Source of the DNA: Prorocentrum cordatum
Taxonomy: Eukaryota
Reading direction: 5' to 3'
Length of the DNA: 55,031 bases
NCBI GenBank assembly: GCA_963575745.1
Contig: CAUYUJ010000190.1
Location: 62,001-117,031 of the forward strand
Made by a program: the position numbers and the translations under genes. Shown one piece after another: positions 1 through 55,031 of the stretch. The notes below the pieces were generated by a model that saw nothing but the letters and a program-made list of their open reading frames with translations, was not told the origin of the DNA and did no database searches. Each line of letters starts with the position of its first letter. Position 1 is the first letter of the stretch.

Positions 1-857
1 TTGGACTGACCGGCAGCAGGGTCAAAGCAGTGGGCACGCCAGGCGAAAAGCGCGGCGATTACCACTCGGAAGAGCCGCTCGCGGATAGCTCCGTTTGTAC
101 AGGTCATGTACTATGCGTATAGCGTACCTTGCGGCAGATCTGCCGCGCCTACAGTTTTCTGCAAATCGACTGGCCCGTGGGGTGAGTAAGCCCACTGTGG
201 GCCACTGGAACCGGCTCAAGCGCGCGGTGCGCTACCTGAAGGGCCACCCCCGGTGGGTTCAGCAGTTCCAGATGCAGGAGCCTGTGGGGCATGTTGACGT
301 ATGGACAGATTCTGATTGGGCGTCAGACCCAACAGACCGGAAGTCTGTGAGCTGCACGGTAGTGATGATTGGCAATCACTGCCTACGATGTTCGACTGCT
401 ACACAGACGAGTCCAGCTCTGTCCTCAGGAGAGGCGGAATTTGTAGCGAATGTCAAGGGAGGGAACCATTCTCTTGGCATGCAGTCCATAGCCCGGGACT
501 TCGGCGACGAGCTGCGGATCCGTCTGCGGACAGACAGCACAGCTTCCAAGGGGATCGCTTCCCGGAACGGTCTCGGGAAGGTGCCTTTTGGACGCGGCAT
601 TGTTGTGGATACAGCACCAGGTAGGAAAGGGGAAGATCCAGATGCACAAAGTAGACGGTAAAACTAACTTAGCTGATCTTGGGACCAAGGACGTCGAGGA
701 GGCTTTGATAGTTCGTTTTATGGGAGGCATGGGATTCAAGGAGGAGGCCGGACGTCATCCAAAAGCGTTGAGGGTTTCGCACGGCTTGGGCGGCTACGGG
801 GAGGAGGCCCTTCTAGCTCAGACGGATGATGTGGGAAACGAGAAGGAGCTCATCTAA
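1..857 (+). mobile_element. Ty1/copia LTR retrotransposon pol C-terminus (end of RT plus RNase H), frameshifted near 585 and 5'-truncated by the window edge
   Basis: Copia motifs LKRAVRYLKG, TDSDWA..RKSVS, LSSGEAEF, TDSTASKGIASRNGLGKV. Reading continues in another frame as LDAALLWIQ...KVDGKTNLADLGTK. Confidence 0.92.
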
Positions 858-992
858 GTAATAGCTCGTGTATGTTCGTGTTGTACAGTAAGAACGGTCT
901 CGCGGCGAGCCCCGTGGGGGGTTCTGAACCGCAAAGATGATTAGGAGCGTATAGAACATGTCACTGGTAGTGTACAGTCACCAGTTTCATGT

Positions 993-1122
993 TAGGAGGG
1001 GTGTTGAAGTTACTCCCCATCATGCTCTCTAATCTTCTGTATTCTATCTTCTTTCTCTTACTCTCACTTTGCTTTGCGCAATAGCCGTTTCAGCTTCGAG
1101 GAAAGAGGGATTTTCTTCATCA
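993..1122 (+). mobile_element. Polypurine tract and short 3' LTR (1002-1122) of the copia element
   Basis: AGGAGGGG directly precedes TGTTGAAG. The segment ends CTTCATCA (7/8 inverted match, TG...CA), and satellite sequence starts immediately after. Confidence 0.7.
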
Positions 1123-2090
1123 CTTCTACTCTACCCCTTCCGTCTACGAGACAACACCCAGTACTCAACAGCCTCCGTCTCCAACGCAACACCCAAGACT
1201 CAACATGTTTCCTCCCGAAGATGAACTTGACAATCACCTTGTACTCTACCTCCCCCGTCTACAACACGACACCAGTACTCAACAGCCTCCGTCTCCGACA
1301 CAACGCCAAATACTCAACAGGCTCCCTTCCCAAGCTGGGCTTGAACATAACCTTCTACTCTACCCCTTCTGTCTACAAGACAACGCCCAGTACACAACGG
1401 CCTCTGTCTCCAACACAACACCCTATAGTCAACATGTTTCCTCCCGAAGATGAGCCTGATAATCACCTCGTGCTCTACCCCCTCCGTCTACAATGCAAGA
1501 CTCAGTGCTCACAGCCTCCTTCTGCGACACAACACCTCGTACTCAACAGGCACCTCCCCCAAGTTGAACTTGATAATCAGCTTGTACTCTACCCCCTCTG
1601 TCTACAAAACAGCACCCAGTGCTCATTAGCCTCCGTCTCCGACACAACACCAAATACTAAACAGGCTCCCTGCCAAAGCTGAACTTCGAAGTGATCTTCT
1701 ACTCAACCTTTTCCGTCTGCAACACAACACCCAGTACTCAACAGCTTCCGTCTTCAACGCGGTACTACATACTCAACAAGCCTCCAAAAGTTGAGCTTGA
1801 AAATCAACTTCTACTCACCCCCTCCGCCTACAACACAGCACTCAACAACCTCCCTTTCCAATACAACGCCCACTATTCCACAGGCTCCATCCAAAGGCTG
1901 AGCTTCAAAATAATCTTCTACTCCTACCCCTCCGTCATCACCACACTCCCAGTATTCAACAGCCTTCGTTTCCAACACAACACCAATTCGGAACAGATCT
2001 CCCGAAGCTGAACGTGACAATAACCTTCTATTCTGCTCCTTAACATCTACAGCGCAACACCCCGTATTCAACACCCTTCGTCTACAACGC
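1123..2090. repeat. Degenerate tandem satellite, ~115-bp unit with internal subrepeats
   Basis: TACTCTACC-type anchors recur near 1126, 1241, 1355, 1470 and 1584; repeated CCGTCTACAACACAACACCCAGTACTCAACAG. Confidence 0.85.
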
Positions 2091-2187
2091 GCGAGCCACG
2101 GCCGGCGCACGCACATGAACCGCCCTTCCCGTTTTGCAATTTTTCTAAGAGGAAAGGGGTGGCTCATGGTGCGTGCCGAGACCCAAG

Positions 2188-3011
2188 TATTTGAAAGAGC
2201 GTGTTCTACCGCTGCTGGCGGAAAACCAGGGGGGGTCACTACCGGTTCGAACCCCTCCCCCCCCCCCCCTCCGGAAAACCGGGGGGGGTCTTTACCGGTT
2301 CGAACCCCTCCCCCCCCCACCCCAGTTCATCATGAAAAGAGGGGGGGGTCACTACCGGTTCGAACCCCCCCCCCCTCGAAAACCGGGGGGGGTCACTACC
2401 GGTTCGAACCCCCCCCCCCTCGAAAACCGAGGGGGGGTGCGGACAGTGGTGGGGACGGTGGTGGTGGGGACAGTGGTGAGGGGACAGCGGGACAGTGGTG
2501 GGGACAGTGGGACAGTGGTGGGGACGGTAGTGGTGGGGACAGTGGCGAGGACAATGGTGGGAACACAGGGGGCAGTGGACAGTGGTTGGGACGGTGGTGG
2601 TGGGGACAGTGGTGTGGGGACAGTGGGAATGAGGTGGAAACAGTGGGACAGTGGACGGTACAGTGGTGGTGGGGACAGTGGTGAAGGCGGTGGCGAGGAC
2701 AGTCGTTTGCTGGCGGTGAGTGGGGGGGGAGGGGTTCGAACTGGTAGTGATCCCCCCTCCGGTTTTCGAGGGGGGGGGCCCCCCCCCGGTTTTCGAGGGG
2801 GGGGGGGAGGGGGGTTCGAACTGGTAGTGACCCCCCCCGGTTTTCGTGGGGGGGGGGGGGTTAGGGGGAGGGGGGTTTTTGCCGGGGGAGGGGAGGGAGG
2901 GGGTCCAGCAGGGGGGGTTTTTCGGAGGGGGGGGGGGGGACCCCCGGGTTCCGGAGGAAGAGGGCGGAAATTTTCACAGTAAAGCGGCGGTGGATCACGC
3001 TCTATCAAATA
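2188..3011. mobile_element. Foldback-like non-autonomous TIR element
   Basis: 29-bp terminal inverted repeats (TATTTGAAAGAGCGTGTTCTACCGCTGCT / AGCGGCGGTGGATCACGCTCTATCAAATA, 25/29). Inverted arrays of G-run-TCACTACCGGTTCGAA-C-run surround a GGGACAGTGGTG minisatellite. Confidence 0.75.
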
Positions 3012-3095
3012 TCTACATAAATACATCACTATTTTTGTGCAGCCTCTTTACTTATTGACTAATCTGTTTCTATATGCATACATCGATACATCTGC

Positions 3096-3185
3096 ATGTA
3101 TGTATGTATGTATGTATGTATGTATGTATGTATGTATGTATGTATATATATATATATGTATAAGAACCTGTATGTATAAGTACAC

Positions 3186-3241
<56 letters not shown>

Positions 3242-3244
3242 AAT

Positions 3245-3281
<37 letters not shown>

Positions 3282-4050
3282 AGGAGAGATCAGTTGCCAA
3301 GTGCGTGCGCCCACCGTTTGCCCGTCAGCCCCGCTGTCACTTCATTTCTCTCTCTTCTCCCTCTTCTCCTTCCTGTGTGCGCTTGCGGCTGGCAAGTCGG
3401 ACTGAGGCGACTCCGACAGGGCAGCTCGCCTTTGAGGATGTCTTGGTTGTGCCCGCTGAGGCGCGGGAAGCTTCCGAGGAGCTGCCCGGTCACTCAGCTG
3501 TTGATCGTGCGACCACCTCTCATGCTTCTGGGCATTTCCTGGCCACTTCCCTCCTGGCCGCTTACCTGCGTGATCCTGATTAGGGGTTTTGCTATCACCA
3601 GCTGGTTGTAATATCGCTTGCCTTGCCATCTCTTCTCCTCCTCCTCCTCCTCCTCCTCCTCCGCGCCTGCGGTTTTGTCTCACTCGGGAGGAGAGGGTGA
3701 GGATGGTTCTGCGGCAGAGATGCCTGCCGACTCCCTTGAACGAGTTGGGCGTGTTCGCACTGTCCCCCGTTGACCTCTTTCCTTCTCCTCCCAGAGTGTG
3801 CTGAGGTATATCCATACACACATATATTTATTCATATATATATATATACACATACACATAGAGAGAGCGAGAGAGAGAGAGAGAGAGAGAGAACGAGAGA
3901 GAGAGAGACAGAGATGGGAAGTGAGAGGAAGAGAGAGGAGCAGAGAAAGAGAGAGAGAGAGAGAGTGAGAGGAAGAGGGAGAGACAACGACAGAGATACG
4001 GTGAGAGAGCCAGAGAGAGAGAGAGAGAGAGCCAGAGAGAGAGCGAGCGA
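3096..4050. repeat. Compound microsatellites (TATG)n, (TA)n, (GA)n in two blocks (~3096-3285, ~3832-4050)
   Basis: Read directly from the sequence. Confidence 0.9.
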
Positions 4051-4291
4051 GCGAACCGTCGGCTCGAGCACAATCGAGCTGGCCAGGTGCCTGCCGTCCT
4101 GGCCCTCCGGAGGGCCGGCTGCTCGGCCTCTTGGGGCCGTCTCAGACGTCGCCCCGGGAGCGGAGAGCTTTTGACCCGGGCAGTGGGCTCTCCTTGTGTC
4201 CGCGGGGTTCACGTGTCCCGCGCCGCGCCGCGCGGCCGGGCCTCTGGGGAGGGGGAGGGGGAGAGGGAGAGAGAGGGAGAGCGAGAGGGAG

Positions 4292-4462
4292 AGGGAGAGA
4301 TCAGGAGGGAAAAGACCACACAGACATAAGTAATTGTCGATTCCCCAGAGAAGATCGGAAAATATGGGAAGTGGGGGGGAGACAGAAACCCAGAACATAT
4401 TATACAATATGGGGAATGTTTTTATGTTTGTGTGTATTGATTTGTGTGTCCTTGGGCCCCTT
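4292..4462. repeat. Partial copy of the MITE family also at 22795-22995
   Basis: Shared AGGAGG.AAAAGA...GAAAATAT.GGAAGTGGGGGG...GACAGAAACCCAGAA...TTTGTGTGTCCT.GGGCCCCTT. Confidence 0.75.
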
Positions 4463-4713
4463 GAAGAGAGAGTGAGAGAGAGAGAGAGAAGCCCGGGCGG
4501 GTCTGGCCGCCACGGCCTCGTTGCCAGGGCTTCCCCCCTGAACAAAACACATCCAGCAACAATTAGTTGCACCGTGCGAGGAAGAGGGCTGGATACCAAT
4601 GCCCTTGAGAACAAAACACCGCACGCCACTGGGCCCCTGGCGCTGAGGGAGCTAACTGGCTGGGTACTCCAGGCCTTGCTTGCTGCCCTCTCATCGTGTG
4701 TATCCTCGTGAGT

Positions 4714-5960
4714 TTCCCAACCATCCTGTGGTGACGGGTCCTCGTTTTGAAGAGACAGCGCTCGGCGTCCTTGCTCCTTCTTTCTTCTCCCGCTCCCTCC
4801 TCCCATCCTTTCCCTCCGCATGTCTCGTTTCTGGCACACCGCTCACCCGTTTTGTGGCCCCATGGGGAGCTCCACCGAAAGTTCCAGCGGCAGGGTCCGC
4901 ATCTCGTACCCGCGTCCGATTTGGCGCACCCCCCCACACGTTCCGTGGCCCCATATGGAGGTCCACCGAAGGCCACAGCAGCAGGATCCTCTTGGCGTGC
5001 CCGCACTCGATTCGGCACACCCTTTTCACGTTTCGTGGCCCCACAGGCAGCTTCACCGAAGGCCCCAGCAGCAGGGTCCGCATGGCGTACCCGCGCCCGA
5101 TTTGGCGCACCTTAGACATTTCGTGGCCCCGTAGGGTGTTCCGCGGAAGGCTCCAGTGGCAGGGTCCGCATAGCGTATCCACACCCGATTCGGCACACCG
5201 CTCACCCGTTTTGTGGCCCCGTGGGGAGCTCCACCGAAAGCTCCAGCGGCAGGGTCCGCATCTCGTACCCGCGCCCGATTTGGCGCACCCCCCCACACGT
5301 TCCGTGGCCCCATAGGGAGGTCCACCGAAGGCACCAGTGGCAGGGTTCGCATGGCGTACCCGCACCTGATTCGGCACACCCCTGTCACGTTTCGTGGCCC
5401 CATAGGGAGTTCAACTGGAAGCCCCAGCGGCAGGGACCGCGTGGCGCACCCGAGTCCGATTTGGCACACCCCGCGGACGTCCCGCGACGCTCGCCGCTCG
5501 CCCTGAAGGATTTCGAGCATCGCGCTCGGGTCGTCCGCGGCGCGGGGTCAGAAACATCGGTTTGCTGACAAGGGGCGAGGCGCCAAGCAGAGCGCGTGGG
5601 AGTCGGGCAGCACTTGGAGGCAGAGCACAAGGGAGTCCCCGCGACGCGCGGTGGCCGCCCCGAGGGGATTCCAGCGACGCGCGCGGGACGTCCGCGGCGC
5701 CAGGCCACACGTCCAGTTTGGCAGTCGAGAGAAGGCGAGACTCAGGCGTGCCGTTCCTCAAATCAGGCCTCGCGGATAAGCCCGTTGAAACCCAGCTTCT
5801 TGGGCGAGGCCGTCGCTAAATCAACAAGGTCCTCCGCTCGCCCAGGCCCCCTTGTTTCGCCGCCCTCGCCACAATCCTCTTGCCAGACCCCTTCCTCCCT
5901 TTCACCTGCTTCGTCATGTTCACAGCTGCACATGGTTCGGTTTTTCGCTCAGATAATTCG
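4714..5960 (+). repeat. Satellite-bearing dispersed element, type A copy 1 (conserved head, ~90-bp tandem array, conserved tail)
   Basis: Head TTCCCAACCATCCTGTGGTG..GGTCCTCGTTTTGAA; unit anchor TTTCGTGGCCCCATAGGGAGCTCCACCGAAGG every ~90 bp; tail shared with ~6990-7447. Strand is nominal. Confidence 0.8.
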
Positions 5961-6068
5961 TTAACGAATCGTTATCAGCTTGAACTGCGCGCCGCTTGTG
6001 GCAGTAACTCTTGCTGAGTGAAGGAAGGGCCTTCATAGCTTGCCATTGCACGCGGCACGGTCGGTGTA

Positions 6069-6149
6069 TTTCCCAGCCGTCCTGTGGTGTTGGCTCTTCG
6101 TTTTGACAGGAACTCCCCGCGTCATCTTCCTCCTCGCCCACCCTGCCTC

Positions 6150-6203
<54 letters not shown>

Positions 6204-7447
6204 CCCGTCTTCGTCGTTTCGTCGTCTTCGTCGTCGTCGTCGTCATCGTCGTCGTCGTCGTCATCCTTGCCCTCCGCATCTCCCTGTTTCGGTACGCCCT
6301 TCGCACGTTCGCGCTTCCATGGGGAACTCCAGCGAAGCCCCTGCGGCAGGGCTTGCATGGCGCACCCGCGCCCGATCCGGCACACCCTCTAATGTTTTTC
6401 GTGGCCCCACAGGGTGCTCCACCGAAGGCCCCAACAGCAGGGTCCGCATGGCGTGCCCGTGCCAGAGTCGGCACAACCCTAAGAAGTTTCGTGGTCCCAT
6501 CGGGAGCTTCAGCAAACGCCACAACGGCAGGGTCCGCATGGCGTACGCGCGCCCGATTCGGCACATTCCTCACACCTTTCGTGGCCCCATGGGGAGCTTG
6601 AGCGACGGCTCCAGCGGCAGGGTCCGCATGGCGTGCCCGCACCCGACTCAGCACACCTCTCGCACGTTTCGTGGTCCCATGGGGTGTTCCGCCGAAGGCT
6701 CCAGTGGCGGAGTCCGCATGGCGCACCCGGGCCCAATCGGCACACCCTCACATGTTTCGTAGCCCCATGGGGGGGTACAAAGGCTTCAGTTCGATTCGGC
6801 ACACATCTCACACATATCGTGGCCCAACAAGGATCTCCACCGAAAACCCCAGTGGCAAGGTTCGTATGGCGTACCCGCACCCGATTCGGCGCCCCCCTCG
6901 CACGTTTCGTGGCCCCGTAGCGAGTTCCACCGAGGGCCCAGCGGCAGGGTCCGCATAGTGTACCCGCATTCGATTCGGCACACCCTGCGAAAGCCCCGCG
7001 ACGCGCGCCGGCCGCCCCGAAGGAGTTGAGCGATGCGTGCGGGTCGTCCGCGGCGCAGGGTCATCAAACATCGGTTTGCTGACAAGGGGCGAGGCGCCAA
7101 GCAGAGCGCGTGGGAGTCGGGCAGCATTTGGAGGCAGAGCACACGGGAGTCCCCGCGACGCGCGGTGGCCGCCCCGAGAGGATTCCAGCGACGCGCGTGT
7201 GACGTCCGCGGCGACAGGCCATACGTCCAGTTTGGCAGTCGAGAGAAGGAGAGTCAGGCGGGCCGTTCCTCAGGTCAGGCTTCGTTGAAACCAGCTTTTT
7301 GGGCGAGGCCGTCGCCGAACGAGGAGAACCTTCTGCTCGTCCATGCCGCCCCCGCCCGAATCGTTTTGCCAAACCTTTTCCTCCTAATCGCCTGCCTCGC
7401 GATGTTCGCAGCTGCGTATGGTTGGGTCATTCGCCACGATCGTCTTT
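6069..7447 (+). repeat. Satellite-bearing dispersed element, type A copy 2
   Basis: Same head (diverged), (TCG)n spacer, 90-bp units near 6307, 6397, 6487, 6577 and 6667, and tail AAACATCGGTTTGCTGACAAGGGGCGAGGCGCCAAGCAGAGCGCGTGGGAGTCGGGCAGCA matching copy 1. Confidence 0.8.
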
Positions 7448-8702
7448 TCACTGGGAGTTTTTCGCGTCAACATGTAGACAGTGATGGACTTGCTCAGGGA
7501 AAAACCGTGTTTGTTTCATCGTTTGTGGCCTACGCCAGAGTTCGACTAGTTGAGCATCGTTTCTCAAGCGTGGCGATGTGTACTTGTGGCTTTTGGCCCA
7601 TCCCGGCACCATGCTCGGGTTGTGGGTCAGAGTCATTCGGGCCCCTGGGGGCTTCGTGGGTCTGAAAAGTTCCAGTGCCAAGCCGCCCCACACCGTGCCA
7701 AACCCCAGGACATTTGGCAATTTGGGTTCCGGGCCCCGTAGAGACTTTTCGAGGGTGAGGATTTAGGTTTAGATGACACCCACTCCGTGCCCAACGGCAC
7801 GGTGGCGGATAGCATCTTGATGACGGTATCGCTGTCGTTGCCGCGTTGCCGTCGCTCCATATCGGTCTTGTTCTTCTTGGTATCATCATTTCGGGGCGTC
7901 GGCCGCCGGCCCTGATTCATAGAAAACGACACATGATTCAATCCATACACGCGACAAGGAGGAGGAGAAGAGGGAAAAGGAGGCGGATGAGGATAGTGAT
8001 TGGGAGGGATATGAGGAGGAAACGGAAGACGATGAGGAAGAAAAAGAAGGGCATGATGAGGGAAACGAAACATGTTAATAGTGATCGTACGAATGATTAT
8101 GGTAAGAATGCGAATCGTATTGTTATCATTACGGGCACTCGTAACAAGTGTGGTAATCATGATGATAATAATTGCCGTCGTCGTACTACATGCGAGTAGC
8201 GATAATAACGATATTCGCATCAACGACACCAGTAATACTTATATCAAGACACGTGCCGAAACTAACCGTTATCCGTATTATCAGGAAAGCCAATGTTAAT
8301 ATTCGTACTGATATCGTTACCACTATGTGTACGAATGCAGATATTCGTATTTCCCCTAATACTATTACGAATCACGGTTCGTATTACGAAAGTTGTAAGT
8401 ACGAATCGTTGTAACAAACGTCAACACGGTCATGGCATATAACGATGGAATTGTTAGGGGTCGTATGCATAAGCTTATTTTTGGTGATAATCATAACAAG
8501 AAAACAAAAACAGGTGCGAGTAATACGACAATCATGGCCAACACATGGTATCGGAGTGCGATTACGACAAAGGATATCATGAATAATAAGCGATCAATGT
8601 TAATGTTCTTACTGATAAGGGTACTCACGCTGATGTTAGCAAGCGTACCGCTAAACATAGGACGTCTCGTAGTTCGGATAACAGTAGTACTCGTATTACG
8701 AC

Positions 8703-8714
8703 TGGTACTACTGC

Positions 8715-8766
<52 letters not shown>

Positions 8767-8782
8767 CGTAGTAGTAGTAGTC

Positions 8783-8854
<72 letters not shown>

Positions 8855-8977
8855 CAGTACTACCACTACTACGACTACTACTACTACTTACTGCTACTAC
8901 TACTACTACTACTGCTACTACTACTACTACTACTGTTGCTAGTGTTACTACTACTACTACTGCTACTACTACTACTA

Positions 8978-9037
<60 letters not shown>

Positions 9038-9110
9038 TTCGTTCGTATCAGTATTATTTCTACTACTACTACTACTAGTACTACTACTACTAGAGCTGCT
9101 ACTACTGCTA
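8703..9110. repeat. Head-to-head (TAG)n / (CTA)n microsatellite within an AT-richer low-complexity region
   Basis: (GTA)n switches to (TAC)n at TAGTAC-A-GTACTA near 8856. Confidence 0.9.
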
Positions 9111-10625
9111 GGTAGTAGTAATAGCGTTGCTGTTGCTAATGACAACCTCAAAATTATAATAATATTCGAGCCACTACTGGGATTGCTGGTGATACGAATA
9201 CGGGTAGTAGTATTGTGATACCCTTTATAATGTTCATATTAATAAGCACGACGCTCGTATCAATACAACAGTGAATGATACGAATTGTAAGCGTATGCGT
9301 ATTCGTTCTATGCAGGAGACGACGAATCATATCTAGTGAACAGGATTCGTAGTAATTAGAGGAGGAGGAGGAAGAGGATGAGGGAGCGAAGGAGGAGGAG
9401 GAAGACCAGTAGGAGGAGGAGGAGAGGGAGGAGGAAGAGGAGGAGGAGGAGAGGGAGGATGAGGAGGACGAGGAGAAACTTGAGGAGAAGGAGGAGGAAG
9501 AGGAGGAGGAGGAGGAGGAGGAGAAGAAAGAGGGAGGACGAGGAGGGACACGACACATAATAGCAAGAGCAAGCCACTGGCATTGCCATTGCCAACAACA
9601 CTCATCTAATCATTGCTGTCATTCGTATTCGTATTCTCAGTATTTTGCACCATGTTATGCCTCCTGCTGCTACGACTAATCTTATCATTAACGCCAAGCA
9701 CCGTGTTCAGACGAATAATAAGAGCACGGCGCATACTATTATGATATTCGCACGCTGAAAAAACAACATACATATTATTGATAGTGCTACTATCAACGGG
9801 TATTCATATAACGAAAAGTTTAGTATTAAGATAATGTTCGTGAACATCTGAATCGTATTATTAATATTAATGCTCATACGGGTAATCTTAAACAAACAGT
9901 GCTACTACTTAGGGAAGGAGGAGGAGTAAGAGAGGGAGGAGGAAGAGGAGGAGGAGAGGGAGGAAGAGCGGGGACGAGCAGTCAGAAAGGAATGACGACG
10001 ACTGGCGTCGATGGGTTCAAGTCATCTGGGGGCCAACATGTAATTCAAATACTTTCAGGTGTTATACCATTGACTTCGGAGAGGTGTTCGACAGAGGCTG
10101 CTTCTTAGCATCATTCCAGCATCGCCTCTGGAGCGCTCACGATGGTCTGATGAGGGTCACCGAGAGGCCCCCAGGTGTCCCCGAAGAGACCCCCAAGACT
10201 ACCAACGCAGGTCCATGAGGACCCCACAGGGCCCAAACAGGCAACAGTCAGTTTCCAAGATACGCAGAAATCGTCCCAAGAGAGATCCGACTAAGAGAGC
10301 CAAGGGGGGCCCCAACATGCCCTCAGGCTGGGCCCAAAGGGTCCCAAGAGCCCCTCATTTCTTCCACGTCCTCCTCGTGATCCCCAGCCCCATTCCTCGT
10401 CCTCGACCTCCTCCTCGTCCTCCTCCTCCTCGTCCTCGTCCTGCTCCTCCTCGTCCTCGTCCTCCTCGTCCTCCTCCTCGTCCTCGTCCTCCTTCGTCCT
10501 CCTCCTCGTCCTCCTCGTCCTCCATGCCCGTTTTCTCCTCGTCCTGGGCGCTGGCCTCCGAGGGCCCCCATCGAGGGATGTCGAGCTGCCTGGGCACCCG
10601 ACCAGGATCGGTGAGGTGGTCAGGT

Positions 10626-10782
10626 TTACCAGCCTCGAACGTATCCCTATCCCTAAGATTGACACGCCAAAAGGCGATGACAATCTTAGGGATTCGCCCT
10701 AAAAAAATAAGGGAATCCTAAGATTGGCATCGTGATGAGGAGGTGCCCAGCATAGGGATAGCGGTATGTTCCAGGCTGGTAA
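10626..10782. mobile_element. ~157-bp MITE (TTACCAGCCT family), copy 1, 26-bp flanking direct repeat
   Basis: TIRs TTACCAGCCTCGAACGTATCCCTATCCCTA / TAGGGATAGCGGTATGTTCCAGGCTGGTAA; GACCAGGATCGGTGAGGTGGTCAGGT at 10600-10625 and 10783-10808. Confidence 0.88.
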
Positions 10783-10963
10783 GACCAGGATCGGTGAGGT
10801 GGTCAGGTGACCTTGCCCGGCGCCGCGTCCTCGGCATGCAGGTGCGGGGCCCTGTGGACAACGGTCCGCGGGCCTCGAGGCTCTGCTCGGGACCAGCTCG
10901 TCGTCCCGATCCGTCTTGTGAAGGTTTTGGGGGCCGGGGAGCAAGGATCCAGGACGTCTCTCC

Positions 10964-11170
10964 TCGGCGGCGAGCGGGGGGGGGGAAGTGAGAAGGAAAA
11001 GGCCTTCTCAGAAGGGTCAGAAGTCCCCCAGCCTTCCGAGAGGTTTTCTGTGCCCTCCCCGAAGCCCCGAAGGCAGACAGCAGCCTCAGAAGGCACGAGG
11101 GCTCTGAGAGGTCCCGCCGCCTTCTGAGAATGCCTTCTCCTGCTCACTTCCCCCCCTCGCTCGCCGCCGA
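10964..11170. mobile_element. MITE (TCGGCGGCGAGCG family) with 5-bp TSD TCTCC
   Basis: ~30-bp imperfect TIRs; TCTCC on both flanks; related copy at 22121-22514. Confidence 0.8.
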
Positions 11171-11358
11171 TCTCCTCCAGGACCCCCCTTTCCCGTGGCG
11201 ACCTCTGGGCTGGGGCAACCGAACCCCCCCCCCCAGCTCTGCCCGGGGGTGCGCTCCGGCCAGGGGTTCGAGGCGGGCCCGGCCGTGGCGACGGGAGCGC
11301 TCCAGGAGGATCGGCACAAAAGTACATGGCCTGCGAGCTTGCCTGTGCCTGTTCGCAG

Positions 11359-11920
11359 GCATGCATGCATGCATGCGTGTGTGTGTGTGTGTATGCATGT
11401 GTGTATGTGTGTGTATGAATGAATGAATGAATGAATGAATGCGTGTATGTCTGTATGCATGAATGTCTGTCTGTCTGTCTGTCGTCTGTCTGCCTGCCTG
11501 CCTGTCTGTCTGTCTGTCTGTCTGTCTGTCAGTCTGTATGCTTGCATGTATGTATGTATGCATGCATGCATGCATGTATGTATGTGTGCATGTATGTATG
11601 TATGTATGTATGTATGTATGTATGTATGTATGTATGTATGTATGTATGTATGTATGTGTATGTATGTATGTATGTATGTATGTATGTATGTATGTATGTA
11701 TGTATGTATGTATGTATGTATGTATGTATGTATGTATGTATGTATGTATGTATGTATGTATGTATGTATGTATGTATGTATGTATGTATGTATGTATGTA
11801 TGTATGTGTATGTGTGTGTGTGTATGTATGTATGTATGTATGTTTGTATGCTTGTATGTATGCATGCATGCATCCATGCATGTAGGTAGGTGCGTACGTG
11901 CGTATGTATGTGTGACTGCA
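11359..11920. repeat. Compound microsatellite dominated by (TATG)n
   Basis: Read directly from the sequence. Confidence 0.95.
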
Positions 11921-12387
11921 TGTCTGTGCATACCGCTAATTACATACCTATAACTATTTAGGTGCCATGCGAGTAAGTTCACAAACGTACGTATGCACAT
12001 ACATAGTTACACACCTATATATCTGTATATATATATATATAGATACACGTGTGCTCACGCGTATGCCAATGCACGTATATGCACATATGCATGTATGCTT
12101 ATTTGTTCGTATGCAGGTATACGTGTCATGTGCGCGGTATGTGCATAGTTCTGTATGTGTGCATGCATGCTGCGCAGGATGCGCACATGGCTGGCTACGC
12201 GTATGTGTATGTGCGTGACGCTGTCTCAGCATTCCAGATGGATCTTCTGGGTCCGGACACGGCGGTTGGGCTGATAGCAGAACCTGTCCTGGTCGGCAAG
12301 AGCAAGAGGCGAAGAGTGAGGTAGATTGGCTGCGTGCTTCCAGCACACACACACACATATCTGCATCCTCGAAATCGTTAGTCGATC

Positions 12388-12408
12388 CCGTACCCGTTTT
12401 TGTTCAAA
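12388..12408 (+). other. Relict dinoflagellate spliced-leader sequence upstream of the ERGIC3-like gene
   Basis: CCGTACCCGTTTTTGTTCAAA vs SL CCGTAGCCATTTTGGCTCAAG: 16/21 ungapped, sense orientation, 51 nt before ATG 12460. Confidence 0.6.
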
Positions 12409-12459
12409 AGGCACTCCCCAGGGGCGGTCCTCGGCTCCCGCCGGCGCTCCCAGAGGACG

Positions 12460-12510
12460 ATGCTCCGGCTGCTGCGGGAGCTCGACCTCTTCCGCAAGCT
12501 TCCTTCGGAG
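12460..12510 (+). CDS. ERGIC3/Erv46-like ER-Golgi vesicle protein, exon 1 (3' end 12510 or 12517)
   Basis: MLRLLRELDLFRKLPSE matches the family N-terminal L+.lD.(F/Y).K.p.(D/E) pattern; not in the ORF track. Confidence 0.75.
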
Positions 12511-13066
12511 CGACAGGGTAAATTTCGATCCGATCGATCCAGCTCGACATCGATTCCGGCTGGCTCGACAACGTACTGATCAGGTAAGGGCAGGTTTTTC
12601 CTTGTTTTTGGGTCCTACGTGCCCTTGCCATGCCCCCTTACCGTCAAACAACGACTCAGGATGGAAAGCTGGTCCTGGGGAAAAGGTTGAGACTTCTGGG
12701 GGCGCCGTATGAAAAGTCAAGGAGTTGAATCTGTGGGTTCGGGGCTTTGTTGGCCCGCCTTCCGATATTCCGACGATTCGGTGCGGTCTGATGCTTGCAT
12801 GGCGCCGTTGCGCATCCTGGCGCAGCCGGTTTGATGTTTGTTTCTGTGCCGATGCAGCTCCCGACGCGCATTCCAATTCGATCCGATCTCCCGATTCGAT
12901 GCTGACTGGTCCTGCCATGAGACTCGCCGCGGCCCCCCGAGTTCAGTCCTCCTCTCGGAGGAGGATCGAAGGATGAACAACGGAATGAGGATATCAACTT
13001 TCCTGAGGTCCGCGTAGATTTCCCGGGGTTCCCCTGCTGGCGCCTTTGGTGCCGCCCCCTGGCGCG

Positions 13067-13087
13067 CTGGGGTCAGGCACCGATCTC
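13067..13087 (+). CDS. ERGIC3/Erv46-like, putative micro-exon 2 (LGSGTDL)
   Basis: Supplies the expected L..GT segment after KLPSE. Both flanking introns show inverted repeats ending at these boundaries, and it joins in frame to 20524. Confidence 0.45.
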
Positions 13088-13227
13088 AGAGTTCCGTTCG
13101 GGCCTCCGAACATTTTACGTCTGTGCAGTTTGTTGTTCCTCTCAGCGAGGAGGAGAGTCAACCCAAGACTCGGCGACCACACGCGAACCCTGCCCCACCA
13201 CCCCATCATTTCTCGGGGGGAGGGCTA

Positions 13228-14841
13228 AGTGGGCACTGCTTGAGGACCACGGGCCCCCAAACATAATCTTGGAGGCACTTGGAGATCAGGAAATAGTCGA
13301 GGAGGGAGGTGGACATCTTGGCGTCGAGGGTAGGCCCCGCAGGAGCCAGCATGCAGGTGCCCGAACGCGCACAGTCGTCGGACCGGATCAGCTTGGAAGG
13401 GGGAGAGGTCGAAGTCGCCTGCGACCAAAATCGGCGTGCGATGCTCCTGTCCGAGCTGCGCGACCCTCGCGAGCAGGGCGAGTTGGAAACACTTCGAAGG
13501 TTACCCACCTGACGGACAGCCGGCGGCGGCGCGTCGCCCGCGGGCGGGGTGGCTTTCCCCTGGCCGCGCTGGCGGATGCGGCGGGCTGCCTCTGAGGCGG
13601 CGGGTCCCGCTGCTCCGCTGATCTGGAGCTGGATCGTCTTGTCGAGCGCCTGCGCGATGCGCTTGGCGCCCGCCTCCGTGTCCTTCGGCTCCTTGGTGTC
13701 CGTGAGCTCGGCGTCCGAGTCCTGGTCCGCTGGCTTGTCTTCGGCCGCCTCTGGCGCGGCCTGCGGCGGGGCCTCGACCGCCGTCGGCTGCGCGGCGGCC
13801 GCGTCCACCGATGGCGGCGGCGCCGCTGCGGCGGCGATCTTGTTGTGCTCCGCGTTGAGCTTCGTGGCCATGGCGTCGATCTCCCGCTGGAGCTCCGAGG
13901 TGAAGGCCAGGCCGCCGAACTTGGCCTAGACGAAGGCTGCGAGGGTGTCGGCGGCAGTCTCGGTCGGGGCGTGCCTGGCCACGGCCGCCGTCGCTGCCAC
14001 CTTGAACTGGGCTTCCAGCTGCTGGATCTCCGTTCGGATCTTGGAACACTCCACTCGCCACCTCCGCGTACTTGCCGCTGAGCTCTTCCGCTTTCTCGAT
14101 GTGCCACTGCGCGTCCTGCCCTTTCCCGCGATGCGCTCACGCTGGGCCCCGCGATCTGGGCACTGAGGCGCCGCGTCTGCCGATCTGGCGACCTGGAGGC
14201 CAAGGCCGTGTCTTTGGTCGCCTCGAGCTCCTCCTGCGCCTGCTTGTGGGGTTGGCCGCCCACGCCTTCGATGCTTCGCCAAAAGGCGACCGCCTTGATG
14301 CAGACGGCGACGGGGTCCAGGTCGGTGGCTCCGCCGGGTTCGGCCGCGACGCTGTCGTCGAAATGAACGGCACTGCGAGACCATCTGTTGCCTCTGCTCC
14401 TCGACGAGGGACGTGCTGGGGCAGGTGTTGGAGCCTGAGCCGAGGTAGCTGCAAAACTGGCACCGCATTTCCCACAATGACGGTGCTGAAGATCGGCCCA
14501 AGACCATCCCCCACATGACGGTGTCGAGGAGACCATGCAACCTCTCTTGGCTCGTGACTGGCTCCTGGCCGCGCGTCGATCTCGCCCCTCCCGACCGCGG
14601 CGGCTGTTCCCTGCGGGCGGCGCGTGGCGCGCCATGCTGCCAGCGCGCACCGCCAGGCACAGGGCGAGGAGGCGGAGGCCACGGCGGTGGCCCCTCGGGG
14701 CCGCGAACAAAAATCAGTAGTGGGGCTGGACGCTGGCCGAGGCAACCAAGCCTGAGGAAGGGGCTGCCCTTCCACCTCGACCTCGGGCCTCGGAGTCGGG
14801 ACGGGGAGGCGTTCCCCGCCTTGAGCCAAAATGGCCACGGG
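13228..14841 (-). mobile_element. Decayed non-LTR retrotransposon (LINE) 5' portion: SL, 5' UTR, broken ORF1 and AP-endonuclease fragment
   Basis: ORF1 from ATG ~14635 with Cys motif CGGWSW..CGKCG and a coiled-coil-like segment, frameshift ~14150, stop 13926-13928. At 13230-13430 VAGDFD, APAGPT and LDYFLIS..PLSP resemble APE GDFN/IDY/SxH motifs. Confidence 0.65.
14820..14840 (-). other. Genomic copy of the dinoflagellate spliced leader
   Basis: Minus strand reads CCGTGGCCATTTTGGCTCAAG, 20/21 identical to the SL core CCGTAGCCATTTTGGCTCAAG. Confidence 0.9.
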
Positions 14842-14842
14842 G

Positions 14843-14970
14843 GGAGGAGGAGGAGGAGGAGGAGGAGGAGGAGGAGGAGGAGGAGGAGGAGGAGGAGGAG
14901 GACGACGAGGAGGACGAGGAGGACAAGGAGGGGAGCAGGAGGAGGAGGAGGAGGACGAGGAGGAGGAGGA

Positions 14971-15004
<34 letters not shown>

Positions 15005-15345
15005 GGAGGAGGAGGAGATCCAGCGAGCTTGCAGGCAGGTTGGTCGGCCGCCCCTCCCCCATCCCATTACAAACTGCACTTGCCCTTGGAAACCGTTGTC
15101 TGGGGCCGCTTTCTCGGCCCGCGGAAACGGACGGCAACGGAGCCAATCGGAGCCAAGAGGAGGAGGAGGAGGAGGAGGAGGAGGAGGAGGAGGAGGAGGA
15201 GGAGGAGGAGGAGGAGGAGGAGGAGGAGGAGGAGGAGGAGGAGGAGGAGGCGAGGAGGAGGAGGAGGAGGAGGAGGAGGAGGAGGAGGAAGATGAGGAGG
15301 ACGAGGAGGAGGAGGAGGAGGAGGAGGAGGAGAGGGAGGAGGAGG
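14843..15345. repeat. (GAG)n microsatellites in two blocks
   Basis: Read directly from the sequence. Confidence 0.95.
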
Positions 15346-16639
15346 GAGTATATCAACATACTACATACTGAATGCGATGTGCCACGACATCTAGATGCGG
15401 AACCCTCTACTGATTATGCCTCTCGTAGCGCCCTCGGAAATTTGGGCGCGCGCGGAACGCATGTTCAGTCTTGCCCCCCCCCCGTAGGATCCTCTGACTC
15501 CCCCCGACCCTCTCAACGAGCGAAGTGCGGCTCTTGCTCAGGGCCTACAGTGGACAGGGCCGGTGCTGCGATGCCCGTGGATAGAAACAGAGCAAGCGCT
15601 GATTGGGTGCATGCCCGGACGTGGTTTGCTGCTGAAGATGCGCTCTCCTATTTCCACTCGCTCCCCTTCTTCAGCTCCGCCTCACAACACCACCACCACC
15701 TCATCCATACTGCCCTCACCGAGGGTCATGAACAAGTCAATGCCGTGCTTAGTTGGGCTTGCCGCTGCGTAAATTTGGCGTCGGCATGTTCAGCACCGTG
15801 CCGTTAGCCCTGGCGGTCAATACGCTCGCATCGGTCGACTCGCTCGGTATATTATTGCCCACTTGAGGACGGTCAACGCTGGGAATGCAACTTAAATGCA
15901 CACCCTGGCGGCCAGCTAAAGATGCTCGCCGAGGGCCTTGCTGGTGTACCTCCTCCACCTCCAACATCATGCTCCTCTCGGCCGATCCTCGACCCCCCCA
16001 CCTCCCAGGTAGACGGTCCACGCATGCCCATGCAACCAGACCAGAAACGCTGATGCAGATGCCCTTGGCCCTGCCCTCGCCTTGGGTCAGGTCTATGATA
16101 TTCCTCCGCCTCCGCTTGAATGCCCTCACCGAGGGTCATTGTTTGAAATTGCGGCCTGGGTGATGCGAGTGTGGTTCATCGTGGGCCATCGCTTGAACGT
16201 GCGGCCTGGGTGATGCATGTGGCGTGGATGCCGTCACCGAGTGTCATCGCTTGAAACTGCATCTTGGACGAAGTCAGCGCTGATCCCCTCCACTATCTCA
16301 CACACGTCCACCATCCTCCCGCCGATCCAATCGAAACAAACCCTGAACTTGCAACCACCACCGAGGGACAGCGCTCAGTGCAGGCACGGCAGCACGCTCA
16401 ACAAGGGTTGCCCAAGGACTGCTACTGGCCACAACAAACACGGCATGGTATCGGTACCTTCTAGCGACGGTGTGCAACCTGTTTGCGCAGCTCATCGTTG
16501 CCCCAGTAACATCCACAGAGTTCCCTCCTGCGCTCCCCCACCTTCCCCGCCAAATCCCAGCCGAGTGCCCTCGTCGGGGGCAAATAATGTGAACGCGAGC
16601 TAATGGAACATTGTACCTCGCGGACCTAATTTGGATGGT

Positions 16640-16947
16640 GATGCAGAGGATGATGATGCTGCTGATGATGATGATGATGATGCTGCTGATGATGATGATG
16701 AGGATGCTGATGACGATGATGATGATGATGATGAGGATGATGATGAGGATGATGAAGATGATGAGGATGATGATGATGATGATGATGATGATTATTGATG
16801 ATGATGATGATGCTGCTGCTGATGATGATGATGGTGATGTTGATGCTGATGCTGCTGATGATGATGCTGAGGATGATGAAGATGATGAGGATGATGATGA
16901 TGATGATGATGATGATGTTGATGATGATGATGATGGTGATGTTGCTC

Positions 16948-16989
<42 letters not shown>

Positions 16990-17168
16990 CTGATGATGAT
17001 GAGGATGATGAAGATGATGATGATGATGGTGATGATGATGCTGATGCTGCTGATGATGATGCTGAGGATGATGAAGATGATGAGGATGATCATGATGCTG
17101 CTGCTGATGATGCTGCTGATGATGATGATGATGATGATGATGTTGATGATGATGATAATGATGATGAT

Positions 17169-17233
<65 letters not shown>

Positions 17234-17238
17234 CTGCT

Positions 17239-17305
<67 letters not shown>

Positions 17306-17323
17306 CTGCTGCTGTGCTGCTGC

Positions 17324-17409
<86 letters not shown>
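16640..17409. repeat. Long imperfect (GAT)n microsatellite
   Basis: Read directly from the sequence. Confidence 0.95.
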
Positions 17410-17410
<1 letters not shown>

Positions 17411-17752
17411 CGACAGGGGTGGCGGACCTGCCCGCAGCGGGCAATCAGTCGGCCTCTCCCGGCCGTCCCTTGTCAAGCTCCACCGCGACTTGATCGCGGG
17501 GCGTCCGCGCATGATCCATATTTTGGTGCAAAGTGCACTTCGTATTGCTTTTTGCCAGGGACGGTTGGGGGGTGCTGGCGTTGCACGCAGCAGGCTGTGT
17601 GCCCCCCCCCCCCCGTCGTCCCTGTCAAGAGCCGCGGCGACTCGATCGCGGGGCGCTCGCACGTGGTTCGGAGTTTGGTGCCAGGGGCACTTTTTTTCGC
17701 TGCGTGGGATGGGGGGGGGGCCGTGGGCAGTGTCCTGGGTTCGTCGCCGGTA

Positions 17753-17944
17753 GGGTGGGGGAGGGGGTGTATTCAAAAGGATGGGCACAGATCGGCCCCT
17801 GAGCCTGCTTACGTATCCTCCCCTCCTCCCTCCCTCCCTCCCTCCGCTTGGGTGGGGGAGGGGGTGTATTCAAAAGGATGGGCACAGATCGGCCCCTGAG
17901 CCTGCTTACGTATCCTCCCCTCCTCCCTCCCTCCCTCCCTCCCT
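17753..17944. repeat. Near-perfect tandem duplication, 97-bp period
   Basis: GGGTGGGGGAGGGGGTGTATTCAAAAGGATGGGCACAGATCGGCCCCTGAGCCTGCTTACG... at 17753 and 17850. Confidence 0.9.
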
Positions 17945-18392
17945 CCTCCTCCCTCTTTCCCTTCCTCCTTCCTTCTCTTCTCTCCCTCCCTCCCTGTCTC
18001 CCCCTGGGGGGAGTTGGAGGCGGATCATCGTAGACTGGACTTCAGCTTTTGTACGTTTTTGACAGTCTTCTGGCTCCTGGAGGCGCCTCCATGCTTCTGG
18101 AGATCCCTGCTCGCCCTCACTCGTCCCCCCCTCCTCCGTCCCCCACCCTCTTTGCCCTCTCTCCTCCGCCTTTCTCTGCCTCTCCCCTCCCCCTCCCCTC
18201 CTCAAGGAGGCACGCGTGAGGAGGGGCAAGGCTTGATGGGTGCGGGGGGGAGGATCTGGACCCGTGGTCCTGGCACGGGCCCCTCAGGAGCACCGCGACC
18301 CTGGAGTGGAGGCGCCCGAGTCCGTGGCCGCAGTGCTGGTCAGGGCTCTCCAGTCCGTTTGTATTCAGGAGAACAAAACATTGGCAGAAACG

Positions 18393-20485
18393 TTAAGTCG
18401 GGCGTGCCCCCCTACAGTGGGATTTTCGGCGAAAAATTAAAAATACCCCCAAAATGGTAAAAACATATTCCAAAAATAGTCTGGGGATTATTTACCTAAC
18501 AGCGAAGACTGATAGGCTTCTAGTGGGCTCAAAAGAGAGCATCTTGACTCCCCAGGGGCGTCTGGACGGGTGCCGGGAGAATCTGGGCAATCCGCTGAAT
18601 CGGGGGACTCCCCAGGACTCTTATAGATTCCTACAGAATTTCTTATGGATTCCTACAGGTCGTGTTCCCAGAACACTATTCCCAGGCCACATTTTGAATG
18701 CCCGGAGCCAACTGTATGCCACTTCGTGTTCTTCGTCTTCCCAGAACACCATTCCCAGGCCACATTTTGAATGCCCGGAGCCAACTGTAGGCCACTTCGT
18801 GTTATTTGTGTTCCCAGAACACAATTCCCAGGCCACATTTTGAATGCCCGGAGCCAACTGTAGGCCACTTCGTGATCTTCGTGCTCCCAGAACACCATTC
18901 TTGTACCATATTTTGATTGCCCGGAGCTAACTGTGGGCCACTTCGTGATCTTCGTGTTCCCAGAACACCAGTCCTGTGCCATATTTTGAATGCCCGAGCT
19001 GAGGCAGGCTGAGGCCCGAGGCAGGCTGAGGCCGAGGCAGGCCGAGGCAGGCTGAGGCTGAGGCAGGCTGAGGCTGAGGCTGAGGCAGGCTGAGGCTGAG
19101 GCAGGCTGAGGCTGAGGCTGAGGCTGATGCAGGCTGAGGCTGAGGCAGCTGAGGCTGAGCCGAGGCTGAAGGCAGGCTGAGGCTGAGGCTGAGGCTGAGC
19201 AGGCTGAGGCTGAGGCTGAGGCAGGCTGAGGCTGAGGCTGAGGGCTGAGGCTGAGGCAGGCTGAGGCTGAGGCTGAGGCAGGCTGAGGCTGAGGCAGGCT
19301 GAGGCTGAGGCTGAGGCTGAGGCTGAGGCTGAGGCTGAGGCAGGCTGAGGCTGAGGCAGGCGCTGAGGCAGGCTGATGCTGAGGCTGAGGCTGAGGCTGA
19401 GGCGGCTGAGGCTGAGGCTGAGGCAGGCTGAGGCTGAGGCAGGCTGAGGCTGAGGCTGAGGCCGAGGCTGAGGCTGAGGCTGAGGCCGAGGCTGAGGCTG
19501 AGGTGAGGCTGAGGATGAGGCTGAGGCTGAGGCAGGCTGAGGCTGAGCAGGCTGAGGCTGAGGCCGAGGCAGGCTCAGGCCGAGGCAGGCTGAGCTGAGA
19601 CTGAGGCTGAGGCTGAGGCTGAGGCCGAGGCAGGCCGAAGCTGAGACAAGGTGAGGCTGAATGGGGGGGGGAAGGGGGGGGGAGGAGGGCAGGCTGAGGC
19701 AGGCTGAGGCCGAGGCAAGCCGAGGCCGAGGCAGGCTGAGGCTGAGGCTGAGGCAAACCGAGGCAGGCGAGGCTGAGGCTGAGGCTGAGGCTGAGGCTGA
19801 GGCTGAGGCTGAGGCTGAGGCTGAGGCAGGCTGAGGCTGAGGCTGACGCAGGCTGAGGCCGAGGCAGGCTGAGGCTGAGGCTGAGGCAGGCTGAGGCTGA
19901 GGCCGAGGCAGGCTGAGGCTGAGGCTGAGGCAAGCCGAGACAGGCTGAGGCTGAGGCTGAAACTGAGGCAGGCTGAGGCATCCGTAGGAATCCCTAGGAA
20001 TCCTTATGAATCCGTAGGCATCCTTAGGAATCCGTAGGCATAGTTAAGCATCCTCAGGAATCCTTAGGAATCCTTGGGACTCCCTAGGAATCCTTAGGAA
20101 TCCTTAGGAATCCCCAGGAATCCCTAGGAATCAGGAGTCCTAAGGATTCCTAAGGTTTCCTAAGGATTCCGATGGATTCCTAAGGATGCCTAAGGATGCC
20201 TTAGGAATCCCTAGGAATCCTTAGGATTCCATTGGATCCTAAGGCCGTTGCCGCTGCGACTCTCATTGCGAATGCGACTGCGACTGCGAGAACAGCAGAA
20301 TTCTACAACTGGATTCTCACCTGAATCTCAAGGGGAATGCTTCCAGATGTGCTTATACACATCGCTGTTGGGTTGCTTTGCCGGGATAATTTTTGAGTAT
20401 TTTTTGACCTTTTTGGTGTATTTTTGGGTTTTTTTAAATATTTTTTCGTCGAAAATCCCTCTGTAGGGGGACAGGCCCGACTTAA
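18393..20485. mobile_element. Non-autonomous TIR transposon (8-bp TSD, hAT-like) filled with tandem arrays
   Basis: ~45-bp TIR TTAAGTCGGGC(G/C)TG(C/T)CCCCCTACAG(T/A)GGGATTTTCG; degenerate TSD CAGAAACG/CGGAAGCG. Interior: 73-bp repeats (18660-18995), (GAGGCT)n (18998-19980) and CCTTAGGAAT 10-mers (19980-20245). Confidence 0.8.
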
Positions 20486-20523
20486 CGGAAGCGCCAGCTG
20501 TCGGAGCTCGGCGCGGACTTCTC

Positions 20524-21801
20524 GGGTCGGCGCCGGAGTCCGCGAGAAGCCTGTGCTCGTGCCGCCGTTTCGATCTCCTGTGCATCGCTGCGCTGATTCT
20601 CTCGGAGACGAGGACTTTCCTCGCGCCCGTCGGGAGGCAGCGGTTCGACCTGGACATGAGCAGCTCCGTGGATGCCGCCGCGCCGAGGAAGATGCGGGTG
20701 CTGCTGAACATCACGATACAGGACTTCCCTTGCGTCGGTCTGAGCCTGGACTACCAGGACGCCATGGGCACCAGAGCCGTCGACGTCAGCACGACGATCT
20801 TCAAGCAGCGGCTGCACCAGAACGGCTCGGTGGTTGGCGAGACCACGCAGAACAGCCCCAATGCCGTCTCGCAGGGGGCCGCGGCCAACCCGACCGTCTC
20901 TGGCAACGCAACAGGGAATTCAACATGCGGCCATTGCTACGGGGCGTTGCCAGATGGACAATGTTGCAACACGTGCTCCGACGTTATCTACGCGTACCGG
21001 CTCAAGCGGTGGGCGCTGCCCCGCATCGAGAGCATAGAGCAGTGTAAGCACGATGGGTCTGGCAGGCCTTCTTACCAGCCGCCGCAGATCATACATTTAG
21101 ACGACTACAGCTCGGACGACTACATACCGAAATTCACGAGGCTCGGGAGCCTCTCTCAATCAGGCAGCGTCAGCACGCCCTTCCGGCTGAACTTCTCGCT
21201 CGAACCCCATAGTTCGGGTGCTGCCAACAGAACGTTTGCGCCGCTCCTGCTGAACCTGAGCGACTTCCTCGCTGGCATCTCCCGCTCCACCTCTGCGCCG
21301 GCAGACGACGCAGCGCTGCGCGAGCTGGACGAGGACTCCTCGGGAGACGGCAACGGCTCCAACGGCTCGACGAACTGGACGCTCACGTGGCCCGACTGCG
21401 TGCACCACAACGTCATCATACACGGCACGGACGTCAACGAGGCCCTGCTGACCGACCTGCGGCCGCACGGCGCCACGCAGGGCTGCTGGCACGACGACTG
21501 CTCGCGCTCGGACCAGTTCGCCTGCGACAGGGCCGAGAGCTGCGCCGGCGCGTGCCGCGCCCTGCCCGCGTGCCACTGGTGGAGCTGGGGCTACGAGTAC
21601 GGCGCGGCCAAGTGCTGGCTCCGCACGGGGAAGCACCAGCGCGGCCGGCGCTACGGCTTCTCCTCGGGCTCCCGGGCCTGCGCGCCGAGCTCGCCCCCGA
21701 CGCCCGCGGCCGCGGCGCCCAGCGCGCCCGCGGGGGCGGCGCGGGCTCCGCCGGGGCGCCGCCTGATGAACTGGGACGACGACTACGCCTACCCCAGCCT
21801 G
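20524..21801 (+). CDS. ERGIC3/Erv46-like, large exon 3 (TM1, ERGIC_N, Cys-rich region, PAN/Apple-like insert); 5' boundary uncertain (20524-20575)
   Basis: LLCIAALILSE, MRVLLNITIQDFPCVGLSLDYQDAMG and CGHCYGA..QCCNTCSDVIYAYRLKRW..IEQC are hallmark Erv46/ERGIC3 motifs. Confidence 0.9.
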
Positions 21802-22120
21802 GCGGCGCGCGCCCTGGGGGGGGTGGCGCGGGGGGGGGGGGGGAGGCGGCCCGCGGAGAGGGCGGCGTTGCTTCCGGGGCGGCCCGGGGGCTGCTCTCCG
21901 GAGCCCTCCCGTGGCGGGCAGGGGGGGGCAGCGATAGGGGGGGGGGATGGGCACATGGGGGGGCTGCATCGAACTCCCCTCGCCCATTGATCGCCGACAG
22001 GGGTCTGATAGCCCCACCCCGCCCAGGAACGATTTGCTATCGGGGGCCTATCGCCGATCTTTCGACGATGCGTCGCCGATTCCAGGTCGATGTTTGCCCC
22101 CAGTGCGAGTCCCCCCTATC

Positions 22121-22514
22121 TCGACGGCGAGCCCGGGGGGGGGGAGGAAGTGAGAAGGGGCGGGCCTCCTCAGCAGGCTCGGAAGCCTCCCGGCCTTCCG
22201 AGAAGTTTTGTGCGGCGCCCTCCCTGGAGACACAGAAATCCGAGGCGGGAATTTATCCATATCCACCGCCTGGAGGGTCAGTTCTCGGAGCCTCGACAGG
22301 CGGTGGATATGGACATATTCGGGCCCCCGGGGGCCGAAATATATCCAGATCCACTGCCCGCTGGGGCACCAGGACGTCGGCTCCCAGGCGGTGGATACGA
22401 ATAAATCCCCGCCTCGCAAGAAAGCCTCTCAGAAGGTCGGAGGGCTTCTGAGAAGCCCCGCCGCCTTCTGAGAGGGCCTCCTCCTCCTCGCTTGCCCCCC
22501 CCGCTCGCCGCCGA
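22121..22514. mobile_element. TCGGCGGCGAG-family MITE with a nested second MITE (22241-22416)
   Basis: Outer ends match 10964-11170. Inner TIRs CGAGGCGGGAATTTATCCATATCCACCGCCTGG / CCAGGCGGTGGATACGAATAAATCCCCGCCTCG. Confidence 0.75.
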
Positions 22515-22628
22515 CCAGACACGGGGGTGCGAGTCGCGGAGGCAGGGAGGCGCGCGGCGCGCATGCTTACGCCGAGGGCAGCCGCGCCTCGCGCTGCGCG
22601 GCCCGGGCCGGACAGCTGCTCTTCTTCG

Positions 22629-22756
22629 CAGGGCTGGACCTGAACGTTTCTTTTCGTTTTGTTTTCGCTTTGTTTTTCGTTTCGCTCTGCCTGTTTTCCT
22701 GTATCTCTCTCTGCCAAAACCGAAATCCAGCCAAACAGCGTTCAGGTCCAGCCCTG
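22629..22756. mobile_element. 128-bp hAT-like MITE
   Basis: Perfect TIR CAGGGCTGGACCTGAACG; 8-bp TSD CTTCTTCG/CTTCGTCG. Confidence 0.85.
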
Positions 22757-22794
22757 CTTCGTCGACGGGGCCGGCCTTCATCACGTGGCTCCAG

Positions 22795-22995
22795 AAGGGG
22801 CCCCAGGGAAATTGGTTTTTGAGACGGGCGACGCTCAGGAGGAAAAGAAACAGACAGACACAATTAATCTTCGATTCCATAGAAAATATAGGAAAATATA
22901 GGAAGTGGGGGGGAAGACAGAAACCCAGAAGACATGGGAAAATATGGGGACTATTTTTATCTGTGTGTATTTATTTGTGTGTCCTGGGGCCCCTT
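22795..22995. mobile_element. 201-bp MITE
   Basis: TIR AAGGGGCCCCAGG / CCTGGGGCCCCTT, flanked by CAG on both sides; second partial copy at ~4292-4462. Confidence 0.75.
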
Positions 22996-23429
22996 CAGAT
23001 GCGGATTTCTCAAGTCCGCTCGGCCTCGCCCGCGAGGTCTCTGCGTGACGCCTTCGCTCGCGGTCTCAGAGGTCCCTTTCGCTGGCGTCCCTTGAAGAGA
23101 CGTGTCACTTCCATACATAGGCGAGCGCGCTCCACTGCTCGCAGAGTAACCACTCGCAGATGGTCCGGATCCGCTGCGGGGGACGCACGACCCATTGCAT
23201 TGGGGCACGGGGCTGCCCCGCGCTCGCCGCCGAAGATCGCCGCGCCTCATTTGAGAAGGCCCCTGGCTGCCTCCCACGAGGAGCCCTCCGCCTGCCTGGA
23301 AGGCCTCTAGCTTCCTCTCGTGCCAGGCCTGGAGGACGTGGCCAAGCCAGGGGGGTGGGGCGTCTTCACAGCTCTGCTGGGTGCAGGATGGGCCTGGCCA
23401 GGGAGCAGTGGACATGTATAGATCTCGTT

Positions 23430-23865
23430 CAAGGGAGGAAAATCAATCCAGACCCGATAATTGGCGTTTACTAAAACGTCCCTGGGCGTTTACAAAACAG
23501 CCCTGCCCTGTTCGATTCCTTCTTGGGCCTAGTGCCAAGCCAGGAGGACGTGGCCAAGCCAGGAGGGCGTGCCGTCTTAAGCTCTGCTGGGTTGAGGACA
23601 GGCCTGGTCAGGGATCAGTGGACCTATGTAGATCTCGTCGCCACATTCCGACGCTCCTTGCGACACGGCCCCCGATGACGGGTCCAGCGCCGTTCCCTCT
23701 CCGGGCCGATGCTCGCATTCTGACGCTGGCTTCGCCGCGGTTTCCGACGACGCTGCTGACGCCGCGATGCCCCTCTGAGAAGGCCCCTGCCTCCCAAGAG
23801 GCCCAGAGCGTTTACCAAACGGCCCTGGGCGTTTGCCAAGCGGCCCTGCCCTGCTCGATTCCTTT
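23430..23865. repeat. Dispersed repeat, two related segments here and a third at ~33515-33620
   Basis: GACCCGATAATTGGCGTTTAC.AAA..CCCTGGGCGTTTAC.AAACAGCCCTGCCCTGTTCGATTC is shared. Confidence 0.75.
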
Positions 23866-24239
23866 GCGGGACGGGAACATGACTACAGCCACTGCTTCTT
23901 GTTTGCGCCGCCTTCCAGCCGGCCGAAAAGGAAGCAGTGGTTGTGGTCATTTCCCTGGTGCCAAGCTCAACGAAAATGGGAAATGACCACAGCCACTGCT
24001 GTGTTTCTGCGGGCTGGAAGGCGGCAACAAAAGAAAAGCGGTGGCTGTGGTCGAATTCACGCCCCGCATCCTTCTCTGAGCGCGTTCACGGAGCGACCTC
24101 GCGTTCCAGGGTGGCTCTTTGGGGGGGCGGAGCTTCTTGGACCTCTGCCCGCCGCCCTGCTCCGGGCCCCTCTGAGGAGGCCCCCCTGCCTCCCCAGAGG
24201 CCCTCTCCGCCTGCCCTCGCAGGCCTCTCGGGCCCCCCC

Positions 24240-24397
24240 TCGCCAGCCTGGAACATATCCCTATCCCTACGATTGGCATCGCCTCCTCTCGATGCCGATC
24301 TTAGGGATGCCCTCCGTTTCTGAGAGCGCACCCCCGAGATTGTCGTCGACTTTTGGCCTGCCAATCTTAGGGATGGGGGCACGTTCGGGGCTGGTTG
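24240..24397. mobile_element. TTACCAGCCT-family MITE, copy 2 (opposite orientation, diverged), ~9-bp flanking repeat
   Basis: CCAGCCTGGAACATATCCCTATCCCTA...TAGGGATGGGGGCACGTTCGGGGCTGG; GGCCCCCCC on both sides. Confidence 0.7.
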
Positions 24398-24789
24398 GGC
24401 CCCCCCCCATGCGTGCCGCCCGCCGCGGGGGCTCGCGCCGCCGGCCCGGCAGGCCCTACTCCTTCGACTGGGGGCCATCCCCGGAAGGCCGGGCGGCGGC
24501 ACGCGCAGCACCGACGCCTCGGGGGCCCGCGCGGACGCCTCTCGGGTCGGCGCTGGGCTCCCGCCCGCCCCTCGGGCGGGGGATCGACACTGCACCGCAC
24601 TTCGGGGGCGGAAAAGAGGGGGGGATCACTAGGGGGGGGGGAAGAAGAGAGGGGGGTGATGACCCAGCTTTTGTGGCGCCTCTTCTTATTTCGTTACGTC
24701 CCTGGCCCCCCCCGCTGGGCCGCGCTGCACCACACTGCGCTACCCCAGGGCCGTCTCTGCACCTCGGCTCCGCGCGGGTCGGGCGAAGA

Positions 24790-24925
24790 GAGCTGTGCGC
24801 ACGCACCGGTCCTGGCCAGGCCCATCCTGGGCCCCAGGATCGGTGCAAGTGCCCTCCCGGCCAAGGCGGGAGGGCGTATGCACCGATCTTGGGCTCAGAG
24901 GATGGACCTGGCCAAAATCGGTGTA
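24790..24925. repeat. Palindromic dispersed repeat, second copy at ~48508-48645
   Basis: GCGCACGCACCG.TCCTG...CAGGATCGGTGC..GTGCCCTCCCG.CCAAGGCGGGAG.GC..TGCACCG shared; internally self-complementary. Confidence 0.7.
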
Positions 24926-25142
24926 TGTGCATGGTTCTTTTTCCTCTAGCCTGGCTGTGCTGGCTCGACGGAGCAGTCCTTTTCTTTGGGCGACCAGATT
25001 CTGCAGTCGATCCCCCGCTCGAGCCCCCGGCGGCGCCCCTGGCGCCGCGTGCCGGGAGAGGGGGTCCACCGCCGATCCGAGGCCTTCGTGCGGACCTCCG
25101 AGCGGTGGTGCCTGTGCTGTTGCCTGTCTTTCTGCATCCCTG

Positions 25143-25557
25143 CATCTGCCCATGTTCGGGATGGACTCCGCGGAGAGCAAGCTGCGGCGAGAGCAGAAGG
25201 GCGAGAGCTGCCGGATCCACGGGCACTTCGATACCCACAAGGTTCCTGGGAACTTCCACATCGGGACGCACGGCGTGGTCACTCCAACCTACCTGTCTTA
25301 TTTCGATGAGCCTTCTCCGCCCACGCAGAACATGCTTCATACGATCAACCAGCTAGCATTTATTGACCTGGCCAACGGTACTCTGTTGAATGATACGCAA
25401 CCGTTGGACGGTTTTGAGAGCCCGAAAGCGTTCACTTTCCAGTACTACCTCACCGTGAATCCCGCGACGGTCCTGCCACGTGGAGGAGGCGAAGTGCACG
25501 GCTACCAGTTCAGGTCTGGATCCTTCGTCACCAATGAGCTGATCGGCCCTGCTGTCT
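25143..25557 (+). CDS. ERGIC3/Erv46-like, exon 4 (COPII-coated vesicle C-terminal domain)
   Basis: GESCRIHGHFDTHKVPGNFHIGTH, NMLHTINQLAF, PLDG, FQYYLTVNPAT, YQF. Confidence 0.92.
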
Positions 25558-26064
25558 CGGGTGCTGCCAGACGTGCCCCCGGCCCAAGGTGCCCCCTGGA
25601 GTTTGCCAGGGAGGCCCCCACGGCCTTCGGAGCACTCCTCACGCGGCCCAGCAGGGGCCCCAGGACTCCCAGAACAGTGCGAAAAGCTGGGGGACCCGCC
25701 CGCCCCGCCCGCCCCGCCGGCCCTGGCCTCCTGCCCGCCCGTTTCGTCGTCGCCGGCCTGCTTCTCCCTTCCTCTTCCCCCTCCGGTGCCAGCCGCAGTC
25801 GGCTCAGACGGTGACGAGGCCTCGCTGACGGTACCCGGCGGAGCGTGCTGGGGGCACCTTTCGGTCGGGGCCAGGACGAGCATGAGGCCGTTCCAGAGCG
25901 TGCCGGAACGCTCTCAGAGCGTTCCGGAACGCTTTGAGGAAGCTGCGTCGCCCGAGACCTCGAGAGCATCCGGATCTCAGAGATTCTCGATCCATCTTCG
26001 CCGACGTTATCCTCGTCCTGGCTTTGTCCTAACCTTGGGCTGCAGGCACCTCTCGCAGCACCCG
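25558..26064. mobile_element. Introner-like TIR element forming the intron between exons 4 and 5
   Basis: 33-bp TIR (CGGGTGCTGCCAGACGTGCCCCCGGCCCAAGGT / ACCTTGGGCTGCAGGCACCTCTCGCAGCACCCG, ~27/33) and 7-bp duplication GCTGTCT/GCCGTCT of coding sequence. Confidence 0.8.
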
Positions 26065-26071
26065 GCCGTCT

Positions 26072-26109
26072 TCTTCCGTTACGACATCGACCCCATCCGG
26101 GTCACGTAT
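26072..26109 (+). CDS. ERGIC3/Erv46-like, exon 5 ([PAV]FFRYDIDPIRVTY)
   Basis: Matches the conserved P(G/A)VFF.YD.SPI.V motif. Confidence 0.85.
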
Positions 26110-26180
26110 CGGCCGGGCCTGCCCCTCTGCCGCCCGTCCCCCTGGCTCGGACGGCTTTCTCGTGGCCTCGCTGGATCGGT

Positions 26181-26334
26181 TAGGGGGCCACATGCGAACC
26201 CTACCCCTACCCCCCACGATTTCTGAGGGGGAGGGTGGGGTTCACTTCGTTCGGGAGCTCCCGAGCGAAGTGAACCCCACCCTCCCCCTCAGAAATCGTG
26301 GGGGGTAGGGGTAGGGTTCGCATGTGGCCCCCTA
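26181..26334. mobile_element. 154-bp near-perfect palindromic MITE, 5-bp TSD TCGGT
   Basis: Arms TAGGGGGCCACATGCGAACCCTACCCC... centred on GAGCTC, one mismatch seen. Confidence 0.9.
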
Positions 26335-26472
26335 TCGGTAGGTTGTTCGTTCAGGATGGAGCCCAGAAGTCGGAGGAGGAAAGGGTACCCATGCTGCTAC
26401 CCTTCCCCCGCTGACGGGGTAGGGTAGCGGTATGGGTACCTTTTCCCGTTTTGGGCCCCCTGGGAGGCCCAA

Positions 26473-26514
<42 letters not shown>

Positions 26515-26629
26515 CTCTCCTTTTTGGGCCTCCCAGGAGGCCTTCGAAGCCACCGCTGGATTCGCCTCGAAATTCTAGTCTTAGCGCACCCCAGGAGAGG
26601 TCTGGAGAGTAGCGGTATTGGTAGCATTA

Positions 26630-27000
26630 GGTTCCCCCAGGAAAGATCCGAACTTGGGCTTATAATGTTCCTGGAATGTGAAACTGGGTTCATCATGCTT
26701 CCCCCCAGAACATTGCAAACCTGGGCTTGTAAGGTTCTGGGGAAATTCACTGGGGGTCATACTGTTCCCCCCTCAGAACGTTGCCAACCTGGTTTTGTAA
26801 GGTTCCGAGGATATTCGCTGGGGGTCATACTGTTTCCACCCAGGACAATGTAACCTTGGTCCATAATGTTCCTGGAAGATCAACTGGGGTTCAGAATGTC
26901 CCCTCCCAGAACCATGGCATCTGGGGATATTCACTGGGGTTCACATACATGGCCCTCTCGGAACATTGCAATTTTGGGTTTGCAGTGTTCTGGGGGACCC
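26630..27000. repeat. Degenerate ~67-bp tandem repeat
   Basis: CTGGGG(G/T)TCA-type anchors at ~26750, 26818 and 26884. Confidence 0.65.
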
Positions 27001-28647
27001 AGCTCCGGAACCTCCAATGCCCTGTCACCAGAGTAACTCGGAGGTGGATAGACCTCCTACCCTGACACGTCGATTAGTGAATGGGCCGTTTTCGGTTCGC
27101 GAGAGGGCGTCGCGGCCGTTATTTTGCGGGTCCAGGTCCGCGGGTTTCGGTCCCAGGCCGCTTTCACTAAGGGGAGGTTTACTACAGGGAGGTTTGTCCA
27201 CCGCCGTAACATTCAACATTCATGATGTTCACCTATGGACCCTGGTTCATTATTCTCGGAGAGCAATACTTTTTCTACTACTCCGGAATGATAGCCCTCT
27301 TGGGAGCCTTGGGGGCCATCTTGGGGCCATCTTGGAGGAGATCGATCGAAGAAGGGGGGGGTACCAGATTTGGGTCGCCCCAGGAGGACAACATGGGCCC
27401 AAAACCTTGGTCATATCAGTGAATTTTGCTTTCTCTCCGATGCCGTCCTGGACGCTCCAATGGGTCGCGACCCCCCCCTATCGAGGTCCAGGGGAGGGGG
27501 GAAGGGGTCAAGACACCCTCCCCGCTCGCAAGCTGTCTTGCTCACTCCCACCCGCCCTCCCAACACAGAAGTAGCACCCACGCCCCAGCACGTTGAGCGA
27601 TCGTCTCTGGATGCGCAGTTAGTGGGAACCAATACAGACCCCATGTGCGCGACCCTAAACCACCTGCGCCCAAATTGCCCGTGGGATTTTGTACGACTGC
27701 AGCTCTGGGGCTCGAGCCAGATGTATTTTTTTTAAGTAAAAGAAAGACTGCGGCCTCGGGAGCGCCAGCGCGTCGCAATGCAGAAGTGACTGTGGCTTCG
27801 GGGAGGCACTCTTGCAGTACTTCACGCGGGGGTGTGGCCGCGGGCGCGCGAGCTCGATGGTAATTGCCATGGGCCTGTGGCCTCGGGAGCGCGACTCTGG
27901 CTGCGCAGCTTTGTCAAGGGCATTTAAAAAACGCCCCCCTACCCTGGTTTACGACTTTTTTGGCTCGTCAACCTTGGGGATGGGGATACAGTCAAAAACC
28001 CTACTAAGGACGCGCGGCTTTGCTCAGGGTACCCTTGCGTCCTTGCTCTCCTTTGCTCTTGCGTCCTTCAGGTTCTCGTCGTCCGCCGCCCCCCAAAATC
28101 CCAACTTCGGCTTCCAAGGGTCTTGCGTCCTTACCGCGCGTCCTTATTATCAAGGGCAGAAAAACAAAAACACGCCCCTACCCTGGTTTACGAGGCGCTG
28201 TGCGCTGAAACTCCTGTGGGCTGACAGGGTAAACCCTGCGTGATGTGCCGCGTCCTGGCGGCTCTGGGCTTTGGGGGTTCCCAGGAGGTGTGCAGACCAC
28301 GCACTGGTAACCCTGGGTAGGGTCGTTTTTTCATCCCTCAATTGTGGCTTGGGGATCGCGAGTCTGGCGTAATTCAGACGAGGTGTTGACGTCGTGAGCG
28401 CGACGGCGTGATTTACGAGGGATTGCGGCCTCGGACGTGCGAATCTGGTGTAGTTTTGCATCCCCAAGAAATTCCGGGTTGGAATGTGGATCGTTTTCGG
28501 CCTCCCCCCTCACGTGAATTTCATGCCTTGCAACAGTGGAGCTAGAAACGGGAAAAACTACAATTAGAACTCTGGAGCTAGAACTGGCGCAGAAAACAGG
28601 ACAGTCTAGTCCACACAGCCTATTGGCTTCCAAGGGGGCTGGCGGAT

Positions 28648-28779
28648 TACACAGAAGAGGTCAGGTGGAGCGGATACCTGGTCAACGTCTGTGCCGTGGT
28701 CGGAGGAGTCGTCGCGGTGTTCTCTATGCTGGCCCAGCTGGTTGAGACAGCAGCAGCGGTCGCGGCAAACAAGGAGTGA
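28648..28779 (+). CDS. ERGIC3/Erv46-like, final exon (TM2 and stop)
   Basis: YTEEVRWSGYLVNVCAVVGGVVAVFSMLAQLVETAAAVAANKE* matches the family (F/Y)L..(L/V)CA(I/V)(I/V)GGV motif; absent from the ORF track. Confidence 0.9.
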   Translation, partial: YTEEVRWSGYLVNVCAVVGGVVAVFSMLAQLVETAAAVAANKE

Positions 28780-29118
28780 GGCCTTGGTCGAGCAACGCAC
28801 GGCTCGCATTGCACTCCTCCAACAAAAGTCGTGAGAGATGCTGCTGCATTTGCTGCTCATTCCAAGCAGACCCTCCTTGCCCTCACGTTTCTCGTCGTCC
28901 ACCCATCGGCTCGACAGGCCAGGCGGAATCCGAGGGATAATACGACGAGCTCTCTGGTTTGTGTCCCACTGGCTCCGCCTTGTCGCCGTCGCCGTCGCCG
29001 TCGCCTACGTCGATGTCGTCGTCGTCCTCCTCCTCCTCCTACTCCTCCTCCCCCGGCCGCGCTGCATGTGCCTTGCCGAACGCGTTCCACTACTCGCAAA
29101 GTGCCTACTCGCAAACGT

Positions 29119-30821
29119 CCAAATTAGCCAGGCGAAGGACCCAACCCTTATGCAGTTGTGAGTACCGCAGTTGTGGGTATCGTCTTCAGCGGAGCCCCCT
29201 ATGGGCCACGACACGCTGTACTGTATGGGGGATACGCAGGCGAACTTTGCCACTGGGGCCTCCGGTGGAGCTTCCTATGGGCCACGAAACTTGGCGCTGG
29301 GTGGGGGAGACGCATGCGGAAAGTGTCACTGGGGCCTTCGGTGGAGCTCCCTAAAAAGGCCATGACATGTGTACTGGGTGGGGGAGGCGCATGCGGACGG
29401 TGCCACTGGCGCCGTCGGTGGGGCTCCCTATGGGCCACGAAACGCTGTACTGGGTGGAGGAGGCGCACGTGGACTTTGCCACTCTGGGGCCTTCGCTGGA
29501 GCGCCCTATGAGGCCTCGAAGCGCTGTACTGGGTGGGGGAGACGCATGCGGACGGTGCGATTCAGGCCTTCGGTGGAGCTCTTCCTTACGGGTCCACGAA
29601 ACGCTGTATTGGGTGGGGGAGACGCATGCGAACGATTCCGCTGGGGCCTTCGGTGGAGCTCCATATGGGGCCACGGAGCGTTGTACTGGGTGGGGGACAT
29701 GCGTGTGGACGGTGCTACTTGGACGTTCGGTGGAGCTCCCTATGGGGCGACACGTTGTACTGGATGGGGTAGGACGCATGCAGAAAGTGTCACTGGGACC
29801 TTCGGTGGAGCTCCTTGTAAGGCCATTGAGCGCTGTACTGGGTGGGGAAGACGCATGTGAACGGTTCCGCTGGGGTCCTCGGTGGAGTTCCCCATGGTGC
29901 CACGAAACGCTGTATCGGGTACGGGGAGATGCATGCGGACGGTGCTCCTGGGGCCTTCGGTGGAGCTCCATATGGGGCTACGAAACTCTGTACTGGGCGG
30001 CGGGCGACGCGTGCGGAAAGTGTCACGGGGACCTTCGGTGGAACTCCCTATCAGGCCATGAGATGTGTATCGGGCCGGGGAGGCGCATGAGGACGGTGCC
30101 ATTGCCGCCGTCGGTGGGGCTCCCTATGGGGTCACGAAGCGCTGTATTGCGTGGGGGGGTGGACGCATGCGGGCGGTACCGCTGGGACCTTCGGTGGAGC
30201 TCTATATGGGGCCACGAAGCGCTGTACTGGGTGGGGGGGACGCATGTGGGCGGTAGCATTGGGGCCGTGCTCCCTGTGGCGCCACGAAGCGCTGTACTCG
30301 GTGGGGGGTGGGGGGGGCGCATGCAGGTGGTAGCGCTGGGGCCGTCGGTGGAGCTCCATACGGGGCCACGAAGCGCCGTGCTGGGTGGGTGGGGGGACGC
30401 ATGCCGGCGGTAGCGCGGGGGCATTCGTTGGAGCTCCCTGTGGGGCGACGAAGCGCTGTACTGAGTTGGGGGACGCATGTGGGCGGTAGCGCTTGGACCT
30501 TCAGTGGAGCTCGGGCGGTAGCACTGGGGGCTTCGGTGGAGCTCTCTAGGGGGTCACGACACGCTGTACCGGGTGGGGGGGCGCATGCGGGCGGTACCGC
30601 TGGGACCTTCGGTGGAGCTCCCTATGGGGCCGCGAAGCTCTGTACTGGGTGGTGGGGACGCATGCGGGCGGTAGCACTGGGACCTTCGGTGCAGCTCCCT
30701 ATCGGCCAAGACATGTGTGAGGTGTGCGCTGCAATGGTAGACTGATGCGAAGGGCAGGTGGGAGGAGGAAGGAGGAAAGCAGGGCCTTCAAAACGAGGAC
30801 TCAACACAGGATAGTCAGGAA
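29119..30821 (-). repeat. Satellite-bearing dispersed element, type B (~78-bp units), inverted relative to 53297-54786
   Basis: Reverse complement of the same head and unit; tail CTCACAACTGCATA.GG.TGGGTCCTTCGCC.GGC.AATTTGG shared with 54745-54786. Confidence 0.85.
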
Positions 30822-31201
30822 CAATGGATCCATACAATGGGGTTTCTTTGCCTTGATGCAATTGCAGTGGGTCCAGGCCATTTGCGAGCAGCTGCTTTGC
30901 GAGCTGTGGAACTCGCTTGCCGCTTGCCTCCGTCGTATCTGCTGCAGCAGAGGCGTCTCGGGCCGCGGGCAGAGTTCAAGGTCGTCTCGCTGCACTCGCG
31001 CCCTGCCCTGCCCCGCGCCCTCGGAGTCGGCGGTCCCCCTTCGGGCCAGCAGGGGGCAGGCCCGCGCCACGCCAGCTTGGGCTCGATGGGACCTCTCCCC
31101 TGCCGGGTGCCCGCGCGCGGGCGCGATGCAAGAGCGCTGGCGCGCCGCTGAGGCTCTGCGGACCTGGCACCTTGCTCTGCTTCTCAGTCCTCTGCGATGA
31201 T

Positions 31202-31282
31202 TAGGGGGCCGCGTGCGCCTACCCCTTACCCCCCGCGATTTCTGAGGGGGAGGGTGGGGTAGGGTTCGCACGTGGCTCCCTA
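31202..31282. mobile_element. 81-bp MITE of the TAGGGGGCC family, 5-bp TSD ATGAT
   Basis: Same ends and GATTTCTGAGGGGGAGGGTGGGGT core as 26181-26334; a partial relative lies at ~13170-13227. Confidence 0.8.
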
Positions 31283-31589
31283 ATGATTTCCTCGGGTGTC
31301 TCCCAGAGGGGGAGAAGACGCAGATGCTGCCGCTCTTTCGTCGCTTTCGCTCTATGGGGCGCCCTCCTGAGCGGCCGTCGTCGCAGCGGCTGGAGTCGCC
31401 TCTCGAAATCCTGGCCGGAACGCACCCCAGGGGAGGTCCGCGGAGCCGCTGTGCTGGTATCCTTTCTGCTCTCCCCTCGGCCTTGCTGCTCCCATCGAGT
31501 CCCCTCGAGAACCCATTGCCTACTCGTGCATTCCCTCGATGTGCCACCCACATGGTTCTGGCTGTATAGGTCCCCCTCCCCGCTCCCCC

Positions 31590-31805
31590 GCCTCCTCCTC
31601 CTCCTCCTCCTCCTCCTCGTCCTCCTCGTCCTCCTCCTCCTCGTCCTCCTCCTCCTCCTCCTCCTCCTCCTCCTCCTCCTCCTCCTCTCCTCCTCCTCCT
31701 CCTCCTCCTCCTCCTCCTCTCCTCCTCCTCCTCCTCCCCTCCTCCTCCTCCTCCTCCTCCTCCTCCTCCTCCTCCTCCTCCTCCTCCTCCTCCTCCTCCT
31801 CCTCC
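31590..31805. repeat. (CCT)n microsatellite
   Basis: Read directly from the sequence. Confidence 0.95.
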
Positions 31806-32109
31806 CCATCGCCAGTTCATCGGCGATGTATCGCCGATTCCAGCTCGATGGTCTTCACCCCCCGAAACGGCCCCCCCCCTGACGTCCCTCCTCACTGGAT
31901 AGGAGACGCACTTGCACGGCGAGCTGCTGATGACAGCTGGTTGGAGTTCCGCGCGGATTTCTCGGGCCTGCGCTGGAGCGCCAGGGAGGGGGGGCCCAGC
32001 GCAGATCCAAGACATCTGCGCGGACCTCCGAACGCGTAGGCTTATACGTTTTCCTCAACAGAGATACAGGGATTCTTACTTCTGTTTCTAAGGAGTTGGA
32101 CTGTTATGC

Positions 32110-33000
32110 CCAGGATTCGCCACGTTGCCGCCCGTTGCCGCCCGTGGCCGCTTGTGAGGGCATGCCGAGGATTCGCCACGATGCGGCCCATTGCCGCCTG
32201 TTCTGAGCTGCGAAGGGTTCGCCGCGTGGCCGCCCGTGGTCGCCCGTTGCCGCGCCGTTGCCGCGCCGTTGCCGCGTCGTTGCCGCCTCGTGCGCTGCGT
32301 GGGCATGCTGAGGTTCGCCACGTTGCTGCCCGTTGCTGCCCGTTGCCGCCCGTTGCCGCTTGTCGGGGCGCGCTGATGGTCCGCCGCGTTGCTGCGTCGC
32401 GGCCGCCTGGTGCAGCCTGATTCCGCCCTGTTGCCGCGTCGTTGCCGCCTCGTGCGCTGTGCGGGTGTGCCGAGGATTCGCCGGGCTGCCGCCCGTTTGC
32501 CCGTTGCCGCCTGTGAGGGCATGCCGAGGATTCGCCACGATGCGGCCCGTTGCCGCCTCGCTGCCGCGTCGTCGCCGCCTCGTGCGCTGCGTGGGCACGG
32601 GGAGGATTCGCCAAGTTGCCGCCCGTTGCCGCCCGTGGTCGCCTGTGGGCGCCGAGGGGCCGCCACGCTGCCGCGTCGTTGCCGCCTGGTGCCGCGCCGC
32701 TGCCGCGTCGTTGCCGCCTCGTGCGCTGCGTGGGCCTTGCCGAGGATTCGCCACGTCGCTGCCCGTTGCCGCCCGTGGCCGCCCGTGGGGGTACGTCGAG
32801 GATTCGTCACGCTGCGGCGCCGCTGCGGGCCGAGGTCGCCCGTTGCCCCGTCGCTGCCGCCCCGTGCGCCGTGCGGGTGCGCCGAGGATGCGCCGCGTTG
32901 CCGCCTCGTGGGCGCCTCGTGGGCGCCCGGCGCCTGGGGGGTGAGTCTGGTCTGCGCCACGTCGCCGCCCGTTGCCGCCTCCTGGGCGCCTCGGGGGCGC
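32110..33000. repeat. GC-rich degenerate minisatellite (CCGTTGCCGC / GAGGATTCGCCACG modules)
   Basis: Recurrent modules throughout. Confidence 0.85.
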
Positions 33001-33888
33001 CCGTGCTCGGAGCTCTTGCATGGCACGGCTTTCACCACGTGGCTTGCACCGCACAGCCTGCACCGCGTGCGTTTTTTCTTGTCCAGGAGAGGAGGGGCCT
33101 TTCCCCCCCCGGGTTTACCGCCCACGCCCCAGGACATCACAAGTTGCGTAGGATTTTGCTTTATCTTTCATTTACCCGCACCGCTCATCCCTGTCAAAGA
33201 ATACTATGCGCGCACACTCGGTTATCACAGCATGTACTTTCCCAACAATCCATCGCAAAGCATGGGACACAGTTCACGCGCGCGCCGTTGCGCGGGCATG
33301 TCGAAATCCTTGAACAATGAGCGGCAGGAAAACGGGGGTCGTTTGCGCCGACACTGGCGCGTAAGCTTCCCGCGCAAGGTCGCGCGTGAGCGCCCTCGCC
33401 TCAAGTGCAGCGTGCCGCGCTGGTGGCCCGCGTAAACCACCGCGTAAGACCGCCGTGTCATCTTGCGTAAGGCCCCTTTCTTTTTGTCGCTGAACGGGCC
33501 TTCAGAGCAGCCCTCAAGAGGCCCAGAGTCAAGGGAGGAAAAACCACCCGGACCCGATAATTGGCGTTTACCAAACGGCCCTGGGCGTTTACTAAACAGC
33601 CCTGCCCTGTTCGATTCTCTCTTTGGTTGCGTTTACTGAACGGTTTCGCGTGTCGGGGTGATTATTATGAGGGTGTTTTTTTTTGTTGCTCCGGTTTTCG
33701 TCGCTGGACGGGCCTTCAGGGCACCCCCTCAAGAGGCCCACAGGGACCGAGGGGGTCCAACATGGCACGTTCGTTGTCCCCCTCGAGCGACGCAGGTACC
33801 GTGCATCCATGTCTATGCCCTCGGCTGCGGACACGGAGGCGCGATGCCATGGCCGCGATCCCATGGATTGGCTCCGCGTAGGGTCTGC

Positions 33889-34046
33889 TCACCAGCCTCG
33901 AACGTATCCGTATCCCTAAGATTGACACGCTAAAAGGAGATGACAATCTTAGGGATACACCCCCAGAAACTCAGGAAATCCCTAAGATCGCCATCGTGAT
34001 GAGGCGATGCCCAACATAGGGATAGGGGTATGTTCCAGGCTGGTAA
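33889..34046. mobile_element. TTACCAGCCT-family MITE, copy 3, 5-bp flanking repeat TCTGC
   Basis: Colinear with 10626-10782; TCTGC at 33884-33888 and 34047-34051. Confidence 0.88.
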
Positions 34047-34810
34047 TCTGCGGCTGATCGTGGCGGTGGCACACCTTCGGGGCGTTCCAGAAAGGGTCTC
34101 GCCGGCGAGGGCCGGAGGAGTTGGCGTCTTGCCCTCGGCGGAGGGGTGGCGGAGGGGCGGCCGAGGCCGGCGGAGGCAGCACGAGGCTACTTCAAGGGCG
34201 CCCTCGAGGGCGCGAAGTTATTCGCGCTTCGCGCTTCGCGGTTCGGCTCCGATTCCTCCTCGTCCTCCTCTTCTCCCCTGGGAGGCGGCGCGAGAGGGCG
34301 AAGTTATTCGCACTTCGCGCTTCGCGCAGCGCGAAGCGCGAAGTTGGGAGCCCTTACTACTTCCGGTGCCGGAAGCTGGCGGAGGTAGCAGATGCACTGC
34401 CCAGGGGATGGCAAGGCTTTTCTGTGCAGGGTTTCCAGGACTGGCCATGTGCCGCCTTCTCTTCGGCCCGGGATCTTCGGCGAGGCTGTCGACGTGCCCC
34501 AAAGTCTGGCAGGCAGGGTCGTCCGTGGGGTGATCCCGACGCCGCCGTTCGCACTGCGCGGGGAACAAGCACCATCATAAACATAGCCAAAACTGGGAAG
34601 TCCGCGCAGATTTCTTGGACTGGCGCTGGGTCCCCCTCTCTGGTGCGCAGGGGCGGCGCCAGAGTCGCCGCTAGAGGGTTCAGCGCAAGGATTGTATCTT
34701 CATGCAGGTTTTGCCTCCCTCTGGTAACCCCAGTAAGTCTTTCATGCTGCCAGGATCCCTCCTTAAGCTCTCGATTGCAATGCAACTCGTCCTTCCCCTT
34801 GTTCTTCCCA

Positions 34811-35146
34811 TGATCATCATCATCATCATCACCACCACAATCATCATCAACATCACCACCATCATCATCAGCATCACCACCATCACTATCACCATCACTA
34901 TCACCATCACTACCACCACCATCATCATTATCATCATCAGCATCATCATCATCATAGCATCAGCATCAGCATCAGCACCAGCATCATCATCAGCATCATC
35001 ATCATCATCATCATCATCGTCATCATCAGGATCATCGTCATCATCATCATCACATATGCCATCTCCAGCACCATGACCATCACCATCATCATCAGCATCA
35101 CCACCACCACCACTACCACCACCACCATCCGCATCATCAGCACCAC

Positions 35147-35197
<51 letters not shown>

Positions 35198-35343
35198 TAT
35201 CATCATCATCATCATCATCGTGTCATTGTCATCGTCGTCGTCATCGGCGTCGTCGTCATCATCAGCATCATCATCATCATCGTCGTCATTATCAACATCA
35301 TCATCATAATCACGATCAAATCACCACCATCATCATCAACATC
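34811..35343. repeat. (CAT)n-type microsatellite, left flank of the YR element
   Basis: Read directly from the sequence. Confidence 0.95.
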
Positions 35344-38300
35344 ATGCGCTTCTCTATTCTCCTTGCCGCTCGCGCCCGTTCAGGTCCTGCAGCTTCTCGG
35401 CCCCAAGCTTGCTCTTCTCGCCCCCCGCTCCCCCCGCCGCGCGCGCGCGCGGCCAGGGCGCCAGGGGGCTTGCGGTTGCCACCGCCGCGCAGGTTCCTCT
35501 TCACCTACGCGGCGGTGTTCTACTTGCTGGGCTACGAGCTGCTTTGGGCCACTGCCGCAGGCAGGGGTCCCAACGCTTCCTCCGTGATCTGGCTGGTTCG
35601 GGGTCGCTCTTTCACCCCGCCAGTCAGAGCTCGGGTGGGGGTGGGCCGGCTGCCTCCTGTGGGCACCCGGCAGCGGCGAGTGTGCACACTCTCCGCTCGG
35701 GCGCCGCTGCCCCCCTGGCAGTGCGCGCCCGTGTCATCTGGGCGTGGCCCCAGCCAGGCCGTCCAGGCAGGCGTCTGACCTGCTCGCGGGTTCCTCCCGC
35801 GCCTGCCGCAGCTGCTGCTCGTGTGACGCTGGCTTCTGAGCCCCGTCCCGCAGGCTCGGCATCCGATGGCGCCTGCCTCCCTTTCGCCGCTACAAAACTC
35901 CCCTCCTTCCTCTTGCCTCTTCCCCTTGGACCCCGGAGCGGACGCCCATCTGAGGAGAGGAGTAGGAGGTGGAGTTCCCTCGCATCACGAGGAGGCCGCG
36001 CCATCGGCCCGGAAGAAGAGTGCTCGCGCTACGCCCGTTGCCGGCGCCACTCAAGGGTCGAGCCCGCCCGCCGCCGAACGGTCTATTGCTCGCGCCACGA
36101 GTGTCGCCGCCGCCTCTCGGAACACCGCCCGCCTGGCAACAGGCGGAGAGGCCACCGGCGCGAAGATAACGGCGTCCAGGACGGAGGAGTCGGAGTCGGT
36201 GGACCCTCTCTTTCTCCACTCCCCCTCTACTCCTCCCCCTCCAGTCGCCGCTTCGCCATGGCTCAGCTGCCGTTCGCGGCATCGTTTCCCTCGCGTGGGC
36301 AACGACAGGCGCGCGCGCGCCCAGGGCCCTTCGGGCGGATCGGGACCCAGCGGATTTGAGGGGGTTGGCATGCGCCCTTCCAGCGATGCTGCTACGGCCC
36401 CGCAGGGGAGGGGTCGTGCCGCCCACTCAACCGTCGGCCTGGCTCACCAGTCTGGCCGCCCGCCGCGAGCAAGTTTTCTGGCCGCCTCGCCCGCTCCCGC
36501 GGGTTTTCGGCCCCCTCCAGGGTCGGAGCCGTCGGTTGTCGAAACCAGGCGGGGCGGGAGCTCTGTTCGTTTGGCAATCACCCACGAGCTGTCGCGCGCG
36601 GTGCCTCCCCCGCCTACTGTAGCGGCGGACGCTGTGGATTCTGGCGGTTTGGAGGGGGTGGGTATGCGCTCCTCCAGCGATGCTGTTGCGGCCCCGCAGG
36701 GAGGGGTTCGTACCGCTCCCCCAGCCGCCACCGCAGTTAACCAGCTTAGCACCCCGCCGCGAGACGGTCCCAAGGCAGCTTTGCCCTCGCTTTCGGGACT
36801 CCAGCTCCCTTCAGGGTTGGAGCCGCCGTCACAGACGCGTGCCGAGCGCACAGGGCCACCGCGGAGCAGTCCCAGAGCCGCCTCGCCGACTCGCGCCAGC
36901 TTCCGGCCCCCCCCTGGGTTGGAGTCGCCGTTACAGCCGCGTGCTTGGCGGATGGGCCCACCGCCTGGCTTTGATGCACGAACACCAGCACTGCCGGCGG
37001 CAGCACCAACGCCTGCGCTTACGCCGGCACCAGCGCCAGCGCCTCCTCCTGCGCCGAGGCCGGCACCGATGCCTGCACGAGCGCCAGCACGGACAGCGGC
37101 AGCACCGACGCGTGCGCTTACACCAGCACCAGCGCCAGCGCCGCACCGACGTCAGCATCAACGCCAGCACCTGGCGGCGTCAGCACCGACGCTTGCGCTT
37201 ACGCCGGCACCAGCGCCAGCGCCTACGCCAGCACCGAGGCCAGCGCCGACGCCAGCCCTGACGCCAGCACAGACGGCGGCAGCACCGACGCCTGCGCTTC
37301 CGCCGGCACTAGCGCCAGCGATTACGCCAGGGGGCGCTTCGACAGTGTTGCCCTTCCACCCGCCACCTGGGTTTGAGGCGCTGTCGGGCCCTGCGGTCTG
37401 GCAGGTGGGGCCATCTCCCTGCCTCGCTAGCCTGGAGGCGGGCGCTCGGGTGCCGCCGCCGCACAACCGTTGCGCGACCGACGCCGCGGTTGGGTTTCCT
37501 TTTCCTGACAGCGGAAGTGGGCAGTCGGCGATCCCCTGCCTAGGGGCCTCACCCCTGCCTCCAAGGGAGCCGCTTGCGGTCAGTGCCTCCCGTGCGAGCG
37601 CCCACGCCATCTTGCACTCGCTCGGGCTACTCGGGAATCCAACCTCGGCGTCGACGGACCCCGCGTCCCTGCCAGTGTCGGCCCCCTTGTTGTCAGGCGC
37701 TACGCGACATGTTTCTGCTGCTGCTGCAGATGGTTTCGGGGTAGCTGGTACCTGCCTGCCGGGCGCCGCTGCTTCGGCGCCACAGAGCACGGGTCGCACC
37801 GATCCCTCAGCCCCCGCCGCAGCTCGCGATTTGGGCACGCCGCCGCAAAGCTGTCCTATGGCCACTTCGCCGTGTCTTCCAGGCTTCCTGCCCCCACCAG
37901 GGCTGGAGCCGCCGTCACGGCCGTGTGCCTCGCGTCGCTCTGGGGGCGCCCTCCGCGAGGCTAGAGGCGCTCCAGCCCTTCGCCGACGTGGCGGTTCGTC
38001 TGGGTTTTCAGCCATTCGGGATCGCGGCCACGTTGGCCAGGGCACCTGCGCCACCTCATCGCGTCCAGCTGCGCGCTGGGACCCCAGCTTCGGCGCTCGT
38101 CTCAGCGTGGGGGAAGGCTCGGTCGAACGCCCCTCCGCAGGCGCTCCCGCCTGCCCCTCCCGCGCGCGTCCCCCCGCCACTTGGGCGGGCCGACCCCGCT
38201 GCGGTCGCCGGCTCCGCCGAGGGGGTCGCAGGGGACGCACTGGGGCTGCCTGCCGAGGCGCCCCAGAGGGCTCTCGATCTGGCTTTCATCTGCCAGCGGG

Positions 38301-41300
38301 AGGCGCTGCAGCGGTGCATGTTCATCGTCCAGCTGGTGGGGGGCCGCGGCTACCTCGGAACCGCATGGTTCCTCACGGGGATCAAGCCCCCCCCGTGTCG
38401 CGTGACCTGGTGCGGGTGGCGGCAGGCCCTTGCCGCGCCCGTTCCGCCGGCTCCCAGGCCGCCGGCGGAGCCGCCCTCCACGGCGGCGCATCCCACCACA
38501 GGGGTGGACGCACGCGAGCTGCGTGCACCGGCCGAGGGTTCACGCAGCGGCGAGTCGCTGTAAGCGACGACGCTGCTGCTGCCAGGCGTGCCTGGGCTGA
38601 GCGAGGCCGTGAGAGTAGGCACGCGCTCCTCCAGCGATGCTGTTGCGGCCCCGCAGGGAGGAGTTCGTGCCGCTGTCGCGACTCTCGCTCTACCCCTGGC
38701 TCCCCTTCAGGGCCGAGTGGCCATTTTGGCAATTTTCACCGTGCTGCCGAAGCCCCTTCCGACGGGGACTCAGGCGCACCGCCCGTCGCTTCCATCGGTT
38801 CTGTTGCCAGTGGGAACCCCCCTCGAGTCGACTTGTCCTCCGGGGTCACTACCGTGCCACCGGCCCCTCGAGTTGACCTGTCCTCAGGGGCCGCTGCCAG
38901 TTCCGAAGCCTCTCGCGTTGACTTGTCCGCGGGGGATTCGAGGCCGTCTGCACCTACCGGCACCACGCCTTCCTTTCCCAAGGTCGCGCCCTTTGTCGCT
39001 GACCTTTCTGCCTTGCTGCGCCTGTTTCCTGGCGCGAACATCGATATCACCCATTGGGCTGCTGCTTTAGCTCAGGTTGGGATGGGTGCTCGTTGTTCTC
39101 TGTCGTCTTTCACCCGCACCTCCCTCAGCGCGTCGGCCCGGGACGGCTCGTACGTGTTGGAGCCGCCTCCCCGCGATCCTTGGCCGTGCCCTCCAGCGCC
39201 TTCTCTGCCGCCGCCTCCTGTAACCTTGACGGGTCGCGCGCGCGAGCGGTGGCGCTTGAGGCGCGCAGCGCGCACCTTAGCACAGCACGCCGTTGTTGCG
39301 CTAAACTGGCTCACCTTGGGCCATCCCAGCCTCGCTCCCATCGAGGCCCATGTGTGCACAGCGGCCACGCCCTGCCAGGAGGGTACTCGCGACCGCCTCG
39401 AGCGGTTGTGTCGGATCGCAGTTCGCCTTGCCCGCGGCGGCAAGAGCGACTTAGGTCGGGCTTTCTCCAAGTTCGACGCCACTGAAGTCTCGCTCCATGG
39501 CCTGGCCACCCATGTTGCAGCTATCGAGGCTTCCTTCACCTCCTCTTCCCAGGTGCCCGCCCCCATGCGGCAATGCCCGTCCAGCGCGCCTCCTGTGCCT
39601 GGATCGTTGGCTTCAGCGGCAGGCTGGGACTCCACCCAGTCTGAGCCCTTCGACCTCCGAGTCAGGGCGTCCCGCATCAAGTGGGATTATTCTCCGACGT
39701 TTGATCCCACTCCCTTCCTCGCCGACGCGCGGGTCCGCAAAGCTTTTCACGACCCCGAAACCATGCGTCTTCCGTCGGCCGAGTGGCCATCGGGCCTCCC
39801 GGGGGCCCGCGTCCACATGGACCGTGATCAGCTGTGGGAGCTTCTTCGGAAGTGGGACTCCTGCGGCGCCCTGTACTTGACTCCCACCTCAGACCTGGCT
39901 TGGGATGAGGCTTGCGGAGCGTTCAGGGTCCCCAAGGACAGCGAGTACGATCGGCTGATTCTTAATCCCACGGTGGTGAACAGTCGCTGTCAGAGCATTT
40001 CTTCCAGCACTCAGCGCCTTGGGCAGGGTTTCCTGCTCTGCCGCATGGGTCTCGCTGCAGGCGAGTGGTTGGTGGTGTCATGCGATGACTTACGCGAGTT
40101 CTATTACACCTTTAAGGTGCCACCAGCTCGAGCGAAGCGCAATGCCCTCCGCGTGCGGCTGCCCAGTGCGCGGTTCAAGGCATTCAATGCGTGGCGCCCT
40201 GACCTCGAGGGCGTGGATGTTTCCCCGTGCTTGAACGCGCTGGCTATGGGCGACAACATGGCCGTGGAAATCGCAAACTCTGCGCACGAGGGTGTCCTTC
40301 GCAGCTTCGGGGCTCTTCGCCCCCATGAGCAAGCTGTGCACAGGACTCCGTTTCCGCGTGGCCATTTCGTCGAGATGTTGAACATCGACGATCACACGGG
40401 CTTCCAGAAGCTGTCCTGGAATGGCCTAGCTCCCCGCCCCGACGACCCAAATCGTCGTGATAAGGAGGTGTTTGCTGCGTGCGACCGCGGCTACCCTCGC
40501 GTGGGGCTGGTCCAGCACCCTGGTAAGCGGACCCGTGGCGCGACTCATAAGGTCGTGGTCGGTGCCGAGGTGGAGGGTCGGATAGGCATCGTGTGCGCGC
40601 CTCTTGTGCGCACCGTGGCCCTGTGCCGGCTAACCCTCATCCAAGTGTACCTCGGTCATTCGACCCGCGCGGTGCTAGCGTCGCTCGTCGGATGTTGGGT
40701 GCAAGTGTTTCTCTTTCGCAGGCCCATGCTGTCGATTTTCACGCACGTCTACAACTTCCTGTCGTCGTTGTCGACGGAAGATGGGTTCGAATACGAGCTC
40801 CCCGTCTCCGTTCGCGACGAGCTGCTAGCCTGCGCTTACCTGGCCTTTGTCGCCATTAACGACCTTCGCGCGGGCTACTCCCCCGAAGTGTTCGGCACGG
40901 ACGCCTCCCTCGGCTGGGGGGGAGTGGTCCGCTCCTCGATCAGTCCACATCTCTCCCAAGAGTTGTGGCGCCGGTCTGAGCACGGAGGGTGGCACACGGT
41001 CCTCCACAACCGAAGTTTGCTTGCCGTGCTGGACCGGGGAGTCCCATTAGGCCCCGAGCTCACCCAGCTGCATCGCGATTTGGGGCTCCCTTCCATTGAG
41101 CCCCCAGTCGCGCCGCACTGGATAAGCGAACTGTCGGAAGCGCTGCACTTCCGCCTGGCCTATAAATGGGAATTTCGAATGCCGCGTCACATCAACATCC
41201 TGGAGGCCACTGTTTTCAAGAGTCTGTGCAAGTACTGCTGCGTTCGCATGCCGGACTCTCGGATCCCTGTGCTGCTCGATTCTAAGGTCGCCTTGGGCGC

Positions 41301-44300
41301 GGCCGCCCACGGTCGCAGCAGCTCTCCAGGGCTTTCCCATGTCCTCAGCACGGCTTTGCCTTACATCTTGAGCGGTGGCTTATACATGGGTGGCCTCTAT
41401 GTGCCCACCGACGTCCACAGGGCGGATGACCCCACCAGGAATCGGCCTGTGCGCCCCCCCTCCAGGGAGGCTCCTGCGTGGCTGGTCGACGCTGAGGCGG
41501 GCGATTTCGGTAGGTTCGATTGGGTCGCACTTGCTGACGCGCATTCTCCCTACCCCACTTGCCTATGGGGACGGCTCGCCGCGCTAGTCCTAGCACAGGG
41601 GCTCCTTGCGCGGGGGAATGCCCGGGCCGCCCATGGTCTGGCGGCACGTCCCCCTCTCTCGCCCGCCCCCGCGGCCGACGCATGGTTTGCAAGCGCGGCC
41701 GCCGCAACTGGGGTCGAGGCGCCGGTTTTTCTCGAAGCTCCCGGCACGCTTCCGCAGCCCGACCCAGCGCAAGCCGAGGCTCCAGAGATTCCTAGGCGGA
41801 ACGCCTCTCCCGCGGTGGGCGGCGGATGCCTCGGGGGAAGGAGCGCCGAAGGTGCCGCTGAGCTCTCCGCGCTTCCCCATGAAGCCTCCCAGGGCGCGTC
41901 GCCTTTCGAAGCGCCCTTCAGGCCGGGTGCGGCCCCCGTTGCCGCTGGCCCGCCCGGCGCGCCCGCCCAGCTTTCGGCGGCCAGGCCGAGGCTCGCCGCC
42001 CGGACCGATCCCAAGCGACCCGCCAAGGTTGCAAAGGTGCGGACGGCGCGCGAGCTCCTTCAGCTCAAACCGGGTGCCGACCGGTCGGCCATGGAACGCC
42101 AGTTCCGGCGGTTGGCCACGCCGCACCGCCCGGACAGGGCGCGCCATCGCCCATTGTCCGCATCGGACCGCGCGGACGCCTCTCCCCTCTGGTCCAGGTT
42201 CTGCGACGCGAAGTCGCTCCTGCTTGGCGAGGCTTCTCGTTGCCAGCCGGGAGCGGGAACCCTACCTTGCCAGGAACGGGAGCACGGGACTTGCCGCGGA
42301 GGCGTTCGTGCGGGCCCGCGCCTATATGCAAGAGCGCGGCCGTGGCCAGACGGGCGCGCCGCCGGCGCCTGCCAGTGCTTGCAGCCCGAGCTGGGCGGAG
42401 CACGGCCGGATTTCGGGGCCTCCGCCTCTGGGACTCCCTCGGCGCCCTGCTCTTCGCGCGGAAGGCGCCATCGGCCAGCTCGTCCAGCGGAAACGGTTCG
42501 CGCTGAGCGCCCCCGTCGTGCGCGCGCTGCTCGTGCGCCCGCGGCGCTGCTCTCGGCGCCTGGCGCGGCCGCGCCGCCCCCGGGTCGTAGGGCCAGGCGC
42601 ACTGCCAATTTCGCGCTGTGGGGCCAGCCTTGCGCGCGCCATCGCGCCGCCGCGTCGGCGGACGAGGGGCGTGAGCCTTTGCCTTCGCGCTCCTGGAGCC
42701 CGGGCCTTGGAGCAGGCGCGCCCGGTGCCCCCTCCAGCAGCGCCCGGCTCGGCAGCACCTCGAAGTGGCGCGACGCGCCGCTTGCGCCGGGGGACGGCGC
42801 CCGCGTTCCGCATACTTTTTCCGACCGCGCCCCGCGACGCCAGTCGGACTCGCAGGACGCGCCGCCAGTGGCGTCGCCGCGGGGCTCTCGCCGCGCACCG
42901 CCGCCGCGGGGCGCTCGCGCGAGCACCCGCTCGGCTGGCCCAGCCGCCCGCTTCGCGGCCGCTCCGCCGCCGCGCGGCTCCGGCAGCGACCCCGCTTGCG
43001 ACCTCGCTTCCGGAGCTCGCGACCCGCCCACGGTCACCGGCTCGGCGAGCTCCGGGAGCTTGCCGGTTGGCGCATTCTCGGCGCGGGGCGCCAGGATCAG
43101 CATGGGCCCTCCTGCTCGCGCCGCCAGTGCGCCACCAGCATTACGCGTCGACGGTGCACCCATGCGGGTTCCTGCGGATCGATTGCGGCCGAACGCGCTT
43201 GCGCGCATACCCGCGGCCTCGGGGCCCGCCGCCGCCTCCTTCGCCATGCTTGAGGCCGCGCCCCGTGCCGGGGCCAGTCCGAGGTCTCTTGGCCCCGCGG
43301 CCGCGCCTCGCGCCGCACTTCTGTCGGTGGACTCGCCCGTTGATAGCGCGGATCTCCCCCAACCTAGCGGAGCCGCGCACGAGAAGGGCTCAGACGCGTT
43401 GGCGGCTGCGCCACACCTTCTCGACTCCTTGGAGCCCTCTGCGCGCGCGGCTCGAGGCCTGCCCCAAGACGGGGCGTGCGCTACCTCGGTTGCGATGCGC
43501 ACCAGCCGAGTCGCTGGCCCAGCGGCCGCGGTTGCGCGGCGCGCGCGTGCCGACCGGCGCGCTCGCGCGCGATTCCTATCCTCGGTCGCCGCTGCCGAGG
43601 CCGCTCTCACCGAGGTTATGCTGGGAACAGGCGAAGAGACTGGCGAGAGCGCGGGAGAGCTGGCGAAGCGAATGCAGACGCTCTTAGCCGAGCTCGAGCG
43701 GCGCAAGGATGCGATGCGCATCGCCCGCTCTCGTCTTGCTGATTGCGTCAGAGAGGCCGCCTCCGCTGGATTCCCTGAGGCGGCGGCGTACTCGCCCTCG
43801 CCTGTGGCAGCGCCAACTGCCCTCGCGGAGGTGGACAGCGCCGCCGAGGCGGAGGCCAGGGTTGGTACGGGCTTGCACAGCGAGGCTGAGCCGGCGCGGC
43901 ATCGCGACGAGAGTGCCACCCTTGCCTGGCCTCGGCGAGTCCCCCACCCCGCGCGCCGCCGCCGCCGCAGGGCGGCAGAGACGGAGCCTCCCAGCGCTCC
44001 CTGGTCAGGCGCTGTTCTGACTTCGGCCGGCGATCGGCGCAAAAGAGCTCTCTACGCGTTCGAATTGTGGTGCGCCGAGGACGCAGGGGTGGCGCCACTT
44101 CCGCTGTATCGTAGTGGGATCCTGCTGTCGAGGTTCCTCGCAACGTTCGGCGTGTGGCTGCACGACGCAGGTTTCCCGCTCAACATCCTGGTGCACGCGA
44201 TCATAGGCGTCCAGGCACGTCTCCCTCATTGGAAGCCCTTTCTCACCGAGGCGTGGGGAGTGGCGAGGGCCTGGAAGCGGTCTCAGCCACCTCGCCTTCG

Positions 44301-45435
44301 GCCGCCAATGCCACGAGCGCTCTTGCGCGCTATGGTGGCAGTTTGTTTCACTTGGGACTGGCCAGTCATGGCCGCCTTGCTGCTGGCAGGGTTCACGATG
44401 TCCTTGAAGCCCGACGAGCTGCTGTCAGCCCGTCGCTGTGACCTTTTGTTGCCTTCGGATTGCCTTGAGTCCTCAGGCAACGCTTGGATGACCATTCCCG
44501 ATCCAGTGAGCAGCATGTCTTACCCGCCACAGCACGCCTGGTGCTCTGACAAAGCGGTGGTTCGGGTTTTGGAGATGGTCTTTCGGCATTTGGGTCCCAC
44601 CGATCCTCTGTCGACCTTTGGTCAAAGCGGCTTCCGTACTCGGTGGAACCATTTACTTTTGGCGTTAGGCGTACCGCTCGCCGAGACGCCAGCGGGGTTC
44701 CACTTGACCCCTGCTTGCCCCCGCGGCTCAGGCGCGACAGACTTTCATACGGCCACAGAAGATATTGGTCGTATCTTCTGGCGTAGTCGCTGGCGCCAGG
44801 CGTCTAGCGCGGAGCGCTTCTTGCACGACGATGCTTCCGCCGCGATGCTTTCCGCCTTGCCTGATGCCGCTCGGGCCCGTGTCACCTACTTCGATGGCGC
44901 GAGCGACTTCCTTGTCGCTTCCTTTCTGAACTGTGGCCCCACTGCGTGGCCCCTTCTGCTCGCGGCCGCCCGCCAAAACCTTGTCACTTCGCAAGGGCTT
45001 TGAGCCTGGGTATGGCTGCTACGGCCACCTGGCCGTCCAGATGGCCTCGTTGGACGAGGTCGTCTGAGGGCGCCGCACGGCTTGGGCGCGGCGCCCCGTC
45101 ATCCTTTACGGGTCGCCGCGCGCGCGCCGCGCGCCCGCCTCCGGGACCTGATCGCTTGCGCTGCGTGCGGGAGAATGCGCTTCTCTATTCTCCTTGCCGC
45201 TCGCGCCCGTTCAGGTCCTGCAGCTTCTCGGCCCCCTCCCCCCCTCCCCGCCTTACTCAGGCAGGCCTGCGGCGCTGCTACGGCCACCTGGCCGTCCAGA
45301 TGGCCTCGTTGGACGAGGTCGTCTGAGGGCGCCGCACGGCTTGGGCGCGGCGCCCCGTCATCCTTTACGGGTCGCCGCGCGCGCGCCGCGCGCCCGCCTC
45401 CGGGACCTGATCGCTTGCGCTGCGTGCGGGAGAAT
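35344..45435 (+). mobile_element. Full-length tyrosine-recombinase (DIRS-order, PAT/Ngaro-like architecture) retrotransposon with split direct repeats
   Basis: A1 35344-35404 = A2 45175-45235 (61 bp). B1 45015-45176 = B2 45274-45435 (162 bp). Order A1-ORF-B1-A2-B2, no TSD, encodes RT/RNase H/YR. Confidence 0.93.
35866..45003 (+). CDS. 3045-aa polyprotein: low-complexity N-terminus, RT (~39920-40600), RNase H (~40890-41440), DnaJ-like domain (~42043-42225), coiled coil (~43550-43770), tyrosine recombinase (~44030-44830)
   Basis: RT: FRVPKD..DRLILN, DDLREFYY, LAMGD..AVEIA, IDD. RNase H: TDAS..GG, HINILE, LLDSKVALGA..GRSSS, YVPT..RADDPTR. YR: RPPMP, GF..LKPDE, RGSGAT, RSRW. The true start and the frame of the first third are uncertain. 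Confidence 0.88.
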   Translation: MAPASLSPLQNSPPSSCLFPLDPGADAHLRRGVGGGVPSHHEEAAPSARKKSARATPVAGATQGSSPPAAERSIARATSVAAASRNTARLATGGEATGAKITASRTEESESVDPLFLHSPSTPPPPVAASPWLSCRSRHRFPRVGNDRRARAQGPSGGSGPSGFEGVGMRPSSDAATAPQGRGRAAHSTVGLAHQSGRPPRASFLAASPAPAGFRPPPGSEPSVVETRRGGSSVRLAITHELSRAVPPPPTVAADAVDSGGLEGVGMRSSSDAVAAPQGGVRTAPPAATAVNQLSTPPRDGPKAALPSLSGLQLPSGLEPPSQTRAERTGPPRSSPRAASPTRASFRPPPGLESPLQPRAWRMGPPPGFDARTPALPAAAPTPALTPAPAPAPPPAPRPAPMPARAPARTAAAPTRALTPAPAPAPHRRQHQRQHLAASAPTLALTPAPAPAPTPAPRPAPTPALTPAQTAAAPTPALPPALAPAITPGGASTVLPFHPPPGFEALSGPAVWQVGPSPCLASLEAGARVPPPHNRCATDAAVGFPFPDSGSGQSAIPCLGASPLPPREPLAVSASRASAHAILHSLGLLGNPTSASTDPASLPVSAPLLSGATRHVSAAAADGFGVAGTCLPGAAASAPQSTGRTDPSAPAAARDLGTPPQSCPMATSPCLPGFLPPPGLEPPSRPCASRRSGGALREARGAPALRRRGGSSGFSAIRDRGHVGQGTCATSSRPAARWDPSFGARLSVGEGSVERPSAGAPACPSRARPPATWAGRPRCGRRLRRGGRRGRTGAACRGAPEGSRSGFHLPAGGAAAVHVHRPAGGGPRLPRNRMVPHGDQAPPVSRDLVRVAAGPCRARSAGSQAAGGAALHGGASHHRGGRTRAACTGRGFTQRRVAVSDDAAAARRAWAERGRESRHALLQRCCCGPAGRSSCRCRDSRSTPGSPSGPSGHFGNFHRAAEAPSDGDSGAPPVASIGSVASGNPPRVDLSSGVTTVPPAPRVDLSSGAAASSEASRVDLSAGDSRPSAPTGTTPSFPKVAPFVADLSALLRLFPGANIDITHWAAALAQVGMGARCSLSSFTRTSLSASARDGSYVLEPPPRDPWPCPPAPSLPPPPVTLTGRARERWRLRRAARTLAQHAVVALNWLTLGHPSLAPIEAHVCTAATPCQEGTRDRLERLCRIAVRLARGGKSDLGRAFSKFDATEVSLHGLATHVAAIEASFTSSSQVPAPMRQCPSSAPPVPGSLASAAGWDSTQSEPFDLRVRASRIKWDYSPTFDPTPFLADARVRKAFHDPETMRLPSAEWPSGLPGARVHMDRDQLWELLRKWDSCGALYLTPTSDLAWDEACGAFRVPKDSEYDRLILNPTVVNSRCQSISSSTQRLGQGFLLCRMGLAAGEWLVVSCDDLREFYYTFKVPPARAKRNALRVRLPSARFKAFNAWRPDLEGVDVSPCLNALAMGDNMAVEIANSAHEGVLRSFGALRPHEQAVHRTPFPRGHFVEMLNIDDHTGFQKLSWNGLAPRPDDPNRRDKEVFAACDRGYPRVGLVQHPGKRTRGATHKVVVGAEVEGRIGIVCAPLVRTVALCRLTLIQVYLGHSTRAVLASLVGCWVQVFLFRRPMLSIFTHVYNFLSSLSTEDGFEYELPVSVRDELLACAYLAFVAINDLRAGYSPEVFGTDASLGWGGVVRSSISPHLSQELWRRSEHGGWHTVLHNRSLLAVLDRGVPLGPELTQLHRDLGLPSIEPPVAPHWISELSEALHFRLAYKWEFRMPRHINILEATVFKSLCKYCCVRMPDSRIPVLLDSKVALGAAAHGRSSSPGLSHVLSTALPYILSGGLYMGGLYVPTDVHRADDPTRNRPVRPPSREAPAWLVDAEAGDFGRFDWVALADAHSPYPTCLWGRLAALVLAQGLLARGNARAAHGLAARPPLSPAPAADAWFASAAAATGVEAPVFLEAPGTLPQPDPAQAEAPEIPRRNASPAVGGGCLGGRSAEGAAELSALPHEASQGASPFEAPFRPGAAPVAAGPPGAPAQLSAARPRLAARTDPKRPAKVAKVRTARELLQLKPGADRSAMERQFRRLATPHRPDRARHRPLSASDRADASPLWSRFCDAKSLLLGEASRCQPGAGTLPCQEREHGTCRGGVRAGPRLYARARPWPDGRAAGACQCLQPELGGARPDFGASASGTPSAPCSSRGRRHRPARPAETVRAERPRRARAARAPAALLSAPGAAAPPPGRRARRTANFALWGQPCARHRAAASADEGREPLPSRSWSPGLGAGAPGAPSSSARLGSTSKWRDAPLAPGDGARVPHTFSDRAPRRQSDSQDAPPVASPRGSRRAPPPRGARASTRSAGPAARFAAAPPPRGSGSDPACDLASGARDPPTVTGSASSGSLPVGAFSARGARISMGPPARAASAPPALRVDGAPMRVPADRLRPNALARIPAASGPAAASFAMLEAAPRAGASPRSLGPAAAPRAALLSVDSPVDSADLPQPSGAAHEKGSDALAAAPHLLDSLEPSARAARGLPQDGACATSVAMRTSRVAGPAAAVARRARADRRARARFLSSVAAAEAALTEVMLGTGEETGESAGELAKRMQTLLAELERRKDAMRIARSRLADCVREAASAGFPEAAAYSPSPVAAPTALAEVDSAAEAEARVGTGLHSEAEPARHRDESATLAWPRRVPHPARRRRRRAAETEPPSAPWSGAVLTSAGDRRKRALYAFELWCAEDAGVAPLPLYRSGILLSRFLATFGVWLHDAGFPLNILVHAIIGVQARLPHWKPFLTEAWGVARAWKRSQPPRLRPPMPRALLRAMVAVCFTWDWPVMAALLLAGFTMSLKPDELLSARRCDLLLPSDCLESSGNAWMTIPDPVSSMSYPPQHAWCSDKAVVRVLEMVFRHLGPTDPLSTFGQSGFRTRWNHLLLALGVPLAETPAGFHLTPACPRGSGATDFHTATEDIGRIFWRSRWRQASSAERFLHDDASAAMLSALPDAARARVTYFDGASDFLVASFLNCGPTAWPLLLAAARQNLVTSQGL

Positions 45436-45715
45436 CATCATCACCATCACCATCATCATCATCATCATCATTATCAGCATCAGCATCGCCATCACCATCG
45501 CCATCACCATCACCATCATCATCACCACCATCATCATCATCATCATCACTATCAGCATCATCATCATCACCATCACCATCACCATCACAATCATCAACAC
45601 CATCATCATCATTATCAGCATCAGCATCAGCATCAGCATCAGCATCAGCATCATCAACACCATCATCATCATCATCAGCATCATCATCATTATCATCAAC
45701 ATCATCATCATAACT

Positions 45716-45754
<39 letters not shown>

Positions 45755-45905
45755 GTCATCGTCATCGTCATCGTCATTGGCATCGCCATCACCACCACCA
45801 CCACCACCACCACCACCACCACCACCACCACCACCACCACCACCACTACCACCACCACCACCACCACCACCACCACCACCACCACCACCACCACCACCAC
45901 CATCA
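45436..45905. repeat. (CAT)n/(CAC)n microsatellite, right flank of the YR element
   Basis: Read directly from the sequence. Confidence 0.95.
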
Positions 45906-47139
45906 CGCTCCAAAAAGACGCATTTTCCAGGCATGGGGGGGCGTGGGGCGTCGGGCGTTCGGTGAAGGGGCCCCTGCCCCGATCTGCGCGCTCCTCGTCG
46001 CCGCGCGTCGACCTGTGCAGACGTCGGTGCCGGCCGACTTTCGGGTTGTCTGTGGAGTCTGTCCTCGTCGTCGTCGTCGTCGTGTCGACTGTGCTTGCGA
46101 GCGTCGATTGCTTTCGGGTTGTCTGCGGGCCAGCACATGCACGCACGCCGAGGTCAACACATACAGGTAGGTCAACACATACCCATCGGTCGTTGAAAGT
46201 AGGTTGAAAGTAGTAGCAAACGTGCGTCAATTTCCTGTCCTCCTTCCGCAGCCATAACTGCGACGTGCGGGCCATGGACGACGCGCTGGACCTCGGCGTT
46301 GACTGGGCGCAGTTGCGGCTTCGGTACCTGGGTGGAAGTGACGGCGCGGGCAGGGGGCGCCAGGCGGCGAAGGGCCACGCTGATCGCCGCGCACCCAGGA
46401 AGGACCAGAAACAGTGGAAGGTCGTCACCTAAAGCCGCGGGCGCGCCCGCCCTTGTTTCACCCTCATTCACTCTGGCTTCTCCTGGGTGTGGCCGTGACC
46501 CAGCCTTCCAGCGGGCAGCCTTATGCAGCTTAGGTTCTGTACGGTCGCGACAGGGTCGGGTGTGGTCTATCCTACTTGGCTCCTGGCGTTGCCAACAGGT
46601 CCACAGGTGTCACAGGTGGCACACTCCGGATGACTGTTGGTCATGCGTCGCATCCGCTGGCGCCGCCTTCATTGTCCCGGTGTCACTCGCCATTGGCTGC
46701 GCGCGAGCACCCTGGGTACATGTTTGGCATTGGGTGTGGTCCATCCTGCTCGGTTGCCTTGCTATGCATTCACAGGTCTTGCTATGCTATGCATGGACCA
46801 CGGTGCACATGATTGCTCCTGGGACGCAGGTTTACCTACCTTTGAGCGGTCATTACTTGATCTGTCGGTGTGCGACGCTTCGGCTGGCGCCTCTTCAGAT
46901 CTCGCGCCATTTTGGCAGCGCGTGTCAGGTTTGGCTGATTTGGTGCTCCCTGGGTTTCCCTGGGTCACCTTGCAGCTCTGCCCTGGGTTCAGCTCTCCCT
47001 GGGATCAGCCTCGCCCTCGCCGCAGTTGCTGCTTGCTGCATCCGGCGCCGCCGCGGCCGCCTAGTCGCGCGCGTTAGCCGTCGGTAATTTAAGCCGGTCG
47101 CGGCCCGACCTACTTCGCCCGCTGCTGGCGCGTTCGCCT

Positions 47140-48330
47140 GCGGCCGTAAAAAAAAGTAACCCCGCCAGCCCATCCAGAAACGAGGCCCAGAGGAATTGCC
47201 TCGATCAGGGAAGTGGGCAGCACACAGAGGAATGGTCCCCCAGTGGAGGCTTCTTGGAGCGTCTTGGGTGCCTCGGAAAGCTTCTTGGGGCCTCTTGGGG
47301 GTCTCTTGGGAGCATCTTGGAGGCCTCCTGGGCCTCCTGGGCGCCTAATGGGGCCCTCTTGACGCGCTCTTGGGAGCCTTGGGGGCGCTCTCGGGGCCAT
47401 CTTCGGGGACATCGATCAAACAAGAAGCGAGCATTAGTTAGCGTTGCCCCTCGGGAGCCCAAGCAATCGCTTCTTGGGGCGCTCTTGGGGGGCTCTTGGA
47501 GCGCGCTTAGACGCTCTTGGGGCCGCCTTGGGGCTCTCTGGAGCCTTTCTTGGAGCCCTCTTGGGCCATGTTGGAGCCATCTTGAGGCCTCGGATGGTCA
47601 TCGGAAGCGAAAAGGCGAGAAAGCCAAACACATAGAATTTCCTCAGGTTTTGGCCTCTTCGGAGCCTCCTGTGGGAGCTCTTTGGCCACTGGGAGCCGTC
47701 TTGGAGCGGTCTTGGGGCATCTTAGAGCATCGTGGGAGCCATTCTGAGACATCTTGGGATATCTTGAGCCATCTTGGACGTCATCTCGAGCTCCCCCAGG
47801 CGCTCTTGGAGTCATCTTAATCAGTGCCCCCCCGAAGAGGCCAACATGTGGCTAAAACCTTAGTATAATCAATGATTTGACATTCTCTCCGAGGCCTCTT
47901 GGAACATCTTGGGTGCCTCGGGGGGGTCTCTTGGGGCCTCTTGGGGGTCTCTTGGGAACCTCTTGGGGGCATCCTGGGGGCCTCTTGGGGCTTCCTGGCC
48001 ACCTTTTGGGGCCCTCTTGGGGCACCCTTGGGAGCCTTGGGGGCCATCTTTGGGGCATCTTGGGTAAGATCGATCACAGGATGGGGGGGGCACTAATTAG
48101 GGTCCCCCCTCAGGAGGCCAACGTGCGGCCAAAACCATAGTAAAACCAATGATTTTGGCTTCCTCGCCGAGGCCGTCTTGGACGTTCCGACACCTCGCGA
48201 AACCCCCTGTCCAGGTCCAAGGAGAGGGGGTATGGGGGCGGGGTAAATCTCTCCCCGAAGGGGGAGAAGGAGGGGTGGAAGAGGAAACTCCCTAAACCAC
48301 CGACGCCCAGAGGGCTGATGGGAATTATCG
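47140..48330. repeat. Dispersed repeat rich in ~11-bp CTTGGGGCC(A)T units; related segments at ~27295-27510 and ~53020-53285
   Basis: Shared CTTGGGGGCCATCTT units, GATCGATC..GGGGGGG and ACCCCC.T..AGGTCCA.GGAG.GGGG blocks. Confidence 0.65.
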
Positions 48331-48943
48331 GAATCCCGACTTCCAATCTACTTTAAGCGCCTTCCTACTTCAGTGATCGAGTGGCTTCACCTTTTCCGTC
48401 CTCTTTAGGGGGCGGGCGGACACCCAGTCTGCTTGCAACGCTTTTCTACTCCATGCTTCTACCTTCTTCTTCCGACCGATGGGTACCAGCGCGTTCTAAG
48501 GGTGCCAGCTGCGCGCACGCACCGATCCTGACCGTGCCCGCTCCGGGTTCAGGATCGGTGCGCGTGCCCTCCCGCCCAAGGCGGGAGCGCACGTGCACCG
48601 GTCCCGGGGGGCCAGGACGGGCCCGGTGCCAGGATCGCCGCATGTTGGGCGCTTTTCCCTGCATCCTCCTCCTCCTTCCCCTCCTCCTCCTCCTTCCCCT
48701 CCTCCTTCTCCTCCTCCTTCCTTCCCCTCCTCCCCTCCTCCTCCTCCCTCCTCCCCTCCTCCTCCTCCTTCCCTCCTCCTCCTCCTTCCCTCCTCCTCCT
48801 CCTCCTCCTCCCTCCTCCCTCCTCCTCCTCCTCCGCCTCGAGTCTGCCGCACCGTCCGCCACTGGTTCGCGTGGTCCCGTCTCCCAGCCCTGCACGTGCC
48901 CGCCCTCTCCCCTCCTCCGTTGGAAGGAATTCAGCGTCTAGTG

Positions 48944-49252
48944 TTAAGTCGGGCCTGTCCCTCTGCAGTGGGAATATTCAAAAATAGACAAACAATAGTC
49001 TGGGGACTATTTTTTGAACATTTGTTTGCCATTTTGGAGTATTTTTTGACATTTTTTGTTTTTCGTACAAAATCCCCCTGCAGGGGACAGGCCCGACTTA
49101 ATTCTGGGCTCTCCTGGGGGGATTGGGAAAAGGTGGACGATGAAATTTGCCGCGTGCCGTTGTTTCCGGCCCTGCCGCCATCTTTTTCGTATTTTGGGGG
49201 TATCTTTATTTTTCGTCCAAAATCCCCTTGTAGGGGGACAGGCCCGACCTAA
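48944..49252. mobile_element. 309-bp MITE of the TTAAGTCGGG family, perfect 8-bp TSD GTCTAGTG
   Basis: Same TIR as 18393-20485; TSD at 48936-48943 and 49253-49260; an extra right-end TIR lies internally, ending ~49101. Confidence 0.88.
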
Positions 49253-49437
49253 GTCTAGTGTCTGTTCAAGTTGCTGCAGCCCAAGTAGTTACTTCACTTG
49301 GCCAGGATTCGCGCCAGGCGCGCCCGCCACTGTTCCCCGCGGTCGCGGGAAACAACACTACGGTAGTATTTTGGAGATTCGGTGACATGAAATCGAAGGC
49401 TCGCTCAAAAACTCGACTGGTCTCCTGTCGGACTGCA

Positions 49438-50530
49438 GAGGAGGAGGAGGAGGAGGAGGAGGAGGAGGAGGAGGAGGATGAGAGGAGGAGGAGAGGAGGA
49501 GGAGGAGGAGGAGGAGGAGGAGGAGGAGGAGAGGAAGGAGGAGGGGAGAGGGAGGCGGGAGGAGGAGGAGGGAGGAGGAAAAGTCGTATGCGCCCCCCTC
49601 TCGGCCGCCTCCGCACCGTTCCGTGAGGCTCTCCCCCGTTGCCGTGGCGGGGAGGGGGCGCCCCGCCCGGGGAGAAGGGGCGCAGGCCTCTTCGGGGCGC
49701 TCCTCTCTCGCAGGCCTTCGGTGCCGAGTCGTTCTAGGGCGGGCCTGGGCTCGCGGAGTGGAGGGTTTCTCGGAAGGGCTCATGCGACTCCTCCTCCTCC
49801 CTCCTCCTCCTGCTTCCTTCCTTCCCTCCTCCTCCTCCCTTTTGTTTCCAACCTCCTCCCTCCTCCTACCTCACTTCCTCCTCCCTCCTCCTCCCTACCT
49901 TCCTCCTCCTCCTCCTCCTCCTCCGCCTCCTCCTCCTCCTCTGGCGCCTCCTCCCGCTCCTTCCTCCCTCTCCCTCCATCCTCCTCCTCCTCCTCCCTCC
50001 TCCCTCCTCTCCTCCTCCTCCTCCCTTCGCTCACTCCGCCGCTCCCGTCATCCATCTCGCCCTCCCTCCTCTTGTCCACCCTCCTCTCCTCCTCGCTGCC
50101 TTCCTTCTCCCTCCCGCTCCCCCCTGCTCCTCCCTCCCTCCTCCCTCCCCCTCCTCCTCCTCCATCCATCCTACCTCCACGCTCCTCGCCCCACTCCTGC
50201 CCCCTCCTCACCTCTCCCCCTCCTTATCATCCTACCACATCATCCCTCTCCCTCCTGCCCCTCCTCGCCCCCCCCTCTTCTCGGGTCGGCCTATGTCCCC
50301 AGGGGAGACCGTTCCATGGCTCCCAATCAGCATCCTCAGATGCCGATTCGTTCTTGGGGGCGCTTCTCTGGGCTCCGTGGAGTGTCCCCAGAGGCTAGGA
50401 GCCGGCGAAGACGCTTCCCAGAGGCCTTCGACTTCTGTGTCCGCGCCCCCGTTTTCGTTCGCTCCTCCTCCTCCTCCTCCTCCTTCTTCCACTCCTCCTC
50501 CTCCTCCGCCTCCTCCTCCTCCTTCTTTCC
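49438..50530. repeat. (GAG)n and degenerate (CCT)n tracts
   Basis: Read directly from the sequence. Confidence 0.85.
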
Positions 50531-51339
50531 GTCATTCGTTACGGTCGGACCATTCTTCGTGTTTGTTGGATGGCCGTGTGCATTCTGGGGGAGTGTGCCC
50601 TCGAGTGTTCTTCAGTTTGGCCAGCGGAGGGTCTCAGGTTCTTGGAGGATGTTCTTCTGTTCTTCTAGGTCCTGCAGTACTCATCATCGATGCTCTTCCT
50701 GCTGTCCTTGTCCCCTCCAGTCTCACTGTGTGGCTGCCGTTGTGTGCTGCCCTTCTGCCCATTCTGGCGGTCTGCCCCGTGCAGTCCTGAAGCTCGCGCC
50801 GCGGCGACATGATCATCAACCCGCGCACCCGCATCTCCGGCGTGCAGGCTCGTGCTGTCGCTGGGTAGGTTTCGGCAGCAGAACCGTCTGATGTGGTAGC
50901 GGGCAATTGGAGATACGAAGACGCACGGAGCTGGCGACAGCGACGCGCACACTTCTGCTGAGGGGAGCTGCGATGTTGTCAATGCCGGACTCGACGTCAG
51001 CCCTTCGGCAGGATTCTCAGGTGGACGGCGGTCGCGGGAGCCTCAGGCGGCTTCATCGAAATGAGTTTTGTAGTCGCGGTTCGGGGGCCCTCTGTTGCTG
51101 AGTCTGCTGGTTGTTGTGAGGTGGTTTGTGGGGGCCAGCTCATCGGAGGCTTGGGGGTCAGGTCGAAGTGAAACGGAGTCCCCCAACCATGACATCGGTT
51201 TCGGTTTCGGTTTCGGTCCGTGCCGTGCGTGCCGTGCGTCACGTGCGTGCGGGCGAGGCGAAGCTGCGCGAGGACGAGGCAGATCCCAGTCCGGTTGGAG
51301 CAGGCTGCCATCAGGTTGTCCCTCCCCCCGACCGCTGGG

Positions 51340-51665
51340 CGATTGCTCCCAAGTTGTCCCTCGGTCGTCCCGTGGTTGTCCCGAGGTTGTCCCGCGGTTG
51401 TCCCCACGATTGTTCTGCGGTTGTCCCGTGGTTGTCTCGTGGTGGCCTCGCGTTTGCGGTTGTGTCGTGGTTGTTTTGTTGTCCTCCGGTTGTCCCGTGG
51501 CTGTCTCGTGGTTGTCTTGTCGTTGTCTCGCGGTTGCACCGTAGTTGTTTTGTGATTGTGCAGGTCCTCTAGTTGTCTTGTGGTTGTTCTGTGGTTATTC
51601 CGTGGCTGTCCCGTGGTTTTCGCGTGTTTGTCGCTTGCCTTCCCGCGGTTGCCCCGCGGTTGCAC
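51340..51665. repeat. ~11-bp minisatellite (GGTTGTCCCGT-like)
   Basis: Read directly from the sequence. Confidence 0.85.
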
Positions 51666-51953
51666 TGTGTGCGTACACATATAGATATGTACATGTACGT
51701 GTATATGGCTGGCAGCGTGCTCGCGTGAACGATAAATAGGCTGATTGTGATATTGGTAGAGCGTTGGCAACACCAGTATGTGGTCATACTGATACATATA
51801 TAATCATATATTCATATTTTGACCATTCGTTACTTAGTGAGGCCTGTCGGGAGTGTAATCGACCGTCAGATCGATAGCGATATCGCAAGATGCATGGTAT
51901 GACCAATAGTTTCGGCAGGTATTTAGTTTCTGATATCGGCAGCTGAACACACA

Positions 51954-52038
51954 TGTCTGTGTGTCTGTCTGCCTGCCTGCCTGTCTGCCTGTCTGTCTGT
52001 CTGTCTGTGTGTGTGTGTCTGTCTGTCTGTCTGTCTGT

Positions 52039-52071
<33 letters not shown>

Positions 52072-52662
52072 TGTCTGTCTGTATGTATGTATGCATGTAT
52101 GTATGTTTGTATGTATGTATGTATTTATGCATGTATGTATGTATGTATGTATGTATGCATGCATGTATGTATGTATGTATGTATGTATGTATGTATGTAT
52201 ATGTGTTTGTATGTATGTATGCATGCATGCATGTATGTGTGTGTATGCGTGTATGTATGTATGTATGTACGTGTGTATGTATGCATGTATGTATGCATGT
52301 ATGTATGTATGTATGTATGTATGTATGTATGCCTGTATGTAGTATGCATGTATGTATGTATGTATGTATGTACGTACGTACGTACGTACGTACGTACGTG
52401 TTTATGTATGTATGTATGTATGTATGGATGTGTGTATGTGTGTATGTATGTATGTATGTATGTATGTATGTATGTATGTATGTATGTATGTATGTATGTA
52501 TGTATGTATGTATGTATGTAGTATGTATGTATGTACGTGTGTATGTATGCATGCATGTATGTATGTATGTATGTATGTATGTATGTATGTATGTATGTAT
52601 GTATATATCTATGTATGTATGTATGTATGTATGTATGTATGTATGTATGCATGTATGTATGC

Positions 52663-52693
<31 letters not shown>

Positions 52694-52725
52694 TGTATGT
52701 ATGTATGTATGTATGTATGTATATA
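51954..52725. repeat. Compound (TCTG)n/(CCTG)n/(TATG)n microsatellite
   Basis: Read directly from the sequence. Confidence 0.95.
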
Positions 52726-53296
52726 TGCGTACTTGTATTTGTATTCGTGCTTGTATCTGTACTACAAGACTGCATTTGCGCTTCGCTCCATGCACCTTGC
52801 TCCTTGCAGTTTGGGATGCAGGCGTAACTCGCGGCGGAAGGGCAGGCAGGTAAAGCATATCAAGTAGCGACAACTCCTCGTTGCCTTGTCTGGCATCGAG
52901 TCAAATTACATAACGGGTTCTCCTTCTCTCATGCTTCCTCTTTCTCTTCCTCATTCTCGCCCTCCCCTGCGAACTCTTCCCCGTCCTCCTCTGCTCTTTT
53001 TGCGGAGGCTCCTCCTTAGAGAGCTTCTTGGGGGCCTCACGAACGGTCTACTTGGCTTTTTGGGGCCTTCTGGAGGCCTCCTGGGCGCCTTCTGGGGGCA
53101 TCTGGGGGCTTCCTCGGACCATCCTGCTTCCAACTGCGGTCTCCCTGAACGACCGGGTCACGATCTGGAATGCTTCGAGGGGCGTCTTGGGGCCATCTTG
53201 GGCCGTCATGGGGCTCTCTTCGGGCCATCTTGGAGCCCTGTTGTGTCATTTCATTCTGGGGATCTTCTTGGACTGCTTGGAAGCCCTTTCGGATAG

Positions 53297-54786
53297 TTCC
53301 CAACCATCCTGTGGTGTTGGGTCCTCGTTTTGAAGAGGCGGTGCCCCGCGTCCCTCCTCCTTCCTTCCTTCCTTCCTCCTCCCCCTCCTCCCTCCTCCCC
53401 CTCCTTGCCTCTGCTCTCGGCACACCTCTCACACGTTTCGTAGCCCCATAGGGAGCTCCACCGAAGGCCCCAGTGGGGTGTTCGCATGCGGTTCCCGCAC
53501 CCAGGGCAGCGCTTCGTGTCCCCATAGGGAGCTCCACCGAAGGCGGTGTTCGCATGCGGTTCCCGCACCCAGGGCAGCGTTTCGTGGCCCCATAGGGAGC
53601 TCCGCCGATGGCCCCAGTGGGGGGGGTCGCATGCGGTTCCCCCACACAGGGCAGCGTTTCGTGGCCCCATAGGGAGCTCCGCCGATGGCCCCAGTGGGGG
53701 GGGGGGTCGCATGCGGTTCCTCCACCCAGGGCAGCGTTTCGTGGCCCCATAGAGAGCTCCGCCGTAGGCCCCAGTGGGGGTGCCCTCATGCGGTTCCCCC
53801 AGCCAGGGCAGCGTTTCGTGGTCCCATAGGGAGCTCCGCCGATGGCCCCAGTGGGGGGGGGGGTCAAGCACTGCGTCCCCCACGCCAGAGTCAGCGTTTC
53901 GTGTTCCCATAGGGAGCTCCGCCGATGGCCCCAGTGGGGGGGGGGTCGCATGCGGTTCCCCTACCCAGGGCAGCGTTTCGTGGCCCCATAGGGAGCTCCG
54001 CCGATGGCTCCAGTGGCTGCTCTCGCCTGCGGTTCCCCCACCCAGGGCAGCGTTTCGTGGCCCCATAGGGAGCTCGGCCGATGGCCCCACTGGGGGGGTC
54101 GCATGCGGTTCCCCCACCCGGGGCAAGCGCTTGTCGTAGCCCATGGGGGGAGCCCCAACTTAGAAACGGACCGATGGCCCCAGTGGGGGGAGGGGGGGGT
54201 GCGAATGCGGTTCCCCCGCCCAAGGCAGCGTTTCGTGGCCCCATAGGGAGCTCCTCCGATGGCCCAAGTGGTGGGTGGGGGGGGGTGGCATGCGGTTCCC
54301 CCGCCCAAGGCAGCGTTTCGTGGCCCCATAGGGAGCTCCACCGAAGGCCCCAGTGGGGGTGCCCGCATGCGGTCCCCCCACCCAGGGCAGCGTTTCGTGG
54401 CCCCATAGGGAGCTCCACGGTAGGCCCCAGTGGCTGCTCTCGCATGTCGTTCCCCCACCCAGGGCAGCGTTTCGTGGCCCCATATGGAGCTCCACCGTAG
54501 GCCCCAGTGGGGGTGCCCGCATGCGGTTCCCCCAGCCAGGGCAGCGCTTCGTGGCCCCATAGGGAACTCCACCGAAGGCCCCAGTGGGGGTGCCCGCATG
54601 CGGTTCCCGCACCAAGGGCAGCGCTTCGTGTCCCCATAGGGAGCTCCACCGAAGGCCCCACTGGGGGTGTTCGCATGCGGTTCCCGCACCCAGGGCAGCG
54701 CTTCAGGGAACCCCACCGAATGCGTTGCTCACAAAGGCGGCACTCACAACTGCATACGGCTGGGTCCTTCGCCAGGCCAATTTTGG
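53297..54786 (+). repeat. Satellite-bearing dispersed element, type B (~77-80-bp units)
   Basis: Head TTCCCAACCATCCTGTGGTGTTGGGTCCTCGTTTTGAAGAG; unit CAGGGCAGCGTTTCGTGGCCCCATAGGGAGCTCC.CCGA.GGCCCCAGTGGGG..CGCATGCGGTTCCC. Confidence 0.88.
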
Positions 54787-54952
54787 TGTGATTATCGGGC
54801 ATCATGGGCGGTCTCGGACGCCTGGACAACAGAAGAACAGAGCATTTCCCCAATCATGCAACAACCATAGGAGACCAATGTCTTTCTGCATGTCGGACGC
54901 CTTCTGGAGGAAGAGGTGGAGGAGGAAGAAGAGGAGGAATCGGATGATGCTC

Positions 54953-55031
<79 letters not shown>

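What the first reader, a model, noticed from the sequence alone, without database searches (positions are those of the whole stretch)
12510..28647. Most introns of one gene are delimited by terminal base-pairing rather than good GT-AG sites
Seen, at junctions predicted from protein homology. Intron 1: GCGACAGGG (12510) / CCCTGGCGC (13065), 8/9. Intron 2: 13088-13109 vs 20501-20522, 15/22 (18/22 with G-U) across 7.4 kb, with TCTC repeated. Intron 4: 33-bp TIR. Intron 5: 26108-26119 vs 28636-28647, 10/12 with G-U. Intron 3 has only a CCTG direct repeat. GT-AG alternatives exist for introns 1, 4 and 5 but change conserved spacing (-1, +3 and -7 aa). Established: introner-like and repeat-bounded non-canonical introns are reported in some dinoflagellates. 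Inference: structure-guided splicing or serial intron gain from diverse TIR elements, with end pairing retained despite kilobases of nested insertions.
Basis: partly seen in the sequence, partly recalled or inferred. Interest (0 to 1): 0.72.

Follow-up and report, generated by a model that had tools for sequence, protein, structure and literature searches.

The report
Hairpin-bounded non-canonical introns, dinoflagellate gene
A conserved secretory-pathway gene of a GC-rich dinoflagellate is interrupted by introns that are cleanly absent from its mRNA yet lack normal splice-site letters; most are bounded by short direct repeats and base-pairing ends like old transposons, which matters because standard gene prediction cannot model them.

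Summary
The gene is an ERGIC3/Erv46-like gene. Exon 3 runs 20584-21796, and a 27-nt micro-exon lies at 24449-24475.

RNA contigs from four studies match the exons with 0 mismatches and skip 21797-24448, 24476-25134, 25554-26067 and 26108-28645. They also join 18362 to 20584. In no allowed register does any of these five introns read G[T/C/A]..AG. Only intron 1, placed by homology alone, has a GA..AG register.

Four of the five (I2-I5) have a short direct repeat across the junctions and, next to it, terminal inverted repeats of 21-33 nt that beat shuffles.

Best reading: old MITE- or foldback-derived introns are removed from RNA as "element plus one repeat copy", as in Amoebophrya non-canonical introns and euglenid nonconventional introns. 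That pairing guides the cut is inferred, not shown. The main rival, mRNA from an uninterrupted identical copy, was not excluded by DNA reads.

The parts
12460..12510 (+). Exon 1 (ATG at 12460; 17 codons)
   Evidence: tblastn of homolog P0001. Part of the 651-aa open model. Not covered by laid RNA.
12511..18290 (+). Intron 1 (5780 nt), placed by homology only. 5-nt direct repeat GGAGC. Register -3 reads GA..AG.
   Evidence: No end pairing beyond chance (p 0.72). Holds long microsatellite arrays.
18291..18362 (+).
   Evidence: tblastn hit 18276-18365. The 30-letter loose end of run X12 before 20584 equals 18333-18362 and occurs once in the window.
18363..20583 (+). Intron 2 (2221 nt). Registers AT..GC, TT..CA, TC..AT. 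Direct repeat AT. Arms 18366-18386 and 20560-20580.
   Evidence: Exon 3 starts at 20584 in 4 of 4 runs. Arms pair 16 WC + 1 GU of 21, with a 7/7 core. Shuffle p 0.010.
18391..20487 (.). Element nested in intron 2, with 46-bp 91% terminal inverted repeats
   Evidence: Related ends at 49003-49252.
20584..21796 (+). Exon 3 (1213 nt): ERGIC_N, start of COPIIcoated_ERV, and a long luminal insert
   Evidence: Pfam. RNA contigs show 0 mismatches over 20584-21695.
21797..24448 (+). Intron 3 (2652 nt). Registers GC..CG, CC..GG, CT..GC. Arms 21799-21823 and 24420-24444.
   Evidence: Joint in 1 of 4 runs (X3), in a contig that also carries the three joints downstream. Arms pair 19 WC + 2 GU of 25. Shuffle p 0.020; 0 of 3000 random pairs are as stable.
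24449..24475 (+). Exon 4, a 27-nt micro-exon
   Evidence: Flanked by two RNA joints. Restores the conserved peptide seen in homologs.
24476..25134 (+). Intron 4 (659 nt). No G[TCA]..AG in 7 registers. 6-nt direct repeat CATCCC. Arms 24482-24513 and 25103-25134. The whole intron folds as one long hairpin.
   Evidence: Joint in 2 of 4 runs. Arms pair 22 WC + 7 GU of 32. Shuffle p 0.010. Whole-intron fold z -13.3.
25135..25553 (+). Exon 5 (419 nt), COPIIcoated_ERV
   Evidence: Pfam. RNA contigs show 0 mismatches.
25554..26067 (+). Register 0 reads GT..CC. 4-nt direct repeat GTCT. 33-nt arms 25558-25590 and 26032-26064.
   Evidence: Joint in 3 of 4 runs. Arms pair 28 WC + 1 GU of 33. 0 of 500 shuffles are as stable. 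Fold z -4.55.
26068..26107 (+). Exon 6 (40 nt)
   Evidence: RNA joints on both sides. tblastn 100% to P0001.
26108..28645 (+). Registers AT..GG, TC..GA, CG..AT. Direct repeat AT. No significant end pairing.
   Evidence: Joint in 4 of 4 runs. Pairing z +0.69. No longer TIR found within 200 nt of the ends.
28646..28779 (+). Exon 7, with TGA at 28777-28779

Best explanation
This is an expressed 7-exon ERGIC3/Erv46-like gene of a GC-rich core dinoflagellate. Five of its six introns are absent from polyA RNA at borders that are not G[T/C/A]..AG in any register.

Four of them (I2-I5) have the anatomy of old non-autonomous DNA transposons or foldback elements. Each has a short target-site-like direct repeat, an inverted repeat next to it (0-4 nt away), and unrelated arm sequences. 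What is missing from the RNA is exactly the element plus one copy of the direct repeat.

The most likely mechanism is inferred, not shown. In the pre-mRNA the two arms pair and place the two repeat copies side by side at the foot of a stem. A splicing machinery that tolerates arbitrary border letters then cuts and joins there. That machinery could be a relaxed spliceosome or a second, unknown one, as proposed for Amoebophrya non-canonical introns and euglenid nonconventional introns.

Later insertions (the 2.1-kb element in I2, dispersed repeats in I3 and I6) enlarged the introns without touching the ends.
For: Shown:
- A Pfam ERGIC_N + COPIIcoated_ERV gene.
- The 7-exon model gives an open 651-aa frame, 87.9% identical end to end to transcript-derived homolog P0001.
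- The joints restore invariant peptides across dinoflagellate homologs.
- RNA contigs of 4 runs from 4 studies match the exons with 0 other letters. They skip I3 (1 of 4 runs), I4 (2 of 4), I5 (3 of 4) and I6 (4 of 4), and all start exon 3 at 20584. The X12 loose end equals the end of exon 2.
- In run X3 the bins inside I4 and I5 (24575-24863 and 25731-26019) have depth 0. In the bins that straddle their borders, the exon share at depth 43.7 accounts for all the depth (my arithmetic table 2).
- No G[TCA]..AG register exists for I2-I6.
- End pairing beats dinucleotide shuffles for I2-I5, and the cognate 5'/3' pair is the best in its row and column of the cross matrix.
- The terminal stems appear in whole-intron folds: I5 z -4.55, I4 z -13.3.
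- Junction microhomology is 2, 2, 6, 4 and 2 nt. The chance that all five are >=2 is 1.7e-4.
- I2 holds a nested element and keeps its end pairing.

Known precedent: Amoebophrya non-canonical introns have 8-20-nt inverted repeats and 3-5-nt direct repeats over the borders (PMC7789003 passages).
Against: - I6 is non-canonical but has no pairing above chance, so pairing is not needed for every such intron.
- There is no consistent sense-strand advantage: I3 and I4 are more stable as sense RNA, I2 and I5 as antisense. The 11:3 G-U excess comes mostly from I4 and from a scoring scheme that favours G-U.
- The longer 5-7-nt 'imperfect repeats' were read post hoc.
- No other copy of any arm lies in the 55-kb window, so family membership of the elements is unshown.
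- All RNA evidence comes from assembled contigs, which cannot show strand, level or rare unspliced forms.
- No DNA run was laid, so a DNA copy already lacking the elements is not excluded.
- The I1 and I2 donor sides rest on homology plus one 30-letter loose end.
Confidence: 0.7

Rival explanations
1. The window copy is a transposon-riddled, silent duplicate. The mRNA comes from an uninterrupted, otherwise identical paralog or allele, so the 'joints' are simply empty insertion sites.
For: The anatomy (direct repeat + inverted repeat, with exactly the element plus one repeat copy missing) is what an empty site looks like. Dinoflagellate genomes hold many duplicates (PMC10666404 passages). No DNA run was laid, and table 5b was not given.
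Against: The exons match the RNA with 0 differences over about 2 kb in 4 studies. The arms have diverged by 4 of 33 to 10 of 32 positions, and I2, I3 and I6 have since taken up further repeats. That implies age which should also show in the exons of a separate copy. Five separate insertions into one copy and none into the other is unlikely. This argument is weaker if the arms were imperfect from the start.
Confidence: 0.12
2. The skips are artefacts of reverse transcriptase jumping between the direct repeats across stable hairpins, or of contig assembly. The mature mRNA keeps the sequences.
For: Short direct repeats beside strong hairpins (I4 -430 kcal/mol) are the classic setting for template switching. 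This is recalled knowledge; no paper was read for it here.
Against: The same joints appear in up to 4 independent studies. In X3 the bins inside I4 and I5 have depth 0 while the exons are at 43.7. Retention would shift the frame (659 and 514 nt) and cut off conserved C-terminal exons that stay open and 93-100% identical to P0001. I6 has no hairpin yet is skipped in 4 of 4 runs.
Confidence: 0.03
3. These are ordinary dinoflagellate spliceosomal introns (GT/GC/GA..AG) whose ends merely happen to lie near repeats.
For: Intron 1 has a GA..AG register with G after the AG. I3 and I5 start with GC and GT in register 0.
Against: None of 21 allowed registers of I2-I6 ends in AG together with a G[TCA] start. 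The nearest AG choices would add 9 nt at I5 or shift the frame at I3 (read from the sequence), and they are not seen in the contigs.
Confidence: 0.02

Closest known systems
Non-canonical introns / introner elements of Amoebophrya strains A25 and A120 (Farhat et al. 2021, PMC7789003; passages read)
   Same: RNA-supported introns with no fixed border dinucleotides. Inverted repeats join the 5' and 3' intron ends into a hairpin. Short direct repeats overlap the exon/intron borders. A MITE-like origin is proposed.
   Different: Those are in a parasitic early-branching lineage and were analysed at 40-1000 nt, with many in repeated families. Here the closest named homologs are core dinoflagellates, the introns are 0.5-2.7 kb with nested repeats, the arms reach 33 nt, the exact direct repeats are 2-6 nt, and no family copies were found in the window.
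Introner elements counted in Prorocentrum cordatum and other free-living dinoflagellates (Dougan et al. 2023, PMC10666404; passages and two supplements read)
   Same: Introns with 8-20-nt inverted repeats and 3-5-nt direct repeats within 30 nt of the ends, in a high-GC genome (59.7%) with long introns (mean 4.7 kb).
   Different: Those were found by pattern search on gene models whose donors are 99.9% GT, GC or GA by construction (Table 2), and they make up 2.4% of introns. Here the borders are taken from RNA and are not G[TCA]..AG, and 4 of 6 introns of one gene show the pattern. That the window comes from this genus is my inference and was not tested.
Nonconventional introns of euglenids (as summarised in PMC11282704; passages read)
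   Same: Non-canonical borders, TIR-like ends that bring the intron ends together in RNA, TSD-like repeats at the junctions, lengths from tens to thousands of nt, and a suspected MITE origin. I2 even has CAG at +4 to +6 pairing with a CTG near the 3' end.
   Different: An unrelated lineage. The euglenid CAG/CTG positions (+4-6 / -8 to -6) are not general here. Excision as circles and removal after conventional introns could not be tested.
Introners of Symbiodinium and Polarella (Roy et al., preprint 10.1101/2020.10.14.339549; passages read) and the identical repeated intron boundaries of Crypthecodinium (PMC5032977; passages read)
   Same: Transposon insertion with a target-site duplication creates the intron, and a repeat is shared by both borders.
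   Different: Those introns still use GT/GC/GA..AG, and the repeated boundary contains AGG. I2-I6 have neither.

Membership tests
Amoebophrya-type non-canonical intron / introner element (Farhat 2021 definition) | RNA-supported intron whose borders are not the canonical motif | tested here: met
   5 of 5 RNA-supported introns (I2-I6) have no G[TCA]..AG in any register. I1 was not RNA-tested.
Amoebophrya-type non-canonical intron / introner element (Farhat 2021 definition) | 8-20-nt inverted repeat between the 5' and 3' ends of the same intron | tested here: met
   Met for I2-I5, 4 of the 5 RNA-supported introns: arms of 21-33 nt with 76-85% Watson-Crick pairs, shuffle p 0.02 or lower. Not met for I6. 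I2's perfect core is only 7 bp.
Amoebophrya-type non-canonical intron / introner element (Farhat 2021 definition) | 3-5-nt direct repeat overlapping the exon/intron borders | tested here: inconclusive
   Exact repeats are 2, 2, 6, 4 and 2 nt, more than chance taken together (1.7e-4). Only I5 falls within 3-5 nt. The 5-7-nt versions with one transition are a post hoc reading.
Amoebophrya-type non-canonical intron / introner element (Farhat 2021 definition) | Repeated in the genome as families | not testable with these tools
   No genome is held. Within the window, no second copy of any arm was found; only interior pieces recur.
Euglenid nonconventional introns | Ends pair, with CAG at +4 to +6 and CTG at -8 to -6 | tested here: not met
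   The ends pair in I2-I5, but a CAG at +4-6 occurs only in I2, whose CTG lies at -6 to -4.
Euglenid nonconventional introns | Excised as full-length circular RNA, after the conventional introns | not testable with these tools
   Only assembled contigs were available.
Standard dinoflagellate spliceosomal introns / GH-AG introners | 5' GT, GC or GA and 3' AG (usually AG|G) | tested here: not met
   0 of 5 RNA-supported introns meet it. I1 (homology only) can be read as GA..AG|G.
U12-type AT-AC introns | AT..AC borders with a conserved 5' ATATCC box | tested here: not met
   I2 and I6 start with AT in register 0 but end in GC and GG, and they have no ATATCC. The consensus is recalled.
Self-splicing group I / group II introns | Match to the Rfam covariance models | tested here: not met
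   Nothing at or above any gathering score in 12000-29000. Only sub-threshold hairpin look-alikes were found.
ERGIC3/Erv46 protein family (the host gene) | ERGIC_N plus COPIIcoated_ERV domains | tested here: met
   PF13850 and PF07970 on exon translations. Full-length collinearity with homologs that carry both domains.

The most novel reading that the evidence does not exclude
Core (free-living, bloom-forming) dinoflagellates, not only the parasite Amoebophrya, routinely remove transposon-derived hairpin introns at arbitrary border letters. A structure-guided pathway separate from GT/GC/GA..AG splicing would do this, a convergent counterpart of euglenid nonconventional splicing. A sizeable class of introns in conserved genes would then be invisible to current dinoflagellate gene models. 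That could contribute to their low BUSCO recovery and to the low AGG-acceptor share reported for the high-GC genome.
Probability: 0.3. Interest if true: 0.8.

Novelty: new member of a known kind. Interest (0 to 1): 0.55.

Why it matters
Published pipelines for core dinoflagellate genomes allow only GT/GC/GA donors with AG acceptors (PMC10666404 methods and Table 2). Here a housekeeping gene needs five borders of another kind to give its conserved protein. If this is common, such pipelines must either break these genes or bend their models.

The locus also gives a compact test set. One transcript carries four hairpin-plus-repeat introns, one non-canonical intron without a hairpin, and one probable GA..AG intron. 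With it one can ask whether end pairing is required, and whether the excised RNA is a lariat or a circle.

My searches found RNA-validated borders of this kind in print only for Amoebophrya. Subscription papers, including the final Current Biology version of Roy et al., were not searchable.

Tried and rejected
- Whole genome of the window: not held, so genome-wide enrichment could not be tested.
- Orthologous introns for compensatory change: a metagenome scan with the exon 5 peptide gave 3 mRNA-like contigs and one distant 40%-GC genomic contig, whose match to model residues 456-643 (across the I5 and I6 sites) is uninterrupted. These were of no use.
- Read laying was run on 20240-28900 only.
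- Gene-model-derived Symbiodiniaceae homologs (P0025, P0028) were aligned to look for model errors at the same positions. This was uninformative.
- P0032 against P0001 for alternative junction use: identical apart from 8 extra N-terminal residues.
- A sense-strand bias of pairing as a sign of RNA-level selection: mixed, 2 for and 2 against.
- A longer or displaced TIR for I6 and I1: none found.
- Bulge-helix-bulge or IRE1-type sites: compared by eye with recalled consensus motifs against the fold. No fit, but this was not a formal test.
- Pfam on 19 other long ORFs of the window, to find a second gene for the same test: no family at E<=0.001 (one weak Tmemb_55A hit, E 0.007, far below its cutoff).

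Full report
**What the locus is.** The window is GC-rich eukaryotic DNA (52-75% in 2-kb bins) full of microsatellites and dispersed repeats. Translations of 20470-21990, 24663-25814 and 28582-28779 hit Pfam ERGIC_N and COPIIcoated_ERV. The gene is therefore an ERGIC3/Erv46-type cargo-vesicle protein.

A search with the exon 3 peptide found 31 proteins. The top 27 are 516-776 aa, all but one of them (516 aa) at least 609 aa. Nearly all come from transcriptome-type sources, and the only organism names are Pyrodinium and Durusdinium. They carry a luminal insert of about 280 aa that the 385-aa animal ERGIC3 lacks. The host is thus a core dinoflagellate. Its high GC and long introns resemble what Dougan et al. 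report for Prorocentrum cordatum (59.7% GC, mean intron 4.7 kb; PMC10666404 passages). The genus is my inference and was not tested.

| Exon | Coordinates | Note |
|---|---|---|
| 1 | 12460-12510 | ATG at 12460 |
| 3 | 20584-21796 | one long open frame |
| 4 | 24449-24475 | 27-nt micro-exon |
| 5 | 25135-25553 | |
| 6 | 26068-26107 | |
| 7 | 28646-28779 | TGA at 28777-28779 |

Joined by coordinates, they give a 1956-nt open frame of 651 aa. It is 87.9% identical to P0001 from first to last residue. The joints restore peptides that are invariant or nearly so among seven dinoflagellate homologs.

**RNA evidence.**
- A search with 20530-21040 found 19 runs in 8 studies holding the stretch, and 11 rows show a share of 0.86. 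That share fits an exon starting at 20584.
- I laid the contigs of four runs from four studies (X1 and X12 are polyA RNA by record; X3 and X7 are 'RNA?' by guess) on 20240-28900.
- I chose that stretch because 14843-20230 holds tandem arrays up to about 1 kb and the tool turns long repeats away.
- All listed exon pieces have 0 other letters, for example 20584-21617, 20584-21695, 25135-25553 and 28646-28827.
- The joints, with the number of letters that fit either side ('both'):

| Joint | 'both' | Runs showing it |
|---|---|---|
| 21796>24449 | 2 | X3 only |
| 24475>25135 | 6 | X1, X3 |
| 25553>26068 | 4 | X1, X12, X3 |
| 26107>28646 | 2 | all four |

- One 760-nt X3 contig carries all four joints.
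- Exon 3 begins at 20584 in all four runs.
- The 30 loose letters before 20584 in X12 equal 18333-18362, a string found once in the window. This places the I2 joint at 18362>20584 with 'both' = 2.
- In X3 the bins wholly inside I4 and I5 (24575-24863 and 25731-26019) have depth 0. In the neighbouring bins the exon share at depth 43.7 accounts for all the depth (my arithmetic table 2).
- Caveat: contigs cannot show strand, level or rare forms.

**Border letters.** I listed every register that the repeats allow:

| Intron | Registers |
|---|---|
| I2 | AT..GC, TT..CA, TC..AT |
| I3 | GC..CG, CC..GG, CT..GC |
| I4 | CA..TG, AT..GC, TC..CA, CC..AT, CC..TC, CC..CC, CG..CC |
| I5 | GT..CC, TC..CG, CT..GT, TC..TC, CG..CT |
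| I6 | AT..GG, TC..GA, CG..AT |

None of the 21 registers is G[TCA]..AG. I1 is placed by homology only. It has a 5-nt repeat and one register, GA..AG followed by G, which is the ordinary dinoflagellate type.

**End pairing.** I scored the first and last 30 nt of each intron with RNAduplex against 500 dinucleotide shuffles:

| Intron | dG (kcal/mol) | Shuffle p |
|---|---|---|
| I2 | -21.3 | 0.010 |
| I3 | -51.7 | 0.020 |
| I4 | -33.1 | 0.010 |
| I5 | -40.9 | 0 of 500 |
| I6 | -24.3 | 0.76 |
| I1 | -11.4 | 0.72 |

- Against 3000 random position pairs of the window, the fractions at least as stable are 0.155, 0, 0.006, 0.001, 0.076 and 0.66 in the same order. I2 is therefore weak by that control.
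- In the 6x6 cross matrix the cognate partner is the best in both row and column for I2-I5, but not for I6 or I1.
- The ungapped arms are:

| Intron | 5' arm | 3' arm | Pairs |
|---|---|---|---|
| I2 | 18366-18386 | 20560-20580 | 16 WC + 1 GU of 21 (7/7 core) |
| I3 | 21799-21823 | 24420-24444 | 19 WC + 2 GU of 25 |
| I4 | 24482-24513 | 25103-25134 | 22 WC + 7 GU of 32 |

- Folding the whole introns with 20-nt flanks puts these arms in the closing stem. I5 gives -269.8 kcal/mol, z -4.55. I4 gives -430.5 kcal/mol, z -13.3, so I4 is one long foldback.

**Direct repeats.** Junction microhomology of 2, 2, 6, 4 and 2 nt compares with a window mean of 0.73. The chance that all five are >=2 is 1.7e-4, and the chance of a sum >=16 is 0.002.

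Read by eye and post hoc, each repeat extends to 5-7 nt if one transition is allowed (I2 5 nt, I3 6, I4 6 exact, I5 7). The inverted repeat then starts directly beside it on both sides in I3, I4 and I5. This is the layout of a target-site duplication around a TIR element. The RNA lacks exactly the element plus one repeat copy. The four arm sequences are unrelated to each other apart from a loose C-N-G-G start.

**Nested growth.** I2 consists of 28 nt, then a 2097-bp element (18391-20487) with 46-bp, 91% TIRs of its own, then 96 nt. Related ends lie at 49003-49252. I3, I4 and I6 hold pieces of dispersed repeats found elsewhere in the window and covered by foreign RNA contigs at 95-99% identity.

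**Is the pairing used?** This is not shown.
- Non-Watson-Crick positions in the four arm pairs split into 11 G-U, 3 A-C and 12 transversions (binomial p 0.029).
- That count is weak evidence. My scoring rewarded G-U when choosing register and length, and 7 of the 11 come from I4.
- Sense against antisense duplex energies favour the sense strand in I3 and I4 and the antisense strand in I2 and I5.
- I6 is removed at AT..GG without significant pairing.
- Structure guidance is therefore a reasonable model taken from Amoebophrya and Euglena, at about even odds.

**Rivals.**
1. *An uninterrupted identical copy supplies the mRNA.* The anatomy fits an empty site and no DNA run was laid. Against it, there are 0 exon differences over about 2 kb, while the arms differ at 4 of 33 to 10 of 32 positions and the introns have since gained further repeats.
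2. *Reverse-transcriptase jumping.* This is unlikely. The joints recur across studies. X3 has no coverage inside I4 and I5. Retention would shift the frame ahead of conserved exons. I6 has no hairpin.
3. *Ordinary GH..AG splicing.* Refuted for I2-I6.
4. *Self-splicing or other known RNA families.* Nothing in 12000-29000 reaches a gathering score.

- The counts are right.
- The intron 1 partner at 13057-13065 and both intron 2 arms (13088-13109, 20501-20522) lie inside real introns. The first is at chance level (z +0.39). The second is unusual (z -3.3; 3% of random pairs reach it given +-15 nt of freedom) but is not at a junction.
- 'Intron 3 with only a CCTG repeat' is really the 3' two-thirds of exon 3 plus I3, exon 4 and I4.
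- Introns 4 and 5 are placed exactly right.

**Literature.**
- Amoebophrya A25 and A120: more than 60% non-canonical introns, of which 11-30% have 8-20-nt inverted and 3-5-nt direct repeats (PMC7789003 passages).
- P. cordatum: such 'introner elements' in 2.4% of introns by pattern search, on models whose donors are 24.7% GT, 51.4% GC and 23.8% GA, with only 79.7% AGG acceptors (PMC10666404 passages and supplement passages).
- Symbiodinium and Polarella introners use GH..AG (preprint passages).
- The repeated intron boundaries of Crypthecodinium contain AGG (PMC5032977 passages).
- Euglenid nonconventional introns are summarised in PMC11282704 (passages) and in the review PMC11453091 (passages).
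- Five searches turned up no report of RNA-validated non-G[TCA]..AG, hairpin-bounded introns in a core dinoflagellate. The library lacks most subscription papers, and bioRxiv supplements were closed.

**Verdict.** The phenomenon is real at this locus but sits at partly different coordinates from those given. It belongs to a known kind, Amoebophrya-type non-canonical, repeat-bounded introns, and is here documented in a conserved gene of a core dinoflagellate. One gene cannot show how common it is.

Noticed in passing
35827-45000 (+): An uninterrupted 3058-codon open frame in about 70% GC DNA, with no Pfam hit. By eye its middle looks like a reverse transcriptase and its end like a tyrosine recombinase, which would make it a DIRS-like retroelement. 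Residues from 39274-41226 score 0.94 in the ESM Atlas against clusters in which 10-24% of members carry RVT_1.
   Followed up: partly
18391-20487; 49003-49252: An element with 46-bp 91% terminal inverted repeats, nested in intron 2. Related ends occur twice near 49.0-49.25 kb.
   Followed up: partly
26180-26334; 31201-31286: A near-perfect palindromic hairpin repeat inside intron 6, with a second copy at 31.2 kb. It gives sub-threshold miRNA-like Rfam hits on both strands and is covered by RNA contigs from other loci.
   Followed up: no
24791-24891; 48507-48637: The centre of the intron 4 foldback matches, in both orientations, a palindromic stretch at 48.5 kb (77-80% identity). It may be a second member of the same foldback family.
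   Followed up: no
14843-17410; 18998-20230: Very long microsatellite arrays inside introns 1 and 2: (GGA)58, (GAG)63, (GAT)259, about 1 kb of GCTGAG-type units and (AGGAATCCTT)26.
   Followed up: no
29184-30400; about 4500-7000; about 53000-55000: A 76-nt tandem repeat, open in several frames with a recurring GGAPYGATKRC-like peptide. It recurs at three places in the window on both strands. No Pfam hit.
   Followed up: no
No explanation was found; it may be chance or two copies of a small repeat.
   Followed up: partly
89-658 (+): A 190-codon open frame whose peptide recalls the RNase H/integrase-side region of copia-type retrotransposons. This is a recalled resemblance only; Pfam found nothing.
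   Followed up: partly

What the first reader, a model, noticed from the sequence alone, without database searches (positions are those of the whole stretch)
35344..45435. Complete 10-kb split-direct-repeat YR retrotransposon with RT, RNase H, J-like domain and recombinase in one reading frame
Seen: apparently identical A and B repeats and a stop-free 9.1-kb frame in the order RT-RH-DnaJ-like-coiled coil-YR, with no recognisable gag and no methyltransferase motifs. Established: DIRS/PAT/Ngaro elements usually have separate, often overlapping gag, RT/RH and YR ORFs, and some dinoflagellate retroelements carry cytosine methyltransferases. Inference: a distinct lineage with a fused polyprotein and a different cargo. 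This is the strongest candidate for an undescribed system in this window.
Basis: partly seen in the sequence, partly recalled or inferred. Interest (0 to 1): 0.85.

Follow-up and report, generated by a model that had tools for sequence, protein, structure and literature searches.

The report
Dinoflagellate DIRS-like retrotransposon, recombinase disabled
This is a real 10-kb jumping gene of a family already described in dinoflagellates, which copies itself through RNA and inserts with a tyrosine recombinase; this copy lacks the family's usual methyltransferase and protein-splitting signal, and its recombinase has lost its catalytic tyrosine.

Summary
A1/A2 (61 nt) and B1/B2 (162 nt) are identical. 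One 3045-codon frame (35866-45003) has 0 stops where shuffles give about 47. Predicted folds confirm a retroviral-type RT-RNase H and a Cre-like tyrosine recombinase (YR), although Pfam recognises neither. The element sits in a (CAT)n microsatellite with no target duplication and shares an AT dinucleotide with the B-A junction.

It is not an undescribed system. Its RT-RH is 27-45% identical to long Symbiodiniaceae proteins of the DIRS-like family described in 2018 (SymbioDIRS). A single Pol-YR frame is the family norm: 24 of 28 related metagenome loci have it. Relatives separate the YR with a 2A ribosome-skipping motif (25 of 28 loci) and carry a cytosine methyltransferase.

This copy has neither feature. 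Instead it has an ~800-aa fast-evolving low-complexity linker with a weak, orphan J-like stretch (RPD instead of HPD). Its YR keeps the fold but has F for the nucleophile Tyr (Y in 167 of 168 relatives) and V for the hairpin Lys. It therefore probably cannot integrate on its own.

Verdict: a new variant of a known kind, of moderate interest. The 2A signal at the Pol-YR junction across the family is the more notable by-product.

The parts
34809..35345 (.). Left flank: (CAT)n microsatellite, the target array.
   Evidence: Tandem Repeats Finder gives period 3 and 180 copies. Sequence read.
35344..35404 (+). Split direct repeat A1. Its first two bases (AT) are shared with the microsatellite.
   Evidence: 100% identical to 45175-45235.
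35405..35865 (+). 5' untranslated leader between A1 and the first ATG.
   Evidence: Sequence read and ORF list.
35866..45003 (+). Single 3045-codon ORF (P0001), stop codon included.
   Evidence: It has 0 stops against 46.6 expected. The same sequence, with 0-3 differences and no gaps, appears in contigs of three independent runs.
35866..39165 (+). N-terminal ~1100 aa. Low complexity (52-75% A+P+R+G+S per 100-aa block), with internal repeats and R/G-rich stretches. No relative was found. It may play a gag-like role (inferred).
   Evidence: Composition. Over 35866-38955, 0 stops against 13.1 expected. No Pfam hit. No hit in relatives. Tandem repeats at 36981-37330.
39283..39555 (+). Conserved pre-RT region (aa ~1140-1230), shared with family members.
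   Evidence: BLASTP and phmmer hits at 30-45% identity to relatives.
39658..40785 (+). Reverse transcriptase (aa ~1265-1640). Catalytic D1408 and D1508-D1509 are kept.
   Evidence: AF2 pLDDT 89.1. Foldseek matches HIV-1, HERV-K, foamy virus and MLV RT at E 8e-14 and up, over ~640 aligned columns. 78 of 82 family-conserved RT-RH columns are kept.
40783..41505 (+). Connection plus RNase H (aa ~1640-1880). D1679, E1780, D1805 and D1854 are kept.
40993..41109 (+). Disordered loop (aa 1710-1748) at the exact place where most relatives carry a ~300-aa C5 methyltransferase insert.
   Evidence: pLDDT below 50 at query residues 471-489 and 496-509. Split RH hits in relatives. Alignment.
41566..41625 (+). 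Remnant of the family's 2A (ribosome-skipping) site. The W and the Leu-rich part are kept, but GD[IV]Ex[NH]PGP is absent.
   Evidence: Alignment with relatives. There is no PGP anywhere in P0001.
41626..44010 (+). A ~800-aa low-complexity linker (74% GC) specific to this lineage. Relatives have about 25 aa here (class 1) or a methyltransferase (class 2).
   Evidence: Over 41503-44025, 0 stops against 9.0 expected. No homologues. No DNMT remnant.
42052..42240 (+). J-like stretch (aa 2063-2125) with RPD in place of HPD.
   Evidence: Pfam DnaJ E 0.002, 18.6 bits, below the 27.8-bit cut-off. 6 of 8 weak PDB sequence hits are J domains, and the alignment puts R under the H of HPD. ESM Atlas: 22 of 30 hits are DnaJ clusters, top score 0.93.
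44023..44985 (+). Tyrosine-recombinase fold (aa ~2720-3040), two domains, Cre-like.
   Evidence: AF2 pLDDT 89.9. Foldseek top hits are Cre (4crx_A, E 9e-6, TM 0.57/0.61, 308 columns), then XerA, XerH and Tn1549 Int. 2015 representatives at E<=1e-3.
44407..44409 (+). K2848 at the box-I Arg position (LRPxE in relatives, LKPDE here).
   Evidence: Relatives have R in 119 and H in 56 of 180; none has K.
44506..44508 (+). V2881 at the beta-hairpin Lys position.
   Evidence: K in 173 of 179 relatives.
44818..44820 (+). F2985 (codon TTC) at the position of the nucleophile Tyr.
   Evidence: Y in 167 of 168 relatives. Close relatives P0078, P0087, P0108, P0167, P0186 and P0214 have Y. Contigs of runs X1, X2 and X3 cover it with 0 differences.
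45015..45176 (+). Split direct repeat B1.
   Evidence: 100% identical to B2.
45175..45235 (+). Split direct repeat A2. It overlaps B1 by the dinucleotide AT, which is the B-A junction.
45236..45273 (+). A 38-nt C-rich spacer between A2 and B2.
   Evidence: Sequence read.
45274..45435 (+). Split direct repeat B2. Its last two bases (AT) are shared with the microsatellite.
45434..45906 (.). Right flank: (ATCACC)n/(CCA)n microsatellite, in phase with the left flank once the element is removed.
   Evidence: Sequence read.

Best explanation
The element at 35344-35435 plus its 3' repeats (to 45435) is a YR (order DIRS) retrotransposon of the divergent family known from dinoflagellates (SymbioDIRS). 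It lies in what is most likely a GC-rich dinoflagellate genome.

Shown:
- A1-[one 3045-aa ORF]-B1-A2-B2 architecture.
- Intact RT and RNase H folds and catalytic residues.
- A Cre-like YR fold.
- Insertion into a (CAT)n array with no target-site duplication. The dinucleotide AT is common to the B1-A2 junction and to both element/flank junctions.

Inferred mechanism (following the Ngaro/PAT model cited in PMC6681497):
- The full-length RNA is translated as one polyprotein.
- RT-RH makes a cDNA whose split repeats let the ends be joined at a B-A junction.
- A YR then recombines that junction with an AT in the target, conservatively.

Relative to its family, this lineage has lost, or never had, the C5 methyltransferase. 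It has also lost the 2A skipping site that releases the YR, and has gained an ~800-aa disordered linker holding a degenerate J-like stretch.

This copy's YR has Phe for the nucleophile Tyr and Val for the hairpin Lys. It therefore most likely cannot cut DNA, and the copy was, or would have to be, integrated by a recombinase supplied in trans.
For: - Repeats and frame.
- Folds: the RT-RH model (pLDDT 89.1) matches retroviral RT p66 at E 8e-14. The YR model (pLDDT 89.9) matches Cre at E 9e-6.
- Family: RT-RH is 27-45% identical to 1.7-2.4-kaa proteins of Symbiodinium and 'Skav' gene models with the order preRT-RT-RH-YR. The paper describes A-coding-B-A-B elements whose RT Pfam misses.
- RT tree: the window falls in an 8-row clade (SH-aLRT 98) that is sister to a 49-row clade with the methyltransferase inside RH (97).
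- Single frame and 2A in relatives: 24 of 28 and 25 of 28 loci.
- No DNMT. No PGP motif. 2A remnant.
- Active site: Y in 167 of 168 relatives and K in 173 of 179, while the window has F and V. RT-RH keeps 78 of 82 conserved columns, including all catalytic Asp/Glu; YR keeps 19 of 23.
- The same alleles appear in contigs of three runs from three studies.
- Target: in-phase microsatellite on both sides.
- Host: one relic dinoflagellate spliced-leader match with 1 mismatch, 0 expected (the motif was recalled from memory).
Against: - The terminal repeats are 100% identical and the 9.1-kb frame is intact, which is what a young, active copy looks like.
- The box-I Arg column is not invariant in the family (H in 56 of 180), so R to K may matter little.
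- The catalytic roles of the K and Y columns rest on motif spacing compared with Cre residue numbers recalled from memory, not on a residue-level structural superposition.
- No relative with the same linker was found, so loss of 2A and of DNMT cannot be dated. Only one member of the window's RT clade (L013) is known to have a DNMT.
- No split direct repeats of 40 nt or more were found in 5 of 5 relatives' loci examined, out of 39 fetched. Shared termini therefore rest on the paper.
- No reference DIRS, PAT, Ngaro or VIPER sequences were at hand, so placement within the order is untested.
Confidence: 0.72

Rival explanations
1. One reading: a fully autonomous, active element of a distinct, undescribed lineage. 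On this view the fused polyprotein and the J domain (an Hsp70 recruiter) are adaptive cargo replacing the methyltransferase.
For: - Identical repeats and an intact frame.
- The linker frame is kept open (0 stops against 9.0 expected).
- The J-like signal is consistent across three weak methods.
- RT-RH is fully intact.
Against: - The family is described, and the fusion is family-wide.
- The J-like stretch is below Pfam's cut-off, has RPD instead of HPD, and has no homologue in 223 fetched relatives or in a database search.
- The linker of the 83%-identical relative P0002 is unalignable beyond about 70 aa.
- The YR lacks Tyr and the hairpin Lys.
Confidence: 0.12
2. The giant ORF is not one protein. 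On this view the low-complexity N-terminal and linker parts are untranslated or spliced spacers that merely stay open, and RT-RH and YR are made separately, for example by internal initiation or a subgenomic RNA.
For: - The linker shows little codon-position GC periodicity (0.77/0.71/0.74), unlike RT-RH (0.65/0.49/0.73).
- Two other frames of the linker are also stop-poor, with 2 and 4 stops.
- The 2018 paper draws the YR as a separate ORF.
Against: - 0 of 300 shuffles reach 0 stops for either the N-terminal part or the linker.
- The YR is in the same frame as RT-RH.
- Relatives translate the YR from the same frame behind a 2A site, so read-through translation is the family's way to make the YR.
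Confidence: 0.1
3. A decaying or exapted single-copy relic. On this view the identical repeats are kept by gene conversion, and the element is no longer mobile at all.
For: - Element-specific parts assemble as single unbranched contigs at flat depth in three runs.
- The closest YR relatives (P0076, P0078) also carry active-site damage.
- A and B total only 223 nt, so 100% identity bounds the age only loosely.
Against: - There is no stop or frameshift in 9.1 kb, and 78 of 82 conserved RT-RH columns are kept.
- The contigs cannot give a copy number.
Confidence: 0.06

Closest known systems
SymbioDIRS / SymbioDIRS-Dnmt3 elements of Symbiodiniaceae (de Mendoza et al. 2018, PMC5890265)
   Same: - A-coding-B-A-B repeats.
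- A divergent RT that Pfam misses.
- RT-RH 27-45% and YR about 26-35% identical to the long Symbiodiniaceae proteins.
- Pol and YR in one frame.
- A conserved pre-RT region.
   Different: - No C5 methyltransferase, either inside RH or after it.
- No 2A motif.
- An ~800-aa linker with a J-like stretch.
- About 1100 aa of unrelated N-terminal low-complexity sequence.
- Active-site substitutions in the YR.
- It belongs to a sister RT clade, and its GC content is much higher.
Ngaro-like elements (order DIRS)
   Same: Split direct repeats A1...B1-A2-B2. RT/RH plus YR. No methyltransferase. No target-site duplication (definitions read in PMC6681497).
   Different: Ngaro elements have separate, often overlapping gag, RT/RH and YR ORFs, whereas this element has one ORF. 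The phylogenetic relation was not tested.
PAT-like elements (order DIRS)
   Same: Split direct repeats. The order RT/RH ... YR.
   Different: PAT-like elements usually carry a Dam-like adenine methyltransferase and a separate gag ORF. Neither is present here.
[quoted passage not shown] 2025, PMC12338488)
   Same: Relatives of this element carry W-x-R-[LF]-L-L-L-L-x-G-D-[IV]-E-x-[NH]-P-G-P just before the YR. That fits the paper's description of class B (an N-terminal Trp, N or H before PGP, found in dinoflagellates).
   Different: The window's element keeps only the Trp and the Leu-rich part and has no PGP, so no skipping is expected. In the passages read, the paper does not link these peptides to transposons.
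J domain (Pfam PF00226)
   Same: The helix I-II pattern and the spacing up to the HPD loop align to DNAJA1, RabJ, DNAJC27 and Sec63 J domains.
   Different: It has RPD instead of HPD, scores below the gathering threshold, and is not conserved in any relative.

Membership tests
Order DIRS (YR retrotransposons) | Encodes RT/RNase H and a tyrosine recombinase instead of a DDE integrase. | tested here: met
   The folds match retroviral RT p66 and Cre. No other Pfam family was found.
Order DIRS (YR retrotransposons) | Terminal structure is either ITR plus ICR or split direct repeats, with no target-site duplication. | tested here: met
   A1...B1-A2-B2 at 100% identity. The flanks form one in-phase microsatellite with no duplication.
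Order DIRS (YR retrotransposons) | A catalytically competent YR (Arg, Lys, Arg, His/Trp, Tyr). | tested here: not met
   R-II and W are kept. Box-I Arg is K, the hairpin Lys is V, and Tyr is F. This bears on the activity of this copy, not on its ancestry.
Dinoflagellate DIRS-like family (SymbioDIRS) | RT-RH and YR homologous to the Symbiodiniaceae elements, with an RT not matched by Pfam. | tested here: met
   Among the long proteins, E-values reach 2.8e-137. See, the tree, and the Pfam-negative results.
Dinoflagellate DIRS-like family (SymbioDIRS) | Dnmt3-type C5 methyltransferase in the Pol polyprotein (the -Dnmt3 forms). | tested here: not met
   HMMs of both DNMT placements find nothing in six frames (best E 0.43), while the control gave 1e-17 to 1e-20. 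The paper says DNMT-less DIRS co-exist with the DNMT forms.
Dinoflagellate DIRS-like family (SymbioDIRS) | A 2A-type motif between Pol and YR (a feature found here, not in the paper). | tested here: not met
   25 of 28 related loci have it. The window has no PGP and only a remnant.
Ngaro-like | Separate gag, RT/RH and YR ORFs, and no methyltransferase. | tested here: not met
   There is a single ORF. The absence of a methyltransferase is met.
Ngaro-like / PAT-like / DIRS-like / VIPER-like | Placement in an RT/RH and YR phylogeny with reference elements. | not testable with these tools
PAT-like | A Dam-like methyltransferase domain next to RT/RH. | tested here: not met
   No Pfam methyltransferase hit.
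DIRS1-like | Inverted terminal repeats and an internal complementary region. | tested here: not met
   Only two weak inverted pairs of 33 nt (82%) inside the element. The termini are direct repeats.
J domain (PF00226) | Score at or above the gathering threshold, and an HPD tripeptide. | tested here: not met
   18.6 bits against 27.8. The alignment puts R at the His position.

The most novel reading that the evidence does not exclude
This may be a sub-lineage of dinoflagellate DIRS-like elements that has rebuilt its Pol-YR junction. The 2A skipping site and the methyltransferase would have been replaced by a long disordered tether with a J-like, chaperone-interacting module. The YR would have become a non-catalytic DNA-binding or targeting domain: the fold and 19 of 23 conserved columns are kept, yet the hairpin Lys and the Tyr nucleophile are both replaced. 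Integration would then depend on a recombinase from a helper element, making this a 'pseudo-recombinase' retrotransposon that parasitises its relatives.
Probability: 0.12. Interest if true: 0.6.

Novelty: new variant of a known kind. Interest (0 to 1): 0.42.

Why it matters
For the element itself the interest is modest. It extends the dinoflagellate DIRS-like family to a GC-rich host. It also shows a form without the methyltransferase, which speaks to whether that cargo is dispensable. Finally, it gives a clean example of insertion without target duplication into a (CAT)n array through an AT core.

The comparison it prompted is more useful. In this family Pol and YR are encoded in one frame and separated by a 2A-type ribosome-skipping motif. 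This reconciles the published 'separate YR ORF' drawing with the DNA. It would also give a genomic context to the class B 2A peptides reported from dinoflagellates. A lineage that lost this signal and carries a recombinase without its nucleophile is a natural test case for how such elements depend on each other.

Tried and rejected
- Whole-genome search: no genome is held for this window, so no multi-copy consensus could be built.
- Profile searches of the RT-RH and YR alignments against PDB sequences gave nothing meaningful. Single-sequence PDB searches gave the same.
- Pfam scans of 16 and then 34 long relatives gave no RT, RH, YR or DnaJ hit. They found only one PF00145 methylase (P0072) and unrelated domains in chimeric gene models.
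- Metagenome scans: the alignment A1 was too variable to search with. The single protein found no relative. A tighter alignment found 39 loci, all 35-46% identical, with none close to the window.
- Linker/J-like piece (aa 1960-2260) against the protein database: no hit at E<=0.01 among proteins of 165-527 aa.
- ESM Atlas on a host ORF (20467-21990): no usable hit.
- Rfam on the whole window: 0 families.
- Split direct repeats in relatives: none of 40 nt or more in L001, L010, L018, L023 or L033.
- Sequencing runs: no RNA holder was listed. Contigs cannot give copy number or expression.
- Earlier findings of the scan: nothing on this genome or sequence. Three unrelated DIRS-order notes from other genomes did not bear on this element.
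- Considered and rejected: that the open frame is a by-product of GC content; that the linker is a decayed methyltransferase; and that 35310-36359 is a separate gag ORF. That ORF is 349 codons with no ATG, and the window has 54 ORFs of 250 codons or more.
Full report
**What is there**

The region contains two pairs of perfect direct repeats:
- A1 35344-35404 equals A2 45175-45235 (61 nt).
- B1 45015-45176 equals B2 45274-45435 (162 nt).

They are arranged A1-[9.6 kb]-B1-A2-(38 nt)-B2, and B1 and A2 overlap by the dinucleotide AT. One frame is free of stops from 35827 to 45003. Its first ATG is at 35866, giving 3045 aa. The next longest stop-to-stop frame in the 55-kb window has 697 codons.

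**Chance**

- Dinucleotide-preserving shuffles of 35866-45000 give a mean of 46.6 stops in that frame. None of 300 shuffles had zero stops, and the other five real frames have 38-68 stops.
- For the two low-complexity parts alone, the expectation is 13.1 stops (N-terminal 3.1 kb) and 9.0 stops (linker 2.5 kb), again with 0 observed and 0 of 300 shuffles reaching 0.
- The open frame is therefore not explained by GC richness.
- As a caveat, two other frames of the linker are also stop-poor (2 and 4 stops), and the linker lacks the codon-position GC pattern seen in the RT-RH part.

**Insertion site**

Both flanks are one microsatellite: (CAT)n at 34809-35345 and (ATCACC)n at 45434-45906. The left junction reads ...CATCAT|GCGC, the B1-A2 junction reads GGGAGAAT|GCGC, and the right junction reads GGGAGAAT|CATCAT. 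Removing 35346-45435 restores an in-phase ATC repeat, with no target-site duplication. This is what conservative recombination between a B-A junction and a target sharing an AT core would leave. The recombination step itself is inferred.

**Domains**

Pfam finds no RT, RNase H or integrase in the whole protein or in eight pieces, even at E<=10. It finds only a weak DnaJ match. PDB sequence and profile searches are also blank. Structure prediction settles the question:
- Residues 1240-1880, folded with 35 homologues, give a model with pLDDT 89.1. It aligns over about 640 columns with HIV-1, HERV-K, foamy virus and MLV reverse transcriptases, from E 8e-14.
- Residues 2700-3045, folded with 35 homologues, give a model with pLDDT 89.9. 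Its best matches are all Cre recombinase (E 9e-6, TM 0.57/0.61, 308 columns), followed by XerA, XerH and the Tn1549 integrase.
- The remaining ~1100 N-terminal residues and the ~800 residues between RNase H and the YR are 52-76% Ala+Pro+Arg+Gly+Ser per 100-aa block.

**Family**

- RT-RH homologues are numerous, and almost none carries a precomputed Pfam domain (only unrelated ones in a few long gene models).
- The named ones come from Symbiodinium species, from 'Skav' gene models and, distantly, from Prorocentrum cordatum.
- The YR has 2015 representative relatives at E<=1e-3 in 1.84 billion proteins. Some are stand-alone proteins of 300-450 aa, and some form the C-terminus of proteins of 1000-2000 aa.
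- Of the 223 proteins fetched, 82 carry RT/RH and YR together.
- They fall into two architectures. In one, RT-RH is interrupted by a ~300-aa insert and followed about 55-65 aa later by the YR. In the other, RT-RH is contiguous and followed by a 350-550-aa spacer and then the YR.
- Both the insert and the spacer are C5 methyltransferase-like. They contain the motifs DLFSGxxG, PVCxSFS and ENP. HMMs of the two cross-match at 1e-17 to 1e-20, and one relative hits PF00145.
- This matches de Mendoza et al. 2018. I read passages of that paper only. They describe SymbioDIRS-Dnmt3 elements with A-coding-B-A-B repeats, two different domain orders, and an RT too divergent for Pfam. They also say DIRS elements without a DNMT co-exist with them.
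- A relic dinoflagellate spliced-leader sequence with one mismatch lies at 14820-14840 on the minus strand, against 0 matches expected (the motif was recalled from memory). A partial ERGIC/ERV gene shows that the window is eukaryotic. The host is therefore most likely a GC-rich dinoflagellate. This is an inference.

**Is the fusion conserved?**

Yes, but it is not special to this element.
- Of 39 related metagenome loci, 28 contain a YR.
- In 24 of those 28, the end of RNase H and the start of the YR lie in one stop-free frame.
- In 13 of the 28, the whole stretch from the RT start to the YR is one frame, of up to 2227 codons.
- One 'Skav' model spans exactly 1931 codons plus a stop on its scaffold, so it is a single exon.
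- The paper's statement that a separate ORF encodes the YR is reconciled by a feature I did not find in its text. In 25 of the 28 loci, and in 81 of 223 proteins, an [NH]PGP motif is present; in the class-1 relatives shown it reads W-[LV]-R-[LF]-L-L-L-L-x-G-D-[IV]-E-x-[NH]-P-G-P and sits about 25 aa before the YR. The second architecture has R-[IV]-G-E-A-x-[NH]-P-G-P at the same place.
- These are 2A-type ribosome-skipping motifs. Rao et al. 2025 (passages read) describe a class B of 2A peptides with an N-terminal Trp and N or H before PGP, and report them in dinoflagellates. The words transposon and transposable do not occur in their main text, and retrotransposon occurs only in the reference list.
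- One search for papers combining 2A-like, NPGP, DIRS, tyrosine recombinase and dinoflagellate found none that links them.

**How the window's element differs**

1. No methyltransferase. HMMs of both placements find nothing in any of the six frames (best E 0.43). At the place where relatives carry the insert, the model has a 40-aa disordered loop.
2. No 2A. The 3045-aa protein has no PGP at all. The homologous spot (aa 1901-1920) keeps the Trp and the Leu-rich part but not GD[IV]Ex[NH]PGP. The same is true of the 83%-identical fragment P0002 and of L013.
3. A long insertion. Where relatives have about 25 aa between the 2A site and the YR, this element has about 800 aa of 74%-GC low-complexity sequence. 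It has no homologue in the fetched relatives or in a database search. P0002 becomes unalignable about 70 aa after RNase H, even though the flanking domains are 83% identical.
4. An unrelated N-terminus. The N-terminal ~1100 aa match no relative. Only aa ~1140-1230 share the family's pre-RT region.

In a quick maximum-likelihood RT tree of 77 rows, the window falls in an 8-row clade (SH-aLRT 98). That clade is sister to the 49-row clade with the methyltransferase inside RH (97). Its own clade includes one methyltransferase-bearing locus (L013). Loss of the methyltransferase is therefore at least as likely as primary absence. The careful tree search did not finish, and rows with under 320 aa of RT were left out (79 kept, 77 after removing duplicates).

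**The J-like stretch**

- Residues 2063-2100 match Pfam DnaJ positions 4-40 of 63. The E-value is 0.24 on the whole protein and 0.002 on a 91-aa piece, at 18.6 bits against a cut-off of 27.8.
- Six of the eight weak PDB sequence hits (E 0.07-1.1) are J domains. The alignments put Arg under the His of HPD, so the motif reads RPD.
- A protein language-model look-up gives DnaJ clusters for 22 of 30 hits (top score 0.93, 175 shared features). The tool itself calls this a lead.
- None of 50 long relatives scanned has a DnaJ hit.
- I rate a J-domain origin as more likely than not (about 0.6). I rate a working, conserved cargo as unlikely.
- The coiled coil claimed at about aa 2570-2640 was not tested.

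**The recombinase active site**

I aligned 195 family sequences to a profile of the YR.

| Position | Relatives | Window |
|---|---|---|
| Nucleophile Tyr (...ExYLQE, nine residues after the conserved Trp) | Y in 167 of 168 | F2985 (TTC) |
| Hairpin Lys (PKT) | K in 173 of 179 | V2881 |
| Box I (LRPxE) | R in 119, H in 56 of 180; none has K | K2848 |
| Second Arg | R in 173 of 176 | kept (R2953) |
| Trp | W in 97 of 169 | kept (W2976) |

- Box I is evidently less constrained in this family than the other positions.
- Overall the YR keeps 19 of 23 columns that are at least 90% conserved. RT-RH keeps 78 of 82, including every catalytic Asp and Glu.
- Close relatives keep Tyr (P0078, P0087, P0108, P0167, P0186, P0214) and Arg (P0076, P0093, P0098, P0109), although several of them are damaged elsewhere.
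- The substitutions are not assembly errors. Contigs from runs X1, X2 and X3 (three studies) cover 44172-44939, 43938-44991 and 42982-44991 with no difference. A 4299-nt contig of X2 spans 39663-43961 with 3 differences and no gap.
- Assigning these columns to the Cre residues Lys201 and Tyr324 rests on motif spacing and on recalled residue numbers.

**Reading**

This is a member of the dinoflagellate DIRS-like family. It has intact machinery for reverse transcription and the termini needed for a junction-based integration. Its recombinase most likely cannot form the covalent intermediate, and its polyprotein would not release the YR.

The identical repeats and the intact frame argue that it inserted recently, or descends from a lineage still under selection to stay open. 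With only 223 nt of repeat, 'recent' is a loose bound. The most economical account is a copy mobilised, or mobilisable, only with a recombinase from a relative. A relic kept open by chance or by conversion, and a truly autonomous odd lineage, remain possible.

No RNA holder was listed.

**Novelty**

The kind (order DIRS) and the family (SymbioDIRS) are in print. The methyltransferase-less, 2A-less form with a giant linker and a disabled YR is a new variant. The general presence of a 2A signal at the Pol-YR junction is, as far as my two literature searches and the passages read show, not stated in print. The supplements of both papers were not looked at and may bear on this.

Noticed in passing
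Related loci L001-L037 (e.g. L001 just upstream of 8926; L010 upstream of 6533) and proteins such as P0034 (pos 1873), P0044 (1552), P0117 (704), P0142 (1724): A 2A-type ribosome-skipping motif sits about 25 aa before the YR domain in 25 of 28 related loci, and an [NH]PGP motif is present in 81 of 223 fetched proteins. One architecture has W[LV]R[LF]LLLLxGD[IV]Ex[NH]PGP and the other has R[IV]GEAx[NH]PGP. So Pol and YR are encoded in one frame but are probably made as two proteins. This fits the 'class B' 2A peptides reported from dinoflagellates, which the passages I read do not link to transposons.
   Followed up: partly
window 14820-14840 (- strand): A relic dinoflagellate spliced-leader sequence with one mismatch (0 matches in 100 shuffles). 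This suggests a retroposed gene copy and a dinoflagellate host.
   Followed up: no
window 20467-21990 (+): An open frame with partial ERGIC_N and COPII-coated ERV matches (E 1e-7 and 9e-12) that cover only parts of the profiles. It is probably an intron-containing host gene.
   Followed up: no
window 36620-37307, 38340-38683, 39372-39715 and 44876-45219: In the laid contigs these segments of the element have about 4- to 30-fold higher summed depth than the rest (for example 671 and 1268 against about 22 and 80 in X1 and X2). At 85% identity or more they are therefore shared with many other sequences in those runs, presumably other family members or satellite-like repeats.
   Followed up: no
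window 40834 and 40859: All contigs of runs X1, X2 and X3 read A and C where the window has G and A. These are two fixed differences between the window's assembly and three independent runs.
   Followed up: no
window 47261-48000: A dense array of 10-11-nt units (CTCTTGGGGxx) lies downstream of the element. It is unrelated to the element.
   Followed up: no
P0059, P0060, P0061 (Symbiodiniaceae gene models): Several public gene models fuse the retrotransposon polyprotein to host domains (HEAT repeats, an ion channel, a pseudouridine synthase). These are probably chimeric annotations across element insertions.
   Followed up: no

What the first reader, a model, noticed from the sequence alone, without database searches (positions are those of the whole stretch)
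42043..42225. DnaJ-like domain with HPD changed to RPD between RNase H and recombinase
Seen: ARELLQLKPGADRSAMERQFRRLATPHRPDR...DASPLWSRFCDAKSLL aligns by eye with the J-domain pattern (E.LG....A....IKKAYRKLA..YHPDK...A...F..I..AY..L); CGC is one change from CAC. Established: HPD is required to stimulate Hsp70; polyomavirus T antigens carry J domains, and hepadnaviral RT activation needs Hsp40/Hsp70. I know of no J domain in a YR retrotransposon. Inference: the family may recruit Hsp70 to its RT/YR, or carry a decoy.
Basis: partly seen in the sequence, partly recalled or inferred. Interest (0 to 1): 0.75.

Follow-up and report, generated by a model that had tools for sequence, protein, structure and literature searches.

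The report
Degenerate J-like segment in DIRS retrotransposon
A jumping gene of a red-tide dinoflagellate carries, in the long spacer between two of its enzymes, a short stretch that weakly but consistently resembles the chaperone-recruiting J domain yet lacks its essential histidine, so it looks more like a decaying captured fragment than a working chaperone hook.

Summary
The sequence is there as described. It lies in frame in a 3058-codon open frame (35827-45003, +) of a DIRS-like tyrosine-recombinase retrotransposon. A source names the only matching outside protein as Prorocentrum cordatum.

Every library's best match to the stretch is a J domain, but each match is weak:
- Pfam DnaJ gives 17.6 bits against a cut-off of 27.8 and covers profile positions 4-40 of 63.
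- Five of 8 PDB matches are J domains (E 0.1-0.8).
- NCBIfam gives DjlA and TopJ (E 0.04-0.08).
- In the ESM Atlas, 20 of 30 nearest clusters are DnaJ, while a neighbouring control piece gave no hit.

HPD reads RPD, helix IV has no counterpart, and a single-sequence AlphaFold model is poor (pLDDT 53.9).

The stretch sits in an ~830-codon, 74% GC linker that replaces the short 2A-like junction of relatives. That linker is kept open in frame (0 of 1000 dinucleotide shuffles).

Only near-identical copies of the same family carry the stretch, and all read RPD. The only other carrier among 152 held proteins is a gene model of this same family, and none of 27 relatives that extend past RNase H has it. 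No sister copy with HPD was found, and selection could not be measured.

Most likely it is a real but degenerate J-domain remnant, not a canonical Hsp70 activator. Chance resemblance remains a serious rival.

The parts
35344..35404 (+). Terminal repeat A1 of the element
   Evidence: 61 nt, 100% identical to 45175-45235. It fits the 'A-coding-B-A-B' layout described for DIRS elements in PMC5890265.
35827..45003 (+). Single long open frame (3058 codons stop to stop, first Met at codon 14): polyprotein of a DIRS-like retrotransposon
   Evidence: The frame has no stop, while the other frames have 11-29 stops upstream and 1-13 in the linker. Zero of 1000 dinucleotide shuffles keep the frame open, for the upstream part and for the linker alike.
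39814..40884 (+). Reverse transcriptase region (FRVPKDSEYDRL at 39922, IDDH at 40375)
   Evidence: phmmer against 1.84 billion representatives gave 4045 relatives at E <= 0.001, and the best long ones are 37-42% identical over this part. Pfam does not recognise it, as PMC5890265 notes for Symbiodinium DIRS RTs.
40885..41442 (+). RNase H region (DAS ... HINILE ... LLDSKV ... RADDPTRN)
   Evidence: Aligned with relatives. P0002 is 76% identical over it.
41560..41640 (+). Place where relatives carry a 2A/StopGo-like motif; here it is lost
   Evidence: Eight of 153 held proteins have D[VI]E.[NH]PGP right after RNase H, and the window frame has no [NH]PGP. The aligned stretch reads LWGRLAALVLAQGLLARGNARA.
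41560..44040 (+). Family-specific linker, about 827 codons, 74.4% GC, rich in Ala/Arg/Pro/Gly
   Evidence: Composition and stop counts are, and frame +1 is open in 0 of 1000 shuffles. It has no relative except P0013 among 152 held proteins. Pfam and NCBIfam find nothing in it but the J-like match.
42034..42228 (+). J-like segment (KVRTARELL ...
   Evidence: Searches give J domain as the best match. AlphaFold places helices at model residues 20-23, 32-43, 58-61 and 71-79, with pLDDT 53.9.
42127..42135 (+). RPD (CGC CCG GAC) at the place of the J-domain HPD
   Evidence: Sequence and the alignment to a solved J domain (2ys8). Both copies in P0013 have the same letters, as do the near-identical contigs of runs X1 and X3.
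43076..43961 (+). Distal linker part shared with a sister subfamily (about 80-83% nt identity), including a helical stretch GELAKRMQTLLAELERRKDAMRIARSRL
   Evidence: From, contigs X1 record 3 and X3 record 10. The listed indel pairs net 0, -3 and 0 bases, so the frame is kept. Codon-position GC is coding-like again from about 43327.
44041..45000 (+). Tyrosine recombinase region, with Phe (TTC 44818-44820) where relatives have the conserved Tyr
   Evidence: Alignment with P0003, P0004, P0006, P0152 and P0153, 31-36% identity to the Symbiodinium proteins, codon.
45015..45435 (+). Right-end repeats B1 (45015-45176), A2 (45175-45235) and B2 (45274-45435)
   Evidence: B1 and B2 are 162 nt and 100% identical, and A2 equals A1.

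Best explanation
The window holds a young copy of a DIRS-like tyrosine-recombinase retrotransposon of a dinoflagellate. A source names the only outside protein that shares the linker as Prorocentrum cordatum.

The element is read as one giant polyprotein. Relatives join RNase H to the recombinase through a short 2A/StopGo-like peptide. This family has lost that motif and has an ~830-codon, very GC-rich linker of low-complexity sequence that is still kept in frame.

Inside the linker lies a ~65-residue helical island that descends from a J domain. I infer that it was picked up from a cellular message by template switching during reverse transcription. It has since decayed:
- Helices I and II and the loop are still recognisable.
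- The loop to helix III is lengthened.
- Helix IV has no counterpart.
- The histidine of HPD is an arginine.

Without HPD it cannot act as a canonical activator of the Hsp70 ATPase. I read it as a passenger relic carried along by a recently amplified family, not as a working co-chaperone module.

Shown here: the in-frame place of the stretch, the weak but consistent likeness to J domains, RPD in every copy seen, and absence from other families. Inferred: J-domain ancestry, capture by the element, and loss of function.
For: J domain is the best match in four libraries:
- Pfam gives 17.6 bits, E 0.004.
- Five of 8 PDB hits are J domains.
- Both NCBIfam hits, 2 of 2, fall on J domains.
- In the ESM Atlas 20 of 30 nearest clusters are DnaJ, with 174 of 256 features shared. 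A same-composition neighbouring piece scored nothing.
- None of 148 control frames of the window hit DnaJ.

The linker is likely translated. It has 0 stops in 827 codons against 1-13 in the other frames. Zero of 1000 dinucleotide shuffles are open over the whole linker, and 13 of 1000 over 41560-43075 alone.

Signs of decay:
- RPD stands for HPD.
- The Pfam match stops at profile position 40 of 63.
- The score is below the cut-off.

The stretch is restricted to one family:
- P0013 holds two copies, both with RPD.
- P0013 is the only one of 152 held relatives with a DnaJ or linker match.
- Relatives go from RNase H to the YR through about 40-60 residues with D[VI]E.[NH]PGP.
Against: - No single match is significant once the by-eye choice from about 110,000 six-frame residues is allowed for. 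The whole-frame Pfam E-value is 0.25.
- There is no confident fold (pLDDT 53.9) and no structural neighbour.
- No parent J protein was found. Word-indexed searches of 5.8 billion clusters returned only P0013.
- Codon-position GC in the J-like part shows only a faint coding pattern: GC1/2/3 are 0.77/0.66/0.79 and then 0.74/0.70/0.75.
- 'Relic' against 'in use' could not be tested, because all copies seen are nearly identical and no dN/dS could be computed.
- The family looks recently amplified and keeps the frame open, which also fits a linker that is needed.
Confidence: 0.5

Rival explanations
1. Chance resemblance. The stretch is an Arg/Ala/Leu-rich helical patch of a fast-evolving GC-rich linker that happens to fit the first 37 positions of the J-domain profile, with no J-domain ancestry.
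For: - All scores are below threshold: 17.6 and 11.9 bits against a cut-off of 27.8, and E 0.04-0.8 elsewhere.
- The piece was chosen by eye from the six-frame translation of a 55-kb window, one of very many windows read.
- Fifteen of 148 control frames also reach E <= 0.004 for some family.
- The defining HPD is missing, helices III-IV are not matched, and the AlphaFold model is poor.
- The Atlas notes say that 4-10 in 100 shuffled proteins get a first hit of 0.9 or more.
Against: - Four libraries built in different ways all name the same family.
- All 15 control false hits lie on simple repeats, and this stretch does not.
- Eight frames of the same linker read in other frames gave nothing at E <= 0.1.
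- The neighbouring linker piece scored nothing in the Atlas.
- 174 of 256 features are shared, a level the tool says 9 in 10 true family members reach and only 1-2 in 10 chance hits or distant relatives.
Confidence: 0.3
2. A working J-like module without HPD. The family keeps the stretch because it binds something, such as Hsp70 or a J protein in a non-stimulating way as HPD-less J-like proteins do, or the element's own RT or YR. It would aid folding or assembly of a 3000-residue polyprotein, or act as a decoy.
For: - The linker is kept open in frame.
- The family looks recently amplified: its termini are 100% identical and near-identical contigs occur in several runs.
- RPD is the form in all copies seen.
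- The stretch stands out as a protein-like island in a featureless linker.
- HPD-less J-like proteins with regulatory roles exist (recalled, not looked up here).
Against: - No conservation beyond near-identical copies could be shown.
- Only the same-family gene model P0013 among 152 held relatives carries it.
- The sister subfamily's contig shares only 43076-43961 and is unlike upstream.
- The match is partial.
- The window copy's recombinase has Phe at the conserved Tyr, so this copy at least may not be autonomous.
Confidence: 0.13
3. The linker is not translated. It would be a non-coding spacer, or inserted foreign DNA, between two separately expressed genes, and its open frame would be a by-product of 74% GC.
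For: - Two other frames of the linker are also long and open, at 697 and 663 codons.
- There is little codon-position periodicity over 41527-43326.
- PMC5890265 describes the YR of SymbioDIRS-Dnmt3 as a separate ORF.
Against: - Zero of 1000 dinucleotide shuffles leave frame +1 open over the linker.
- That frame is the one that joins RT-RNase H to the YR.
- The indels against the sister subfamily keep the frame.
Confidence: 0.07

Closest known systems
J domain (Pfam PF00226, DnaJ/Hsp40 co-chaperones)
   Same: It is the best match in Pfam, PDB, NCBIfam and the ESM Atlas. Helix II has a basic face (QFRRLA), a loop follows, and there is a helix with W..F.DAK.LL where helix III lies.
   Different: RPD stands in place of HPD. 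The score is 10 bits under the cut-off and only positions 4-40 of 63 are matched. By eye the loop after the motif is about 7-10 residues longer than usual. There is no helix IV signature. The setting is the inside of a retrotransposon polyprotein.
J-like proteins that lack HPD
   Same: They have a J-type sequence without the catalytic tripeptide, so they would bind without stimulating.
   Different: Those proteins are conserved cellular proteins with known partners. Here neither a partner nor conservation has been shown.
SymbioDIRS / SymbioDIRS-Dnmt3 retrotransposons of Symbiodinium (PMC5890265, passages read)
   Same: The RT-RNase H and the YR are homologous: 37-42% identity for the RT region and 31-36% for the YR. 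The repeats are laid out A-coding-B-A-B. Pfam does not see the RT.
   Different: The window element lacks the ~400-residue insertion that sits inside RNase H in P0003-P0006. It has no 2A-like motif. Instead it carries an ~830-codon linker with the J-like stretch.
Host J-protein (DNAJC14/Jiv) sequence inserted into pestivirus polyproteins (PMC13517609 and PMC9364808, search listing and abstract starts only; which part of the host protein is inserted is recalled)
   Same: It is a precedent for a replicating RNA-based element that takes up part of a cellular J-protein message into its polyprotein.
   Different: That case is an RNA virus with a known functional consequence, and the captured part need not be the J domain itself. 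Here the source gene is unknown and no effect is known.
J domain of polyomavirus large T antigen (recalled)
   Same: It is a J domain carried by a mobile genetic entity to use host Hsp70.
   Different: T antigen keeps HPD and depends on it. This stretch does not keep HPD.

Membership tests
J domain (PF00226) | Profile score at or above Pfam's gathering cut-off (27.8 bits) | tested here: not met
   17.6 bits on the 127-aa piece and 11.9 bits on the whole frame. P0013 reaches 28.3 bits only because it holds two copies.
J domain (PF00226) | His-Pro-Asp tripeptide in the loop between helices II and III | tested here: not met
   Arg-Pro-Asp, CGC CCG GAC at 42127-42135. The two copies in P0013 read the same.
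J domain (PF00226) | Four-helix fold with an antiparallel helix II-III hairpin | tested here: inconclusive
   Single-sequence AlphaFold gave pLDDT 53.9 and pTM 0.21, with helices where I, II and III would lie. Foldseek against PDB found no match.
J domain (PF00226) | Full-length match including helices III and IV | tested here: not met
   The match covers profile positions 4-40 of 63 only. A helix-III-like W..F.DAK.LL is seen by eye, and nothing is seen for helix IV.
J domain (PF00226) | Stimulates the ATPase of an Hsp70 partner | not testable with these tools
   This needs a bench assay.
DIRS-like YR retrotransposon | RT and RNase H homologous to those of DIRS-type elements | tested here: met
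   There are 4045 relatives at E <= 0.001. The best long ones (P0003-P0006) also end in a YR. One YR-search hit (P0153) and another (P0152) are named Symbiodinium by sources, and the family is described in PMC5890265.
DIRS-like YR retrotransposon | Tyrosine recombinase instead of a DDE integrase | tested here: inconclusive
   The YR region aligns along its length with 5 relatives and keeps LRGSGAT as PRGSGAT. However, Phe stands where all 5 have the conserved Tyr, and the PKT.RFARRQH motif is changed. Homology is met; an intact active site is not shown for this copy.
DIRS-like YR retrotransposon | Split or rearranged terminal repeats (A-coding-B-A-B) | tested here: met
   A is 35344-35404 and 45175-45235. 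B is 45015-45176 and 45274-45435. Both pairs are 100% identical.

The most novel reading that the evidence does not exclude
An active dinoflagellate DIRS-like retrotransposon family has taken a cellular J domain into its polyprotein and keeps it in an HPD-less form. In that form it would work as a non-stimulating Hsp70 or J-protein binding site, or as a decoy, that helps a 3000-residue polyprotein fold or escape host control. It would be the first chaperone-type accessory domain in a retrotransposon. Full-text searches found no paper describing one.
Probability: 0.12. Interest if true: 0.7.

Novelty: new variant of a known kind. Interest (0 to 1): 0.35.

Why it matters
Retrotransposons now and then acquire host domains. 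Cytosine and adenine methyltransferases in DIRS-type elements are the known cases (PMC5890265, and the preprint 10.64898/2026.05.21.726589 from its listing). A J domain would add chaperone recruitment to that list and would link retrotransposon replication to Hsp70, as is known for some viruses.

The evidence here supports only a degraded, family-restricted J-like remnant. As it stands, the case is a modest curiosity and an example of how giant, GC-rich dinoflagellate retrotransposon frames pick up and wear down foreign sequence. It would become important only if older copies with HPD, or binding to Hsp70, were found.

Tried and rejected
- No whole genome is held for this window, so copies could not be collected from the assembly.
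- The look-up of earlier findings returned nothing.
- AlphaFold on the single sequence gave a low-confidence model, and Foldseek against PDB gave no match. Neither is informative.
- Two scans of metagenome contigs, anchored on the distal linker plus the YR start and on RNase H, found no relative.
- Word-indexed protein searches with the J-like piece, over proteins of 330-1052 aa and of 213-2000 aa, returned only P0013. The search anchored on the YR returned only two Symbiodinium proteins with no Pfam domains.
- No RNA holder was listed among the sequencing runs, so expression could not be examined.
- In run X9 there was no cover over 42037-42218.
- A search for 'HPD' in the 151 proteins held at the time found 28 places in 26 of them. 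By eye most are not J domains, and the recurrent ones are the RT motif GL..HP.K.
- One Pfam call failed because my coordinates were out of frame. I did not repeat it, because the whole-frame scan had already covered those parts.
- I did not send a complex prediction with Hsp70, because I do not claim binding.
- I did not build a J-domain profile of my own to score shuffles. The curated Pfam and NCBIfam profiles had already been applied.
- Supplements of the papers were not opened.
Full report
**What is at the coordinates.** The stretch lies inside one very long open frame, 35827-45003 on the + strand, 3058 codons from stop to stop. The Arg of RPD is CGC at 42127-42129, one change from CAC. The observation as a reading of the sequence is correct.

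**What the host element is.**
- phmmer of residues 1330-2250 of the frame against 1.84 billion representative proteins found 4045 relatives at E <= 0.001.
- The best long relatives (P0003-P0006) are 39-42% identical over the RT part. They run RT, RNase H, a short junction and then a tyrosine recombinase.
- Two YR-search hits are named Symbiodinium by their sources. PMC5890265 describes such elements as SymbioDIRS, with repeats laid out A-coding-B-A-B and an RT too divergent for Pfam (passages read).
- The window element has that layout. A is 35344-35404 and 45175-45235. B is 45015-45176 and 45274-45435. Both pairs are 100% identical.
- Pfam sees no RT, RNase H or YR in it, nor in 152 relatives.
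- Motif places: RT from 39922 with IDDH at 40375, RNase H 40885-41442, YR from 44041.
- The only outside protein that shares the linker, P0013, is named by its source as Prorocentrum cordatum.

**The linker.**
- In eight of 153 held proteins a 2A/StopGo-like D[VI]E.[NH]PGP follows RNase H, and in the full-length ones the YR starts within a few dozen residues of it.
- The window frame has no such motif. At the aligned place it reads LWGRLAALVLAQGLLARGNARA, and about 827 codons of 74.4% GC sequence follow before the YR.
- Two other frames there are also long and open, and codon-position GC is nearly flat over 41527-43326, so openness alone is weak evidence.
- Frame +1 nevertheless has 0 stops against 4, 13, 10, 1 and 10 in the other frames.
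- No dinucleotide shuffle of the linker, 0 of 1000, leaves frame +1 open. For 41560-43075 alone the figure is 13 of 1000.
- A sister subfamily seen as contigs in runs X1 and X3 shares 43076-43961 at about 80-83%. Its indel pairs net 0, -3 and 0 bases, so the frame is kept.
- I conclude that the linker is probably translated with the rest.

**Is the stretch a J domain?** Each test gives the same family, weakly.
- Pfam DnaJ gives 17.6 bits, E 0.004, on a 127-aa piece and 11.9 bits, E 0.25, on the whole frame. The cut-off is 27.8 bits, and only profile positions 4-40 of 63 are matched.
- phmmer against PDB sequences gave 8 hits at E <= 10, of which 5 are J domains (RabJ, three DNAJA1 entries, DNAJC27) with E 0.097-0.79.
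- NCBIfam gave two hits, over the J domains of DjlA and TopJ, at E 0.044 and 0.075.
- The ESM Atlas gave recognition 3328 and 20 of 30 nearest clusters DnaJ, with score 0.92 and 174 of 256 shared features. The tool says 9 in 10 true members reach that feature level and only 1-2 in 10 chance hits or distant relatives do.

**Controls.**
- A neighbouring 81-aa linker piece gave recognition 1472 and no hit.
- 148 other open frames of the window (36,718 aa) gave no DnaJ hit at E <= 1.
- Fifteen of those frames reached E <= 0.004 for some family, and all 15 lie on simple-repeat arrays.
- Eight frames overlapping the linker in other phases gave nothing at E <= 0.1.

**Against the J-domain reading.**
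- The piece was chosen by eye from about 110,000 six-frame residues, so no single E-value survives correction.
- The HPD is not there.
- Helix III is matched only by eye, after a longer loop, and helix IV not at all.
- AlphaFold on the single sequence gave pLDDT 53.9, and Foldseek found nothing.
- I put J-domain ancestry at roughly two in three.

**Do sister copies keep HPD?**
- P0013, a gene model spliced together from pieces of two tandem elements, holds the stretch twice. Both copies read RPD, with one other residue changed. It passes Pfam's cut-off, at 28.3 bits, only because the two copies add up.
- In runs X1 and X3 one near-identical contig covers the stretch.
- Run X7 has two short contigs over the stretch, with two differences each at places the tool did not list.
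- The sister subfamily's contig becomes unlike the window upstream of 43076.
- Among the 152 held relatives only P0013 matches the linker or DnaJ. Of the 29 relatives with the RNase H end motif, 27 extend 75 aa or more beyond it, and none of these has a J domain.
- The stretch is therefore confined, as far as I could see, to one young family, always as RPD. No HPD-bearing copy was found, and selection could not be measured.

**How it most likely works.** Established knowledge, recalled and not looked up here, is that the His and Asp of HPD are needed to stimulate the Hsp70 ATPase. An RPD stretch with a partial J match should therefore not act as a canonical co-chaperone. My best reading, at confidence 0.5, is a J-domain fragment captured into a fast-evolving linker and now decaying, carried by a recently amplified family. 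The rivals are:
- chance resemblance (0.30);
- a retained HPD-less binding module (0.13);
- an untranslated spacer (0.07).

The window copy's recombinase has Phe (TTC 44818-44820) where all five aligned relatives have the conserved Tyr, and it lacks their PKT.RFARRQH motif. This copy, and perhaps the family, may therefore not move on its own.

**Literature.** Full-text searches for J domain or DnaJ together with DIRS, retrotransposon or polyprotein terms listed no paper describing a J domain in a retrotransposon. In one search, none of the 15 listed papers holds 'J domain'. In one search, the listed papers concern host J proteins and viruses. The nearest precedent in those listings is the insertion of host DNAJC14 sequence into pestivirus genomes (abstract starts only). 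2A-type peptides are reported from dinoflagellates in PMC12338488 (passage read).

**Verdict.** The element is a new variant of a known kind, a DIRS-like element with an unusual linker holding a degenerate J-like stretch. Interest is modest unless older HPD-bearing copies or Hsp70 binding turn up.

Noticed in passing
P0003, P0004, P0005, P0006, P0009, P0092, P0110, P0153; aligned place in the window 41560-41640: Eight of 153 held proteins carry a 2A/StopGo-like D[VI]E.[NH]PGP right after RNase H, before the recombinase in those that extend that far. The window element has lost it. PMC12338488 mentions 2A peptides in dinoflagellates but does not mention DIRS.
   Followed up: partly
window 44818-44820 and 44500-44560: In the window's recombinase, Phe (TTC) stands where 5 of 5 aligned relatives have the conserved Tyr of E[YFH]Y, and the relatives' PKT.RFARRQH motif reads PVSSMSYPPQH. 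This copy may be unable to integrate by itself.
   Followed up: partly
window 34748-35310 and 45435-45900: CAT/CAC-type microsatellite arrays abut both ends of the element. Either the element sits in a microsatellite or the arrays belong to its ends.
   Followed up: no
window 20467-26223, + strand: Exons of a host gene with ERGIC_N and COPIIcoated_ERV domains (an ER-Golgi vesicle transporter, ERGIC3-like) appear in three separate open frames. Their E-values are 1e-7 to 8e-13, above Pfam's cut-offs.
   Followed up: no
P0003-P0006: An insertion of roughly 400 residues splits the RNase H of these relatives and is absent from the window element. By the description in PMC5890265 it should be the Dnmt3-type methyltransferase, but Pfam at E <= 0.01 did not name it.
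   Followed up: partly
relatives P0063, P0064, P0073, P0090, P0100, P0101, P0110, P0120; window about 40560: The RT motif GL..HP.K reads HPDK in many relatives (HPGK in the window). It is a trap for anyone looking for J domains by the HPD tripeptide.
   Followed up: yes
window 42660-43951: A contig of run X7 joins 42660 to 43951 with 23 other letters in between, which suggests a copy with most of the distal linker deleted or replaced (table 5c; depth 2).
   Followed up: no
window 35827-39400: The first ~1190 codons of the long frame are Pro/Ala/Arg/Ser-rich with internal repeats and have no recognised domain. Even so, the frame is kept open: 0 stops against 11-29 in other frames, and 0 of 1000 shuffles.
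   Followed up: partly
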